Source of the DNA: a bacterium
GTDB taxonomy: Bacteria; Krumholzibacteriota; Krumholzibacteriia; LZORAL124-64-63
NCBI GenBank assembly: GCA_031441465.1
Contig: JANOEP010000026.1
Coordinates: 1-58,122 of the forward strand
Direction of reading: 5' to 3'
DNA length: 58,122 bases
Shown here: positions 1 to 58,122 of the stretch, one piece after another
Layout: each line of letters starts with the position of its first letter
Numbering within the stretch: position 1 is the first letter of the stretch
The notes under the pieces: model-generated
Databases searched by the model: none
What the model was told of the DNA's origin: nothing
What the model saw: the letters and a program-made list of their open reading frames with translations, nothing else
Program-made: the position numbers and the translations under genes

Positions 1-1
1 G

Positions 2-139
2 GACCTTGTGGCAAAGATCGAGAGCTACGTCGCGACGTACAACCGCGAGACCAAGCCGTTCGCCTGGACCGCAACCGCCGATTCGATCCTGGCCAAGATC
101 GAACGGTTATGTATAGCTATTGCCGGGACAGGACACTAG
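2..139 (+). mobile_element. 3' end of IS630-family transposase and probable element right end (truncated by window start)
   Basis: Frame 2 reads DLVAKIESYVATYNRETKPFAWTATADSILAKIERLCIAIAGTGH*, the typical IS630 C-terminus. The stop lies in ...GGACACTAG, typical of IS630 ends with TA/CTAG targets. Not in the ORF track. Confidence 0.85.
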
Positions 140-158
140 GCTCTGGCTGCCAATAGAT

Positions 159-278
159 GGCACGAAATCGACAAATTGCGTGATTGGTGCCCGATATCCT
201 GCGATCATTGTGGGCACGAAATTGACATATTATCGATTTCGTGCCTATAGTCTGGCGTGCAGATCGGGCACGAATTGA
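159..278 (+). promoter_or_regulatory. sigma70 promoter overlapped by repeated GGCACGAAAT operator-like boxes
   Basis: TTGACA at 222-227, 18-bp spacer, TATAGT at 246-251. GGCACGAA(A)T copies at 159, 213 and 267 (direct) and 236-245 (inverted). Confidence 0.7.
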
Positions 279-297
279 GCGATACCGGAGGACGGCC

Positions 298-1725
298 ATG
301 TTCATCGGACGTGTAGAACAGTTGAACGATCTTGCCGCACTCCTGCGCAAGAAGACACCTTCATTGGTCACCTGCCGGGGACGGCGTCGAATCGGAAAAA
401 GCACGCTGATCCGTGAGTTCGCCAAGCAGGCGGATCGCCTGATCGCCATCGAGGGGCTTGCACCGCGGCCTGGATTGACGAACCGCGATCAACTGCAGGC
501 CTTCGGCCGGCAACTCGCCCAGCAGACGAACATCCCGGAAGTCGGTCTGACCGATTGGCCCCAGGCCTTTCGTTTGCTTGGAAGCGCCGTCCGCGACGAG
601 TGGACGGTGATCCTGCTCGATGAAGTCTCCTGGTTGGGTGGACTCGATCCGGACTTCCCCGGCCACCTCAAAGCGGCGTGGGACAACGTGTTCACGGCAC
701 ATCCCCGGCTCGTTCTGGTGCTGTGTGGATCCGTGTCGACATGGATCACGGACAACATCCTGAACAACACCGGTTTCGTGGGGCGGGATTCCTGGGATAT
801 CCTCCTGGAGGAATTGCCCCTGCACCATTGCAACGAATTCTGGGGTGCCGCTGGGGAGGGCGTCAGCGCTGCTGAGAAACTGTGCCTGCTGTCCGTTACC
901 GGAGGCGTACCGAAGTACCTCGAGGAACTGGATCCCGGCCTGACGGCCGAAGAAAACATCCGTCGTCTCTGCTTCCAGCGCGAAGGAATCCTGTTCAGGG
1001 ACTTCGATCAGATTTTCAGCGATGTGTTCGGGAAGCGGGCTGGGAACTACAAAGCCATCGTCGAGTCCCTGGCGCACGGCAGCCGGACGGTGTCGGAAAT
1101 CAGCACGTTGCTCGACAAGGAGCGCAGCGGCCACCTGAGCGGTTACCTGAGGGATCTCGTGCTGGGCGGGTTCCTGGCTCGTGATACGGTTTTCGATCCC
1201 AATACCGGTCGTTCGACGCGAATTGAGAAATATCGCCTGAGCGACAACTATGCGCGATTCTACCTCCGGTACATCGCTCCCCGCCGAGACAGCATCGAAC
1301 GAGGCCTCATGCGCGGACTGTCGCTGGACCAGTTGCCTGAATGGAGCTCTGTCATGGGGCTCCAGTTCGAGAACCTGGTGCTGAACAACGTGCCGTCATT
1401 GGCCCGCCATCTGGGTCTGGGCCGCATGCCTCTGCTCGGTGCCGCCCCCTTCATCCAGCGGGCTACGGCCAGGAGGAAGGGCTGCCAGATCGATCTGCTG
1501 ATGCTGACCAGGCACTCCTTGTACGTCGTGGAGATCAAGCGCCGCAGATTCATTGACGTCTCCGTGGTCGATGCGGTCCGGGAAAAGGTGTTTCGCCTAC
1601 CCGTCGACCGGCGTCTTTCGGTTCGCACGGCTCTCGTCTACGAGGGGAGCCTTGATCCGCGGGTGGAAACGGAAGGCTATTTCAACTTCATCATCCCATT
1701 CTCCCGATTCCTGCAAGGGACCTGA
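298..1725 (+). CDS. AAA-family ATPase (archaeal ATPase_2-like) with wHTH and C-terminal DUF234-like PD-(D/E)xK domain
   Basis: MFIGR start with GGAGG RBS at 287-291; Walker A GRRRIGKST; Walker B ILLDE; TGGVPKYL; C-terminal QIDLL...VVEIK. Confidence 0.85.
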   Translation: MFIGRVEQLNDLAALLRKKTPSLVTCRGRRRIGKSTLIREFAKQADRLIAIEGLAPRPGLTNRDQLQAFGRQLAQQTNIPEVGLTDWPQAFRLLGSAVRDEWTVILLDEVSWLGGLDPDFPGHLKAAWDNVFTAHPRLVLVLCGSVSTWITDNILNNTGFVGRDSWDILLEELPLHHCNEFWGAAGEGVSAAEKLCLLSVTGGVPKYLEELDPGLTAEENIRRLCFQREGILFRDFDQIFSDVFGKRAGNYKAIVESLAHGSRTVSEISTLLDKERSGHLSGYLRDLVLGGFLARDTVFDPNTGRSTRIEKYRLSDNYARFYLRYIAPRRDSIERGLMRGLSLDQLPEWSSVMGLQFENLVLNNVPSLARHLGLGRMPLLGAAPFIQRATARRKGCQIDLLMLTRHSLYVVEIKRRRFIDVSVVDAVREKVFRLPVDRRLSVRTALVYEGSLDPRVETEGYFNFIIPFSRFLQGT

Positions 1726-1835
1726 CGCACTCTGCCCAGACGATGGCGTGATTGCGGCCATGTCGTGCATTGACTTCCCTGCCGCGATCGTGCTCCTTGT
1801 GCTGGTCGCGGTCGGGAGAGACAACGGAGGCGCCC

Positions 1836-2570
1836 ATGATCCACATCGTCCTGGGAATGCACAAATCCGGCACCACCCTGGTCTCCCAGATCCTGCACCA
1901 TTCCGGCATCGACATGGGCGACTTCGACGAGTCGGTCAGCTACGACCGCGGCAACAAGTACGAGCGGGCGTCGGTACTGGATCTGGACATGGACATCCTG
2001 GGCGCGCCCGACGACGAGGTGCTCGACCTGGGCGTGCGCGGCCCGCTGCGGCTGACCGACGCGCAGCGCGCGCGCATGCGGGAGATCATCGCCGACGGGC
2101 AGGCGCGCCACGCCGACTGGGGCTTCAAGGACCCGCGCCTGACGCTGCTCTACGACCTGTGGGCCGTAGAGCTGCCCGAACACCGCCTCATCGCCGTCTA
2201 CCGCGACCCGGCCGAAGCCTGGCCGCGCTTCAAGTGGCGCGGACGCCGCCGTTACCACACCAACTTCGCGCGCGCGGCGGCCTTCCTGGACCGCTGGCAC
2301 GAGCACAACGAGTGCCTCCTGCGTCTGGCGGCCGCGCTGCGGCGGGACGTCCTGTTCCTGAGCTACCACGAGCTGATGACCGGCGACGCGGAACTGCGCC
2401 GGCTGCATGACTTCGTGGGCCGCGAACTGGTCGATCGCCGCCAGAGCGGTCTCTACCGGGGCCGGCCGCACCCCGACCTCTTCCTGCGCGCGGCCGCCTG
2501 GTGGCGCGACCGGCGCACCGGTCGCCCGTCGGCCGCGGTCCTGGCCGAGCTCGACGCTGCCCGGCGCTGA
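1836..2570 (+). CDS. sulfotransferase-family protein
   Basis: PAPS-binding loop GMHKSGTT; WGFKDPR motif; GGAGG RBS before ATG 1836. Confidence 0.8.
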   Translation: MIHIVLGMHKSGTTLVSQILHHSGIDMGDFDESVSYDRGNKYERASVLDLDMDILGAPDDEVLDLGVRGPLRLTDAQRARMREIIADGQARHADWGFKDPRLTLLYDLWAVELPEHRLIAVYRDPAEAWPRFKWRGRRRYHTNFARAAAFLDRWHEHNECLLRLAAALRRDVLFLSYHELMTGDAELRRLHDFVGRELVDRRQSGLYRGRPHPDLFLRAAAWWRDRRTGRPSAAVLAELDAARR

Positions 2571-2648
2571 GGACCGGGCCCGTCACGTTTTTCCCCGGCG
2601 ACCGTATACCCCGGATGTACCCGCACGACCCGGAGGAACGCGACCGCC

Positions 2649-3245
2649 ATGGATCCCCGTCGAGACCTGCGAGACCGCCGCCACGCCCGCCTGCTGCAGG
2701 CGGCGTGTGGCGGCGATCAGGAGGCGTTCCGGCGCCTCTACGCGGATCTGTACGACCCCGTGGCCGGGTTCCTCGGACGAAGGCTCGCTTCCCCGCAAGA
2801 CGTCGAGGATCTGATCTCCACGGTCTTCCACCGTTTCCTGAGGAACCTGTCGGGTTTCGATCCCCGGAAGGGATCGGTGCTGGGTTGGGTCCTGGCCATG
2901 GCCCACCACGCGCTGATCGATCATCTCAGGTCCGCCCGCGAGACCGAGCCGGTGGACGCACTGGCCGAGACGCTGGCGGGCCCGGCGGACGACCCGCTGG
3001 CCGGTCTCATCCGTCGCGAGGACCGCGACCGCGTCCGCGCCGGGCTGCTCCTGCTGCCCGACGGGGACCGCGGCCTGATGGCCCTGCGCTACGGGGACGG
3101 GCTGCGCCACCGGGAGATCGCCGCGATGACGGGACAGAGCGAGGCCGCCGTCCGGCAGCGCCTCTCGCGCGCCCTGCGCGAGCTGCGCCGACACGTGCGC
3201 GGTCCGCACACCTGCGAAGGCGAGGTGGACTATGCGACGCAATGA
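2649..3245 (+). CDS. ECF (sigma70 group 4) RNA polymerase sigma factor
   Basis: GDQEAFRRLY, DVEDL, region 2 WVLAMAHH, region 4 HTH EIAAMTGQSEAAVRQRLSRAL. Confidence 0.92.
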   Translation: MDPRRDLRDRRHARLLQAACGGDQEAFRRLYADLYDPVAGFLGRRLASPQDVEDLISTVFHRFLRNLSGFDPRKGSVLGWVLAMAHHALIDHLRSARETEPVDALAETLAGPADDPLAGLIRREDRDRVRAGLLLLPDGDRGLMALRYGDGLRHREIAAMTGQSEAAVRQRLSRALRELRRHVRGPHTCEGEVDYATQ

Positions 3246-3984
3246 ACTCGAGAGGGCGTTGCGTTCCCTGCACGCGTCCGCGGCGCGCCCCTCGGCGCGG
3301 CACCGCGGGGCTTTGCAGGAGGACCTGCTCGCCCGCCACCGTGAACTTCATCCCCGACGAGGGAGGCCTTTCATGAACCGCATGAGCACCTGGACCCGCC
3401 CCGCGCTGGCCGTCGTGATCCTGCTCGCGCTGGGCATCGCCGCCTGCACCGTGCCCACGAGCTACGAGGTGGGGATGGGGCAGAAGCTGAGCATCACGCT
3501 GCCGGCGTCGGTCGCGAAGGACGACGGCCTGGACCAGCCCCTGCAGGAGATCACCGACTACCTGAATTCCCTGCCCGGCGTCGAGCAGGCCGGTGTGGCG
3601 GTCCGCATCATGGGCGAGGAGGTGTCCCTCGATCTGATGGTCTGGGGGCAGAACCTCGCGGCCGACGATCTCGCGGCCGACCTGCGCGCCCGGTTCCCGC
3701 TGCTGGCCGAGGCCGGGATCGTGAGCGAGGAACTGACCGGCACCGTGCAGGGTTCGCTGGCTGAGGCTTTCGGGCACGCGGCCATCGGTCTGGAAGTCAA
3801 CGGCGACACCGCCGAGGAAGTCCGCGATCAGATCCTCGCGCAACTCGCCGCACAGGGCTTCGGCGGCGACGCCCAGGTCGAGGTCGTCGACGGCGAAGAC
3901 GGGCAGCGACGGGTCAAGATCGAGCTGCACGACACCTGTGTCGTGGACTCTGCGGGCAACAAGGTCATCGTGGAAATGAAATAG
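3232..3984 (+). CDS. putative anti-sigma factor / membrane protein with lipobox (alternative start 3373)
   Basis: Overlaps the sigma stop; short basic N-terminus, one hydrophobic helix ending LGIAAC, acidic extracytoplasmic domain. Confidence 0.65.
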   Translation: MRRNELERALRSLHASAARPSARHRGALQEDLLARHRELHPRRGRPFMNRMSTWTRPALAVVILLALGIAACTVPTSYEVGMGQKLSITLPASVAKDDGLDQPLQEITDYLNSLPGVEQAGVAVRIMGEEVSLDLMVWGQNLAADDLAADLRARFPLLAEAGIVSEELTGTVQGSLAEAFGHAAIGLEVNGDTAEEVRDQILAQLAAQGFGGDAQVEVVDGEDGQRRVKIELHDTCVVDSAGNKVIVEMK

Positions 3985-4010
3985 CGGCGCCGCGGGCGTC
4001 GGGTGGCGAT

Positions 4011-4051
4011 GATCGGCGGGGTCCGGGCGCGGTGCGCGGACCCCGCCGATC
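4011..4051. terminator. 15-bp stem hairpin between convergent genes
   Basis: GATCGGCGGGGTCCG (4011-4025) pairs with CGGACCCCGCCGATC (4037-4051). Confidence 0.6.
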
Positions 4052-4055
4052 TGCG

Positions 4056-4637
4056 TCAGTCCCCGATCACGTATTCGAACGGCCGTTCCAGCAGCAGTTC
4101 GCGGTTCCAGTAGACCTTGACCGCGTAGGTGCCGGGCTCGCGTTTGCGGTCCGGCGCCACGTTGAAGCGGGAGGCGACGGTGACGTCGGGAGCGGGGCCG
4201 ACGACGGCCTCTTCCGCCTCGGCGAAGCGCAGGTTGTTGCCGTCCTTCCAGACGAGCTGCGTGCGCCAGCGTGCGGAATCGGCGGGGGCCACGCTCACCT
4301 CGGCGTACTTGCGGAAGAGTTCCTCGCCGCCGGGCTTCAGCCAGACGACGTGGATCTGGTGGACGCCGGGGGGCAGGTTGCGCAGGTCGACGAAGGCGTG
4401 GATGTTGCGGTCGCGTTCGTCGTCGCTGGCCGCGAAGCGGTCGCCGACCTCGAGGCGCTTGCCGCTCTTGGCGCCGATCCGGCGGCAGAAGACGAGATCG
4501 GCCCGCAGGGCGCCGTTCGTCAGTTTTTCGTCCCCGTCCGCGGCGACGGCCGCCTCGCGGACGGCCTGCACGTCGTCCTGCCCGCAGCCGGCGAACAGGG
4601 CCAGGGCGGTCAGCGCCACCGTGATCAGGATCCTCAT
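4056..4637 (-). CDS. hypothetical lipoprotein
   Basis: Signal MRILITVALTALALFAGC (lipobox FAGC); beta-rich Ig-like body ending GTYAVKVYWN. Confidence 0.75.
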   Translation of the reverse strand: MRILITVALTALALFAGCGQDDVQAVREAAVAADGDEKLTNGALRADLVFCRRIGAKSGKRLEVGDRFAASDDERDRNIHAFVDLRNLPPGVHQIHVVWLKPGGEELFRKYAEVSVAPADSARWRTQLVWKDGNNLRFAEAEEAVVGPAPDVTVASRFNVAPDRKREPGTYAVKVYWNRELLLERPFEYVIGD

Positions 4638-4916
4638 CTGCGCTCCTTCTACTGCCCGGGGTCGCGGACCGGTCCGGCGTTCGGTCCCGGCTGGTCTTGG
4701 CGTTGGCTGGTTTTGGTGTGGGCGCGGCGGGCAGCCCGCTTTTGCCGCCCCCCCCGCGTAAACGCCCGCGGCTAAGCGGGCGAAATCAAAAGCCACAACT
4801 TTAGCGCCCCCGAGGTGCGCCCCCGGGGGGCGGGGGGGTGGGGGGGTTTGGGGGGGGGCGCGGCGGCCGGCCGTTTTGGGCCCCCCCCCCCGCTTCAAGT
4901 CAAGCGGATCTGCGGA

Positions 4917-7900
4917 CTACTTCAAAAGCATCATCTTACGCGCCACGGTCGTGCCGCCCGCCGTCAGACGGTAGACGTAGAGACCCGAGGACGCGCGCGC
5001 GCCCGCATCGTCCTCGCCGCGCCAGACGGCCGTGTGCTCGCCGCCCTCCAGCTCGCCGTCGACCAGCGTGCGGACGACGCGGCCGGCCAGGTCGTAGACC
5101 TTCAGGCCGACCTTGGTCGTGCGCGGCACCGAGAAGCGGATCTCGGTCGACGGGTTGAACGGGTTGGGACGGTTCTGGGCCAGGGCGAGCCGCGCCGGCA
5201 GGCCGCCGTCGTCGACAGGGGTCGGGAAGTCCAGCACGAAGGTGCCGTTCATCGCGTCCTGGCCGCTGTTGAGCGTGGTGTCGAAGCAGACGACCTTGAC
5301 CATGGCCACGTCGCTGCTCGGCACGGTCGCCCAGTTCGGCGACAGCGGCGAGGTCAGCGATCCGGCGCCCAGCACGTAGGGCCAGGTCGCGCCGCCATCG
5401 GCCGAGTAGAGCACGACGGTCGCGCCGAGGCCGGTCTCGTCGTAGGGCGTCCAGGACACCGCGAAGGGTTGCCCGTTGTTGTGGACCGAGCCCGGCTGGG
5501 GCGCGGTGACCGTCACCGTCGGGTCCAGTTCGTCGACGATGCCCTGGTGGCCGTTGAGCGAGAAGTCGTCGACGCCCGCCTCGATCACCGAGCCGCTGCC
5601 GAGGTCCGAGGCGACGAAGCGGAAGCGGACGTTGGCGGTCATGTCTATCAGGCCCGTCAGCGGCACCGTGACCTCCAGCCAGGTGCGGTCGCTGGCCATG
5701 GTGCGCTCGAGATCCACCCAGTTCGTGCCGTCGCTGGTCACCTGCACGACCCAGGTGTCCGAGTTGGGGTTCAGGCCCGTCTCGTTCGTGTACCAGCGGA
5801 AGTAGGTCACCGTGACGTCGTTCCAGCCGGTCAAGTTGTAGACGGGGCTCAGCAGCGTGGTCGTGCCGCCGTCCACGTCGGCGCCGCCCTGGGCGCCGCC
5901 CACGGCGTCCTGGCCGGTGATCCAGCACATCGTGCCCGCGGGGGTGTGGTCGTCCTCGGGCGTGACGGGCGAGTCGTTGATGTAGATCCCGTTCGGGTCG
6001 ACCAGCGTCCAGATGCCGGCGGTGGCGTTGTCACCGGCGATGCCGCCGGTCCAGCTGCCAGCGGACTCCATGTCGGACGCGACGATCAGCGTGTTCTCGA
6101 CCCAGAAACTGGTGGCGGCCGCGGGGGCCCCCGCCGGTTCGAGGGTGCCGAGCCCGATCCCGTCCAGGGCCGAGAACCAGTAGCGGACCCGGCTGCCCAG
6201 GGGCTGGCCCGGGATCTCGCCGCGGTAGCGGCCCGTCACGGGGTCGATCAGGGTCAGGGTCAACTCCTGCAAGCCGCCGCCCGCGCTGGTCAGGTACCAG
6301 CCGTGCAGCTCGTTCAGGCCGCTGTAGTCGTAGACCTCGGTCTCGACGACGTAGGGGCCGGCCGTGTCCGTCGTTCCGGTCAGCACCGTCGTGTTTGCGA
6401 AGGCGGGTCCGGCCACGTCGGTCAGCGCGAAGTCGACCGTGGTGGCCTGGCCTTCGAGGATGACCACGCTGCGGGTCGTGTCCGGCGCGAAGCTCGGGTG
6501 CGAGGCCACGATGTCGTAGACGCCGACGGGCACCGAGCCCAGGTAGGTGCCGGCGGTCGACGAGGTGAAGGCGCGGCCGTTGTCCAGCACGGTGATCAGC
6601 ACGTCCTTGGCCGGCACGCCGCCGCCCGAGGCGTTGGTGACCGTGCCCTGCAGCGTGCCCGTCGGCAGCACCGCGAGCGCCTCGTAGCGGATGGCGCGGC
6701 CGGCGGTCAGGCTCGCCGCGGCGCCGGGGTAGGCGTTCCAGTAGGTGTAGAGCAGCCCGCTGCTGTGGTCGAGGTTCTGCAGGCCCGCCGTCGCGTAGCC
6801 GTTGGTGCCGTCGACCTGCGACACGGCGTTGTACTGGACCTCGATGATCCCGTCGCCGGTGTCGGTGTCGTGGTGGGCCGGGTCGTAGAGGATGACCTCG
6901 AAGGTCTCGGTGCCGCCGCCGACGTCGTTACGCAGGCGGCTCCACTCGACGATCAGGCGGTGGTTGGCGACGTCATGCCACCAGTACACGCCGCCGACCG
7001 CGGACTGCAGGTAGAGGTTGTCCCAGAAGGCGCAGATCATCGCGTCGGGCGAGCCGGAGCAGGGCAGCGTCCAGTTGCGGTAGTTGCGCAGGGAGGTCGC
7101 GCCCATCGCGAGCCAGCCGTTCGAGCAGACGGAGATCTTGTCGAAGGTCTCGCCGTAGTAGGTGAAGTCGAAGGGCAGGGTCAGGATCTCGGTGTCGTCC
7201 TGCTCCCAGCCGTAGTCCGACAGGGGGACGGCCGTGCCCGAGCCGCCCAGGGTGGGATCGATTTCGATCCAGCTGTAGGTCGGGTGGTACGGGTAGGCGG
7301 TGTCGGTGTTGTCGAACGCGTAGTAGCCGTGGGCGTCGGGCCCGAGCGGCTCGTTGGCGGCTGCGACGCCGACCTGCGCGGTGAACTCGACCGTGTCGCG
7401 CGCGCCGGTCGCCGTCAGCATGGCGATCTGGAAGGTGGCGAGGTGGCCGCGGAAGCAGTCGGCGGTCACCGACACGGTGAACGCGTTGGCGGCGTTGCTG
7501 GCCGTGGCGTTGACGGCCATGGGCCCGAAGGCGCCCTGGTCGTCGGTGACGTCGACCCAGGGGCTGCTCGACAGCAGGGTCGCCGCGGCGGCGGTGACGC
7601 CGACGTTGCCGGTGTTGCGCAGCGTGACGCTCAGGGTGCCGGTCTCGCCCGGGTCCAGGCTGCCGCCCGGACCGCCGTAGGCGAAGCTGAGGTAGGTGAA
7701 GGCGCCGGCGTTCAGCTCGAGTTCCAGCAGGGAGGTCCAGGTCGACGCGCCGCTGGTGACCGCGAGGTCGAGCTGGCACTTGTGGGCGGCGGGAGCGCCG
7801 GGCGCCAGCTGGACGGTGAATGGAGCGCTTCCCGGCGCGTCGGCGCCGGCGGCGATGGTGCCGAACGACGCCGAGCCGGACACGACGCTCGCCCAGGGGT

Positions 7901-10022
7901 CGTCGGAAGTCAGCACGGCCGTGACGCCCGTCGCCGGGTTCGTGCCGAAGTTGTGCAGCACGGCGGCGACGTCCACGGTCTCGCCGGGGCCGGCCAGGCC
8001 GTCGTTGTTGCCGGCGGCGTCGTCCACGTCGAAGGAACCCAGGCCGACCAGGGCGACGGCGCCGCCCACCGTCAAGGTGCCCTTGTAGGGCAGACGGTTG
8101 TGCCGGGTGACGGTGACCAGCAGGTTGCCGGCGGTGAGGCCCGAGACCGGCAGGTTGACCTGGCCGTCGGGGCCGGTCAGGCCGCTGACGCGCACCTCGG
8201 TGCCCTTGTACAGGGACACGCGCGCGCCTGCGGCCGGCAGGCCCGAGACGCCCTCGTTGACGGTGACCTGGACGGAGTTGGCGCCGGTCGAGATCGACGC
8301 GGCGTGCACGACGGAGAACGTGGTGGGTAGGGCGGTCCAGATCTCGGTGGCGGGGTCGCCCATCAGGCTGTTCCAAACCATCCAGATCTCGACGTGGTCG
8401 GCTTCCGCGTCGTTGTAGCTGTTGTACATGGCCAGCTTGCCGGTGTTCAGGGCGGGGCCCACGCGGTAGTCGCCGGAGTTCAGGACGCCGTCGACGACGC
8501 CGGCGAACATGCAGTTGTTGTAGCGGGTGTGGGTGCCGGTCGTGGCGGTGCCGACGCTGGCGACGGCGCCGCCGTTGGGCGCGCGGAAGACGGCTTCGGA
8601 ACGGCAGGTGCCGTCGGGCACGAAGGAGCCCGTGTCGCAGGTCATGATCACGGCGAAGGCCAGTTCGCCCGCGTTGGAAAGGTTCTGCAGGTTGGTGGAC
8701 TGCATGCCGCTCATGCCGTACCAGCCGCGGTAGGTGAACAGCGTGCCGCCCTTGTTGAAGTTCGTGGTCATCAGCGAGACGTAGCTGCCGCCGTAGACGG
8801 AGTCGATTTCGGTGTAGTGCAGGCCGAGCAGCTGGTCGCGCACCCACTGGTTGACGAAGATCGTCGTGATGCCCGACTGCCCCGGGTCGCCCACCAGCGA
8901 GCCGCGGGTGAACCAGCCTGGATCGGGGGTCAGGGGCGGGTTGGACTCGTAGTTGACGATCTTGTTCACGACCGTCGTGAGTTCCGCGGTCGAGGTCACC
9001 GACAGGCGGCCCAGGTTGATGTCGGGCAGCAGGTCGGTCCCGTCGAGCATCGAATAGTAGTGGTCGCCGCTGCCGCCGTAGCCGCTGAGATTCTCGGACC
9101 AGGAGGGCAGGGCCACGGTCCCGCTGGCGTCGCCCACCAGGGTCACGAACTCCAGCTGCGGCTTCAGGGTGTTGTAGGCGTTGGTCAGGTAGGTCTTGAT
9201 CGCGGTGTTGGTGGTGCCGGTCTCGGCCGTGGTGGCCAGCACGACGTTGTAGCCCTGGCGGCGGCGCCACTCCAGCAGCGGCGCGAGGTTGGTGATCACC
9301 GTGGCGTTGTTCGGGCAGATCACCAGGTAGCTGCCCATGTCGGTGACGGCGCTCTTGTCGGCGCCGCCGTAGTTCAGGACCCGGGCGCGGAAGTACTCGT
9401 CGTAGGCGGCGGTCTCGGCCCGCAAGGCGGCCTTGCCGGCGCCGCCCGTGATCGTCACCTCGACGGTCAGGCGCACGGCGGCCGTGACGCGGCCGGTCGC
9501 CGGGTCGTAGGCGAGGGGGGAGAAGACCAGCGGCGCCACGGTCAGCCCGTGCATGACGCCGGTCTTGCCCACTTCGACGGTCGGCGCGGCGGTGGCGCCA
9601 CGGGCGTAGGCGCCCTTGTCGTAGGCGAAGGGCTCGCCTTCGCGGCCCTGGACCGGCAGCAGCCGGTAGCCGTCGAGGTCGACCGTTTCGCGTGAAACGA
9701 TCCGCGCCACGGCGGTGGCGCCCGCCGGCAACGCGATCAGCCGGCTGAAGACCGGCAGCCCGGGTGCGCCCTCGGCGCCCCGCTGGGCGGCGTCGGGGAA
9801 CGACAGCACCTGCCAGGCTTCGCCGCCGGTCTCGACGTCCTCGACCGCCAGGCGCGGCAGGGTCAGTTCGAGGGTCAGCACGTCGCCGGTGTCCTCGAGC
9901 AGGGCGAGAGCCGGTTGGGCGCCGGCGGCGGGGTCCAGGACGACCTCGCGGGCGGCGGGCACGGCGAAGGCGGTCGCCGCGATCAGCAGCAGCGACAGGG
10001 TGATACCTGTGGACAGACGCAT
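4917..10022 (-). CDS. large secreted C25 (gingipain-like) peptidase-family protein with propeptide, Ig/carboxypeptidase-regulatory domains and FlgD-Ig C-terminal domain
   Basis: Signal peptide; propeptide GAPGLPV; LLEWRRRQGY, FVTLVGD, PDINLGRL, YRGW, MTCDTG, LMGDP motifs; C-terminal QNRPNPFNP...RKMMLLK; GGAGG RBS. Confidence 0.88.
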   Translation of the reverse strand: MRLSTGITLSLLLIAATAFAVPAAREVVLDPAAGAQPALALLEDTGDVLTLELTLPRLAVEDVETGGEAWQVLSFPDAAQRGAEGAPGLPVFSRLIALPAGATAVARIVSRETVDLDGYRLLPVQGREGEPFAYDKGAYARGATAAPTVEVGKTGVMHGLTVAPLVFSPLAYDPATGRVTAAVRLTVEVTITGGAGKAALRAETAAYDEYFRARVLNYGGADKSAVTDMGSYLVICPNNATVITNLAPLLEWRRRQGYNVVLATTAETGTTNTAIKTYLTNAYNTLKPQLEFVTLVGDASGTVALPSWSENLSGYGGSGDHYYSMLDGTDLLPDINLGRLSVTSTAELTTVVNKIVNYESNPPLTPDPGWFTRGSLVGDPGQSGITTIFVNQWVRDQLLGLHYTEIDSVYGGSYVSLMTTNFNKGGTLFTYRGWYGMSGMQSTNLQNLSNAGELAFAVIMTCDTGSFVPDGTCRSEAVFRAPNGGAVASVGTATTGTHTRYNNCMFAGVVDGVLNSGDYRVGPALNTGKLAMYNSYNDAEADHVEIWMVWNSLMGDPATEIWTALPTTFSVVHAASISTGANSVQVTVNEGVSGLPAAGARVSLYKGTEVRVSGLTGPDGQVNLPVSGLTAGNLLVTVTRHNRLPYKGTLTVGGAVALVGLGSFDVDDAAGNNDGLAGPGETVDVAAVLHNFGTNPATGVTAVLTSDDPWASVVSGSASFGTIAAGADAPGSAPFTVQLAPGAPAAHKCQLDLAVTSGASTWTSLLELELNAGAFTYLSFAYGGPGGSLDPGETGTLSVTLRNTGNVGVTAAAATLLSSSPWVDVTDDQGAFGPMAVNATASNAANAFTVSVTADCFRGHLATFQIAMLTATGARDTVEFTAQVGVAAANEPLGPDAHGYYAFDNTDTAYPYHPTYSWIEIDPTLGGSGTAVPLSDYGWEQDDTEILTLPFDFTYYGETFDKISVCSNGWLAMGATSLRNYRNWTLPCSGSPDAMICAFWDNLYLQSAVGGVYWWHDVANHRLIVEWSRLRNDVGGGTETFEVILYDPAHHDTDTGDGIIEVQYNAVSQVDGTNGYATAGLQNLDHSSGLLYTYWNAYPGAAASLTAGRAIRYEALAVLPTGTLQGTVTNASGGGVPAKDVLITVLDNGRAFTSSTAGTYLGSVPVGVYDIVASHPSFAPDTTRSVVILEGQATTVDFALTDVAGPAFANTTVLTGTTDTAGPYVVETEVYDYSGLNELHGWYLTSAGGGLQELTLTLIDPVTGRYRGEIPGQPLGSRVRYWFSALDGIGLGTLEPAGAPAAATSFWVENTLIVASDMESAGSWTGGIAGDNATAGIWTLVDPNGIYINDSPVTPEDDHTPAGTMCWITGQDAVGGAQGGADVDGGTTTLLSPVYNLTGWNDVTVTYFRWYTNETGLNPNSDTWVVQVTSDGTNWVDLERTMASDRTWLEVTVPLTGLIDMTANVRFRFVASDLGSGSVIEAGVDDFSLNGHQGIVDELDPTVTVTAPQPGSVHNNGQPFAVSWTPYDETGLGATVVLYSADGGATWPYVLGAGSLTSPLSPNWATVPSSDVAMVKVVCFDTTLNSGQDAMNGTFVLDFPTPVDDGGLPARLALAQNRPNPFNPSTEIRFSVPRTTKVGLKVYDLAGRVVRTLVDGELEGGEHTAVWRGEDDAGARASSGLYVYRLTAGGTTVARKMMLLK

Positions 10023-10113
10023 GAAGGCCTCCAGGGCGCGTTGGGCCGGGATGGTTGCGGGAGCCATCACTGGGGAGTAACGGAATTCCGGTGGCGGGAC
10101 CGGACTGCACATC

Positions 10114-10201
10114 ATGATAACACAAGCCCCCTCACCGGAGCTAATGGATATTTGCACCGAGAGGACTCCAGGTGGCGTCCATTCGGGTCGTATGCTATGA
10201 T
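10114..10201. promoter_or_regulatory. divergent extended -10 promoters
   Basis: TGTTATCAT on the minus strand (10114-10122) toward the C25 gene; TGCTATGAT on the plus strand (10193-10201) toward the pgs operon. Confidence 0.5.
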
Positions 10202-10261
10202 CCCCGCGTCCGGTCAACCCCGCCTGCACCCGCACCATCGGTCCATTCCGGGAGGACTCCC

Positions 10262-11878
10262 ATGCCCAGGTTCCTGCGCTTATCGGCCGGACTCGCCCTG
10301 CTGGCCTGCGCCGCCGCCGCTTCCGCGGCCGTCATCCACGTGCCCGGCGACTACGCCCAGATCCACGCCGCGGTCCAGGCCGCCGGCGCGGGGGATATCG
10401 TCGAGGTCGCGGCCGGCACCTACGGCGACTGCACCCACCCGACCGAGGGTCCCGGATCGACCCTGGCCTGCGTCATCATGAAGTCGGGGGTCACGCTGCG
10501 GGGCGCCGGCACGGCGGCGACGATCATCGACGCGCAGCTGCTCGGCCGCGGCATCTTCGTCGAGAACGTCGTCAACTGCCGCATCGAGAACCTGCAGGTC
10601 CGCCGCGCGTACGCGGCGGCCTACGGCGCCGGCATCCTGCTGCGTCAGGTCGGCCCGGACGTGAGCGTGACCGACGTCCTGGTGACCCTGTGCACCGACG
10701 GCGGCGTGATCTGCTACAACCACGCCAGCCCGACCCTGACCCGGGTCGACTGCGTGTCCAACAGCGCCAAGCAGGGCGGCGGCCTCGCCATCGAGGAGTT
10801 GAGCAGCCCCCGCGTCGCGGACTGCGACATCCTGGACAACCACGCCCCGAGCGGCGCCGGCGTGTTCATCCGCAACGGCAGCGACCCGCACCTGACCGGC
10901 TGCACCGTGAGCGGCAACACGATCAACGCGGCCTACGGCCAGGGCGCGGGCATCTTCGTCGCGGCCAGCGCCCCGCGGATCGAGCACTGCACGATCTCCG
11001 GCAACACGACCCTGGGCAACGGCGGCGGCGTCGCCTACCAGCTCGGCTCCGCGGGCACCCTGCAGGCCTGCACGATCACCGGCAACCTCGCCGCGCAGAG
11101 CTTCACCTCGGGCGCCGGCATCGCGGTCGACTCGGCCGAGCCGCTGATCGAGGGCTGCCTGATCGCCGGGAACGTCTGCACCGGCTCGTTCAGCGACGCC
11201 GCCGGCGTCCACACCCTGTTCAGCCCGTCCCCGACGCTGCGCAACTGCACGATCGCCGGCAACCAGACCAGCGGCGACGGCCTGGCCGGCGGCGTGATGG
11301 CCCAGTGGGGCAGTTCCCCGACCATCGACCGCTGCATCATCTCCGGCTCGCTCGTCGGCGCCGGCCTCTACTGCGACGGCGGCAGCCCGACGGTCACCTG
11401 CACCGACCTCTGGGGCAACGCCGGCGGCAACGCCCTTTGCGGCGTCGACGGCGGCGGCAACTTCTCGCTCGACCCGCTCTACTGCGCGCCGGGCGACTAC
11501 CACCTGCAGGCCGGCAGCCCCTGCTTCACCGGCTGCGGCGGGGATCTGGTGGGTGCGCCCCTGGGCGCGTGCGGCGCCACCGCGGCGGACGAGTCGCCGC
11601 GGCGCTCGCGCCTGCTGGGCAACCACCCCAATCCGTTCAACCCCAGCACCACCATCGTTTTCGCGCTTGACGCGCCCGGTGCCGCCCTCGTACGTATCAC
11701 CGACGTCTCCGGCAGGACGGTGGCGACTCTCACCCTGGGCGATCTCCCCGCCGGTCGCCACGAGGCGGTCTGGGACGGACGCGACGATGCGGGCCGGCCC
11801 GCGCCGAGCGGCGTCTACTTGTACGAACTCCAGGCTCTGGGCCTGCAGCACACAAGGCGGATGATCCTGATCAAATGA
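10262..11878 (+). CDS. secreted right-handed parallel beta-helix repeat protein with FlgD-Ig C-terminal domain
   Basis: Signal peptide, IHVPGDYAQIHAAV start, many CxIxGN...GGG repeats, GNHPNPFNP...RRMILIK. Confidence 0.85.
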   Translation: MPRFLRLSAGLALLACAAAASAAVIHVPGDYAQIHAAVQAAGAGDIVEVAAGTYGDCTHPTEGPGSTLACVIMKSGVTLRGAGTAATIIDAQLLGRGIFVENVVNCRIENLQVRRAYAAAYGAGILLRQVGPDVSVTDVLVTLCTDGGVICYNHASPTLTRVDCVSNSAKQGGGLAIEELSSPRVADCDILDNHAPSGAGVFIRNGSDPHLTGCTVSGNTINAAYGQGAGIFVAASAPRIEHCTISGNTTLGNGGGVAYQLGSAGTLQACTITGNLAAQSFTSGAGIAVDSAEPLIEGCLIAGNVCTGSFSDAAGVHTLFSPSPTLRNCTIAGNQTSGDGLAGGVMAQWGSSPTIDRCIISGSLVGAGLYCDGGSPTVTCTDLWGNAGGNALCGVDGGGNFSLDPLYCAPGDYHLQAGSPCFTGCGGDLVGAPLGACGATAADESPRRSRLLGNHPNPFNPSTTIVFALDAPGAALVRITDVSGRTVATLTLGDLPAGRHEAVWDGRDDAGRPAPSGVYLYELQALGLQHTRRMILIK

Positions 11879-14800
11879 AACGGGCAGCGCTCACGCTCGC
11901 TCTCGGAATCGGCCTGACGGCGGCGGTCTTCGGAACCGCCGCCGCCGCGGCCGACCAGCGGGCGCACGATTCCTTCGCGGTCCAGGTCGCCGGCGACCGC
12001 ACCCTGGTCACCAAGCTCCCCGCCGCCGCCGACGCGTCCGCCGCGCCGGCGGTCCTGATCGCCCTGCCGCCGGACGCCACGACCTGGTCGGTGAGCCTGA
12101 CCGCGGGCGGCGGCAGCGTGTCCGGCGACGGCCGGCTGCCCCGGCTGCGCGGGCTGCCGATGGCCGTGGTGAACACGGCCGGGCTGGACGACGGCGCCCG
12201 GTTCGAGATCGTGCACGACGGCGACTGGTCCTCGGCCGCGGACGGCCGTCTGCGGTCGCGCGCCTTCGACGCCGCGCTGGGATCCTCGTTCGGCCTGCCG
12301 GCGTCGGCCGCAGCGGGCACCCGCGGCACCTACGTCGTGATCACGACACCCGAGTACGCTCCCGCCGCCGCCCCTCTGCTGGCCTGGAAGCGCGCCAAGG
12401 GTCTGGAAGTTCGCCTGGCGACCACCGAGGAGACCGGCGTCACCAACGTCGCGGTGCGCGATTGGCTGCGTGCCGCCTACGCGGCGTGGGACGCCCCGCC
12501 CGAGTACGTGCTCATCCTGGGCGACGTCGACGTCGTGCCCGCCTGGAGCATCAGCCAGAACGTCACCGACCTGCCCTACGCCCAGATGGACGAGGACGAC
12601 TGGCTGCCCGACCTGATGCTCGGCCGCATGCCCGTCGCGTCGCTCACCGAGGCGCAGACGGTGGTCAACAAGAGCGTGGCCTACGAGCGCGACCCCTACC
12701 GCACGGACGAGGGCTGGCTCACGCGCCAGCTCATGGTCGCCGGCAACTACGGCTCCGACACCCCGGTCAGCACCGTGTCCTGGTGCGGCCGGCAACTGAT
12801 GTCCCTGGGCTTCCAGGCCGCCACCCACGTCTCGTTCCCGCCGCTGTTCAACGGCGTGTTCCCGATCACGCAGGCGCTGCAAGCCGGCGTCTCGATGGTG
12901 GTCTACCGCGGCTGGGCCTACGGCACGGCGGGCTGGGAGCCGCCGCACTTCACGGTCACCGAGATCCCCAACGTGAACAACGGGGCCATGACGCCGGTCG
13001 TGATGAGCTTCGTCTGCCTCAACGGGGACTTCGCCGCCGACGCGCCCTGCTTCGGCGAGGTGTTCCTGCGCCAGGGCACGCCCGAGACGCGCAAGGGCGC
13101 GGTCGCCTTCATCGGCAACGGCGAGCACTGGTCCCACACGCGCTACAACGACGCGATGGCCATCTCGTTCTTCGAGCGCATCACCGACCCGGCCGTCACC
13201 GACCTCGGGTCGCTGATGCTCGCCGGCAAGCTGCGCTTCCTGTCCTACTTCCCGCACGAGCTGGAGTTCGAGGCCACCGGCGAGGAATCCGTCGAGTTCT
13301 ACTTCCACATCTACAACCTGCTCGGCGACCCCGAGTTGAATTTTTGGAAGGGGCCCGTCTCGGAACCCGTGGTCGGGCACGACGCCAACTGCCCGCCCGG
13401 AGCCGACCGCTTCGACGTGACCGTCCTGGAGTCGGACGGCACGACCCCCCTGGCCGGCGCGCGCGTGGGCCTGACGCAGGACGGCGAGCCGGTCGGCGCC
13501 GGCCGGACCGGTCCTGACGGTGTCGCCCGGATTTCCCTGGACGATCTCGTGGCCGGCACGCCGCTGACCGTCACGGTCACCGCGCCCAACCGCTTCGCCG
13601 TGCAGAGCGACGTCGCGGTCGCGTCGCCCGCGGCCCACCTCGCGGTGACGGGCCTGACCTGGGAGAATCCCGTCGGCTACGGCAACGACGACGCCGTGGT
13701 CAACGCCGCCGAGGTCCTGCACGTCTTCCCGGTGGTGACCAACACCGGGACGACGACGGCGACGGGCGTCACGCTGTCGCTGTCCGTCGCGGGTCCCGCC
13801 GGCGTCGAGCACGCGTCCTTCGCCTTGCCGGACCTGCCCGGCGGCGCCGTGCACGCCTGCACGGGCGACGAGTATTTCCGCCTCGGCCTGCTGACCACGG
13901 CCGACGACGGCGCGCTGCTGCGCCTGTTCCTCGACGCGGCCCACGACGGCGCGGTCGACCGCGCCGAGCGCACGCTCACCGTCGGCGGACCGTCGGTCCG
14001 GCTGGCGGGCCTGCTCGTCGGCGGCGACGGCGCGCTGCGCCAGGGACAGTCGAACGCCCTCACGCCGGTCCTGCACAACGCCGGCAGCTTGCCGTTCCCG
14101 GGCGGCCAGGCCCGGCTGAACCTGCTCAGCGCGGGCATCGGCGCCGTCGGCGTGCAGTTCGCGGACGTGCCGGCCATCGCGCCGGGCGCGTCGGTGACCC
14201 TGGCCACGGCGGTGTCGCTCGAGGTGGGGGCGACGGTGCCGACCGGCAGCGCCGCCGTGCTGGAACTCGTCGTCTCCGACGCCGCACCGGCCGACTACCA
14301 GTCCGTGCTGCCGGCGACCCTGCTGGTCGGCGAGATCGACGCCGGCGCCCCGTGCGGCCCCGACGCGCACGGCTACCGGGCGCTGGACAGCGCCGACGCC
14401 GTCGACTACCCCGGCCTGGCGCCCGTCTACCGCTGGACCCACCTGGATCCCGCCCTGGGCGGCGCCGGCGTGCCGGTGACCTTCGCCGTCGACAACGAGG
14501 TGAAGCTGGTCGACCTGCCCTTCGCCTTCTCCTACTACGGCCAGGTCTTCGACGGGCAGATCCGCGTCAGCGAGAACGGCTGGATCAGCTTCGACACCGA
14601 CGACGAGCTCGAGTTCTACAACTGGCCGCTGCCCAGCAGCCACGGCAACCACTCGGTGGTGGCGCCCTTCTGGGACAACTTCGATCCCACGCTCGCGGGC
14701 ACCGGCGGCGTCTTCACGCGCCACGACGCGGCCTCGGGCACCTTCACGATCGAGTGGAGCCGCATGCGCCACTACCAGCCCGAGATCGACGACGTGCAGA

Positions 14801-15606
14801 CCTTCCAGCTGGTGCTGCGCGACCCGGCGCTCCACCCCGCGCCGGGCGGCGACGGCGAGCTGCTGTTCCTCTACCGGCAGGTCCACAACCGCGACACGCT
14901 GCGGCAGTTCGCGACCGTGGGCTGGGAGAGCCCGTCCGAGACCGACGGCCTGCAGCTGTCCTATTCCGACGTCTACGCCCCCGGCGCCGCCCCGATCGGT
15001 CCGGGGCTGGCCGTCCTGCTGACGACGCGGACACCCGTCTATTCGCCCTACACCGCCGAGTTCGTGGCGGAACGGTCGGCGGGCGCGGTCACGCTCTCCT
15101 GGTTGCCCCGCGACGGCAGGCCCGTCACCGGCTGGCTCGTGATGCGCGACGGGGCGGACGGCGCGGTCGCCTTGACGCCGGCGCCGTTGCCCGCGACGGC
15201 GCGCGGCTTCACGGACGGCCTGGCCCCCGCGGGCGACGCCTCCTACCGCCTGGTCGCCCTGCACGCGTACGGGCACCGGTCGGCCGCGGCTTCGGCGACG
15301 GTGACCGCCGCGGCGGTCGTCGACGGCGGCGGGCTGTTCCTGTCGCCCGGTCAGCCCAACCCCGCGCGCGGCGGCGCGACCCTGGCCTTCGGCCTGCCGC
15401 GCGACGGCGCGGCGACGCTGCGGGTCTTCGACCTCGCGGGCCGGCTCGTGCGCACGCTGGTCGCGGGCGACCGGCCGGCCGGCCCGGGCGCGGCCGCCTG
15501 GGACGGGCGCGACGAAGGCGGCCGCGACGCGCCCGCCGGCGTCTACTTCTGCCGGCTCGAGAGCGCGGGTGGCTCGGTGACCCGCAAACTCCTGCTCGTC
15601 AGGTAG
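11875..15606 (+). CDS. secreted C25 (gingipain-like) peptidase-family protein with FlgD-Ig C-terminal domain
   Basis: LLAWKRAKG, YVLILGD, PDLMLGR, YRGW, VCLNGDF/CFGEVFLR (compare RgpB ACVNGDF/CFAEALMR), YNLLGDP; ends RKLLLVR; ATGA overlap with upstream gene. Confidence 0.88.
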   Translation: MKRAALTLALGIGLTAAVFGTAAAAADQRAHDSFAVQVAGDRTLVTKLPAAADASAAPAVLIALPPDATTWSVSLTAGGGSVSGDGRLPRLRGLPMAVVNTAGLDDGARFEIVHDGDWSSAADGRLRSRAFDAALGSSFGLPASAAAGTRGTYVVITTPEYAPAAAPLLAWKRAKGLEVRLATTEETGVTNVAVRDWLRAAYAAWDAPPEYVLILGDVDVVPAWSISQNVTDLPYAQMDEDDWLPDLMLGRMPVASLTEAQTVVNKSVAYERDPYRTDEGWLTRQLMVAGNYGSDTPVSTVSWCGRQLMSLGFQAATHVSFPPLFNGVFPITQALQAGVSMVVYRGWAYGTAGWEPPHFTVTEIPNVNNGAMTPVVMSFVCLNGDFAADAPCFGEVFLRQGTPETRKGAVAFIGNGEHWSHTRYNDAMAISFFERITDPAVTDLGSLMLAGKLRFLSYFPHELEFEATGEESVEFYFHIYNLLGDPELNFWKGPVSEPVVGHDANCPPGADRFDVTVLESDGTTPLAGARVGLTQDGEPVGAGRTGPDGVARISLDDLVAGTPLTVTVTAPNRFAVQSDVAVASPAAHLAVTGLTWENPVGYGNDDAVVNAAEVLHVFPVVTNTGTTTATGVTLSLSVAGPAGVEHASFALPDLPGGAVHACTGDEYFRLGLLTTADDGALLRLFLDAAHDGAVDRAERTLTVGGPSVRLAGLLVGGDGALRQGQSNALTPVLHNAGSLPFPGGQARLNLLSAGIGAVGVQFADVPAIAPGASVTLATAVSLEVGATVPTGSAAVLELVVSDAAPADYQSVLPATLLVGEIDAGAPCGPDAHGYRALDSADAVDYPGLAPVYRWTHLDPALGGAGVPVTFAVDNEVKLVDLPFAFSYYGQVFDGQIRVSENGWISFDTDDELEFYNWPLPSSHGNHSVVAPFWDNFDPTLAGTGGVFTRHDAASGTFTIEWSRMRHYQPEIDDVQTFQLVLRDPALHPAPGGDGELLFLYRQVHNRDTLRQFATVGWESPSETDGLQLSYSDVYAPGAAPIGPGLAVLLTTRTPVYSPYTAEFVAERSAGAVTLSWLPRDGRPVTGWLVMRDGADGAVALTPAPLPATARGFTDGLAPAGDASYRLVALHAYGHRSAAASATVTAAAVVDGGGLFLSPGQPNPARGGATLAFGLPRDGAATLRVFDLAGRLVRTLVAGDRPAGPGAAAWDGRDEGGRDAPAGVYFCRLESAGGSVTRKLLLVR

Positions 15607-15614
15607 GTGGGAGC

Positions 15615-16775
15615 GTGCGGTTCATCGTCCTGTTGCTCGCGGCGGCCACGCTGTTGGGCGTGTGGGAGACGGCGCGGCACCGCCTGACGCGGCGGCGCAT
15701 CCCGCTGCGCGTGCACGTCAACGGCAGCCGCGGCAAGTCGTCGGTGACCCGCCTCATCGCGGCGGGGCTGCAGGCGGGCGGGATCCGCACCTGCGCGAAG
15801 ACCACCGGCTCGGCGGCGCGCTTCCTGCACGCCGACGGCACCGAGACGCCGGTGGTGCGCAACGGCACGCCGAACATCCGCGAGCAGCTGGGCGTCTTCC
15901 GGCAGGCCGCGTCCGAGGGCGCGCAGGCGCTGGTGCTGGAGTGCATGGCCGTGCGTCCCGACCTGCAACGGACCTGCGAGCGCGACATCGTGAACAGCAC
16001 GCTCGGGGTGATCACCAACGTGCGCTCCGACCACCTCGAGGTGCAGGGGCCGCGCCTGGAGGACGTGGCGCGCAGCCTGTCGCAGACCGTGCCGGCGCAC
16101 GCGACCCTGTTCACGGCGGAAGACGTGTTCGCCGGCGACCTGGCCGAGGCGGCGCGGCGACGCGGCAGCGTCTGCAAGCTGGCCGACCCGGGGACGGTCA
16201 CGCCGGCGGACCTGGCGCCCTTCCGTTACGTGGAATTCGCGGAGAACGTCGCCCTGGCCCTGGACGTGTGCGTGGCCGCCGGCGTCGATCGGCGCCGCGC
16301 GCTGGAGGGCATGTGGGGGGTCCGGCCCGACGTGGGCGCCCTGGAGCGCCTGCGGGTCGCCGATCCCGGCGGCGAACTCGTGTTCGCCAACGCCTTCGCG
16401 GCCAACGACCCCGAATCGACGGCGAGGATCTGGCGCACGCTCGGTCTGGACGCGCCCGGCACGCGGTCCGTGATCCTGTTCAACAACCGTGCCGACCGCA
16501 TGCGGCGGGCGCGCGATCTGGCGCCGCTGCTGGGGACCAGCATGAAGGCCGACCACTACGTCCTGATCGGCCAGGGGACGTCCCAGCTGGCCGACATGAT
16601 GCGCGCGGTCCCGCGCGAGCGCATCGTCGACCTGGGCGGCGCCGGCGCGGCCGAGATCTGGACGCGCACGGCCGCCCTCTGCGGCGCGGGCGCGACGGTG
16701 GTGGGCGTCGGCAACATCGGCGGCATCGGCATGGAACTGCTGGCGCTGCTGCGCGAACGGGAGGTGCGCCCTTGA
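15615..16775 (+). CDS. pgsB: poly-gamma-glutamate synthase PgsB/CapB (Mur-ligase fold)
   Basis: N-terminal TM helix; HVNGSRGKSSVTRLI P-loop; KTTG; LECMAV; ITNVRSDH; NAFAANDPEST; GVGNIGG. Confidence 0.95.
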   Translation: MRFIVLLLAAATLLGVWETARHRLTRRRIPLRVHVNGSRGKSSVTRLIAAGLQAGGIRTCAKTTGSAARFLHADGTETPVVRNGTPNIREQLGVFRQAASEGAQALVLECMAVRPDLQRTCERDIVNSTLGVITNVRSDHLEVQGPRLEDVARSLSQTVPAHATLFTAEDVFAGDLAEAARRRGSVCKLADPGTVTPADLAPFRYVEFAENVALALDVCVAAGVDRRRALEGMWGVRPDVGALERLRVADPGGELVFANAFAANDPESTARIWRTLGLDAPGTRSVILFNNRADRMRRARDLAPLLGTSMKADHYVLIGQGTSQLADMMRAVPRERIVDLGGAGAAEIWTRTAALCGAGATVVGVGNIGGIGMELLALLREREVRP

Positions 16776-17245
16776 TCTACCAGGCGATCGGCCTGGGGCT
16801 GGTGATCAGCCTCGTCTTTTCGGAGATCATGGGCTTGGCGGCGGGCGGCCTGATCGTCCCCGGCTACATCGCGATCTACCTCGACCAGCCGCTGCGCATC
16901 GCGGGCACGGTCGTCGCCGCGCTGTGCACCTACGCCACCGTGCGCCTGGTCGGCCGCGTGGTGCTGCTCTACGGGCGCCGCACCCTGGTCTTCTGCGTGC
17001 TGGCCGGGTTCGTGTTCGGCTTCCTGACGCGATACGTGCTGGTGTTCAACGCCGCGCTGGGCACGGGCGTCGACGCGTCGCTCTTCCAGTCCGTGGGGTA
17101 CATCATCCCCGGGCTGATCGCCTACTGGATGCACCGGCAGGGGATCGTCGAAACCCTGAGCTCGATGCTCATGGCGGCGTTCCTGGTCCGCCTGGTGCTG
17201 GTGCTGGCCCACGGAGGCATGCTCATTGATGTCGCGATCGGGTAG
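16772..17245 (+). CDS. pgsC: poly-gamma-glutamate biosynthesis membrane protein PgsC/CapC
   Basis: TTG start overlapping pgsB stop; AGGLIVPGYIA, LYGRR, GYIIPGLIA...RQG motifs. Confidence 0.95.
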   Translation: MIYQAIGLGLVISLVFSEIMGLAAGGLIVPGYIAIYLDQPLRIAGTVVAALCTYATVRLVGRVVLLYGRRTLVFCVLAGFVFGFLTRYVLVFNAALGTGVDASLFQSVGYIIPGLIAYWMHRQGIVETLSSMLMAAFLVRLVLVLAHGGMLIDVAIG

Positions 17246-18353
17246 GAGGCGGCCGCTGATCCTGTTCGGATTGGCGGTGCTGGCGGTGCTGCTGCAGGGG
17301 GCGCTCGAGCTGACGCGCCGCCCCGTGCGTCAGCGCGACTACGCCGAGAAGTTGGCCGCGGCGCAGAAAGCCGACGAGGCCTTCACCACGCTGCGCCGCC
17401 ACCTGCGGATGGAGGGCGCGGAGATCGACAAGGTCAACGACCCCGCCGGCACCGGCCTGGTGGGGCCGGAGTTCAGCCTCATCACCAACGCCCGCGGCGA
17501 CCTCGAAGCCAAGCTCTCCAGTCTGAACCCCAACTGGGCGGCGGTGATGGTGGAGCTGTTCCACCGCGCCGGCCTGCATCCCGGCGACCCGGTGGCCGTG
17601 GCGCTCACCGGCTCGTTCCCCGGTCTGAACGTGGCTGTGTACTCCGCGCTCGAGACCATGGAGCTGGCGCCGGTGGTGGTCACCTCGGTCGGCGCTTCGA
17701 TGTGGGGCGCCAACGACCCCGCGTTCACCTGGCTGGACATGGAGCGCATCCTGCGCGAGGAGCGGGTCCTGCACATCCGCTCGTCGGCGGCCACCCTCGG
17801 CGGCGGCGACGACATGGGCCAGGGCCTCAGCCCCGAAGGGCGGCGCCTGCTCGAGGCGTCCCTGGAGCGCAACGGGGTGCCGCTGCTCGGCTCGCTGAAC
17901 ATCGAGGAGGCCATCGCCAAGCGCATGTCCTTCTTCGACGAGGCGCTGCGCGGCCGCGTGCCGAAGTGCTTCGTGAACGTGGGCGGCGGCGTGGCCAGCC
18001 TCGGCAGCAGCCAGAACCGCATCCTCATCCCGCGCGGCTTTGCCGAGACGCTGGAAGCGAAGAACTGGCCGCGCAAGGGCACGCTCACGCTGATGTCCGA
18101 CCGGGGCGTGCCGGTCATCCACCTGCTGGAAGTCGCCTCGCTGGCCCGCGAGTACGGGCTGCCGGTGGCTCCGGACTACCTGCCCGAACCCGGCGAGGGC
18201 GAGATCTTCGTGAGGGACGGCTACCGCCTCGAACTGGTGGCGGTCTTCCTCGTGTTGTACGGCGCCCTCTGCGCCGTGGTGCTGGCGCCCGAGGTGCGGC
18301 GCAATCTGCTGGGGGCGGTCCGTTTCCGGCGGCGAACGGGAGGTGCGGCGTGA
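17229..18353 (+). CDS. pgsW: poly-gamma-glutamate system protein PgsW
   Basis: DPAGTGLVGPEFSLIT, GDLEAKLSSLNPN, TGSFPGLN, SVGASMWGANDP, NVGGG motifs; follows pgsBC. Confidence 0.88.
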   Translation: MSRSGRRRPLILFGLAVLAVLLQGALELTRRPVRQRDYAEKLAAAQKADEAFTTLRRHLRMEGAEIDKVNDPAGTGLVGPEFSLITNARGDLEAKLSSLNPNWAAVMVELFHRAGLHPGDPVAVALTGSFPGLNVAVYSALETMELAPVVVTSVGASMWGANDPAFTWLDMERILREERVLHIRSSAATLGGGDDMGQGLSPEGRRLLEASLERNGVPLLGSLNIEEAIAKRMSFFDEALRGRVPKCFVNVGGGVASLGSSQNRILIPRGFAETLEAKNWPRKGTLTLMSDRGVPVIHLLEVASLAREYGLPVAPDYLPEPGEGEIFVRDGYRLELVAVFLVLYGALCAVVLAPEVRRNLLGAVRFRRRTGGAA

Positions 18354-19276
18354 CGATCCATCACCGGCGCGGGGCGGCGGCCGCCGCCTGCTTCGTGCTG
18401 TGGTCCCTGGCGGCGACGAACGCGTCGGCCGAGGTGCGTTGGCGGGCGGTCGCACCCCAGGGCGCCCGCGAGCAGGTGTGCCTGCGCATCGACGGCATCG
18501 AGACGACCTACGACAAGCTGCGCTCCGAGACCCCGGCCCTGTACCGCGTGAGGGGGCCGCGCCGCGTCAAGGTGCTGTCGCGCTACGTGTTCGCAACCGG
18601 AGAGGCCGGGCCGGCCGCCGTCACGCTGCGCTTCGCGATCGACGGGCAGGCGGCCCTCGCAGACGCGCAGCGCCTGCAGCCGCGCGAGGGCGCGGCGACC
18701 TGCGGCGGCGCGCCCGCCAGCTCCCTGCACCACAGCTACCTGACGATCCCCGAGGGCTGGCACGACGTGGCGGTCACCCACGTGGCCGCCGCGCCCGGAA
18801 CCGCCGCCGCCGGCTTCACCGCGGTGCGCCTCTTCCGCGAAACGAGCCGCGTCAGCGAGGAGTACGTCAGCCTGTCGCCGGAGCGCTACGCCGGCGTGGC
18901 GACCCTGCAGTACGACAGCGGCGTGCGCTCCACCCTCTACCATTTCGACGCGGACCAGCCGCTGTCCTTCGAGGTCGCGGGACCCACGACGGCCGTGGTG
19001 TGGACCCGCCTGGACTTCGACCACAAGATGAACGGCCGCCAGTCCTACGCCCTGGAGGTGCGGATCGACGGGGCGGTGCTCCGTACCCACCACTACGACG
19101 TCGACAAGCTGGACGCCGCGTCCTACATCGAACGGCCGGAAGTGATGCCCGGGGAACGCAAGTCCCTGCGCGTCCAGATCCCGCGCGGCCGCCACCGGGT
19201 GGAGATCCGCTGCCTGCAGCCGGAATCCTGCGGCGTGGCGGCCGTCATCCGCATCCCGGCAGCCGACCTGCGATGA
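18350..19276 (+). CDS. secreted hypothetical protein with two tandem homologous beta domains
   Basis: GTG overlapping pgsW stop; signal ending ASA; repeated V.GP...V..R..F...IDG...IP.G.H.V units. Confidence 0.75.
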   Translation: MTIHHRRGAAAAACFVLWSLAATNASAEVRWRAVAPQGAREQVCLRIDGIETTYDKLRSETPALYRVRGPRRVKVLSRYVFATGEAGPAAVTLRFAIDGQAALADAQRLQPREGAATCGGAPASSLHHSYLTIPEGWHDVAVTHVAAAPGTAAAGFTAVRLFRETSRVSEEYVSLSPERYAGVATLQYDSGVRSTLYHFDADQPLSFEVAGPTTAVVWTRLDFDHKMNGRQSYALEVRIDGAVLRTHHYDVDKLDAASYIERPEVMPGERKSLRVQIPRGRHRVEIRCLQPESCGVAAVIRIPAADLR

Positions 19277-20388
19277 GGCGCCGGATGGGCATTGCGCTGG
19301 TGGTCGGAGCCGTCGCGGCCGTCCTGTCCGCGTGCGGCGTCGCCGCGGCGGCGGAGCCGGGGACGCGGGCGCGCAAAGCGTCCGCCTGGAAGACGAGCGC
19401 GACCTTCGGACTCGAGACGATCTACGACGACAACTTCCTGCGCTACTCCGACGACTACCTCGACGTGTTCCACGCCGGCACGGACCCCTACAAGTTCAAG
19501 ATCGACCGCCAGGACTGCCACATCCTGGCCCCGAGCTTCGAGGTCGAGGCCCGCCGCGAGCTGATCGCGCTGGGCGAGACGCGGCTGCGTTTCCGCTGGA
19601 AGCGCTGGCAGTACGTCCAGGAGTCGATCAAGACCAACTCCGGCTACTCGTGGTACGCCCGCCAGTTCCTGCCCGGAGGCCGCAGCTTCGAGCTGTCCTA
19701 CAGCTACGCGCCCGAGCAGTATATTCGGCAGCTGTCGGACCAGCCGCCCTGGGAACCACCGAGCGCGCCCCTGGTCTGGGAAGAGTTCCGCTACACGCGC
19801 AACGAATTCGCCCTGGTCTACCGCGACCGGTTCAGCCGCGACCTGACCTGGAAGCTGGACCTCAACCGCACGCTGCGCTACTACAACCAGCCGTTCATCG
19901 AGAACGACATCTTCGCCTGGGGCGCCCGCGCCACGCTCGCTTGGCGTGCACGCGCCGACTGGCGTCTGACCCTGGACTACGGTTACGAGCACGGACCCGC
20001 CCGCGGCTACGACGAGGTTGGGGAGACCCTCGAGACGAGCGACGACTCGGACCCCTCGTACGACCAGGACCTCTACCAGATCGAGGTGGCCTGGTCGCCA
20101 ACCTGGGCGCGCCGCGCGTTCACAACCCTGGCCCTCAGCGGCCAATACCAGGCTTACTGGTACACCTCGCAGAAGAGCCTCGACGCCGATCCGTACCACG
20201 TGGGCCGCAAGGACAACGTCTACGCGCTCGAGCTGACCCTGGCCCGGCCGGTGGCCGCTGGCCTCGACGCCGTGTGCGGTTTCAAGTTCTCCCAGCGCAC
20301 GGTGGACTCGCCGTGGCAGGGGGACATCGCCGAGGACAAGGACTACGACCAGCGCCGGTACTGGATCGGGCTGACCTACAAACTCTGA
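19273..20388 (+). CDS. putative outer-membrane beta-barrel protein
   Basis: Signal peptide; starts GLETIYDDNFLR; alternating aromatic beta strands; C-terminal YWIGLTYKL beta-signal-like strand. Confidence 0.75.
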   Translation: MRRRMGIALVVGAVAAVLSACGVAAAAEPGTRARKASAWKTSATFGLETIYDDNFLRYSDDYLDVFHAGTDPYKFKIDRQDCHILAPSFEVEARRELIALGETRLRFRWKRWQYVQESIKTNSGYSWYARQFLPGGRSFELSYSYAPEQYIRQLSDQPPWEPPSAPLVWEEFRYTRNEFALVYRDRFSRDLTWKLDLNRTLRYYNQPFIENDIFAWGARATLAWRARADWRLTLDYGYEHGPARGYDEVGETLETSDDSDPSYDQDLYQIEVAWSPTWARRAFTTLALSGQYQAYWYTSQKSLDADPYHVGRKDNVYALELTLARPVAAGLDAVCGFKFSQRTVDSPWQGDIAEDKDYDQRRYWIGLTYKL

Positions 20389-20414
20389 CGCGGACCCCGA
20401 CAGGAGCCCTGACG

Positions 20415-22820
20415 ATGCGCATCACCAGTTCGACGACACGGCGTGCGGCCACGGCGGCCGCGTGCGTCCTGGCGGCCCTGCTGGCCGGCTGCGGCGCCGC
20501 CGACCTCTACGAGTCGCCCGAGTCCCCCTTCCACGTGATCGGCCGCGTGCCGCTGCCGAGCGCCAACGAGGGGGTCGCCGCGCTGGGCGACTTCGCCTAC
20601 GTGGCCGGCGGCGAAGCGGGCATCCACGTCGTCGACATCTCGACGCCGGGGACGCCCGTCCTGGTCACGACCCTCAACACCACCAAGTACGCCGGCAACC
20701 TCGAGGTCGTGCGTACCTTCGCCAACGCGACCCTGTCCGACCTGGCGCTCGTGGTGGAGGGCACCGAGGGCATCACCACCTACGACATCACCGACCCCGC
20801 CGGCATCGTCTCCTACGAGCAGGGCACGACCGCGGTGGACGGCCAGCGCGTCTTCATCGAGGAGCCGCAGAACCCCGACGACCCCTGCATCGTCTACCTC
20901 GCCGAGAGCTGGAAGGGGCTGCGCATCTTCGAAACCAACCCCGACTTCCCCGGCGTCCTGGAGTACGGCGGCGTCTTCACCGGCACGCAGGGCTTCGCCA
21001 AGGCCGTGGCCGTGAAGGACGGCTACGCCTACGTCGCCGACGACGAGATGGGCCTCGCGGTGGTCGACGTGCGCGTGCGCATCCTCGGGCAGGTCCGCCA
21101 GGTGAGCTGGGCCGACACGCCCGGCAACGCCCTGGACGTCGCCGTCGACGGCGACTACGCCTTCCTGGCCGACGGCGTCGAGGGGCTGGCGATCTTCCGC
21201 ATCGACGGTGGCGAGACGCCGGTCAAGGTCGCCCAGCTGGACCTGTCGGCCTACAGCCGCTCCCTGGTCGTGGCGCGCGGCTGGGCGCTGCTCTGCGCCG
21301 CCGACGGCGGCGTGCACGTCGTGGACGTCCGCGACCCCGAGCACCCCGTCTACGCCGGCCTCGTCAAGACGAGCTACGCCTCGGACCTCTGCATCACCGC
21401 CGACGGGCACGTCCTGGTGGCCGACCGCTACGACGGCCTGCTGGTGCTGGACGGGCCGTCCCTGGTCGCCGACACCACGCCGCCCGCGCCCGTCACGACG
21501 CTGGCGGCGTCGCCGCAGACGGCCACCCGCGTCGAGCTGTCCTGGCTGGCCGTGGGCGACGACGGCTACTACGGCACGGCCGCCTCCTACCTGGTCCGGC
21601 GCGCCGCGGCGCCGATCGCCGACGAGGCCGACTGGGAGGCCGCCGCCGCGGTCGCCGGCGCTCCCGCGCCGGCGCCGACCGGCACCCGCCAGACGCTCGA
21701 AGCCGCGGGCCTCGAGCCCGGCACGACCTACCACTTCGCCCTGCGCACGCTGGATGACGAGGGGCACCTCTCGTCCCTCTCCAATGACGCTGCGGCGACG
21801 ACGATCGAGGGTGCCTTCCTGCGCCAAGGCAGCGTCGCGCCCGCCCTGGGCGATCTGGCGACGGTCTTCGCTTTCCGCGTCACCTTCGTCGACGACACCG
21901 ACGCGGCGCCCCTGGCGCACGACGTGACGATCGACGGCACGGCCCACGCGATGACCCTCGAATCGGGCAGCCCCGCCGCCGGCGCGGTCTACCTCTACGA
22001 GACCACGCTGCCCGCCGGCGCCCACCAGCACGGCTTCGCCTTCGTCGACGCGCTCGATCGTCCGGTGACCCTCGCGGCGGCCGCCGGACCCTACGCGGGC
22101 AGCGCGGCCTTCGCGATGGGCAGCCCCGCCGCCGAGGTCGGCCGCTTCCCGGACGAGACCCAGCACGACGTGCTGCTGTCGGCGGCGCCGATCGCCGGCG
22201 CCCGCGAGGTGACCCAGGCCGCCTGGAACCTGCGCATGCCGTCGAACCCCTCGTCCTTCGTCGGCGACGACCTGCCGGTCCACAACGTGACCTGGCACCA
22301 AGCCGTCGAGTACTGCAACAGCCTGTCCCTGGCCGAGGGGCGCGCGCCCGCCTACGTGATCGATGGGCCGCTGGTGACCTGGAACCGCGCCGCCGACGGC
22401 TGGCGGCTGCCGACGGAATCCGAGTGGGAGTACCTCTGCCGCGCCGGCACGACCACTTCCCTGTTCAACGGCGAACTCGTCGAGCCGGCCTGCGGCGCCG
22501 ACCCGCTGCTCGAGGCGGCCGGCTGGTACTGCTACAACGCGTCCGGCGGCCCGCGGGCCGTCGGCCTCAAGTCGGCCAACGCCCTGGGCCTGTTCGATGT
22601 CCACGGCAACGTCCGCGAGTGGTGCTGGGACTGGTACGGCCACTATCCGGCAGGCCCCGTCTTCGACCCCGCGGGACCGGCCGACGGCGACCGGCGCGTG
22701 GTCCGCGGCGGCAGCTGGCACTACTACGCCCGCGAGTGCCGGTCGGGGGCGCGCGGCGCCTACTACCCGACTTCGTCGGACGACTTCCTGGGGTTCCGCG
22801 TGGTCCGCAACGGCGAGTGA
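20415..22820 (+). CDS. lipoprotein with LVIVD repeats, FN3-like module and C-terminal FGE-sulfatase (SUMF1/PvdO-like) domain
   Basis: Lipobox LAGC; YAYVAD...GLAVVDV repeats; RLPTESEWEY, GLFDVHGNVREWC, RGGSW, GFRVVR. Confidence 0.85.
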   Translation: MRITSSTTRRAATAAACVLAALLAGCGAADLYESPESPFHVIGRVPLPSANEGVAALGDFAYVAGGEAGIHVVDISTPGTPVLVTTLNTTKYAGNLEVVRTFANATLSDLALVVEGTEGITTYDITDPAGIVSYEQGTTAVDGQRVFIEEPQNPDDPCIVYLAESWKGLRIFETNPDFPGVLEYGGVFTGTQGFAKAVAVKDGYAYVADDEMGLAVVDVRVRILGQVRQVSWADTPGNALDVAVDGDYAFLADGVEGLAIFRIDGGETPVKVAQLDLSAYSRSLVVARGWALLCAADGGVHVVDVRDPEHPVYAGLVKTSYASDLCITADGHVLVADRYDGLLVLDGPSLVADTTPPAPVTTLAASPQTATRVELSWLAVGDDGYYGTAASYLVRRAAAPIADEADWEAAAAVAGAPAPAPTGTRQTLEAAGLEPGTTYHFALRTLDDEGHLSSLSNDAAATTIEGAFLRQGSVAPALGDLATVFAFRVTFVDDTDAAPLAHDVTIDGTAHAMTLESGSPAAGAVYLYETTLPAGAHQHGFAFVDALDRPVTLAAAAGPYAGSAAFAMGSPAAEVGRFPDETQHDVLLSAAPIAGAREVTQAAWNLRMPSNPSSFVGDDLPVHNVTWHQAVEYCNSLSLAEGRAPAYVIDGPLVTWNRAADGWRLPTESEWEYLCRAGTTTSLFNGELVEPACGADPLLEAAGWYCYNASGGPRAVGLKSANALGLFDVHGNVREWCWDWYGHYPAGPVFDPAGPADGDRRVVRGGSWHYYARECRSGARGAYYPTSSDDFLGFRVVRNGE

Positions 22821-22831
22821 CGGGAGCAGGC

Positions 22832-23929
22832 ATGGCCGGCAAGCAGCGTTTCGAATTCATCGACCAGTTCCGCGGGCTCATCGGCGTGATGATGGCCCTC
22901 GGGCACAGCAACTACTACTTCAACGCCGCCTGGCTGAGCCTCGACCCGCTGGACCCGTTCTTCGACAACTTCGGGCAGTTCGCGCTGCGCTACATGGGCT
23001 ACCTCTGCGCGCCCGGCTTCCTGATGATGAACGGCGCCATGATGTACAACTCCTACTGGCGCCGGGTCGCCGGCGGGGAGTCGTCGGGGCGCGCCCGCTG
23101 GGATTTCATCCAGCGCGGCCTGTTCCTGATCGCGGTGCAGCTGATCTGGGTCAACGCGAGCTGGAGCGGTTTCGAGCGGCTGCGCCTGGAGCACTTCGGG
23201 ATCATCGCGACGATCGGCAGCTCGATGCTGCTGCTGGCGATCATGGTCCGCTGGCGCTGGCAGTGGCGGCTGACCGTCGCGGTCGTCATCAGCCTGGTCC
23301 ACCCGCTGCTGCTGCGGATCCCGTACGACGCGAAAGCCTGGACCCACGTCCCGATGCAGCTGTTCATCGACTCGGGTGACTTCAACAAGTACCCGGTCCT
23401 GCCGTGGTTCGCGCTGGCGGCCCTCGGCAGCGTCATGGCCCACTTCTGGTTCGAAGCCTGGCGGGACGGCGCGCAGCGGGCGCGCCGCAGCCTGGCCATC
23501 GGCGCCTCGCTGGTGCTGGCCGCCTGGGGCCTGCGCCTGTGGGGCGGCTCCTACGCCAACATCTTCCCGGCGGGCGAGTTCTTCAGTTGGTCGTTCTTCC
23601 TGGAACAGAAGTACCCGCCCAGCCTGAGCCATCAGGTCTGGTTCGCCGGCGCAGTGATTTTCATGGTGGGTCTGATCGGCCTGATCGGCCTGCGCACGCG
23701 CGCGCTGCGGCCCTTGGGCATCGTCGGGCGGGTGCCGCTGTTCTTCTACGCCGTGCACATCCCGCTGCTGGCGATCTTCACGCGGCTGCTTCCGGACCTG
23801 TACCGCAAGGGCGCGGTCCTGGAATCGTTCATCGGCCTCGCGGGCCTGCTGGCGGTCATGCTGCCGTTGGCGTGGTGGTTCGGGGGCGTGAAGAAGCGTT
23901 CGCGGAACTGGTTCATCAGGATGATCTAG
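22832..23929 (+). CDS. DUF1624 / HGSNAT-like multi-pass membrane acyltransferase
   Basis: RFEFIDQFRGLIGVMMALGH, CAPGF, YPVLPW, KYPPSL, GRVPLFFYAVH. Confidence 0.82.
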   Translation: MAGKQRFEFIDQFRGLIGVMMALGHSNYYFNAAWLSLDPLDPFFDNFGQFALRYMGYLCAPGFLMMNGAMMYNSYWRRVAGGESSGRARWDFIQRGLFLIAVQLIWVNASWSGFERLRLEHFGIIATIGSSMLLLAIMVRWRWQWRLTVAVVISLVHPLLLRIPYDAKAWTHVPMQLFIDSGDFNKYPVLPWFALAALGSVMAHFWFEAWRDGAQRARRSLAIGASLVLAAWGLRLWGGSYANIFPAGEFFSWSFFLEQKYPPSLSHQVWFAGAVIFMVGLIGLIGLRTRALRPLGIVGRVPLFFYAVHIPLLAIFTRLLPDLYRKGAVLESFIGLAGLLAVMLPLAWWFGGVKKRSRNWFIRMI

Positions 23930-26685
23930 CGGACGAGCGTCACCCGCGCGTTCGCGGTCGCGCCCGACCGGTCCTGCAGCCTCACCAGGTACACGCCGGC
24001 GGCCCCGGGCCTGCCGGCGTCGTCCTTCCCGTCCCAGACCGCCTCGCCCTGCACCGCGCCGGCGTCGACGTCGACGTCGGACAACGTCCTGACGCGCCTC
24101 CCCCTGGCGTCGAACACTTCGAGCTTGCTGACACCGGCCGCCGCCGCCGCCCAGCGGATGGTCGTGCGCGGGTTGAAGGGGTTGGGGTGTGCCGAGAGCC
24201 GCGGCGGCGCGGGCGGCGCAGCACCGACGGCCACGAACGTGTTCCCGGTGTCGAAGGTCACGTCGTCGATGAAGAATCCCCGGTAATTGACCGAGTCATC
24301 GGCCTGGAACAACCAGCGGAAGCGGAACGACGAAAGATCGCGGCCCGTGAGGTCGAACACGACCCCGCGCCAGTCGCCCTGCCGCCCGGACCAGCCCGGC
24401 GTCCCGCCCAGGGCGGCGACGCTCTCGTAGTCATAGCCGCCGACGGGTTCGATCACGAGCCACTGCTCGCCCTGCAGGAGTTCCAGCCGGACGCCGTCGT
24501 AGCCGGCCTCGGTGTCGCACCAGAGGTGGAAGCTCAGGTGGAGTTCCGCGGCGCCGGGGAACGCGTAGGGGGGGGAGGTCAGCGTCGAGTACTGGTTGTC
24601 GTTGTAGTCCCCGAAGTAGCCGACGCCCCAGCAGCCGGGCATGCTGAAACACGAATCCGGACCGGCGGGAGCGGCCCCCCACATCCAGGCGGTGCTCATC
24701 GGCGTGAAGCCGCCGAACGTGGTGAACGACTCGTCGGCCGTCGGCAACTCGGCGAACTGCGGGTGGAGGTTGCCGGGCAGGACCTCGGGCATGATGTCGA
24801 TCGCGCGCGCTCCGTATCCCGGCTTGCGATGGAACAGCAGACGGGCGGCGCGGCCCGCCGCCACGCCGGGCAGGCTGTAGACGCCGTCGGCGAACGTTTC
24901 CTCGGGTTGGAGCGGCGTGGCGAGCAACTCGACGCGGACCGCGCCGAGCGGTTCGCCGTTCTCTCCGTGGACCCGACCCGACACCGTCACCTGGGGCAGC
25001 CTCTGCAGCACCACGTCGTGGACCTGGGCCACGCCCGGGGTCACCACCGCCGAGTAGCTTTCCGGCGCGTGGTGGTAACTGTCGAACAGGAAGGAGGCCG
25101 GCCCCGGTTCGGCCGTGTAGTTGTAGCGGCCCAGCGAGTCGGAGATCAGGCTGGACTCGCCGCCCTGGACGGCGATGTCGATCCCGGCGATCGGCAGCAT
25201 CGTCTGGGAATCGACGACGCGCCCGTTCACGTTGCCCACGCTGGTGGAGACGCGGTTCCAGGCGGCGACGAGGTCCGGGCGCGGCCCGACGTGGTCCGGG
25301 TCGGCGGCCTGCGGCGTGCCGGTCGCCACCAGGATGTCCCGCAGGTGGCGGGGGTCGAGCGAGTAGCCGAACTGGGCGCGCGTCATCCCCTGGAGCACCG
25401 CGGCGGCGCCCGCCACGATGGCGGACGCGCTCGAGGTCCCGTTGAAGGCCTGCGTGTACCACGCGTTCTCCGCGAAGCCGGATCCCTGCAGGTCGCCGTA
25501 GCCGCAGGACGCCACCTGCTCGCCCCAGGCCTGCAGGTCGACCCGCGCGCCGTGGTTGGTGAACCACTCGGGCTCGAGGGTGGCCGGTTCCCCGGCGCCC
25601 ACCAGGATGGCGCCCGAATTGCGGACCGCGGGATCGAACAGGCCGGCGTAGGTCGGATCGTCGAGGTCCTGCAGACCGTTGCCGGCCACCTCCACGACGG
25701 TGCGACCGAGGGCCGTCGCGATGCTGATCGCGTCGAAGGTGTCCTGCCAGTACTCCATGGGGATGTAGCCGTAGTCGCCGGTGCCGTTGGCGTTGGGTCC
25801 CGCTCCCTCCACTTCGATCAGGATGACGTCGCCGTACGCGGTCGCGCCGGTGGCGTTGCTCACGGCGGCGGAGGTGCTCAGGCTGTGGATCGAGACGCCG
25901 CCGACCAGGCAGGACGGGGCCACGCCGCGCACGCCCTGGCCGTTGTCGGCGCCGCGGATCACGCCGAGCGTGGCGGTGCCGTGGTTGCGCCAGGCCTGAT
26001 CCTGGATGGAGCCGCCGGCGGTGTGGACGGGGGCGGTCAGGTCCTCGTGGGTCCACAGCCAGGCGCCCTCGATGTCCAGCACGCGCACGCCCGAGCCGCG
26101 GCCGCCGGGTTGCGCGGCGACCGCCAGCGCGTTGATGCCGGCGGGCGGATTGCCGAGGTAGCCCTGCAGGCTCGAGTAATCGGCGGTCGTCAGCAGGTCC
26201 GGGCCGGCAGGCGCCGACGCGGCGGCGAGGCGGCCCGCCGGCCGCACCTCCGGTTCGAGGTAGGCGGTCGCGACGTCCGGGCAGGCCCGCAGGGCGGCGA
26301 CGACCCGCAGCAATTGGTCGCGGGTCGCCGGGTGCGCGGGTTCCAGCCGGGCGTAGGTGTTCAGGTCGGGAAGTTCGCGGCCGCCGAGGGCGTGGGCCGT
26401 GGTCCGCTCGGCGGCAAGTTCCCCGGCCTCGCGCGGGAACAGGCGCTTCACGGCGAACCCGGGGGCGGATCGCTCCAACTGACCCGCCACGCGGGAAGCG
26501 GCGGCCGGGGCTGACGTTTTCAGCCCCTCGTCGGTGAAGGTCACGCCGGAGGTCTCGTTCAGCTTGACGATGATCCGTCCGGAGGGCAGGGCCGTCTGGC
26601 CGTCGCCCTGAACGCCGGGGGGCGCCCAGGCCGCGAGGGCCGGGGCGGCGAGCGTCAGGATGAGCGCGATGAGGCGGCGGCTCAC
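23926..26685 (-). CDS. secreted S8 (subtilisin-like) serine peptidase with carboxypeptidase-regulatory and FlgD-Ig domains
   Basis: Triad motifs VLDIE, HGTATLG, AGNG, FNGTSSAS; AHPNPFNP...RVTLVR; GTG start with signal peptide. Confidence 0.9.
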   Translation of the reverse strand: MSRRLIALILTLAAPALAAWAPPGVQGDGQTALPSGRIIVKLNETSGVTFTDEGLKTSAPAAASRVAGQLERSAPGFAVKRLFPREAGELAAERTTAHALGGRELPDLNTYARLEPAHPATRDQLLRVVAALRACPDVATAYLEPEVRPAGRLAAASAPAGPDLLTTADYSSLQGYLGNPPAGINALAVAAQPGGRGSGVRVLDIEGAWLWTHEDLTAPVHTAGGSIQDQAWRNHGTATLGVIRGADNGQGVRGVAPSCLVGGVSIHSLSTSAAVSNATGATAYGDVILIEVEGAGPNANGTGDYGYIPMEYWQDTFDAISIATALGRTVVEVAGNGLQDLDDPTYAGLFDPAVRNSGAILVGAGEPATLEPEWFTNHGARVDLQAWGEQVASCGYGDLQGSGFAENAWYTQAFNGTSSASAIVAGAAAVLQGMTRAQFGYSLDPRHLRDILVATGTPQAADPDHVGPRPDLVAAWNRVSTSVGNVNGRVVDSQTMLPIAGIDIAVQGGESSLISDSLGRYNYTAEPGPASFLFDSYHHAPESYSAVVTPGVAQVHDVVLQRLPQVTVSGRVHGENGEPLGAVRVELLATPLQPEETFADGVYSLPGVAAGRAARLLFHRKPGYGARAIDIMPEVLPGNLHPQFAELPTADESFTTFGGFTPMSTAWMWGAAPAGPDSCFSMPGCWGVGYFGDYNDNQYSTLTSPPYAFPGAAELHLSFHLWCDTEAGYDGVRLELLQGEQWLVIEPVGGYDYESVAALGGTPGWSGRQGDWRGVVFDLTGRDLSSFRFRWLFQADDSVNYRGFFIDDVTFDTGNTFVAVGAAPPAPPRLSAHPNPFNPRTTIRWAAAAAGVSKLEVFDARGRRVRTLSDVDVDAGAVQGEAVWDGKDDAGRPGAAGVYLVRLQDRSGATANARVTLVR

Positions 26686-26828
26686 GTTCGACTCCGGTGG
26701 TTGCGGGCACGGAGGCCGGTCGGAGTCCTCCGGACTTGTGGGATCATCCCGGAAGGTGCTATCACTATACAGAGACGGCGCGGGCTCGCGCAACCGACCA
26801 CGGCCGGATCCTCCAGGAAGGTCACATC

Positions 26829-27431
26829 ATGTCCCGATACGCGCCGGCGGTGCTGTTGTTGCTGATCTCAGCGATCGCCGCCCCCGCCGAGGTCCTGGCC
26901 GTCGCCGATCCGCCGGCGCCCGCGCCGACCACGGCGGTGGCCGATTCCGCCCGGATCGAGCACGAGAAGGGCCCCTACCTCATCGGCCCGCTCACGCGCG
27001 AGGCCTGGAGCGGGTTCGCGCCCGAACTGGCTCCCGAAGCCGCGTCCTACCAACCCTCGCCCGACGTCGTCGAAGCGCTCGCCGCCCTCGACCGCGACCT
27101 GCGGATCGTCTGCGTGTTGGGCACCTGGTGCTCCGACTCGCGCCGCGAGGTGCCCCGCTTCTGGAAGGTCATGGAGGCCTGCGGCCTGCCGCCGGCGTCC
27201 CTGCAACTGCTCGCGGTCGGCCGCGCCGACGATCCCGCGGCGGCGGCCTGGGAGCAGACCCGGGGCCTCACGCCCGGCTACCGCGCCCGGTACGACGTGG
27301 CGCTCGTCCCGACCTTCATCGTCTACGAGGGCGGCCTGGAACTGGGCCGCATCGTCGAGACGCCCGCGGTCTCGCTCGAGGCCGACCTGGCCGCGATCCT
27401 CGGGGTCCGCGCGACCCCGGCCTGGCACTGA
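26829..27431 (+). CDS. exported thioredoxin-family protein (CxxS)
   Basis: Signal peptide; GTWCSDSRREVP; VPTFI; ELGRIVE. Confidence 0.85.
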   Translation: MSRYAPAVLLLLISAIAAPAEVLAVADPPAPAPTTAVADSARIEHEKGPYLIGPLTREAWSGFAPELAPEAASYQPSPDVVEALAALDRDLRIVCVLGTWCSDSRREVPRFWKVMEACGLPPASLQLLAVGRADDPAAAAWEQTRGLTPGYRARYDVALVPTFIVYEGGLELGRIVETPAVSLEADLAAILGVRATPAWH

Positions 27432-27468
27432 ACACCCAGCAACGATCCCCAACCGGAGGCGACGTCCG

Positions 27469-29292
27469 ATGACCACCCGCGAGAAACTGATCGCGCTGCG
27501 CGCCCTGATGCGGCAGGAAAAGATCGACGCCTACTACGTGCCCAGCGTCGACCCCCACCAGAGCGAGTACGTGCCGGCCTGCTGGCAGCGCCGCGCCTGG
27601 CTCAGCGGCTTCACCGGCTCGGTCGCCGACGTCCTGGTCACCGCCCGCGCCGCCGGCCTCTGGACCGATTCCCGCTACTGGCTGCAGGCCGAAATGCAGC
27701 TGCAGGGCAGCGGTGTCGCGTTGATGAAGCTCGGCGCCCCGGGCGTGCTCTCGCTGGTGGACTGGGCCGGCAAGACGCTGAAGAAGGGGCAGGTCCTCGG
27801 CGTCGACCCGCAGGTCATGTCCATGACGGCGGCCGACGATTTCGAGCGGGCCCTGGGCGAGAAGGGCATCGAGGTGCGTTACGTGCCGCACAACCTGGTC
27901 GACCGCCTGTGGGCCGACCGGCCCGCGCCGTCGGCCGCTCCGGTGCGCCTCCACGGCCCGCAGTACGCGGGTGAGAAGGCGTCATCGAAGCTCGCGCGCG
28001 TGCGCGCGGCGATGAAGGACCTGGAGGTCGACGCCCACGTCCTGGGCGCCCTGGACGCCATCGCCTGGCTGTGCAACATCCGCAGCCGCGACATCGAAGC
28101 CACGCCGGTGGTCATCAGCTACCTGGTGGTGACCGGGCGCGAGGCCGTGCTCTACGTCGACGAGAACAAGCTGGGCGATGCCGTGCGCCGGGGCCTGAAG
28201 GGGATCGTCAAGATCCGCCCGTACACCGCCGTTGCGACCGACCTGCGGGCGCTCGGCCGCCTGCGGGTTCCCGACCGCCGCCGGACCGCCGGAAAGCGCC
28301 GGCTGTGCGTGCTCGTCGACCCCGCGACCACCAGCCGCTGGGTCGCCGACCTGCTCGGCCAGTCCCTGCTGATCCGCGCCGCGACGCCGGTCACGGACCT
28401 CCGTTCGATCAAGAACCCGGTGCAGATGCGCGGCATCGCCGCCGCCCACGTCCGCGACGGCGCGGCGATGGTGAAGTTCCTGCGCTGGCTCGAGAAGGCC
28501 GTGCCCCGTGGCGGCCAGACCGAGATTTCCGCCTCGGACCGGCTGCGCGCCTTCCGCGAGGAGCAGCCCCTGTTCCAGGACCTGAGCTTCAGCACGATCA
28601 GCGGCTACGCGGCCCACGGCGCCATCGTCCACTACAGCGCCACCCCGCAGACGGATGCGAAGCTGAAGCCGAAGGGCGTCTACCTGATCGACTCGGGCGC
28701 CCAGTACCTCGACGGCACCACCGACATCACCCGCACCGTGGCCCTGGGCCCGCCGACCCCGCGCGCGAAGCGCATGTTCACGCGTGTGCTGCAGGGCAAC
28801 ATCAACCTGACGCGCACGCCCTTCCCGCGCGGCATGTCCGGCCAGCGACTCGAGGTGCTCGCCCGTCAGCCGCTGATGCTCGACGGCGCCAACTACGGCC
28901 ACGGCACCGGCCACGGCGTGGGCCACTACCTCGGCGTCCACGAGGGGCCGATGGGCCTCACGCCCCGCGACGTGAAGAACGTGCCGCTGCTGCCCGGCCA
29001 GCTGCTGTCCATCGAGCCCGGCCACTACGAGGCGGGCAAGTTCGGCATCCGCATCGAGAACCTCTGCTTCGTGATGCGCGACGAGAAGCTCTCGACGCCG
29101 GACCAGGAGTGGCTGCGCTGGCGGCCGGTCACCTTGTGCCCGATCGACCGCCGGATGATCGACAAGTCGCTGATGACGCGCGACGAGATCGGCTGGCTGA
29201 ACGACTACCACAAGCGCGTGCTCAAAGAGCTGGCGCCCTTGCTCGACAGGGATCATCGGGAATGGCTCAAGAAAGCGACTCGCCCGTTGTGA
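27469..29292 (+). CDS. aminopeptidase P (M24B Xaa-Pro aminopeptidase, long form)
   Basis: DPHQSEY, GFTGS, DSGAQYLDGTTDITRT, HGTGHGVG, VHEGP, EPGHY, GIRIEN. Confidence 0.95.
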   Translation: MTTREKLIALRALMRQEKIDAYYVPSVDPHQSEYVPACWQRRAWLSGFTGSVADVLVTARAAGLWTDSRYWLQAEMQLQGSGVALMKLGAPGVLSLVDWAGKTLKKGQVLGVDPQVMSMTAADDFERALGEKGIEVRYVPHNLVDRLWADRPAPSAAPVRLHGPQYAGEKASSKLARVRAAMKDLEVDAHVLGALDAIAWLCNIRSRDIEATPVVISYLVVTGREAVLYVDENKLGDAVRRGLKGIVKIRPYTAVATDLRALGRLRVPDRRRTAGKRRLCVLVDPATTSRWVADLLGQSLLIRAATPVTDLRSIKNPVQMRGIAAAHVRDGAAMVKFLRWLEKAVPRGGQTEISASDRLRAFREEQPLFQDLSFSTISGYAAHGAIVHYSATPQTDAKLKPKGVYLIDSGAQYLDGTTDITRTVALGPPTPRAKRMFTRVLQGNINLTRTPFPRGMSGQRLEVLARQPLMLDGANYGHGTGHGVGHYLGVHEGPMGLTPRDVKNVPLLPGQLLSIEPGHYEAGKFGIRIENLCFVMRDEKLSTPDQEWLRWRPVTLCPIDRRMIDKSLMTRDEIGWLNDYHKRVLKELAPLLDRDHREWLKKATRPL

Positions 29293-29297
29293 GCGTC

Positions 29298-29382
29298 GGC
29301 CGCAGGAGGTATGGGGGGGCCATTCCCGCTGTCGAAAGGCATTCACGCCTGCGGGAATGGCCCCCCCATACCTCCTGCGGCC
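29298..29382. repeat. perfect 32-bp inverted repeat with 21-nt spacer
   Basis: GGCCGCAGGAGGTATGGGGGGGCCATTCCCGC (29298-29329) and its exact reverse complement (29351-29382). Confidence 0.95.
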
Positions 29383-29404
29383 TCTGCTGCAGGGGGGAGC
29401 GGCA

Positions 29405-30310
29405 TTGAGCCATCTCGGTGAACTCCTGGCGCTTACTACGGCGCTGATGTGGGGATTTGGGGCGACGCTGTTCGGGTTGGCCAGTACGCGCAGCAGCGCG
29501 ATCCTGGTCAACGCGTTCAGGCTGCCGGCGGGGGCGACGTTGTTGTGGCTGGCTTGGGTCGTGACGACGGGCACGGTTTGGCCCGATGGGATTTCCTGGC
29601 GGCAACATATGTGGCTGGGGTTGAGCGGGACGCTGGGGCTCGCGATCGGGGATTCGTTCTACTACAAGGGGATCATGCTGGCGGGGCCGCGGCGGGCATC
29701 GCTGATGCTGGCGGCGACGCCCGTGGTCGCGGCGTTGACGGCGTGGCCGGTGCTCGGCGAGCGGCTGGGAACGATAGCGCTGGCGGGGATCGCCGTGGTC
29801 ATCGGTGGCATCCTGCTGGCCGTGCTGGGGCGCGACGCCGGCACCGGCGACCATCGCGACCTGCCGCGGGCGGTCCTGGTCCGGGGTCTGGGCGCCGCCC
29901 TGGTCTGCGCGGTCTGCTCGGCCGTGGGCAACGTCCTGGCGAAGCTCGGCATGCCGGGCGACACGCCGCCGCTGGCCGCCGCCCTGGTGCGCGGCTGGTG
30001 GGCGACCCTGGCGATGGGCGTGTTCCTGCTCGGGCGGCGCGACATCGTGTCCCAGTTGCCGCGCCTGCGCGACCCGTTGGTGTTGAAGCCGGCGTGCGTG
30101 GCCGTGGTGCTGGGTCCGTTCCTGGGCATGTGGGCCGCCATCGCCGCGCTCAAGCTCACCGAGACCGGCGTGGCCTCGACGCTGATGAACACCGTGCCGA
30201 TCACCGTGCTGCTGCCCGCCTGGCTCATCCACCGCGACCGGCCCTCGCCGACCGCCCTGCTGGGTGTCGCGGTGGCGGTGGGCGGGGGGGCGCTGTTGTT
30301 CCTGCGGTAG
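29405..30310 (+). CDS. DMT/EamA-family transporter
   Basis: About 10 hydrophobic helices, two EamA repeats, GLAIGD, GPRRA, LGERL. Confidence 0.88.
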   Translation: MSHLGELLALTTALMWGFGATLFGLASTRSSAILVNAFRLPAGATLLWLAWVVTTGTVWPDGISWRQHMWLGLSGTLGLAIGDSFYYKGIMLAGPRRASLMLAATPVVAALTAWPVLGERLGTIALAGIAVVIGGILLAVLGRDAGTGDHRDLPRAVLVRGLGAALVCAVCSAVGNVLAKLGMPGDTPPLAAALVRGWWATLAMGVFLLGRRDIVSQLPRLRDPLVLKPACVAVVLGPFLGMWAAIAALKLTETGVASTLMNTVPITVLLPAWLIHRDRPSPTALLGVAVAVGGGALLFLR

Positions 30311-30360
30311 GCGCGGGATGTCACCGACCACACCGGTCGTTCTGGAAGGGGGAGCCGCGC

Positions 30361-31005
30361 ATGGCGATGCAGGATCTGGTCATCTACGGGGCGGGGGGCT
30401 TCGCGCGCGAGGTGGCCTGGCTGGCGCGATCGATCGAGGGGCGCTGGCGGGTGGCGGCACTGGTCGACGACGACCCGGCCGCGCACGGCCGCACGATCAA
30501 CGGGTTCCCGGTCATGGGCCTGGACGCGGCCCGCACCGGGTTCCCGCAGGCGGCGCTGGTGGCGGCCGTGGGCGATCCCGCGCTGCGCGAGGCGCTCGTC
30601 GGCAAGGCCGTGGCGGCCGGTTTCGCGTGCGCGACGCTGGTGCACCCGCGGACCGAGATGTCGGAGTGGGTCGAGATCGGTGAGGGGACCGTTGTCTGCG
30701 CCGGCAACCTGCTCACCACGAACATCGTGCTGGGCCGTCACGTCCAGATCAACCTGGACTGCACGGTCGGGCACGACGTCGTGATGGGCGATTTCACCAC
30801 CCTGGCGCCCGGTGCGCACATCTCCGGCTGGGTCCACTTCGGCCGGGGGGTCTACGTGGGGACCGGCGCGGTCGTCATCAACGGCCACGAGGGCGTGCCG
30901 CTGACGCTCGGCGACGGCGCGGTCGTCGGCGCGGGCGCGTGCGTGACTAGGTCCGTCGCGGCGGGCACGACCGTCGTCGGCGTGCCGGCGAAGCCGCGCG
31001 GCTGA
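30361..31005 (+). CDS. sugar O/N-acetyltransferase, NeuD/PglD family (hexapeptide repeat)
   Basis: IYGAGGFARE, AVGDP, VGHDVVMGDF, VGVPAK. Confidence 0.92.
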   Translation: MAMQDLVIYGAGGFAREVAWLARSIEGRWRVAALVDDDPAAHGRTINGFPVMGLDAARTGFPQAALVAAVGDPALREALVGKAVAAGFACATLVHPRTEMSEWVEIGEGTVVCAGNLLTTNIVLGRHVQINLDCTVGHDVVMGDFTTLAPGAHISGWVHFGRGVYVGTGAVVINGHEGVPLTLGDGAVVGAGACVTRSVAAGTTVVGVPAKPRG

Positions 31006-31016
31006 TCCGGGGACGA

Positions 31017-32693
31017 CTAGAGGCCGGCGCCGCAGCGCGCCAGCAGGTCGCGCGCGGCCCCCGCCAGGGCCGCGCGTTCCGTCGGGGGCAGGTCCGCGCC
31101 GTCCACGGCCGCCAGGAACGCGGCCGCGCCGGCGCGCACGTCGTCCAGCGTCACGGGCAACTGGCCGGCGTCGAACTGGAAGGGCAGCGTGGGCGGCGAG
31201 CGCCGCAGGCCGCGCTCGAAGACGCCCGCCGCCTCGGCCGCGCGGCCCAGACCGATCTCGGTCAGGGTGAGGTAGAGGAAGGCCTGGGGAGCCGGCCCCC
31301 AGTAGAGCAGGCGGGCGCCGGCGTCCAGCAGGACGGTCGCGTCGGGGTGGACGCGCTCCGGATCGGTCGCCCACACGACGGTCGTGCCGCGCGGGCCCAG
31401 CAACGCGGGTCCCAGGTCCCCGGCCAGGGCCTCGCGCACGAGCGTCGGCTGGAAACCGGCTGACGCCTGATCTTCGCCCGCGGTCGCCCGCAGCGCCGTC
31501 GGCTGGAGGATCGTGAGGCGCCGCGCCGGTCCGGCGGGCACGGCGCGCAGCGTCTGCAACGCCTCGTGGCTGACCGCCGTGCGGCACACCAGCTGGTCGG
31601 CCGGCAGCCCGTCGGCGCCGCGGCGCGAGAGGCGCCATTCCAGCGAGCCCCAGGACAGGGCGGCCGCCGCGGCGGCGAGCAGCAGGGCGATCGCCGGGCG
31701 TGGCGCCGCCCGCCGCCGCGCGAGGGCCGGTCCCAGAACGATCGCCGCGGCGGCCCAGGCGGCGTAGGCTAGGTGAGGCTGCGCTTGGGACCGCAACGGC
31801 AAGGCGGACGCGAGCGCGAGCACGGCCCCGAGCAGCGCCGCCGCCGTCGCACGGTCGCCGGCCCGCCAGCCAGCCCGCGCCCGGTCGGCCCAGGCCAGCC
31901 AGGCCAGCAGCCCCACGACGCCCGTGAGGAATGTGAAACGGACGGTCGGCACCGGCCAGGGCGAGATCATCCACCAGCCGAACTGCATCAGGTTGAGCGG
32001 CACCGTGGCCGCAGACCACAATTCACGGACGTGACCGGGTGCAGGCGCATCGTGCCGCAGCAGCAGCGCGGTCTCGAAAACAGCAGCGACCGCCAGGCCG
32101 ACGGCCACCGCCAACCGCTCGCGCCGGCGCGCACGGTCGCCGCCCCAAGCCAGAGCGGCGACCCAGACCGGCAAGCCCAGCGCGCATTCCCGGCTCAGCA
32201 CGGCCAGGAGTCCGGCGAGGGCGGCCACCGCCGCGGCGCGCGGCCCGCCCGCGAGCAGCCGTTCGACGCAGAACAGCGCCAGGGCCGCGCCGAGCAGATC
32301 CTGCACGCCGGCGGCCTGGTAGAGCGGGACGAAGGCGAGCGGGGTGATCGCCACCAGCAGGGCCGCGACGAACGAGCCCGTGCGGGAAGCGCCGGCCCGC
32401 AGGGCGATGCGGTGGGCCAGCACCGTCACGGCCCCGTGCAGGAGCAGGCGCGTCACGGCCCACGGCCCGGGTGTCGTGCCCAGCACGGGTCCCAGGATTT
32501 TCCAGTAGGCGACCTGGCTGAACCAGCGGGTCGGCGTCTCGTCGCCGAAGGTCAGGCCGGTGGCGCGGCCGAGCAGCGCCCAGTCGGCGCCGTTCCACCA
32601 GGCCCCGAGCGCCGGCAGATGGCCGAGCACCGCGGCGAGGAACAACATCAGTTCCGTCGGCGGGGCGGGGAGCGGTCGGCGTTCGGCGCTCAC
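31017..32693 (-). CDS. multi-pass membrane protein, possibly GT-C-fold glycosyltransferase-like
   Basis: About 10 TM helices followed by a soluble C-terminal domain; LLLHG and LSRE motifs resemble ArnT/PMT-like proteins. Confidence 0.55.
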   Translation of the reverse strand: MSAERRPLPAPPTELMLFLAAVLGHLPALGAWWNGADWALLGRATGLTFGDETPTRWFSQVAYWKILGPVLGTTPGPWAVTRLLLHGAVTVLAHRIALRAGASRTGSFVAALLVAITPLAFVPLYQAAGVQDLLGAALALFCVERLLAGGPRAAAVAALAGLLAVLSRECALGLPVWVAALAWGGDRARRRERLAVAVGLAVAAVFETALLLRHDAPAPGHVRELWSAATVPLNLMQFGWWMISPWPVPTVRFTFLTGVVGLLAWLAWADRARAGWRAGDRATAAALLGAVLALASALPLRSQAQPHLAYAAWAAAAIVLGPALARRRAAPRPAIALLLAAAAAALSWGSLEWRLSRRGADGLPADQLVCRTAVSHEALQTLRAVPAGPARRLTILQPTALRATAGEDQASAGFQPTLVREALAGDLGPALLGPRGTTVVWATDPERVHPDATVLLDAGARLLYWGPAPQAFLYLTLTEIGLGRAAEAAGVFERGLRRSPPTLPFQFDAGQLPVTLDDVRAGAAAFLAAVDGADLPPTERAALAGAARDLLARCGAGL

Positions 32694-32909
32694 GTTCTGG
32701 CTCTCCTGCAGGTGGGCGGGAGGTCGGGGCTGCCGCGGACGGCGCGATATGCTATCCTGGTCGGGCGACGCCGCCGGGGGTGGCGCCGCTTTCGTGCCCG
32801 ACGCCGCTGGCGTGCCCGATTCAGGGAGCGCGCCGTGGCAACATTAACGAGGGTTCCGGCGGCGGGCAACCGCGCAACGACGCCGGGCGAACCGACGGGA
32901 GAGCTGGGG

Positions 32910-33563
32910 ATGACGAGCAGGACGATGCTGTTGCTGGGCGCCTTGACGATCCTGGCCGCGGTCGGCCCGGCGGGGTGCGTGTCGGAGGCTCCCGGCCCGC
33001 TGGCCATGACTGATCAAGAGCAGGAAGCCTGGGAGATCCGCCTGGTCGAGTTCCGCATCGACAAGAACGAAGCCTTCATGGACTCGACGCAGACCGCCCT
33101 GCGTGCGGAGGATCTGCCCGGCTTCGAGGGTCTCAACTACTACTACCCCGAGAAGAGCCTGCGCTTCCGGCTGCCCCTGGAGCCCGTCACCGGGGACCAG
33201 ACCGTTTCCCTGACCAAGCGCAAGGGCAGCACCGTGCCCTACGTGCTCAAGGGGAAGGTCACCTTCGCGCACGAGGGGAAGAACCACACCTTGTCGGTCC
33301 TGGGACCGGCCGATCCCAAGGACGGCGATTACCTGTGGCTGCCGTTCTACGACGAGACTTCGGGCGAGGAGACCTACGGCGGCGGCCGCTACCTCGACCT
33401 CGCGATCGCCGCGGACGGCACCGTGGAGGTGGACTTCAACTTCGCCTACAACCCGCTCTGCGACTACAACCCGGACAAGTACAACTGCACGCTGCCGCCG
33501 GCGCAGAACCGGCTGCCGTTCGCCGTGCGGGCGGGCGAGAAGCTCTTCCACGCGCACGAGTGA
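32910..33563 (+). CDS. DUF1684 family lipoprotein
   Basis: FEGLNYY, PFYDETSGEETYGGGRYL, DFNFAYNP.C, CTLPP..NRL, AGEK. Confidence 0.92.
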   Translation: MTSRTMLLLGALTILAAVGPAGCVSEAPGPLAMTDQEQEAWEIRLVEFRIDKNEAFMDSTQTALRAEDLPGFEGLNYYYPEKSLRFRLPLEPVTGDQTVSLTKRKGSTVPYVLKGKVTFAHEGKNHTLSVLGPADPKDGDYLWLPFYDETSGEETYGGGRYLDLAIAADGTVEVDFNFAYNPLCDYNPDKYNCTLPPAQNRLPFAVRAGEKLFHAHE

Positions 33564-33578
33564 GCGAAGGGACGCCCG

Positions 33579-34121
33579 ATGCCGGCGATGGTGGACCTCG
33601 TGGCGGAGTTCGGGCGCTGGCTGCTGCTGGGGCTCTGGATCCTGGCGCTGCTCGCGACGCCGCTGCTGACGGTCCTGGGGCTGAGCGGCAACTTCGTCAT
33701 CGTCGGCCTGGCGCTCCTGCACGCCCTGGTCACCGGCTTCACGCCGCTCTCCTGGCCTTTCCTGTTGCTCCTGCTCGGCCTCGCCCTGCTGGGTGAGGCC
33801 GTGGAGGCGGTCGTCGGCACGGTCTACGTCGCCCGCAAGGGGGCGACCCGCCACGGCGTCCTGGGCGCCTTCGTGGGCGGGCTGGTCGGCGCCGTCGCCG
33901 GCGGCGCCGTGGCGCCCGTGTTCGGGGCCGTGGCCGGCGGGTTCGTCGGCTCCTTCCTCGGCGCGGTGGTCGGCCAGTACCTCCGCGAACGCCGGCTCCA
34001 GCCCAGCCTGCGCATCGGCTGGCACGCCTTCGCCGGCAAGACCCTGGCCAGCTTCTTCAAGGTCGCCCTGTCGGCGGTGATGATCGTCCTGATCCTGCTG
34101 CGGGTCTTTCTGCGGGGATGA
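33579..34121 (+). CDS. DUF456 family membrane protein
   Basis: Hydrophobic; GAT..G..GAFVGG..G Gly-rich pattern. Confidence 0.8.
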   Translation: MPAMVDLVAEFGRWLLLGLWILALLATPLLTVLGLSGNFVIVGLALLHALVTGFTPLSWPFLLLLLGLALLGEAVEAVVGTVYVARKGATRHGVLGAFVGGLVGAVAGGAVAPVFGAVAGGFVGSFLGAVVGQYLRERRLQPSLRIGWHAFAGKTLASFFKVALSAVMIVLILLRVFLRG

Positions 34122-34168
34122 GGGCGGTCGTGCTGGCGCCGGGATGCCCCGGCTAACATGATGGGATC

Positions 34169-35470
34169 ATGACGGCTCGCGACGACAACCTCGATGCCCT
34201 GGCGCTCGAGCGCTTGACCATGCGCCGCTACCTGCTGGGCATGGTCTGCCAGGGCGTGTGGTGGTCGGGCTACATCCTGTTCCCGTTCGTGCTGGCGAAG
34301 TCGCTGCTCGCGCCCGGCTGGCTGGTGACCTTCACCGTCATCCTGGAATCGGCCAGCATGGTGCTGGCCATCTACTGGGGGCGGATGCTCGAGCGCGGCG
34401 GGCGCCGGCGCTGGCTGGTCTGGGGCGGGCTCGGCGGCCGCGCGATCATGGTGCTGATGCTCCTGGTGCGGGGGCCGCTGGCGTTCACGGCCCTGCTGGC
34501 GGTGGTCTACTTCTTCTCCTCGCTGGTCTATCCCGCCCAGAACGGGATCCTGCAGGCCAACATCCGCGCCGATCGCCGCGGCGAAGCCTACGGGCGCGGC
34601 GCCCTGGCCCAGCACCTGACGGCCGCGGCGATGAGCCTGCTGCTGGGCGCCCTGTTGGACCGCGATCCGCAGAGCTACCGGTGGCTCTATCCCCTGCTGG
34701 GTCTGGTCGGTTTCGTCCACCTGCTGATCCTGGCCCGATTGCCGCGCCCGGCGGGCGATCTGGAGGCTGCGGCCGCTCCCGAGACGTCGCGCCGGACGCG
34801 CCGGGTGTTGGACCTCCGGCACCTCGCGGCCGAGGCCGCGTCGCCGTTCCACGAAGCGGCGGCGACTTTCCGCGAGGACCGCGACTTCTACTGGTTCGAG
34901 GTCAACTTCATGATCTACGGCATCGCCTACATGATGCTCATGCCGGTCGTGCCGCTGTACTTCACCGAGGAGCTGGATCTCAGCTACCAGCAGATCTCCC
35001 ACGCCCGCGTGCTGATCGCTTCGCTCGGGGTGGCCCTGCTGGGCCCGCTCATGGGGCGGCTCATGGACCGTCACCATCCGGTGCGGCTGTCGAGCGTGAG
35101 CTACGCGGTGCTCGCCCTGTACCCGCTGACGTTGGCCGCGGGGACCCTGCTGCCGTCGGTCGCGCCGGCCCTGGTCGCCTACGCGGCCTTCGGCGTCTAC
35201 GCCCTGGCCATGGCCGGCATCAACGTCACCTGGAACGTCGGTTCGATCAGCTTCGCGCCGCCGGGGCGGGGGGGGTACTACCAGGGCATCCACGTCGCCA
35301 TGGTGGGCGGCCGCGGATTGATCGGGCCCGTGATCGGCTTCGCGGTGCTGCGCCTGCTCGGGTACCGCGAGGTGTTCGCCGTCGCGGCGGTGATCTTCCT
35401 GGCGGCGGCGGTCAGCTCGTCGCTGCTCGGCCGCCGGCTCGACCGGCGCGATCAGGCGCCGCCCGCCTGA
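34169..35470 (+). CDS. MFS transporter
   Basis: About 12 TM helices; WGRMLERGGRRR and GRLMDR loop motifs. Confidence 0.85.
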   Translation: MTARDDNLDALALERLTMRRYLLGMVCQGVWWSGYILFPFVLAKSLLAPGWLVTFTVILESASMVLAIYWGRMLERGGRRRWLVWGGLGGRAIMVLMLLVRGPLAFTALLAVVYFFSSLVYPAQNGILQANIRADRRGEAYGRGALAQHLTAAAMSLLLGALLDRDPQSYRWLYPLLGLVGFVHLLILARLPRPAGDLEAAAAPETSRRTRRVLDLRHLAAEAASPFHEAAATFREDRDFYWFEVNFMIYGIAYMMLMPVVPLYFTEELDLSYQQISHARVLIASLGVALLGPLMGRLMDRHHPVRLSSVSYAVLALYPLTLAAGTLLPSVAPALVAYAAFGVYALAMAGINVTWNVGSISFAPPGRGGYYQGIHVAMVGGRGLIGPVIGFAVLRLLGYREVFAVAAVIFLAAAVSSSLLGRRLDRRDQAPPA

Positions 35471-35553
35471 TTCCCGCCGTCTTGCCGGAAGCGGGCTCCC
35501 GTGCGAATCTGTTCCCCGTCGATCGCGAACCCCCCGACCCCGAGGAGGCGGCC

Positions 35554-35913
35554 GTGTCCGCACGCCTGAAGGCCTTCCGCGAGTACCGCGAGCGCATGAA
35601 CGCGCAGATCCTCGACGAGGCCACCCTGACCACGAAGCGTTTCTTCAACCTCGACACCCGCTGCTACGAGGACGGCGCCCTGAGCGCCCGCACCAAGGAG
35701 ATGCTGGGCCTGAGCGCCTCGCTGGTGCTGCGCTGCGACGACTGCATCGCCTACCACACGATCCGCTGTGTCGAACTCGGCGTGAGCAAGGCCGAGCTGC
35801 TGGAGATCTTCGACGTGGGCCTGATCGTGGGCGGTTCGATCGTCGTGCCGCACCTGCGCCGGGCCCACGAACTGCTCGGGGAGCTGCTGGCCGCGGCCGG
35901 TGACGATTCTTGA
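35554..35913 (+). CDS. carboxymuconolactone decarboxylase / AhpD-like protein
   Basis: GALSARTKEM, LRCDDCIAYH, VGGSIVVPH; AGGAGG RBS before GTG. Confidence 0.9.
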   Translation: MSARLKAFREYRERMNAQILDEATLTTKRFFNLDTRCYEDGALSARTKEMLGLSASLVLRCDDCIAYHTIRCVELGVSKAELLEIFDVGLIVGGSIVVPHLRRAHELLGELLAAAGDDS

Positions 35914-36072
35914 ACTGCTTGTGACGTAGATATTTATCGATTCGTGACGCTTTCGTGAGTTTTTGTGAGTATCCTTGTCTGGATCAATGACCTGAAGGGG
36001 CCGGTCCCGGCGGGTGCGCTGCGTGCGCGCTTGCGGGGCCGGTCGTCCTTGCACCCCTGTCAGGAGGCAGCA

Positions 36073-39063
36073 ATGTCCCGGAAGCTCACGCTCATCGCCC
36101 TGTGCGGCGGTCTGCTGCTCGCGTTGGCCGGTCTGGCGCATGCGGGCGCGGGCACGCCGCAGTTCGCGCGCATCGACGCCGCGCTGGACGCCGGCGTCCT
36201 CGACGCCGAACAGGCCCTGCTCTACAAGTTCTACTACGTCTTCGATCCGGACAAGCTGCCGGCGGACTACCGCCCCGAGACGGCCGGTCCGATCAAGTGC
36301 GCCACGCCCCTGATCGTCGAGTTCGAGCAGATGCGTGACAGGATGTCCGCCGCCGACGTCGCGGCGATCGACGGCCTGATCGAGCAGCCCGCCGCCGACA
36401 AGGCCACCTACATCAGCCCCTCGGGCCGCTTCCGGATGACGTACCTCACGACCGGCGTCAACGCCGTGCCGTCGACTGACACGACCCCGGCCAACGGGAT
36501 CCCCGACTACGTCGAGCGCTGCGCGTCCTACATGGACTTCTCCTGGACCACGGAGATCACCAACCTCCACTTCACCGCGCCGCCGCTGGTCCCCTACTAC
36601 GAGGTCAGCTTCCAGAACATGGAGGCCTACGGCTACACGACCGTCGTGACGGGCACCCGCACGCGCATCGTCCTGGAGAACAACTTCGTCGGCTTCCCGC
36701 CGAACGACGACCCCGACGGCGACGTGCTCGGCGCCGCCAAGGTGACCTGCGCCCACGAGTTCAAGCACGCCTCGCAGCGCGCCACCTCGTCCTGGACCGA
36801 GGGCGGCTGGGTCGAGCTGGACGCCACCTGGGCCGAAGATGTCGTGTACGACGCCACAAACGATTTCTACAACTACCTGTCGAGCGGCAGCGGCATCACC
36901 TCTCCCACCAGCCCACTGGACACCGGCGGCGCCGGCTCCTACGACGACTGCATCTGGCAGATCGTGATGAGCGAGACCTGGGGCAACCAGATCGTCGTCG
37001 ACTTCTGGGACTGGCGCCACCTGAACACGTCCCAGTCGGTGATGGACTCCTACAGCGCCATCCTGTCGATGAACGGCTCGTCGCTGGGCCAGTTCTTCGC
37101 CAAGTACGCGGCCTGGAACTACGCCACGCGGACCAAGGCCCTGGCCGGCATCGGCTACAGCGAGGCGTCCGCCTTCCCCAACAGCGCGGCCACCGCCGGC
37201 AGCGCCTACCCGTATACCGCCTCCGGCACCATCACCCACCTGTCGGCCAAGCCGTTCCACTTCACCGGCTTCACGGCCGGAGAATACGGTGATCTGCGTG
37301 TCCAGTTCGACGGCGGGGATCTGGTCGAGATGGGCCTGGTCGCCGTGATCAAGAAGCGCGACGGCACCGGCGTGTACGAGACCATCCCCCTGAACCCGAC
37401 GACCCAATCGGCGAACGTCCTGCTGAGCGTGCCGCTGGCCCAGATCCTCTCGGTGGGCATCATCATCTCCAACACCGACATCGGCGCCAACAACGTGGCC
37501 TGGAACCTCACGGTCAGCAAGCAGCTGCCCGCAGGGACGCTGCAGATCGATCCCGCTAGCGTCGCCACGACCCTCGCCCCGGATGTCGTCGGCAGCGAGA
37601 CGGTCACGCTGACCAACGTCGGCCTGGCCGGGTCCATCCTGGACTACGACGTCTACGTCATGGACCAGGCGCCGGTGCTGAAGTCGGCACGCCCGGTCGG
37701 CGCTGTCGCCGCGACCGGCCGCAGCGTCCCCGAGCTGCGCCAGGCAGAGATGATGAGCGTGCCTCGCTACGCGGGCGACTGTGTCCTCGGCAACAACGAC
37801 ACGGCCGGCATTCAAGTTCACACCAACGGCTGGTGGGCCGGCGTGGAGACCTACGCCACTCGCATCAACCCGGCCGACTACGCCTGCAGCTGCAACCCGG
37901 GCTTCAACGTGCGGGCGATCCACATGGTTCTCTACCTGGAGACGACTTCCGCGCCCCAGGTCCAGGTGCACTTGGCCGCGGCCGGCGGCACGTGCACGAC
38001 ACCCGGCGGCATCTTGGCCAGCAGCAGCCCGGTCACCTTTTCGGGCTTCGCCGCCAACGGCTATTACGACATCGAGGTACCCTGCGACTTCACCTGCCAG
38101 AACATGACGGGCCAGTATTTCCTGCTGTTTGAGTTCCTCGACAACAACGGCCCTGTGGAGATCGTCCTGGACTCCTCGCCCCAGGCCTGTGTGAACTACA
38201 ACGACTGGGGCTCGGGCTATGCCGACGTGGTGAGCGGGTACGGCTTCCCCGGCGACTGGCTGATCTGGGCCGACGTCGACTGCTGCGGCGTGCCGACGCC
38301 AGAAGTTGCGGTGCTGACCCCGAACGGCGGCGAGATCCTGCAGGTCGGCGCCAGCACCACGATCACCTGGGCGGCGACCGTGATGACCGAGGTCAAGATC
38401 GAGGCGAGCCAGAACGGCGGCGGCGCCTGGGCCACCGTCCTGGCCAGCACGCCCAACGACGGCAGCGAGACGGTGACCGTCGGCGGTCCCGCTTCCCAGA
38501 ACAGCCTGATCCGTGTCAGCAGCCTCGACGGCATGTACAGCGACATCAGCGACGCGCCGTTCTTGACCTACCAGTCGGTGCCCTGGCTGAACGTGACGCC
38601 GGTCTCGGGCACGCTCGCCCAGAACGCGAACGTGCCGCTGGCGTTGGGCTTCGACACCACGGCGATGACCGACGGCGTCTACAACGCCTACCTCATGATC
38701 ACCAGCAACACCGGCACCTCGCCGGACGTGGTGCCGGTCGTCCTGACGGTGTTCGACCCGAACACCGGCGCCGGCGACGCGCCGCGCGTCTTCCGCCTGG
38801 ACGGCAACGTGCCCAACCCGTTCAACCCCTCGACCACGGTTTCCTTCAGCCTGGCGACGGCCGGCCGCGCGACGGTCGACGTGCTGGACCTGCAGGGCCG
38901 CGTGGTGCGCACCCTGTTCACGGGCGATCTGCCCGCCGGCGTGCGGACCCAGGTCTGGGACGGCCGCGACGATGCGGGCCGCGAGGTGGCGTCGGGCGCT
39001 TATCTCGCCCGCCTGCAGTCGGGCGGCCAGACGGCGACCCACAAGATGATCCTGGCCCGGTAA
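36073..39063 (+). CDS. secreted putative zinc metalloprotease (HExxH; MXAN_6640-like) with FlgD-Ig C-terminal domain
   Basis: Signal peptide; KCATP; AHEFKHASQ...ELDATWAED; PNGGE Ig module; GNVPNPFNP...HKMILAR. Confidence 0.78.
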   Translation: MSRKLTLIALCGGLLLALAGLAHAGAGTPQFARIDAALDAGVLDAEQALLYKFYYVFDPDKLPADYRPETAGPIKCATPLIVEFEQMRDRMSAADVAAIDGLIEQPAADKATYISPSGRFRMTYLTTGVNAVPSTDTTPANGIPDYVERCASYMDFSWTTEITNLHFTAPPLVPYYEVSFQNMEAYGYTTVVTGTRTRIVLENNFVGFPPNDDPDGDVLGAAKVTCAHEFKHASQRATSSWTEGGWVELDATWAEDVVYDATNDFYNYLSSGSGITSPTSPLDTGGAGSYDDCIWQIVMSETWGNQIVVDFWDWRHLNTSQSVMDSYSAILSMNGSSLGQFFAKYAAWNYATRTKALAGIGYSEASAFPNSAATAGSAYPYTASGTITHLSAKPFHFTGFTAGEYGDLRVQFDGGDLVEMGLVAVIKKRDGTGVYETIPLNPTTQSANVLLSVPLAQILSVGIIISNTDIGANNVAWNLTVSKQLPAGTLQIDPASVATTLAPDVVGSETVTLTNVGLAGSILDYDVYVMDQAPVLKSARPVGAVAATGRSVPELRQAEMMSVPRYAGDCVLGNNDTAGIQVHTNGWWAGVETYATRINPADYACSCNPGFNVRAIHMVLYLETTSAPQVQVHLAAAGGTCTTPGGILASSSPVTFSGFAANGYYDIEVPCDFTCQNMTGQYFLLFEFLDNNGPVEIVLDSSPQACVNYNDWGSGYADVVSGYGFPGDWLIWADVDCCGVPTPEVAVLTPNGGEILQVGASTTITWAATVMTEVKIEASQNGGGAWATVLASTPNDGSETVTVGGPASQNSLIRVSSLDGMYSDISDAPFLTYQSVPWLNVTPVSGTLAQNANVPLALGFDTTAMTDGVYNAYLMITSNTGTSPDVVPVVLTVFDPNTGAGDAPRVFRLDGNVPNPFNPSTTVSFSLATAGRATVDVLDLQGRVVRTLFTGDLPAGVRTQVWDGRDDAGREVASGAYLARLQSGGQTATHKMILAR

Positions 39064-39091
39064 CGCGGCGTCAGAGTCAGGGATCGACGAG

Positions 39092-39123
39092 GGAGGGCCC
39101 CGGGCTGTAGCCTGGGGCCCTCC
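39092..39123 (+). terminator. GC hairpin downstream of metalloprotease gene
   Basis: GGAGGGCCCCGGGCT-GT-AGCCTGGGGCCCTCC; no U-tract. Confidence 0.45.
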
Positions 39124-39146
39124 GTCCAACCGCGAGGTGACAGTGC

Positions 39147-39461
39147 ATGGACGACATCCGCGTGACCACCGGCCTGCTCGTGCTGGACCTCCAGCTGCCC
39201 CACGCCACGTCGCTGAAGGAGCGGCGGCAGGAACTGCGGTCCCTGCTCGACCGCCTGCGCCGCCTGGAACTGGCCGCGGCCCAGGTCGGGCCCGCCGACC
39301 TGCTGCAGCGGGCGTTCGTCGCGGTGACGGCCGTGGCCGGCGCCCCGGCGCTGCTGGAGGAGCGATTGGACCAGGCCGAATCCCTCGCCTTCGGGACGGC
39401 CTTCGAGGTGGCGGTGCTGCGGCGGGAGACGGGGACTTGGTCGGGGCGCTCGGTCTGGTGA
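39147..39461 (+). CDS. DUF503 family protein
   Basis: GLLVLDLQLPHATSLKERR motif. Confidence 0.8.
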   Translation: MDDIRVTTGLLVLDLQLPHATSLKERRQELRSLLDRLRRLELAAAQVGPADLLQRAFVAVTAVAGAPALLEERLDQAESLAFGTAFEVAVLRRETGTWSGRSVW

Positions 39462-39552
39462 GCGGATGTGGGGAGTTCGCCGCGGGACTGGTCATTCCGG
39501 GGCATTTGTGCCACATTGCACCGACCCTTACCGCCCGACGAGGAGCCGTCCG

Positions 39553-40197
39553 ATGACCCTGATCGACCTCAGCCACCCGCTGGCGACCGGCATGGCGGTC
39601 TACCCCGGCGACGAGACGACGCCCGTCATCAGCCGCCTCAGCGCGCACGGCGACGGCCATCACCAGTCCTCGGCCTTCGCGACCGGTTGCCACGCGGGCA
39701 CGCACATCGACCTGCCGCTGCATTTCCGGGCCGGGGAGCCCGCGCTGGAGGATTTCCCGGTCGGGCGGTGCGAGGGGACGGCCGTGGCGCTCGACGCGCC
39801 CGAAGGCGCCATCCCGCCCGCCGTGCTGGCCGGGGTCGATCTCGCGGCGGTGGACTTCGTGCTGCTGCGCACCGGCTGGTCCCGCCACTGGGGCGCGCCG
39901 CAGTACTACCGGGACTGGCCCTGGCTGACCGAGGGCACCGCGCTGCTGCTGGCCGAGGCCGGACTGAAGGGCGTCGGGTTGGACAGCCCGAGCATCGACC
40001 CTTTCGGCGTCGAGACGGCGCACCACATCCTGGCCGCGGCCGGCCTGATCAACATCGAGAACCTCGCGGCCCTGGACCGCCTGCCGGCGGAACCGTTCCG
40101 TTTCGCGGCCCTGCCGCTGCGGCTGGCCGGCGCCGAGGCGTCGCCGGTGCGCGCCGTGGCCTGGATCGGGCCCGGGGGAGGCCGCCGTGCTGGATGA
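39553..40197 (+). CDS. cyclase family (kynurenine formamidase-like) protein
   Basis: IDLSHPL, YPGD, HAGTHID, GLDSPSID, IENL, EASPVRAVA. Confidence 0.92.
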   Translation: MTLIDLSHPLATGMAVYPGDETTPVISRLSAHGDGHHQSSAFATGCHAGTHIDLPLHFRAGEPALEDFPVGRCEGTAVALDAPEGAIPPAVLAGVDLAAVDFVLLRTGWSRHWGAPQYYRDWPWLTEGTALLLAEAGLKGVGLDSPSIDPFGVETAHHILAAAGLINIENLAALDRLPAEPFRFAALPLRLAGAEASPVRAVAWIGPGGGRRAG

Positions 40198-40966
40198 CAA
40201 GCGCTACTCGGACGACACCGACGGCCGGGAAGGCGGGCTGCACGGCGACACGCCGCGCCGCGGCCTGGCGCGCACCATCGCCAAGGTGGGCTACGCCACG
40301 CGACGCCAGGCCGAGGAGATGGTCCGCAGCGGCCGGGTCACCGTCGACGGGCGCCGCGAGCTGGACCCCGGCGCCACGGTGACGCCCGAGTCGATGATCG
40401 CCATCGACGACCACCAGCTCATCGACGTCATGCGCACCTACCTCGCGCTGCACAAGCCCGAGGGCCTCGCCGTCGCGCCGGTGATCGGCCACCGCGTGCG
40501 CATGGTCGCCGAACTGCTGCCCCGCGACGCGCCCGGGTTGCGCGCCGCCGGCCGCCTCGACACCGCCACCAGCGGCCTGCTGCTCGTCTCGAACGACAGC
40601 GCCTGGAACGCGGCCGCCGCCGGCGGCGAAGATCTGGAGAAGGAGTACCTGATCCGGGTCGGCGGGTCGGTCACCGACGCGCTGATCGACGTGATCGGCG
40701 CCGGGGTGTCGGCCCTGAAGCTGGGCCTGCTCAAGCCCGAACTGGTGGCGTTGGAGAGCCGCGAGGACAACGCCTCGACCATCCGCATCGCGCTGCGCGG
40801 CGGCAAGGTCCGCCAGCTGCGCATCCTCTGCACCGTCCTGCGCCTGGACCTGCAGGCCGTGCACCGCGTGCGGGTCGGGCCGGTGCTGCTGGGTGGGCTC
40901 AAGCCCGGCCGCTACCGGCACCTGTCGCGGGACGAGGTCGAGGGGATCCACAGGAGTCCGGCGTGA
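40187..40966 (+). CDS. RsuA/RluB-family pseudouridine synthase with S4 domain
   Basis: S4 TRRQAEEMVRSGRVTVDG; HKPEG; catalytic GRLDTATSGLLL; EKEY. Confidence 0.9.
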   Translation: MLDDKRYSDDTDGREGGLHGDTPRRGLARTIAKVGYATRRQAEEMVRSGRVTVDGRRELDPGATVTPESMIAIDDHQLIDVMRTYLALHKPEGLAVAPVIGHRVRMVAELLPRDAPGLRAAGRLDTATSGLLLVSNDSAWNAAAAGGEDLEKEYLIRVGGSVTDALIDVIGAGVSALKLGLLKPELVALESREDNASTIRIALRGGKVRQLRILCTVLRLDLQAVHRVRVGPVLLGGLKPGRYRHLSRDEVEGIHRSPA

Positions 40967-41688
40967 AATCCCCGGCGGCGGGCCGGCCCGCCGACGCCGG
41001 CCACTTCCTGCTCGAGCGGCGCGCCCGCCTGGTCCGTCCCCACATCCCCGCCGACGCCGTGGTCGGCCTCGATTTTGGCTGTGGCAACGGCGCCCAGACC
41101 GTCCTGTTCCGGGATCGCTTCGACACGCTCTACGGCGCCGACATCGACGAGACCCACCTGGCGCGCTTCGCCGCCGCCGCCGCGCGGGCTCCGGGCCGCG
41201 CCGTCATGACGCCCCTGCACTGCCGTCACGGCGTCGTGGCCCTGCCCGACGGCGTCGTGGACTGCCTGCTGTCCTTCGAGGTCTTGGAGCACGTGAGGGA
41301 CGAGACGCTCGTCCTGCGGGAGTGGCTGCGGGTGCTGCGCGCGGGGGGCAGGTTGATCGTCTCGGTGCCCAACCGCTGGTGGATCTTCGAGACCCACGGG
41401 GCGGACCTGCCGTTGCTGCCCTGGAACCGGGTGCCGTTCTACAGCTGGCTGCCCCGCCGCCTCCACGACCGCCACGCCCGTGCCCGGATCTACCGCCGGC
41501 GCGACATCGTGCAGTTGCTGGAACGGGCGGGCTTCCGGATCGAGTCGACGTGCCGCGTCACGGCGCCGATGGACGTCGTGCGCTGGCGCCCGCTGCGGCA
41601 AGCCCTGCGCCGCACGCTCTTCCGGCGCGACGCGACCCGGGTGCCGTTCCTGGCCACCTCGATCCTGGTCGTCGCCCGCCGCCCCTGA
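40963..41688 (+). CDS. class I SAM-dependent methyltransferase
   Basis: LDFGCGNG; FEVLEHV; RVLRAGG...VSVPN. Confidence 0.9.
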   Translation: MKSPAAGRPADAGHFLLERRARLVRPHIPADAVVGLDFGCGNGAQTVLFRDRFDTLYGADIDETHLARFAAAAARAPGRAVMTPLHCRHGVVALPDGVVDCLLSFEVLEHVRDETLVLREWLRVLRAGGRLIVSVPNRWWIFETHGADLPLLPWNRVPFYSWLPRRLHDRHARARIYRRRDIVQLLERAGFRIESTCRVTAPMDVVRWRPLRQALRRTLFRRDATRVPFLATSILVVARRP

Positions 41689-41694
41689 TCCCCG

Positions 41695-43152
41695 TCACAT
41701 CGTCGCGACCAGCTCGTTGAACGCCCGGATGCCGTCGTCCCAGGCGTCGGCCTCGGCGAACATCTCCGGCCAGAAGTCGAGATCCCAGAGCCGGCGCAGG
41801 TCGGCCACGTCGCGCTGTTGCTGCTCCACCCAGGTGAAGTACTTGAAGTTGTGCAGCTGCTTGCGGTCCTGGTAGCCCAGCTCGCGCACGTGGTCGGGCG
41901 TGACGCCGCGCAGCCAGCGCTCGAGATGGCGCAGGGCGTCCTCGCGACCGTACGGGCCGTGGGCCGCATTCAGTTCGGTCAGCCGCGAGGCGTACAGCTC
42001 GGACGAGTCGGTCAGCGGGGTGAACAGCACGTCGCGGCCGTCGAGGTCGTAGTAACGGGCGGTCTTGATCGCCGACACGAGGTTGCTCAGGCCCGAGATG
42101 CCCAGCAGCGGCAGCTGCGCGACCAGCGCCGCCGGCACGCCCTCGCTCACCAGCGTCTCGCGGCCCGCCGGCTCGTTGCACAGGCGCAGCAGGTCCATGC
42201 ACTGCTGGTCGTCCACCGCGGCGACGAAGTCGGTGTTGCGCACGTTGTGGATCCACGGCACGTGCTTGTCGCCGATGCCCTCGATGCGGTGCCCGCCGAA
42301 GCCGCAGCGCAGCAGCGTGGGGCACTGCAGGGCCTCCGAGGCGGTGATCAGCGCCCCCGGGTGTTCGGTCTTGAGGCGGTCGCCGGCGGCCAGCGTGCCG
42401 GCCGAGCCGGTGGCCGAGATCCAGGCCGCGAGGCGGTCGCCGGGCCGCGCGATCTGCGCGAAGATCTCCAGGACGATGCCGCCGGTCAGACGGTAATGCC
42501 ACTGCGCGTTGCCCCACTCCTCGAACTGGTTGAAGATCACGCACTCGGGGCGCGTGCGCTTGATCTCCCAGCATTTGTCGTAGATCTCCTTGACGTTCGA
42601 CTCGCAGCCGGGCGTCGCGATGACCTCGGTGGCCACGCCGCGCAGCCACTCGAAGCGCTCGCGGCTCATCTCCTCGGGCAGGATCGCGACGGACTCGCAG
42701 GCCAGCAGCTTCGAGTCGAAGGCGCCGCCGCGGCAGTAGTTGCCGGTGCTGGGCCAGACCGCCTTCTGGCGCGTGGGGTCGAAGGCGCCGGTGATCAGGC
42801 GTGGCACCAGGCAGCCGAAGGCCGCGCCCACCTTGTGGGCCCCGGTCGGGAACCACTTGCCGACCAGGCCGACGATGCGCGCCGGCACGCCGGTCAGCTC
42901 GGGCGGGAATTCGATCCAGTTGCCCCCGTTGTAGAGCCCGGTCTGCGGGTCGTTCTTCCAGGTGATGCGGAACAGGTTGACCGGGTCGATGTCCCACAGG
43001 CCGACCTGCTTCAGTCGCTTCTGCACCGCGTCCGGGACCAGGGTCGGGTCCTGCATCTCCTGCAAGGTGGGGATGACGATGCCGCGCTCGCGGCAGCGGC
43101 GGGCGGCCAGGTGCAGGATCTCGCGGTCGACGATCTTCAGGGACTGGCTCAT
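41695..43152 (-). CDS. PLP-dependent enzyme, fold type II (cysteine synthase-like superfamily)
   Basis: TGAHKVG (PLP Lys), STGNY, NQF, TGSAGT, HRIEGIG, GISG. Confidence 0.88.
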
Positions 43153-43311
43153 GGGGGGTTGTCCTTCGGCGTTCCAGGGACTTTATTATCCGTTCAGCAA
43201 CTGCTGGACTGTTACCCTATCGGCCCCTCTAGAATGCGATTCCCGGACCCGCCGGTCAACCCCGGCCGACCGGACGACGAGGCCCACGGACGCCCCCGGA
43301 AGGAAACAGGC

Positions 43312-45582
43312 ATGGCGATCGAGACCACTCCGCGGATGGTGCAGGCAGTCTACGGTGCGAGCCGCGAGCGGCTCGCGGTCGTGCGCAAGCGGCTGGGGCG
43401 CCCCCTGACCCTAGCCGAAAAAGTCTTCTTCGGGCACCTGGACGACCCGGCGGGGCAGGAACTCGCCCGCGGGAAGGCCACCCTGGCCCTGCGGCCCGAC
43501 CGCGTGGCCATGCAGGACGCCACGGCCCAGATGGCCATCCTGCAGTTCATGCAGGCCGGCCGCGACGAAGCGGCCGTACCCACGACCATCCACTGCGACC
43601 ACCTGCTGCTAGCCTACAAGGGCGCCGTGGCGGACAAGGCCCAAGCCCTGGACACCAACCGCGAGGTCTACGATTTCCTGAGCTCGTCGGCCGCGCGCTA
43701 CGGCATGGGATTCTGGAAACCGGGCTCGGGCATCATCCACCAGATCGTGCTGGAGAACTACGCGTTCCCCGGCGGGCTGATCATCGGCACCGACAGCCAC
43801 ACGCCCAACGGCGGCGGCCTCGCGATGGCGGCCTGCGGCGTGGGCGGCGCCGACGCCGTCGACGTCATGGTGGGCATGCCCTGGGAGGTCAAGCACCCGA
43901 AGATCATCGGCGTGAAGCTCACCGGCGCGCCCAGCGGCTGGACCGCCCCGAAGGACGTCATCCTGAAACTCTGCGGCATCCTGACGGTCAAGGGCGGCAC
44001 CAACGCGGTCGTGGAGTACTTCGGGCCGGGCTGCGACGCGCTCAGCTGCACCGGCAAGGCCACGATCACGAACATGGGCGCCGAGCTGGGCGCCACCACC
44101 AGCATCTTCCCCTACGACGGGCGCATGGCGGCCTACCTGAAGGCCACCGGCCGCGCGGAGCTGGCCGTCCTGGCGGACGCGAACCGCGACCTGCTGACGG
44201 CCGACCCGGAGGTCGCCGCCTCGCCGGCCGACCACTACGACCAGATCGTGGAGATCGACCTCTCGACCCTCGAGCCCCACATGGTGGGCCCGCACTCGCC
44301 GGACCTGGCGCGGCCCGTCGGCCGCCTGGCCGCGGACGTGGCGCGGGAAGGCTACCCCGCGCAGATCAGCGCCGCCCTGATCGGCAGCTGCACGAACTCC
44401 TCCTACGAGGACATCTGCCGCGCGGCGGACGTGGCGCGGCAGGCGGTCGCCAAGGGCCTGAAGATGAAGACGACCCTGTGGGTCTCGCCCGGCTCGGATC
44501 AGATCTACGAGACCATCAAGCGCGACGGCCAGCTGGCGGCGCTCGAGGCGGTGGGCGCCACGGTGCTGACCAACGCCTGCGGTCCCTGCATCGGGCAGTG
44601 GCAGCGCGACGACGTCCCCTCGGGCGAGCCGAACTCCATCGTCACCTCGTTCAACCGCAACTTCCGCAAGCGCAACGACGGCAACCCAGAAACCAACGCC
44701 TTCATCAGCAGCCCCGAGATCGTCATGGCGTACGGCCTGGCCGGCTCCCTGAGCTTCGACCCGCTGCGCGACACGCTGACCAACTCCCGCGGCGAGCAGG
44801 TCCGCCTCGACGCGCCCGCGGTCGCCGACGAGTTGCCGCGCCGCGGCTTCGTCACGGCGACCGACGGCTACCAGGCGCCGCCCACCGACGTTCGCGGCGT
44901 GGCGGTGCTGGTCGACCCGAAGAGCGACCGCCTGGCCCTGCTGGAGCCCTTCGCGCCGTGGGACGGCGCCGACCTCATGGGCCTGCCGGTCCTGATCAAG
45001 GCGCAGGGCAAGTGCACCACCGACCACATCTCGATGGCCGGTCCCTGGCTCAAGTACCGCGGCCACCTGGACAACATCAGCAACAACATGCTGATCGGCG
45101 CGGTCAACGCCTTCAGCGGCGAGACGAACCGGGTCAAGAACCAGCTCGACGGCGGCAGCGGCGAAGTGCCGCAGGTGGCGCGCGCGTACAAGGCCGCGGG
45201 CCTGCGCTGGCTCGTCGTCGGCGACGAGAACTACGGCGAGGGCTCGAGCCGCGAGCACGCGGCCATGGAGCCGCGGCACCTGGGCTGCGCCGCGGTCCTG
45301 GTGCGCAGCTTCGCCCGCATCCACGAGACGAACCTCAAGAAGCAGGGCCTCCTGCCGCTGACCTTCGCCGACCCGGCCGACTACGACCGCGTCCGGCAGG
45401 ACGACCGCGTCGCGATCGGACCGCTGGCCGACCTGGCGCCGGGACGCCCCCTGCGCGTCACCCTGACGCACGACGACGGCGGGACCGAATCCTTCGACGT
45501 CCTGCACACCTTCACCGCGGAGCAGATCGGCTGGTTCCGGGCCGGCTCGGCCCTGAACCGGATCAAGGCCGCCCGGGCCTGA
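43312..45582 (+). CDS. acn: aconitate hydratase (mitochondrial-like type)
   Basis: [57 protein letters not shown]. Confidence 0.96.
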
Positions 45583-45602
45583 GCGGGCCGGCGCGAGCGT
45601 TG

Positions 45603-45634
45603 GTGCGGTTCCCCGCGGGGAACCGCACTTTTTT
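45603..45634 (+). terminator. intrinsic terminator after aconitase
   Basis: Perfect palindrome GTGCGGTTCCCCGCGGGGAACCGCAC followed by T6. Confidence 0.85.
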
Positions 45635-45758
45635 ATCCAAGAGCAAGTTGTGGCCGGTTCGACCGTTCCCTGCTTGCCGGTAGTGTGGGTCCCCCATAAA
45701 CTGCGTTCACGTATCGCCTGCTGACCGCCGTCTCCGTCAGGAAAGGTCGGCTCCCCAC

Positions 45759-46685
45759 ATGAAATCCTACCATCGCATCTCGCTCACCTACCTCGCCGCG
45801 GGCGTGCTGTGGATCCTGCTGTCCGACCGGTTCCTGGACCTGGCCGCGCCCGATGCCGTCTCCCGCCTGCAGACCTACAAGGGCTGGTTCTTCGTCACCT
45901 TGACCACCCTCTTGCTGTACGGCGCCCTGCGCCGCCGCGAGTTGCACCTGCAGCACACGCTGGACGCGCTCGCCGCCGCGCAGGCCCACTCCCGCGAGAC
46001 CGTGCAGTTCGTGGCCTCGACGTCGCACGAGCTGCGCACGCCGCTGGGCGCGATCCTGGGCTTTTCGAGCTTCCTGCTGCAGGAGAAGCCGGGACCCCTG
46101 AACCCGGAGCAGCGCGAGCAGCTGGGCCATGTGCGCGACGCCGCCCGGCACCTGCAGGGCATCACCAGCGACATCACCGACCTGGCGCGTCTGGACGACG
46201 GCCGCGTCGCGCCCGTGATCGACGAGTTCCCGCTCGAGGCCCTGCTGGACGAGGCGCTCGCCAACGTGAAGGAGCAGGCCGCGACCAAGGGCCTCACCCT
46301 GAGCGTCGCCGGCGTCCCGGGTCTCGTCCTGCACCAGGACCGACGCCGGTTGCTGCAATGCCTGCTGAACCTGCTGTCCAACGCCGTGAAGTTCACGGAT
46401 GCGGGCGAGGTCGCGCTGCAGGCCACGGTCGACGGGGGCACCCTCAGGCTCCAGGTCCGCGACACCGGTCCCGGCATCCGGCCCGAGGCGCGCGAACTCC
46501 TGTTCCGACCCTACAGCCGCCTTGACACGCCCGAGACGCTGCGCGCCCACGGCACCGGTCTGGGCCTGTTCATCACCTGCCGCCTGGTCGAGGGGTTGCT
46601 GGCCGGCCGGGTGGGGTTGGACGACGCCCCGGGCCGCGGCAGCGTCTTCCGCCTGGAGATCCCGGTCCGCCACCCGGCCGGGTAG
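45759..46685 (+). CDS. membrane sensor histidine kinase (HisKA + HATPase)
   Basis: Two N-terminal TM helices; SHELRTPL; NLLSNAVKFT; DTGPGI; GTGLGL. Confidence 0.95.
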   Translation: MKSYHRISLTYLAAGVLWILLSDRFLDLAAPDAVSRLQTYKGWFFVTLTTLLLYGALRRRELHLQHTLDALAAAQAHSRETVQFVASTSHELRTPLGAILGFSSFLLQEKPGPLNPEQREQLGHVRDAARHLQGITSDITDLARLDDGRVAPVIDEFPLEALLDEALANVKEQAATKGLTLSVAGVPGLVLHQDRRRLLQCLLNLLSNAVKFTDAGEVALQATVDGGTLRLQVRDTGPGIRPEARELLFRPYSRLDTPETLRAHGTGLGLFITCRLVEGLLAGRVGLDDAPGRGSVFRLEIPVRHPAG

Positions 46686-46806
46686 GCCGCGGATTCCTGG
46701 CTCCAGACCGGCTCCTCGTCGCCGATGCAGCCACAGTGTGCTGGACGCCGCGCCCTCGCGGGCGCATGCTGGCGGTGTCCGGCTGCCGTGAACCGGGGAG
46801 GCTTCC

Positions 46807-47397
46807 TTGACGCCGCCGCGACGACATTCAGCCCGGTGCGATCCGCGCTCGTTCGTCTGGCTGCTGGCGCTGCCGCTGGCCGTCGGCTGCGTGCGACCGC
46901 CGGTCGCCGCCGACCCGACGCAGGCCGCATCGATGGTCGGACCGGTCGAGATCGTCGCCTGGCTCGACGATGACCTGGGCGGGCCCGCCAGGCTGCCCGT
47001 CGCCGCCCACATGATCGCCTCCGCGCGCGACGACACGACCCGATCCTGGCTCTGGGTCCAGGTGGAACTCCACGAGAACCAGGACGTGCGCCTGCTCGGG
47101 CCCGGCGCGTTGCGATTCCGACTGGCGCTGGCGGACGGGACGATCCGGGAGGTCCTCGACGAGGGAGTGCGCGTGCCGCTCGACGCCGGGGCCAACACGT
47201 TCCTGAATTCGGCCTCCGGACCCATCACCATCCGGGCCAGCCACGCGCACGGCTCGGCGACCTGCATCCCGTTGCTGGTGCGGCTGCCGTTGCAGGACGA
47301 ACCGCGCCCCGCGGCGCGCGGCGCGCGGCGTCGCGGCCGTGCCCGAACGCTGGCAGCGCCACTGACCATCCCACCGCTATCCGGAGGATCCCCGTGA
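46807..47397 (+). CDS. hypothetical lipoprotein
   Basis: LAVGC lipobox; GTGA overlap with next gene; start uncertain. Confidence 0.5.
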   Translation: MTPPRRHSARCDPRSFVWLLALPLAVGCVRPPVAADPTQAASMVGPVEIVAWLDDDLGGPARLPVAAHMIASARDDTTRSWLWVQVELHENQDVRLLGPGALRFRLALADGTIREVLDEGVRVPLDAGANTFLNSASGPITIRASHAHGSATCIPLLVRLPLQDEPRPAARGARRRGRARTLAAPLTIPPLSGGSP

Positions 47398-47918
47398 CCG
47401 TCTACGCTGACTGGGTGCGCGCCCATCCGCTCGTCTCGGCCGCCTTGCAGTTCGCCCTGCTCGGCACGCTGGGGGAGATCATCGCTGCCGGCCTGCGCGC
47501 GCGCCGGCCGGCGCTGCCCTGCACGCCCGTGCAGCTGGCGGCCAAGGCCGTGGCCTGGGCCGTGCTGGGCCTCTTGATCAAGTTCGGTTTCACCGGCATG
47601 AAGGGCTTCGTCGCGGGCCTGCTCGAACATGGGCTGCTGCCGGCCTGGTGTGCCGCAGGCGTCGGACGCGCGCTGGCCGTGTCGGTCCTGACCAACGTCT
47701 TCTTCGGGCCGCAGATGATGGCCTTCCACCGCTGGGAGGACAACCTCATCCTGCGCCGCCGCGGCTACGCCGGGATCACGACGGCGTGGTGGACGCTCAT
47801 CTGGTTCTGGATCCCGGCCCACACCGTCACCTTCAGCCTCCCGCCCGACTACCAGATCGGGCTGGCCGCGCTGTGGGGGCTGGTGCTGGGGATCATCCTG
47901 GGCTGGAGCAAGAAGTAA
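47394..47918 (+). CDS. hypothetical membrane protein (Mpv17/PMP22-like)
   Basis: 4-5 hydrophobic helices; WFWIPAHTVTFSLP motif. Confidence 0.7.
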   Translation: MTVYADWVRAHPLVSAALQFALLGTLGEIIAAGLRARRPALPCTPVQLAAKAVAWAVLGLLIKFGFTGMKGFVAGLLEHGLLPAWCAAGVGRALAVSVLTNVFFGPQMMAFHRWEDNLILRRRGYAGITTAWWTLIWFWIPAHTVTFSLPPDYQIGLAALWGLVLGIILGWSKK

Positions 47919-47927
47919 CCCCGCCGG

Positions 47928-48350
47928 TCAATCCTCGTCGCGCTGCGTGCGTGCGCGCTTCACGGCGGCGCGGCGGCGTTTGTCGTCGAGGCGTTTGAGG
48001 CGGGAGGCGCGGGTGGGCTGCGTCGAGGTGCGGGGTTTGGGGGGTTCGGCCGCCCGCTGCAGCAGGGCGACCAGGCGGTCGATCGCGTCCTGGCGGTTGC
48101 GCTCCTGGGTGCGGTGGCGGCGGGCGTCCAGCACGATGACGCCCTCGGTCGTGGCGCGGCGGCCGGCCAGGCGCAGGGCGCGCGCCCGCACCGCGTCGGG
48201 CAGGTTCGGCGAGCCCGCGGCGTCGAAGCGCAGCTGCACCGCCGTGGAGACCTTGTTGACGTTCTGGCCGCCCGGCCCGGACGCGCGCACGAAGCTGAAC
48301 GACAGCTCGTCGTCGGCGATGCGGAGGTCCGGCGTGATCTCGATCATCAT
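47928..48350 (-). CDS. arfB: alternative ribosome rescue peptidyl-tRNA hydrolase ArfB
   Basis: RASGPGGQNVNKVST; RTQERN; basic C-terminal tail. Confidence 0.95.
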   Translation of the reverse strand: MMIEITPDLRIADDELSFSFVRASGPGGQNVNKVSTAVQLRFDAAGSPNLPDAVRARALRLAGRRATTEGVIVLDARRHRTQERNRQDAIDRLVALLQRAAEPPKPRTSTQPTRASRLKRLDDKRRRAAVKRARTQRDED

Positions 48351-48424
48351 GTCTCCCTGCAACACAGCACGACGGCCGGGCCCGCGCCCGACCGTCGCAT
48401 GGTAGCAAGACCGCCGGCGGCGCG

Positions 48425-48934
48425 CTAGGCCGCGAACGCGACGTACTTGTCGGCCGGCACGTTGCAGACCGGGCAGCGCTCGTGCGCGTCGCCGAACACG
48501 GTGTGCCCGCAGACGGGGCAGATCGACACCTTCGTGACGTCGATGTCCTTGCCCGCCTTGACCGCCTCGAGCGCCGCGCGGTACATGTCGGCGTGGATCT
48601 TCTCGGCCTCGATGGCGAAGCGGATGCTGCGCTGGGCGCCCTTCTCCTGCTGAAGCTGGGCCACCGCCATGTAGGCGGCGTACATCTCGTCCACCTCGAA
48701 GGTCTCGCCGCCGAGGGCGCCCTGCAGGTTCGCCGCGGTGTCGCCCACGCCGGAGAGTTCCTTCAGGTGGTTCACGGCGTGAACCTGCTCGGCGTAGCTG
48801 ATGGCCTTGAACAGCAGGGCCACCTGGGGGAACCCGTCCTGGGCGGCCTGCTCGGCGAAGGCCAGGTACTTCATGTGCGCCTGGCTCTCGCCGGCGAAGG
48901 CGTCCTTCAGGTTGTGCTCGGTCATCGCGCGCAT
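48425..48934 (-). CDS. rbr: rubrerythrin family protein
   Basis: AFAGESQA, EQVH, GETFE, EKIH; CPVCG...CPVC rubredoxin-like tail. Confidence 0.93.
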   Translation of the reverse strand: MRAMTEHNLKDAFAGESQAHMKYLAFAEQAAQDGFPQVALLFKAISYAEQVHAVNHLKELSGVGDTAANLQGALGGETFEVDEMYAAYMAVAQLQQEKGAQRSIRFAIEAEKIHADMYRAALEAVKAGKDIDVTKVSICPVCGHTVFGDAHERCPVCNVPADKYVAFAA

Positions 48935-48995
48935 GGGGCCTCCTTGGGTTGGTCGGGATCGGTTGTCCGAAACATGGTACGATCCGCCACCAATT

Positions 48996-49421
48996 TCAAC
49001 CGATGGTCAGCAGCACGATGCCCCCGACGGTCAGCGCCATCCCGAGCAGCATTTTGAGCGTCACCGGCTCGCCGCCGATCGTCAACGCCAGCAGTGCGCC
49101 GAACAGGGGCGAGGTGAAGGCGATGGGCATGACGCGGGTCAGGGGCGCGCCCTTGATGGCCGTGTAGAAGCAGAGCATCCCGATCGCGCCCGCCACCACG
49201 CCGCCGCCGATGGTCATGTACAGCAGCGACCGCGGCCCCGCGGTCGCCAGCGCCTTCCAGTGGGGTGCGCTCACCGCGCCCAGGATCACCAGGGCCACCG
49301 CCGTGCGGATCGTGATGCCCAGCTGCGGAGGCAGGTTGCCGAGGTGCAGGCCGCGCTTCTCGAAGTAGCCGCCGATGCCCCAGGCCGCGGCGGTCAGCAG
49401 GGCGAACAGGTAGGGTTTCAT
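48996..49421 (-). CDS. single-domain EamA family transporter
   Basis: About 5 TM helices; WG...FEK.GL; GEPVT. Confidence 0.82.
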   Translation of the reverse strand: MKPYLFALLTAAAWGIGGYFEKRGLHLGNLPPQLGITIRTAVALVILGAVSAPHWKALATAGPRSLLYMTIGGGVVAGAIGMLCFYTAIKGAPLTRVMPIAFTSPLFGALLALTIGGEPVTLKMLLGMALTVGGIVLLTIG

Positions 49422-50224
49422 CGCCGGGCGCTCCTCTGACGGAGCGCCTCGTAGGCGAGCAGCGCCGCCGCCACGCTGACGTTCAGGGAGTCGGCCGTCC
49501 CCAGCATGGGGATGCGGCAGCGGCGGTCGGCCGCCGCGAGCAGGTCCTTCGTCAGGCCCGTGTCCTCGGCGCCCAGCAGCACGGCCAGCGGGCCGGTCAG
49601 GTCGCAGGACGTGTGCAGGTCGGCCGCGGCCGGCGTGGTCGCCAGCAGCGGGATGCCGCGCGCGTGCAGGTACGCCAGGATCTCGGCGCTGCCGGCGCTG
49701 ATCGTCGGCACGGTGAACACCGCGCCGGTCGAGGCGCGCAGGGCGTTGGGGTTCCAGGGGTCGGCGCCCTCGCCGCAGGCCAGCACCGCCGCGACGCCGG
49801 CCCCGCTGGCCGTGCGCACCACCGCGCCCAGGTTGCCCGGTTTTTCCACGCCTTCCAGGACCAGCACCAGGGGATCGGGCGGCAGGACGAGCGTGGCCAG
49901 CGACCAGGCCGGTGGGCGCGCGACGGCGATCAGGCCCTCGGGTTTCGCGCGGTAGGACGCCTTCTCCAGCACGCGCGCGTTCACCGGCACGATCTCGATC
50001 CCCGAGCGCCGCAGGTCCTCCAGCAGCGCCTCGCCGCCGTGCTCCGCCAGGACCTCGGGGCAGGCGTAGGCTTCGTCCAGGACGAGGCCGGCCTCGAGCG
50101 CGCGCCGGACCACGCGCAGTTCGTCCAGCAGGACGACGCCCTCGCGCTCCCGTTCGCGCCGATCCCGCAGGCGGACCAACCGCTTGATCCGCGGGTTGCC
50201 GGGGCTGGTGATGCTCTCAGTCAC
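49418..50224 (-). CDS. TrmH/SpoU family RNA methyltransferase
   Basis: ITSPGNPRIK; EKPGNLGAVVRTA; GAEDTGL; IPMLGTADSLNVS. Confidence 0.93.
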   Translation of the reverse strand: MTESITSPGNPRIKRLVRLRDRREREREGVVLLDELRVVRRALEAGLVLDEAYACPEVLAEHGGEALLEDLRRSGIEIVPVNARVLEKASYRAKPEGLIAVARPPAWSLATLVLPPDPLVLVLEGVEKPGNLGAVVRTASGAGVAAVLACGEGADPWNPNALRASTGAVFTVPTISAGSAEILAYLHARGIPLLATTPAAADLHTSCDLTGPLAVLLGAEDTGLTKDLLAAADRRCRIPMLGTADSLNVSVAAALLAYEALRQRSARR

Positions 50225-50648
50225 GTCGCATCCCTTCGAGGGTGTCGCGCACGGACGCCGGCAGCGGCGCCACGCGCCGGGCCGCGTAGTCGAAGCCGAC
50301 GAGCCCGGTCTCGGCCAGGGCGATCGGCGCGCCCGCGCGCGTCACGCGGTAGGCCAGGCGGAAACCGGCGCGGCCGGTCTCGGCCACGCCCACCTCGATC
50401 TGCAGGAGGTCGCCGGCGAAGGCCTCACCCTGATAGACGATCACGGCGTCGCCCAGGATCAGGGCGACCCCGCCGCAGTCCGGTTCGCTCCATCCCTGCG
50501 CGGCGAGGAAGGCCACGCGGGCCTCGTGCAGCAGGGACAGCAGGCGGTCGTGGGCCAGGTGGCCGCCGTAGTTCAGGTCGGTGACGCGCACGGTTTGCGC
50601 GCAGTCGAACGGGTAGCGGGGCAGCGGCGTCAGTTGGGCGCGGGGCAC
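50217..50648 (-). CDS. thioesterase (4HBT/hotdog) family protein
   Basis: VRVTDLNYGGHL, LHEAR, EAFAGD. Confidence 0.88.
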   Translation of the reverse strand: MPRAQLTPLPRYPFDCAQTVRVTDLNYGGHLAHDRLLSLLHEARVAFLAAQGWSEPDCGGVALILGDAVIVYQGEAFAGDLLQIEVGVAETGRAGFRLAYRVTRAGAPIALAETGLVGFDYAARRVAPLPASVRDTLEGMRRD

Positions 50649-50670
50649 GTCGTGACTCCCGGTGTGGCGG

Positions 50671-51960
50671 TCATGTCGTCAGGATGCCGGCGATCGCCGC
50701 GGTCATCAGGTTGGCGAAGGTGCCGGCGAACATCGCCCGCAGGCCCAACCGCGCCACGTCGCTGCGCCGCTCGGGGGCCAGGATGCCGTAGCCGCCGATC
50801 TGGATGGCGATGCTCGAGAAGTTGGCGAACCCGCACAGCGCGTAGGTGGCGATCACGACGCTGCGCGGCGACAGGGTGCCGGCGCGGATGGCCTGGTCCA
50901 GCTGGATGTAGCCCAGGAACTCGTTGACCGAGATCTTGGTGCCCAGCAGGTTGCCGAAGGTCGCCGCCTCGCTCCAGGGCACGCCCAGCGTCCAGGCGAT
51001 GGGCGCGAACACCCAGCCGAAGATCTGCGACAGGGACAGCCCGGCCAGGCCGAGGCCGGCGTCGACCATCGCCACCAGCGCCACGAAGGCCAGCAGCATG
51101 GCGCCAATGTTGGCCGCCAGCTTCAGGCCCACGCTCGCGCCGCCGGCGGCGGCGTCGATCAGGCCGGAGTACTCGCGCGGGATGTCCACCTTGATCCCGC
51201 CCTCGGTGGCGGACTGCTCGGTCTCGGGGAACATGATCTTGGCCATGACCAGGGCCGCGGGCGCCGACATGATGCTGGCGGCCAGCAGGTGGCCGGCGTC
51301 GATGCCCAGGCGCACGTAGGCCGCCATCACCCCGCCGGCGATCGTGGCGAAGCCGGCCGTCATCACGGCCATCAGCTCGGAGTTGGTCATGGTCTTGATG
51401 TAGGGGCGGATCACCACCGGCGCCTCGGTCTGGCCCACGAAGATGTCCGCGGCGACCGACAGGGTCTCCGAGCCGCTGGTGCGCATCGTGCGGCGCATGA
51501 CCCAGGAGATGCCCGCGATGACGCGCTGCATCACGCCGAGGTGGTAGAGCACGGCCATCAGGCTCGCGAAGAAAATCACCGTCGGCAGCACGTGGATCGC
51601 GAAGATCATGCCCAAGGGGACCAGCTCGCCCGTCGCGGAGTTGGTGAACTGGACGTAGCCGCCCTCGGCGCCCGGGGAAAGGTACTGCACCACGTCGGCG
51701 TTGCCCCGGAACAGGTTGCCGAACAGGAACGAGGCGCCGGCGTCGGTGAAGCCCAGCACGCGGTTGACCGTCACCCGCGCGGCCTCGAAGATCGCGGTGC
51801 CCCAGGGTGTGCGCAGCAGGATCAGCGCGAAACCGAACTGCAGGCCGACGCCCCAGATCACGGTGCGCCAGCGCACCCGGCGGCGGTTGTTGCTGAGGGC
51901 CAGGCCCAGCCCCATCAAGACGAAGATGCCCAGCAGCGAGATCAGGTTCGGCAGTCCCAT
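50671..51960 (-). CDS. nupC: concentrative Na+/H+ nucleoside transporter (NupC/CNT family)
   Basis: [38 protein letters not shown]. Confidence 0.93.
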
Positions 51961-52125
51961 GCGCGCCTCCGGATCGAAGTGGTCGCGAGTGTACGCCGGG
52001 AGGGGTGGCCGGCGTCCAGCCCGATTTACCACGGGGACGGCGCGGGAGGCCGATTGTCACGCCGGGCGGTCCCGGCTATGTTCGACCGGAAACGGGAGCG
52101 ACCCCACCTGCACAGGGATCGGCAC

Positions 52126-53334
52126 ATGGCGACTACGCAGCCCCAGCAGACCGCCGGTGCGTCGAAAGCCGACGCGAAGCTGCCGAAGACAGTCGTCGGC
52201 CTGGGACTCGTCAGCCTGCTGACCGACACCTCGAGCGAGGCGATCTTCCCCCTGCTGCCGGCGTTCCTGGCCACCCTGGGCGCTTCCAACGCCTTCATCG
52301 GCCTGATCGAGGGTGCGGCCGAGTTCGTCGCGAATATCCTGAAGTACCTCACGGGGCTCGCCGCGGACCGGCGAGCGCACCTCAAGCCGCTGATCATGGT
52401 CGGTTACGGGATCTCGACCCTGGCGCGGCCGCTCGTCGCCTTCGCGCAGGTCCCGTGGCACGTGCTCGCGGTACGGGTCGGCGACCGGGTCGGTAAAGGA
52501 GTGCGCACTAGTCCGCGGGACGCCCTCATCGCCGGCGCGACGGATCCCGCCCTGAGGGCGCGCGCCTACGGTTTCCACCGCGCCATGGACCACGCCGGCG
52601 CGGCCGCCGGCACCCTGCTCGGCGCCGGCCTGCTCTGGCTGCTGGGCGCCGGCGGCGGCGCGGCGGCGAGCGCCGACCAGATGCGCACCGTCTTTCTGGT
52701 GGCCGCCGTGCCCGGGGTGCTGGCGATGGTCGCGCTCGCCCTGACGCGCGAGCCGCCCCTGCCGGCGCCCGCCCCCGCGGGGCCGCGCGCGCTGCCGCCG
52801 GCCCTGAAGCGGGCGCTGCCGCCGTTCGTGCTGTTCGCCTTCGCCAACGCCACCGACGCGTTCATCCTGGTCAAGGCGGCGCGGCTGGGCGCGCCGGTGA
52901 TCGCCGCGCCGTTGCTGTGGTTGGCCCTGCACGTCATCAAGGCCAGCACCGCCACCGCCGGTGGACGCCTCGCCGACCGCCATGGCAAGCGCAACGCCCT
53001 GGCGCTGGGTTGGACCGTCTATGCAGTCACCTGGTCCGCAGTCGGTTTCGCGGAGACCGTGCCGCTGCTGTTCGTGCTGGCCGCAGTGTACGGGACGTCG
53101 CACGGGCTGGTCGAGGGGGCGGAGAAGGCGCTGATCGCCGAACTCGCGGGCGGCGGCGTCCGTGGCAGGGCCTTCGGGACCTACAACCTGCTCATCGGGT
53201 TCGGCGCGCTGGGTGCGAGCACGGTCTTCGGTCTGGTCTGGGACCGATTCGGCAGCGGCGCGGCCTTCGCCGGCTCGGGCGCCTGCGCCCTGCTGGCGGC
53301 GGTGGTGCTGGTGAGGGTCGTGCCGAAGCGCTGA
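52126..53334 (+). CDS. MFS transporter
   Basis: SLLTDTSSE, DRVGKGVRTSPRDALI, AYGFHRAMD, GRLADRHG. Confidence 0.92.
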   Translation: MATTQPQQTAGASKADAKLPKTVVGLGLVSLLTDTSSEAIFPLLPAFLATLGASNAFIGLIEGAAEFVANILKYLTGLAADRRAHLKPLIMVGYGISTLARPLVAFAQVPWHVLAVRVGDRVGKGVRTSPRDALIAGATDPALRARAYGFHRAMDHAGAAAGTLLGAGLLWLLGAGGGAAASADQMRTVFLVAAVPGVLAMVALALTREPPLPAPAPAGPRALPPALKRALPPFVLFAFANATDAFILVKAARLGAPVIAAPLLWLALHVIKASTATAGGRLADRHGKRNALALGWTVYAVTWSAVGFAETVPLLFVLAAVYGTSHGLVEGAEKALIAELAGGGVRGRAFGTYNLLIGFGALGASTVFGLVWDRFGSGAAFAGSGACALLAAVVLVRVVPKR

Positions 53335-53344
53335 GCGCGGGCCA

Positions 53345-55210
53345 TCAGCGTCCGCTGCCCACGGGCAGCGCCCCGATCCGGCCGCAGCCGTCGTCGGCGT
53401 CGGCGCACGGGCTGCCGGCCTGCAGGTGGAAGTCGCCGCCCGCGAGGTCGCAGAACAGCGGGTCCTCTTGGAAATTGCCCCCGTGGATCGCCGTTCCCGG
53501 CGGCCAGAAGCCGTGCCCGCCGTCGCCGTAGAGGTCGCAGCACGCGACGTCGAGGCGTCCCCCCGCCACCATGTCGACCGCTTCGCCGCCGGTGTTCCAG
53601 GCGATCAGGCAGTTCTCCATGGTCATCAGGCCGTTGCGCACGGTCCCGCCTTCTTCGGTGATGGCGCCGATGCGCACGCCCGAGCCTTGGTGCGCATCGT
53701 TGGCGGCGATCGTGCAACCGGTCGCCAGCGACGGCGTCGGCGGGTCCCCGTAGTTGCTGTACCCGAAGATCGCCAGGCCGCCGCCGTTCAGGTCGGCGTG
53801 GTTGCCCGCGATCAAGCAGTCCTGCAGCCGCAGGATCACGCTGACGCCGGCCAGGCCGCCGCCGCGGCCCGTGGTCGTGTTGCCGGTGATCGTGCAGCGG
53901 CGCACGACGGGGTCCTCGCAGTTGATCAGGTAGACGCCCCCGCCGAACATGGTCGCGGTGTTGCCGGTGATCAGGCAGTCCTCGATGACGGGGTGGCCCC
54001 GCCCGCCGAAGTAGATGGCGCCGCCCTGACCGCCGCTGTTGCCGGTGAAGACGCAGCGGCGGATCACGACGTCGGTCAGGTGGAACACCAGGCCGCCGGC
54101 CATCGGGTAGTCGCCGTCGGCGGCGGGGGAGACGCCGTTGGTGATCGTGAAGCCGTCGACCTCGACGCCGTCGTTGTTGCCCTGGATGAACAGGACCCGG
54201 CCCTGCCGCGCCGCGTCGAGGATCGTCGCCTCGGGGCCCGCTTCGCTTGCCAGGACGATGCCGGTGATGTCGCGGGCGAAGAAGATCATCGACAGCGGGT
54301 TCATGGCGCCGCCCTGGCTGGTCCAGGTGTAGCGGCCGGGACCGACCAGGACGAGGTCGCCGTGGACCGCGGCGGCTAGCGCGGTGGCGATCGTGGGTGT
54401 GTCGCCGCTGCCGTCGGCGGCGACGCGCCAGGTGCGGCCGCCGGAGGGCGAGGCAGAGACGACGTTGGAGAGGTGGCTGTGGTTGCCGGCGTCGTCGACG
54501 GCGCGCAGGGCTACGTAGAGGGGGGCGGCGGCGGATGGGGCGTCGATGAGGCATTGGAGATGGCCGCCGGTCGGCGCGGGGGTTGCCGTGGCGGGGGTCG
54601 CGGAGTCCCAGGACTCCGGGGTGAGCGGGGCGGCGGCGCTGCGGAGTTCGTAGGCGGTGGCGGCGCCGTGGGGACCGTCGTCGCCGGTGGGGGTCCATTG
54701 GACCATGAGTTGGTCGCCGCTGGACCACAGGACGGTCAGGTCGGTGACGTCGGCCGGCGGGGTGAGGTCGAGGGCGGGGTCGGCGCTGGCGATCACGAGG
54801 TTCGAGGGGGCGGACCAGGTGAGGTTGTCTACGGTGGCGCGGAGGCGGATGGCGTAGGGGGTGGTGGGGGTGAGGGCGGTGATGGTGGTTTGCTGCGTTG
54901 TGCCGGGGGCGGCGGGCGCTGGGAGGGAGGGGGATTGGGTCCAGGTTTCCAGGTCGGTTCCCTCTTGGCCGTAGGTGGTGTAGCGCAAGTCGTACCGCGT
55001 GATCGGACCCAGGCCCGTGGCTAGGCTTGGAGCTGTCCAGGCCACGGTGATCGCCGATTCGGTCGCTGCCGTGGCGCGCAGGTCGACGATGGTAGCGGGC
55101 AGGCCTGAAGGCGTAGGATCCGGATCGGGGCCGGAATCTTCGGAACATGCGCAATGCAGGCAAGACACTGTCCAGACAACAACCAAAGCCAAGTGTGTGG
55201 GACGGTGCAC
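53345..55210 (-). CDS. probable lipoprotein with two FN3-like modules and a right-handed beta-helix domain
   Basis: GTG start with AAGGAG RBS and Cys-ending signal; WTAP/GDDG FN3 modules; CxIxGN repeats; DFHLQAGSPC end; no FlgD-Ig tail. Confidence 0.8.
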   Translation of the reverse strand: MHRPTHLALVVVWTVSCLHCACSEDSGPDPDPTPSGLPATIVDLRATAATESAITVAWTAPSLATGLGPITRYDLRYTTYGQEGTDLETWTQSPSLPAPAAPGTTQQTTITALTPTTPYAIRLRATVDNLTWSAPSNLVIASADPALDLTPPADVTDLTVLWSSGDQLMVQWTPTGDDGPHGAATAYELRSAAAPLTPESWDSATPATATPAPTGGHLQCLIDAPSAAAPLYVALRAVDDAGNHSHLSNVVSASPSGGRTWRVAADGSGDTPTIATALAAAVHGDLVLVGPGRYTWTSQGGAMNPLSMIFFARDITGIVLASEAGPEATILDAARQGRVLFIQGNNDGVEVDGFTITNGVSPAADGDYPMAGGLVFHLTDVVIRRCVFTGNSGGQGGAIYFGGRGHPVIEDCLITGNTATMFGGGVYLINCEDPVVRRCTITGNTTTGRGGGLAGVSVILRLQDCLIAGNHADLNGGGLAIFGYSNYGDPPTPSLATGCTIAANDAHQGSGVRIGAITEEGGTVRNGLMTMENCLIAWNTGGEAVDMVAGGRLDVACCDLYGDGGHGFWPPGTAIHGGNFQEDPLFCDLAGGDFHLQAGSPCADADDGCGRIGALPVGSGR

Positions 55211-55360
55211 GGCTGCTCCTTGGTTGGCATTTCGCGATGGTTCCAATTTAGGGGATCTGGGGTCGGAGGTAAACACACCGTCATATCGAGGGCGGATCAT
55301 TCGATTCCATGGAACGATCCAGGTCTGTTAGGATGCCGATCCCGCAGAAGAGGAGAAGTC

Positions 55361-57301
55361 GTGGCTGAGAGCAACCTGAGATCCCGTCGCCGGTCTGATC
55401 CCGCGACAACAGCCCTGTTCGAGGCAGCCAGGGCGTTTCACGCGCTGAAGCCATGGGAAACGGCAACGATCGTGCAGCTGATCCGGGTGGATATCCCGGA
55501 CCTGGGCCTAGCGGGCGCCGGTGCCGTCGTCCTGGGGTACGACGGTGCATCCCGGGGCTTCGCCCTCTTTCCGACGCTCGCCGAATACGATGCCTTCCTC
55601 GACGATCCGCGGCTGCTGCCCGCCGGCGAATGGTTGGAGCTCGTCTTCTCGTCCGGCGTGGATACGCCGACCGTACGGTCGGGTGGTGCCCTGAATCCTG
55701 TTCTTTCCCGTGTCGACCGCCATGGCGCGCGGCGTGCACCGAGCGACTCCGACACCAAGATTGTCAGCGCCGCGGTGTCGGCGTTCGCCGCGTTCTTCGG
55801 GAAGCACTGGCATCTGTTCATTCCCGACGCCGTCGAACCCATCTGCGAGTCCTATTACAATCAGGATGATCTCGAGGTCAGCTTCTGCGCTCCCTACGAA
55901 GCATACGACGAATTCGTCGTCCCCGACAATGCGGCGACACCGCGGCTGTCGCCGTCGACAAAGGACGCGACCATCGGTCGCAACGACCCCTGCCATTGCG
56001 GCAGCGGCCGCAAGTACAAGCACTGCCACCTGCACAGCGACCAGCAGGATGTCGGTGGGAGGCCGTCGAAGGAAGACGATGCCGAGAATCGCCTGATCGA
56101 CAAACTCGTCGAGTTCGCACATGCCCGGTTCGGCGACCGATGGCTGCAGTTCGGCGGGGACTTCCTCGATTACGAGGAAACGCTCCAGCTCGCGGTGCCA
56201 TGGTCCCTCTACGGCTATGAGGTCGACGGTCACACGGTGCTCGATTGGTACCTGCGCGAGCGGAAAAGCATGCTCGACAAGGCCGAATTGGAAGTGGCGA
56301 CGGCTCAGCTCTCCACATGGCTGTCGGTCTGGGAGGTCGTGGACGTCGTGGCGGGCGAGAGCCTGTTCCTGCAGGACCTGCTCTCAGGCGAGCAACGGCT
56401 GGTGCGGGAAAGGACCGCATCCCGGACGTTGTCACTGCGCGACGCGGTGCTGGCGCGGGTCAGCGATCACGACGGGACATCCGTCATCAGCGGCGTGCAT
56501 CCCCGCCCGCTGCTGCCGACCGATGCCGCCGAGGTCGTGCGGATCGCCCGGGGCCGGTTGCGGTTGAAGCGGGCGGTGCCGCCAAGCAGGCTCCGCGACG
56601 GCGCCTTCGGGAGCTTCCTGATCCGCAACTGGGAGGATCAGGCCGAGATCATGGATCTCCGGATGAAGGTCCCGCCGCGGATGAGCAACACCGACGGCGA
56701 CGAGTTGCTGCTCACCAAGGATCGCTTCAAGATGATGGCCGGCGGGGAGAAGGCTCTGATGGCTCGGTTGGGCGCAATCGAGGGAGTCGTCTTCGATGAA
56801 TCCGGCGACGCCGTAAGGAATTTCATCGTCTTGAGGTCAGCCGATCCGGACTCTCGAGGGGATGCCGACACCATCATCGGGCACGGCTGGTTCGAGGGAA
56901 GCTTCCTGATCGTCGGAACGAATTCCGAAAGGCGCGCCGACATCCTGCGATCGTTGTTGACCACCATGTGCGGGGAGCTGCTCGACCATGTCGCGCGCGA
57001 TCACCCTTCGATGGACGCGCAGGCATCCATCACCCAGCCGGTGGAGTCCGAGCCGATCCCGGACGACGCCGAAGCGCTGCGTGTGATACGAGAATATAAA
57101 ATGCAGCAGTATGCGGATTGGCCTGATCAGCCGTTGCCTGCGCTTGGCGGCCGGACACCGCGCGAGGTGGTGCGCACGGCGAAGGGGCGCGTGGAAGTAG
57201 ATCTGCTGATCAAGACGATGGAGAATTTCGAGCATCGCGGGGGAGGGAGCGGGGGGAGCTTCGATTTCTCGGGGATTCGGAGGGAATTGGGGTTGGTGTA
57301 G
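55361..57301 (+). CDS. SEC-C metal-binding motif protein with C-terminal Xre/MbcA/ParS-antitoxin-like segment
   Basis: IGRNDPCHCGSGRKYKHCH; WPDQPLPALGGRTPREVV; AGGAG RBS before GTG. Confidence 0.82.
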   Translation: MAESNLRSRRRSDPATTALFEAARAFHALKPWETATIVQLIRVDIPDLGLAGAGAVVLGYDGASRGFALFPTLAEYDAFLDDPRLLPAGEWLELVFSSGVDTPTVRSGGALNPVLSRVDRHGARRAPSDSDTKIVSAAVSAFAAFFGKHWHLFIPDAVEPICESYYNQDDLEVSFCAPYEAYDEFVVPDNAATPRLSPSTKDATIGRNDPCHCGSGRKYKHCHLHSDQQDVGGRPSKEDDAENRLIDKLVEFAHARFGDRWLQFGGDFLDYEETLQLAVPWSLYGYEVDGHTVLDWYLRERKSMLDKAELEVATAQLSTWLSVWEVVDVVAGESLFLQDLLSGEQRLVRERTASRTLSLRDAVLARVSDHDGTSVISGVHPRPLLPTDAAEVVRIARGRLRLKRAVPPSRLRDGAFGSFLIRNWEDQAEIMDLRMKVPPRMSNTDGDELLLTKDRFKMMAGGEKALMARLGAIEGVVFDESGDAVRNFIVLRSADPDSRGDADTIIGHGWFEGSFLIVGTNSERRADILRSLLTTMCGELLDHVARDHPSMDAQASITQPVESEPIPDDAEALRVIREYKMQQYADWPDQPLPALGGRTPREVVRTAKGRVEVDLLIKTMENFEHRGGGSGGSFDFSGIRRELGLV

Positions 57302-57503
57302 AGCGATCTCTCGGGTCGGTGAAGTTGGATGCTGCTTTCCGGAATGAGACGGATATTCATAACGCCAATCGTTGATCGCGGTTGATTTCGAAGGAATTGG
57401 TGACAGGACAGGATTGATTTTGACCGATGTAATGAGTGAGTCGTCAATGCCCCCCCCCCCCCCCTCCCCTCACACACACATTATGATCATGACCACAGGG
57501 GAA

Positions 57504-58122
57504 CGGTTCATCCCCACGCGCGTGGGGAACGTTCGGCTTGGAAGTCGCCCTGCTCCAGATGCTGCGGTTCATCCCCACGCGCGTGGGGAACGTCCCACAT
57601 CGGCGCGCCTGCGGGCGGCATTCTACGGTTCATCCCCACGCGCGTGGGGAACGTGTGGTGGTGGAGTAATGCGGAAGCTGATCCTGCGGTTCATCCCCAC
57701 GCGCGTGGGGAACGTCGCGCACATGGCGGCGCTGAATGTATAGCGACCGGTTCATCCCCACGCGCGTGGGGAACGTGCCCCGGTGGAAACCGCCGCCTCA
57801 ACGGCGATCGGTTCATCCCCACGCGCGTGGGGAACGTGCTGACTGCGGAATGGGCAAGACCCCCATTCATGGTTCATCCCCCCGCGCGTGGGGAACGTCC
57901 AACACGCCGCCGGCCGCCAGCGGCAACACCGGTTCATCCCCACGCGCGTGGGGAACGTTGCGTCGTCATGCCCGTGACCGCGAACGCGGCCGGTTCATCC
58001 CCACGCGCGTGGGGAACGTCGCTCGTGCAGCAGGTCCAGCACGTAGATCCGCGGTTCATCCCCACGCGCGTGGGGAACGTGCGGGCCCAGAGCTGCGCAG
58101 GACCGCCTTGAACGGTTCATCC
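57504..58122 (-). CRISPR. type I-E-like CRISPR array, 10 full repeats plus 1 partial, 10 spacers, truncated at window end
   Basis: 29-nt repeat CGGTTCATCCCCACGCGCGTGGGGAACGT at 57504, 57565, 57626, 57687, 57748, 57809, 57870, 57930, 57991, 58052 and 58113 (partial). Spacers are 32 nt (one 31). The reverse complement ends ATGAACCG, like the E. coli I-E ATAAACCG handle. Confidence 0.98.

Follow-up and report, generated by a model that had tools for sequence, protein, structure and literature searches.

Poly-gamma-glutamate (PGA) synthesis is understood in single-membrane Bacillus. In the searchable literature, we found no description of how the polymer passes over the periplasm and the outer membrane of a two-membrane cell. 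In its accessible text, a review gives Fusobacterium nucleatum as the sole Gram-negative producer of PGA and says nothing of an outer membrane (PMC3815933). The PGA-capsule model of CapsuleFinder, as given in the accessible part of the source, lists CapABCDE only (PMC5542703).

The window analyzed here is a stretch of 58,122 nucleotides from a bacterium of the phylum Krumholzibacteriota and carries a block of nine plus strand genes (g1 to g9, positions 10262-23929). As in the Bacillus PgsBCA(E)/CapBCADE systems, equivalogs of PgsB and PgsC are adjacent in that order and the third gene encodes a membrane protein whose extracytoplasmic domain is large. In contrast to Bacillus, this third gene encodes a TIGR04332 protein and not PgsA/CapA (there is no PGA_cap match), the locus is devoid of a CapD-type transpeptidase, the host has an outer membrane, and g1, g2 and g6 to g9 are without counterpart in the Bacillus systems. 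We consider it probable, with appreciable room for doubt, that the locus specifies a trans-envelope machine which makes a PGA-type polymer and passes it out of the two-membrane cell.

Gene organization and the synthase core

The nine genes are coupled, as the original prediction had stated. Four start codons overlap the preceding stop by 4 bases (ATG at 11875, TTG at 16772, GTG at 18350 and ATG at 19273), g4 shares 17 bases with g5, and the remaining gaps amount to 8 bases between g2 and g3, 26 bases between g7 and g8 and 11 bases between g8 and g9. At the 71% G+C of the window DNA, many long spurious frames arise and start codons are choices; the frames of g6 and g7 are backed by orthologue alignments. 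Contigs assembled from RNA (three libraries from two studies, 90-99% alike to the window) reach from pgsB to g8 and run across five of the junctions between genes, which is weak evidence of joint transcription given that these are contigs only and DNA carry-over is possible. Cover by RNA contigs is missing in places, e.g. at 18417-18617 in X18 and X20, and we attach no meaning to this. A sigma-70 promoter scan returned 0 sites, a result that says nothing if the phylum uses other promoter types, and 7 terminator-like sites were found where 3.2 were expected, none of them convincing between genes.

The synthase core is well defined. The product of g3 (15615-16775, +) matches TIGR04012, the equivalog model of PgsB, the ATP-dependent amide ligase of PGA synthase, with 398.3 bits (cut-off 222.7) over model positions 3-378 of 380, and also the Pfam family Mur_ligase_M. 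For g4 (16772-17245, +), encoding the membrane subunit PgsC, the equivalog model TIGR04011 gave 120.1 bits (cut-off 96.45) and Pfam Caps_synth_CapC an E value of 8e-33. The third protein, g5 (17229-18353, +), called PgsW in the original prediction and 'poly-gamma-glutamate system protein' in NCBIfam, reaches 326.6 bits with the subfamily model TIGR04332 (cut-off 100), which is represented by one copy in the genome. Read from the sequence, g5 has a hydrophobic segment at each end and a large domain between them. It has no Pfam family, and its profile found only chance-level ClpP matches (E about 0.7) among solved structures. The identities of PgsB and PgsC are thus supported at equivalog level and that of g5 at subfamily level; for g1, g2, g8 and g9, too, the families named beforehand agree with the Pfam and NCBIfam results.

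Conservation of the locus within the phylum and beyond

The nine-gene order was complete in 27 of 40 pgsW loci from the phylum, a set that was hand-picked for long contigs and is neither random nor made up of independent lineages, and four further loci were cut by contig ends. Loci with this order span 18 genera in two families, and in all 27 complete loci g1 is the first and g9 the last gene. Outside the window's genus, identity amounts to 37-49% for g6 and 31-61% for g7; a locus from the same genus (L007) has 84% and 91%, respectively. A strong g6 match is present in 68 genomes of the phylum, in one copy each, and adjoins pgsW in the rows compared (e.g. G009). TIGR04332 was detected in 66 of these 68 genomes, while in the other two g6 lies at a contig start. 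The accessory genes are therefore syntenic with pgsBCW in other genomes, indicating a conserved unit rather than a chance neighbourhood.

Linkage beyond the phylum was assessed with a 5-sequence PgsW alignment as query, and the best 80 of 401 PgsW relatives were taken as the wider set; these 80 loci are those most similar to one query, so that they are not random and kin among them are not independent. Within this set, g6 follows pgsW in 63 of the 72 loci with room for it, and g6 together with g7 in 49 of 69. According to their record titles, the g6-linked loci belong to Zixibacteria, Ignavibacteria, Bacteroidota, Marinimicrobia and others. Profiles detected no g6 in 9 of the 72 and no g7 in 20 of the 69 loci. 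Together with seven genomes of the phylum that contain TIGR04332 and lack g6, this implies that the synthase can exist without its g6/g7 partners. The other genes are linked less widely among the best 80 of 401: the g8 propeller in 35/80 loci, C25 in 31/80 and g9 in 18/80. Linkage of the beta-helix gene is confined to the form of the locus seen in this phylum (5/80 wider loci). Whether C25 genes lie upstream or downstream varies among phyla, and C25 and beta-helix cargo genes adjoin pgsW even in loci without g6 (L104, L105).

Two unnamed families, g6 and g7, and their ties to the synthase

The g6 protein (18350-19276, +) has no match in Pfam or NCBIfam. It begins with an N-terminal anchor or signal segment, and an AF2 model (pLDDT 91.8) predicts two jelly-roll domains with the fold of carbohydrate-binding modules. 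Structural matches include CBM51 (Z about 10) and CBM35/36 (Z about 9.4) and, as one of the weaker ones, the periplasmic cellulose synthase subunit BcsB (Z 9.4). Among 1.84 billion representatives, g6 has 980 relatives. Four of the best 150 are 671-693 amino acids in length, with g6 forming the C-terminal half, and in 8 of 31 loci from three genera g5 and g6 are joined in a single frame without a stop. The mean net charge of g6 orthologues, +6, is too weak to be of use either way.

The adjacent g7 (19273-20388, +) likewise has no Pfam or NCBIfam family. An N-terminal hydrophobic segment is seen in the sequence, and the AF2 model (pLDDT 89.3, pTM 0.81) has 14 strands. It resembles CymA (4d5b, Z 24.8 over 284 residues, rmsd 3.5) and OmpG (2f1c, Z 20.9 over 239 residues, rmsd 3.3), while PgaA, BcsC and PelB score below these 14-stranded channels (Z 13.9-14.5). 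The expectation that g7 is an outer-membrane barrel is supported by this model of a 14-stranded CymA/OmpG-like channel. Among clusters otherwise named 'hypothetical protein', a BBP2_2 porin family came up for g7 at rank 13, which we record as a lead only. Most g7 orthologues carry a periplasmic jelly-roll domain and a Lys/Arg-rich linker. This g6-like module, N-terminal to the barrel in 22 of 31 orthologues, is homologous to domain 1 of g6 (hhalign 97.8%, E 1e-12); in the window's genus, g7 is without this domain. The net charge of the barrel has a mean of +0.8 over 32 orthologues and is -9 in the window's g7, so that the sequences do not point to a distinctly electropositive pore through which a polyanion could pass; as with g6, the charge is too slight to be of use either way.

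The gene fusion ties g6 to PgsW, and the shared domain ties it to the barrel. Together these two links constitute a genetic argument that connects g6 and g7 with the synthase.

C25 proteins, the beta-helix protein and type IX secretion

The first two genes encode predicted secreted proteins. The product of g1 (10262-11878, +) is a right-handed beta-helix protein (Beta_helix, E 9e-27; FlgD_ig, E 4e-13) with a C-terminal type IX secretion system (T9SS) sorting domain (TIGR04183, 23.5 bits, cut-off 23); solved structures were matched only through the FlgD-like sorting domain. The g2 protein (11875-15606, +) has the gingipain fold of Peptidase_C25 (PF01364, E 6e-54, 184 bits, profile positions 1-373 of 374) and a sorting domain as well (TIGR04183, 27.1 bits, cut-off 23). 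Since SprA is also encoded in the genome (470.8 bits, cut-off 200), g1 and g2 are predicted to be type IX secretion cargo. The sorting-domain part of the PorU model has 40-odd matches in this genome.

Among solved structures, g2 matched RgpB (1cvr, E 3e-24) and PorU (6za2, E 4e-7). When g2 was aligned to RgpB, Trp347 fell opposite H211 and Cys381 opposite C244, residues which we take to be the catalytic His-Cys dyad of RgpB. The canonical C25 dyad is therefore incomplete in g2, its His being absent. Trp at the His position and the retained Cys were seen throughout an alignment of 32 g2 sequences, consisting of that of the window and 31 orthologues, and in 35 of 36 pgs-linked C25 proteins, drawn from loci of this phylum and from other phyla, Trp, Glu or Tyr occupies the His position and the Cys is kept. 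In a C25 subfamily with Cys and without His, the chemistry may differ from proteolysis. The proposal that the C25 protein anchors or processes the polymer finds no support here, as the canonical catalytic His is replaced and the Cys retained. Nor does g2 score as the PorU sortase of the T9SS (NF033707, 41.1 bits vs a cut-off of 420); a separate PorU-like gene (403 bits) is located on another contig. A second C25 gene (4917-10238, -), divergent from the operon, encodes a propeptide, C25, CarboxypepD_reg and a sorting domain. It has 31% identity with g2 over 973 columns and 'YRGW' replaces the His motif likewise. Most loci have a divergent C25 match ahead of g1, which makes this gene a probable companion of the operon.

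The lipoprotein g8 and the acyltransferase g9

The g8 gene (20415-22820, +) encodes a lipoprotein, judging by an 'LAGC' lipobox read in its sequence, with an LVIVD beta-propeller (E 2e-19), an fn3-like domain that scored below its cut-off, and an FGE-fold domain (FGE-sulfatase, PF03781, E 3e-35, 122.7 bits). The closest solved relative of the latter is the non-enzymatic TvpA of T. denticola (2y3c, 102 bits), and PorK and FGE both reach about 54 bits. Conservation in other phyla is limited to the propeller (profile 1-340). The last gene, g9 (22832-23929, +), encodes a polytopic membrane acyltransferase of the DUF1624 type (HGSNAT_cat, 51.3 bits, cut-off 22; Acyl_transf_3, 33.6 bits, cut-off 31). 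To our knowledge, PGA has no hydroxyl group that an O-acyltransferase of the acyltransferase-3 kind could modify. The role suggested for g9 derives from its family name, and so does that suggested for the beta-helix protein g1.

CapA and CapD homologs in the genome

A Pfam scan of the nine proteins detected neither CapA (PGA_cap) nor a CapD-type transpeptidase. Elsewhere in the genome there is one strong PGA_cap match, in an unlinked secreted protein of more than 1000 amino acids with PKD, PGA_cap and sorting domains, and two unlinked gamma-glutamyltranspeptidase (G_glu_transpept) genes reside on other contigs. The latter are common housekeeping genes, present in 8 of 14 control genomes. The assertion that neither CapA nor CapD is recognizable hence holds for the locus and not for the genome. 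A part for canonical capA or capD genes elsewhere in export and anchoring is conceivable, yet it would not explain the conserved linkage of the locus.

Discussion

Gene families, conserved gene order, the fusion, the shared domain and the predicted folds underlie the following scheme. Judging by family membership, PgsB would act with PgsC and the TIGR04332 protein, which would stand in for PgsA/CapA, to polymerize glutamate at the inner membrane. The g6 protein, tethered to the same membrane next to the TIGR04332 protein, may take up the chain in the periplasm through its two jelly-roll modules, and the 14-stranded monomeric barrel g7 would be the exit through the outer membrane. In most lineages g7 bears an extra g6-type module, which would lie on its periplasmic end, so that a common module recurs in the components of both membranes; the window's genus appears to have lost this copy. 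Against the scheme, the Pfam scan of the nine proteins revealed neither TPR repeats nor any other familiar periplasmic scaffold. The non-basic barrel, the synthase loci without g6 or g7, the missing His of g2 and the lack of a hydroxyl group in PGA also count against it. The lipoprotein g8 could reside at the outer membrane with the barrel, the LVIVD propeller being its widely conserved part, while g9 might draw on a cytoplasmic acyl donor to modify either the polymer or an acceptor. As type IX cargo, g1 and the His-less C25 protein g2 may work on the polymer at the cell surface or keep it there. Regarding the original prediction of a complete Gram-negative PGA pathway, the conserved unit, the synthase families and the links between g6 and the barrel are supported and the role given to C25 is not. 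The product, the direction of transport, all contacts between proteins and the parts played by g1, g2, g8 and g9 are what we infer, and export belongs with them.

The functional unit could be smaller, comprising only pgsB-pgsC-g5-g6-g7, with g1, g2, g8 and g9 as co-regulated envelope genes that do not act on the polymer directly. This core is the most widely conserved part (49/69 loci), g8, C25, g9 and the beta-helix gene being linked in 35/80, 31/80, 18/80 and 5/80 loci, and the position of C25 varies between upstream and downstream among phyla. A fixed order with 4-base overlaps through 18 genera speaks against mere co-regulation, as do the C25 and beta-helix cargo genes that adjoin pgsW even without g6 (L104, L105) and the loss of His common to pgs-linked C25 proteins across phyla. 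We hold this smaller unit to be unlikely, yet deserving of serious weight.

Alternatively, the product of the locus might be a modified or different gamma-linked polyamide or a conjugate, with g9 and the C25-like protein modifying or attaching it; an N-terminally acylated chain, a lipid- or glycan-attached chain and a protein-built chain are candidates. An acyltransferase stands at the operon end in the 27 complete loci (18/80 in the wider set) although plain PGA offers no obvious acceptor, the TIGR04332 protein replaces PgsA, and a C25 subfamily with Cys and without His may carry out a chemistry other than proteolysis. However, PgsB and PgsC are well over their equivalog cut-offs and neither a glycosyltransferase nor a lipid-carrier enzyme is encoded among the nine genes, and we give such a product little credence. 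Equally little, or slightly less, is given to a polymer that stays in the envelope, in the periplasm or bound to the outer membrane, where g6, g7 and g8 would hold or organize it without an exit channel and where it could, for instance, buffer cations or osmotic pressure or give type IX cargo a layer to anchor to. Retention would fit the make-up of g6, two domains resembling binding modules and nothing that suggests a conduit, the absence of basic bias in the barrel, which could also be an anchor with its 14 strands, and the presence of two type IX cargo proteins in the operon. However, CymA and OmpG, the closest structures of the barrel, are open channels, the g6-type module on the barrel (22/31) suits a hand-over from inner to outer membrane, and g1 and g2, being surface proteins, could not reach a polymer kept in the periplasm.

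The preferred reading, export by a trans-envelope machine, offers candidates for each step of PGA export in two-membrane cells and adds two unannotated protein families, g6 and g7, with confident models and genetic ties to the synthase. Judging by record titles, core-linked loci belong to many phyla that are frequent in sediments, sludge and the ocean. If this reading is true, the polymer could be a common constituent of the cell surfaces of these phyla and of extracellular matrix in the environment. The C25 subfamily without His poses a puzzle of its own for research on gingipains and PorU. A bolder proposal is that the Fibrobacteres-Chlorobi-Bacteroidetes share an envelope-spanning polyamide secretion system, in which stacked copies of one jelly-roll module join the membrane halves and the His-less C25 protein, brought to the cell surface by type IX secretion, handles the product there in the manner of the PorU sortase. 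C25 would then not be a protease; it would link the polymer to the surface or cargo to the polymer, with the nine-gene form of the window as the most complete one. We put forward both parts of this proposal as long shots.

In agreement with the prediction that no described system has such an architecture, none was found in the searchable literature. The locus nevertheless follows the logic of synthase-dependent exopolysaccharide systems, namely alginate (Alg8/44-AlgK-AlgE), cellulose (BcsAB-BcsC), PNAG (PgaCD-PgaA) and Pel (PelB/C), in which an inner-membrane polymerase, a periplasmic binding part, a dedicated barrel, a lipoprotein and an acyltransferase are united in a single operon. In structure, BcsB is similar to g6 (Z 9.4) and PgaA, BcsC and PelB are similar to g7 (Z 13.9-14.5). 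In contrast to these systems, to which the locus has no sequence relation, its polymer would be a polyamide made by an ATP-dependent ligase and not by a glycosyltransferase, and while the exopolysaccharide porins AlgE, PgaA, BcsC and PelB have 16-18 strands and a TPR or lipoprotein scaffold, g7 is predicted to have 14 strands and the Pfam scan of the locus gave no TPR match. With CymA and OmpG, g7 shares the predicted fold of a 14-stranded monomeric channel. It differs from these sugar uptake channels in sequence (9-10% identity) and in the periplasmic jelly-roll domain and Lys/Arg-rich linker carried by most of its orthologues. Like the gingipains and PorU, finally, g2 is a putative type IX cargo protein with a C25 domain in which the position of the catalytic Cys is kept; unlike them, it has Trp at the position of the catalytic His, and it reaches 41 bits with the PorU model vs the 420 bits of the cut-off.

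A conserved nine-gene poly-gamma-glutamate-type locus

The G+C content of the window is 71% and long open frames are plentiful on both strands. The nine plus-strand frames picked in the original prediction (10262-23929) are those with family matches or conserved orthologues, and our analysis reproduced the frames, overlaps, gaps and families of this coupled block. The first two genes, g1 (10262-11878) and g2 (11875-15606), encode a right-handed beta-helix protein and a Peptidase_C25 protein, respectively, each with a FlgD_ig/type IX secretion system (T9SS) type A sorting domain (Pfam, NCBIfam). They are followed by pgsB (g3, 15615-16775; 398 bits versus a cut-off of 223), pgsC (g4, 16772-17245; 120 versus 96) and pgsW (g5, 17229-18353), the product of which matches TIGR04332, "poly-gamma-glutamate system protein", with 327 bits versus a cut-off of 100. 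The families of the next two genes, g6 (18350-19276) and g7 (19273-20388), are covered by no Pfam or NCBIfam model and by no named Atlas cluster. The protein encoded by g8 (20415-22820) has a lipobox followed by LVIVD repeats, a weak fn3 match and an FGE-sulfatase domain, and that encoded by g9 (22832-23929) combines HGSNAT_cat and Acyl_transf_3. The FGE-fold domain of g8 is nearest to the non-enzymatic TvpA of Treponema denticola (102 bits) and equidistant from PorK and true FGE (~54 bits each). Start and stop codons overlap by four bases at four junctions (11875, 16772, 18350 and 19273); the remaining junctions are one 17-base overlap and three gaps of 8, 26 and 11 bases. A convergent S8 subtilase gene with CarboxypepD_reg and T9SS sorting domains is located at 23926-26793 on the minus strand. 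The ends of the window are lower in G+C (0.60 for 1-2000 and 0.64 for 56001-58000) than the rest (~0.71).

Within the phylum, TIGR04332 was found in 73 of 208 genomes; the family of the window accounts for 56 (of 90) and a second family for 12 (of 12). Forty pgsW loci, picked non-randomly with preference for long contigs and a wide range of genera, were searched with the nine window proteins. The complete set was present in identical order and strand in 27 of the 40, and the order agrees up to the contig end in four more (L015, L016, L032 and L041). Locus L042 from a third family contains pgsBCW only, with weak g6 and g7, and the other eight loci have a more distant pgs(B)CW set and none of the other genes. 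The predicted linkage of pgsBCW with the barrel gene g7, g6 and the C25 gene is therefore conserved, and the 31 concordant loci represent 18 genera in two families. Orthologues from outside the genus of the window are as little as 37-49% (g6) and 31-61% (g7) identical to it, so the loci are not recent descendants of one block; in L007, from the same genus, the values are 84% and 91%. Two genomes (G105 and G145) possess, beside the full nine-gene locus (L008 and L022), a further pgs(B)CW set that is more remote (35-50% identical) and devoid of any accessory genes.

The g6 profile detects a single copy per genome. Strong matches occurred in 68 genomes, 66 of which also have TIGR04332, and in the other two g6 lies at the very start of a contig. 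Seven genomes of the phylum encode TIGR04332 without g6. Contigs from three RNA libraries (two studies), 90-99% alike to the window, span pgsB to g8 and bridge the junctions g3/g4, g4/g5, g5/g6, g6/g7 and g7/g8. As assembled contigs with possible DNA carry-over, they agree with expression of the operon in a close relative; a contig that spans two genes is no proof of a single transcript.

The g6 and g7 proteins are tied to the synthase

In eight of the 31 loci, from three genera, g5 and g6 are fused in one frame with no stop. In the translation, the hydrophobic segment at the C-terminus of g5 is joined by a short basic loop to the hydrophobic N-terminus of g6, with the two g6 domains behind it, a layout that fits a topology with both large domains in the periplasm. 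Among 1.84 billion representatives, the g6 family has 980 members with an E limit of 0.001 and 189 with a limit of 1e-30. Four of the best 150 relatives have lengths of 671-693 aa and match g6 with their C-terminal half, which supports the link independently of the fused loci.

In 22 of the 31 loci, the barrel is preceded in its gene product by a signal peptide, an additional domain of ~120 aa and a linker rich in Lys, Arg and Pro. The profile of this N-terminal domain matches g6 domain 1 (hhalign probability 97.8%, E 1e-12), so copies of one module are tethered to both the subunit in the inner membrane and the barrel in the outer membrane. The copy on the barrel has been lost in the genus of the window, where g7 begins without the jelly-roll domain (19273-19390), and in a few others. 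The signal segment of g7 ends in a lipobox-like LSAC in the window and LAAC in L007, and the barrel of this genus may be lipidated.

The model of g6 (alignment of 32 sequences, pLDDT 91.8) consists of an N-terminal helix and two all-beta jelly rolls. Structural matches were CBM51 modules for domain 1 (Z ~10) and CBM35/CBM36 for domain 2 (Z ~9.4), and BcsB, the periplasmic subunit of cellulose synthase, was also among them (Z 9.4 and 8.4); these scores are middling for a common fold and indicate a binding-module-like architecture rather than a function. The g7 protein was predicted as a 14-stranded barrel (pLDDT 89.3, pTM 0.81) resembling CymA (Z 24.8, 284 residues, rmsd 3.5) and OmpG (Z 20.9), with the exopolysaccharide porins PgaA, BcsC and PelB well below (Z 13.9-14.5). 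The net charge of the barrel is not basic overall. Many orthologues (L019, L021, L031, L039, L042 and others) have Lys/Arg runs directly before the first barrel strand, eight consecutive Lys in L019 and few basic residues in the window; such runs could form a basic collar at the periplasmic mouth.

Distribution beyond the phylum

A scan with the PgsW alignment over one genome per species yielded 401 relatives, and the 80 most similar to the query were analyzed with profiles built from the phylum of the window only. By submitters' record titles, the labelling of which varies, these best 80 include Zixibacteria, Ignavibacteria, Chlorobi, Bacteroidota, Bacteroidales, "Eisenbacteria", Krumholzibacteriia, Latescibacterota, TA06, Neomarinimicrobiota, Fidelibacterota, Cloacimonadota, UBP14 and one Desulfobacteraceae. 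The g6 gene directly follows pgsW in 63 of the 72 loci having at least 1200 bases of room, and g6 and g7 are both present in 49 of the 69 having at least 3300 bases. With contig-cut loci included, relatives of g8 occur in 35 of the 80, a C25 protein in 31 (upstream in Bacteroidales-type loci, downstream in others), g9 in 18 and a full-length beta-helix in five, all with a window-type block. The g8 relatives are mostly the LVIVD propeller alone (profile positions 1-340, genes of 340-430 aa). These counts define pgsB-pgsC-pgsW-g6-g7 as the conserved core; the propeller lipoprotein, C25 protein and acyltransferase are frequent companions, and the nine-gene form is this phylum's version.

Among loci without g6, the UBP14-type L114 and L126 encode after pgsBCW an MscS-like protein, an S8 protease, a DUF1573-thioredoxin protein and a TonB-dependent-receptor-type barrel, and this alternative set may be a second solution to export. 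L104 has a C25 and L105 a beta-helix cargo protein.

C25 proteins and type IX secretion

His211 and Cys244 form the catalytic dyad of gingipain R. In the alignment of g2 with this protein (1cvr, E 3e-24), Trp347 (motif YRGWAYG) stands opposite His211 and Cys381 opposite Cys244. The Trp and Cys pair is present in 32 of 32 aligned g2 sequences (that of the window and 31 orthologues). Among 36 pgs-linked C25 proteins from the best-80 loci of this and other phyla, 35 lack His at the dyad column (24 Trp, seven Glu, four Tyr) and all keep Cys. With the canonical His gone, the proposal that the C25 protein anchors or processes the polymer finds no basis in ordinary gingipain chemistry; g2 may be non-catalytic or rely on another base. 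Identity of g2 with PorU was ruled out (41 bits versus a cut-off of 420); the PorU-like gene of the genome, at 403 bits, is a different one.

A second C25 gene (4917-10238, minus strand) is divergent from g1, and most related loci likewise have a divergent C25 match on the upstream side of g1. Its 1773-aa product contains Propeptide_C25, C25, CarboxypepD_reg and a T9SS sorting domain, has YRGW in place of the canonical His and keeps Cys. It shares 31% identity with g2 across 973 columns, including a shared region of ~220 aa after Ig-like domains. SprA (471 bits) is encoded in the genome, and the part of the PorU model that covers the sorting domain has 40-odd matches there, which makes export of g1 and g2 to the cell surface plausible.

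Proposed route and relation to known systems

Building on the observed families, gene order, fusion and shared domain and on the predicted folds, we infer product, transport direction, protein contacts and accessory roles as follows. The locus probably specifies a synthase-dependent route by which a poly-gamma-glutamate-type polymer crosses the whole envelope. At the inner membrane, the chain would be polymerized and translocated by PgsB, PgsC and the TIGR04332 protein, the g6 modules adjoining or fused to the latter would take it over, and the 14-stranded g7 barrel, with its own module copy in most lineages, would be its exit. The lipoprotein g8, the acyltransferase g9 and the T9SS cargo g1 and g2 would serve assembly, modification or surface handling.

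Less probably, the polymer is kept within the envelope, a reading that would dispense with the g7 barrel as chain exit, or the product is a modified or different polyamide, or the functional unit consists of the five core genes, with the neighbours only co-regulated. The synthase itself belongs by its matches to the known PgsB and PgsC families.

The claim that neither CapA nor CapD is recognizable was correct for the locus. It did not extend to the genome, where the search found two gamma-glutamyltranspeptidase genes on other contigs and a single strong PGA_cap protein (G000:C73:15353-18500; L002, L003), unlinked, of more than 1000 aa and with PKD, PGA_cap and T9SS sorting domains. In this protein, a domain known from membrane-bound CapA would occur in secreted or surface-located form. 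These unlinked genes leave the conserved linkage unexplained; some role of theirs in the system is possible.

In the non-subscription literature searched, no account of "PgsW" with poly-gamma-glutamate was found. The same literature yielded one unrelated publication for the NCBIfam name of TIGR04332, none joining pgsB/pgsC with the relevant phyla or T9SS, none joining Krumholzibacteria with polyglutamate and, among titles, none on a Gram-negative or outer-membrane polyglutamate system of this kind. In the parts consulted, CapsuleFinder models PGA capsules as CapABCDE only (PMC5542703), and a 2013 review names F. nucleatum as sole Gram-negative producer and does not use the term "outer membrane" (PMC3815933). 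The system is not of the Bacillus CapBCADE type because PgsA and CapD are absent from the locus. While it has neither sequence nor barrel size in common with the alginate, cellulose, PNAG and Pel systems, it is alike to them in its working outline.
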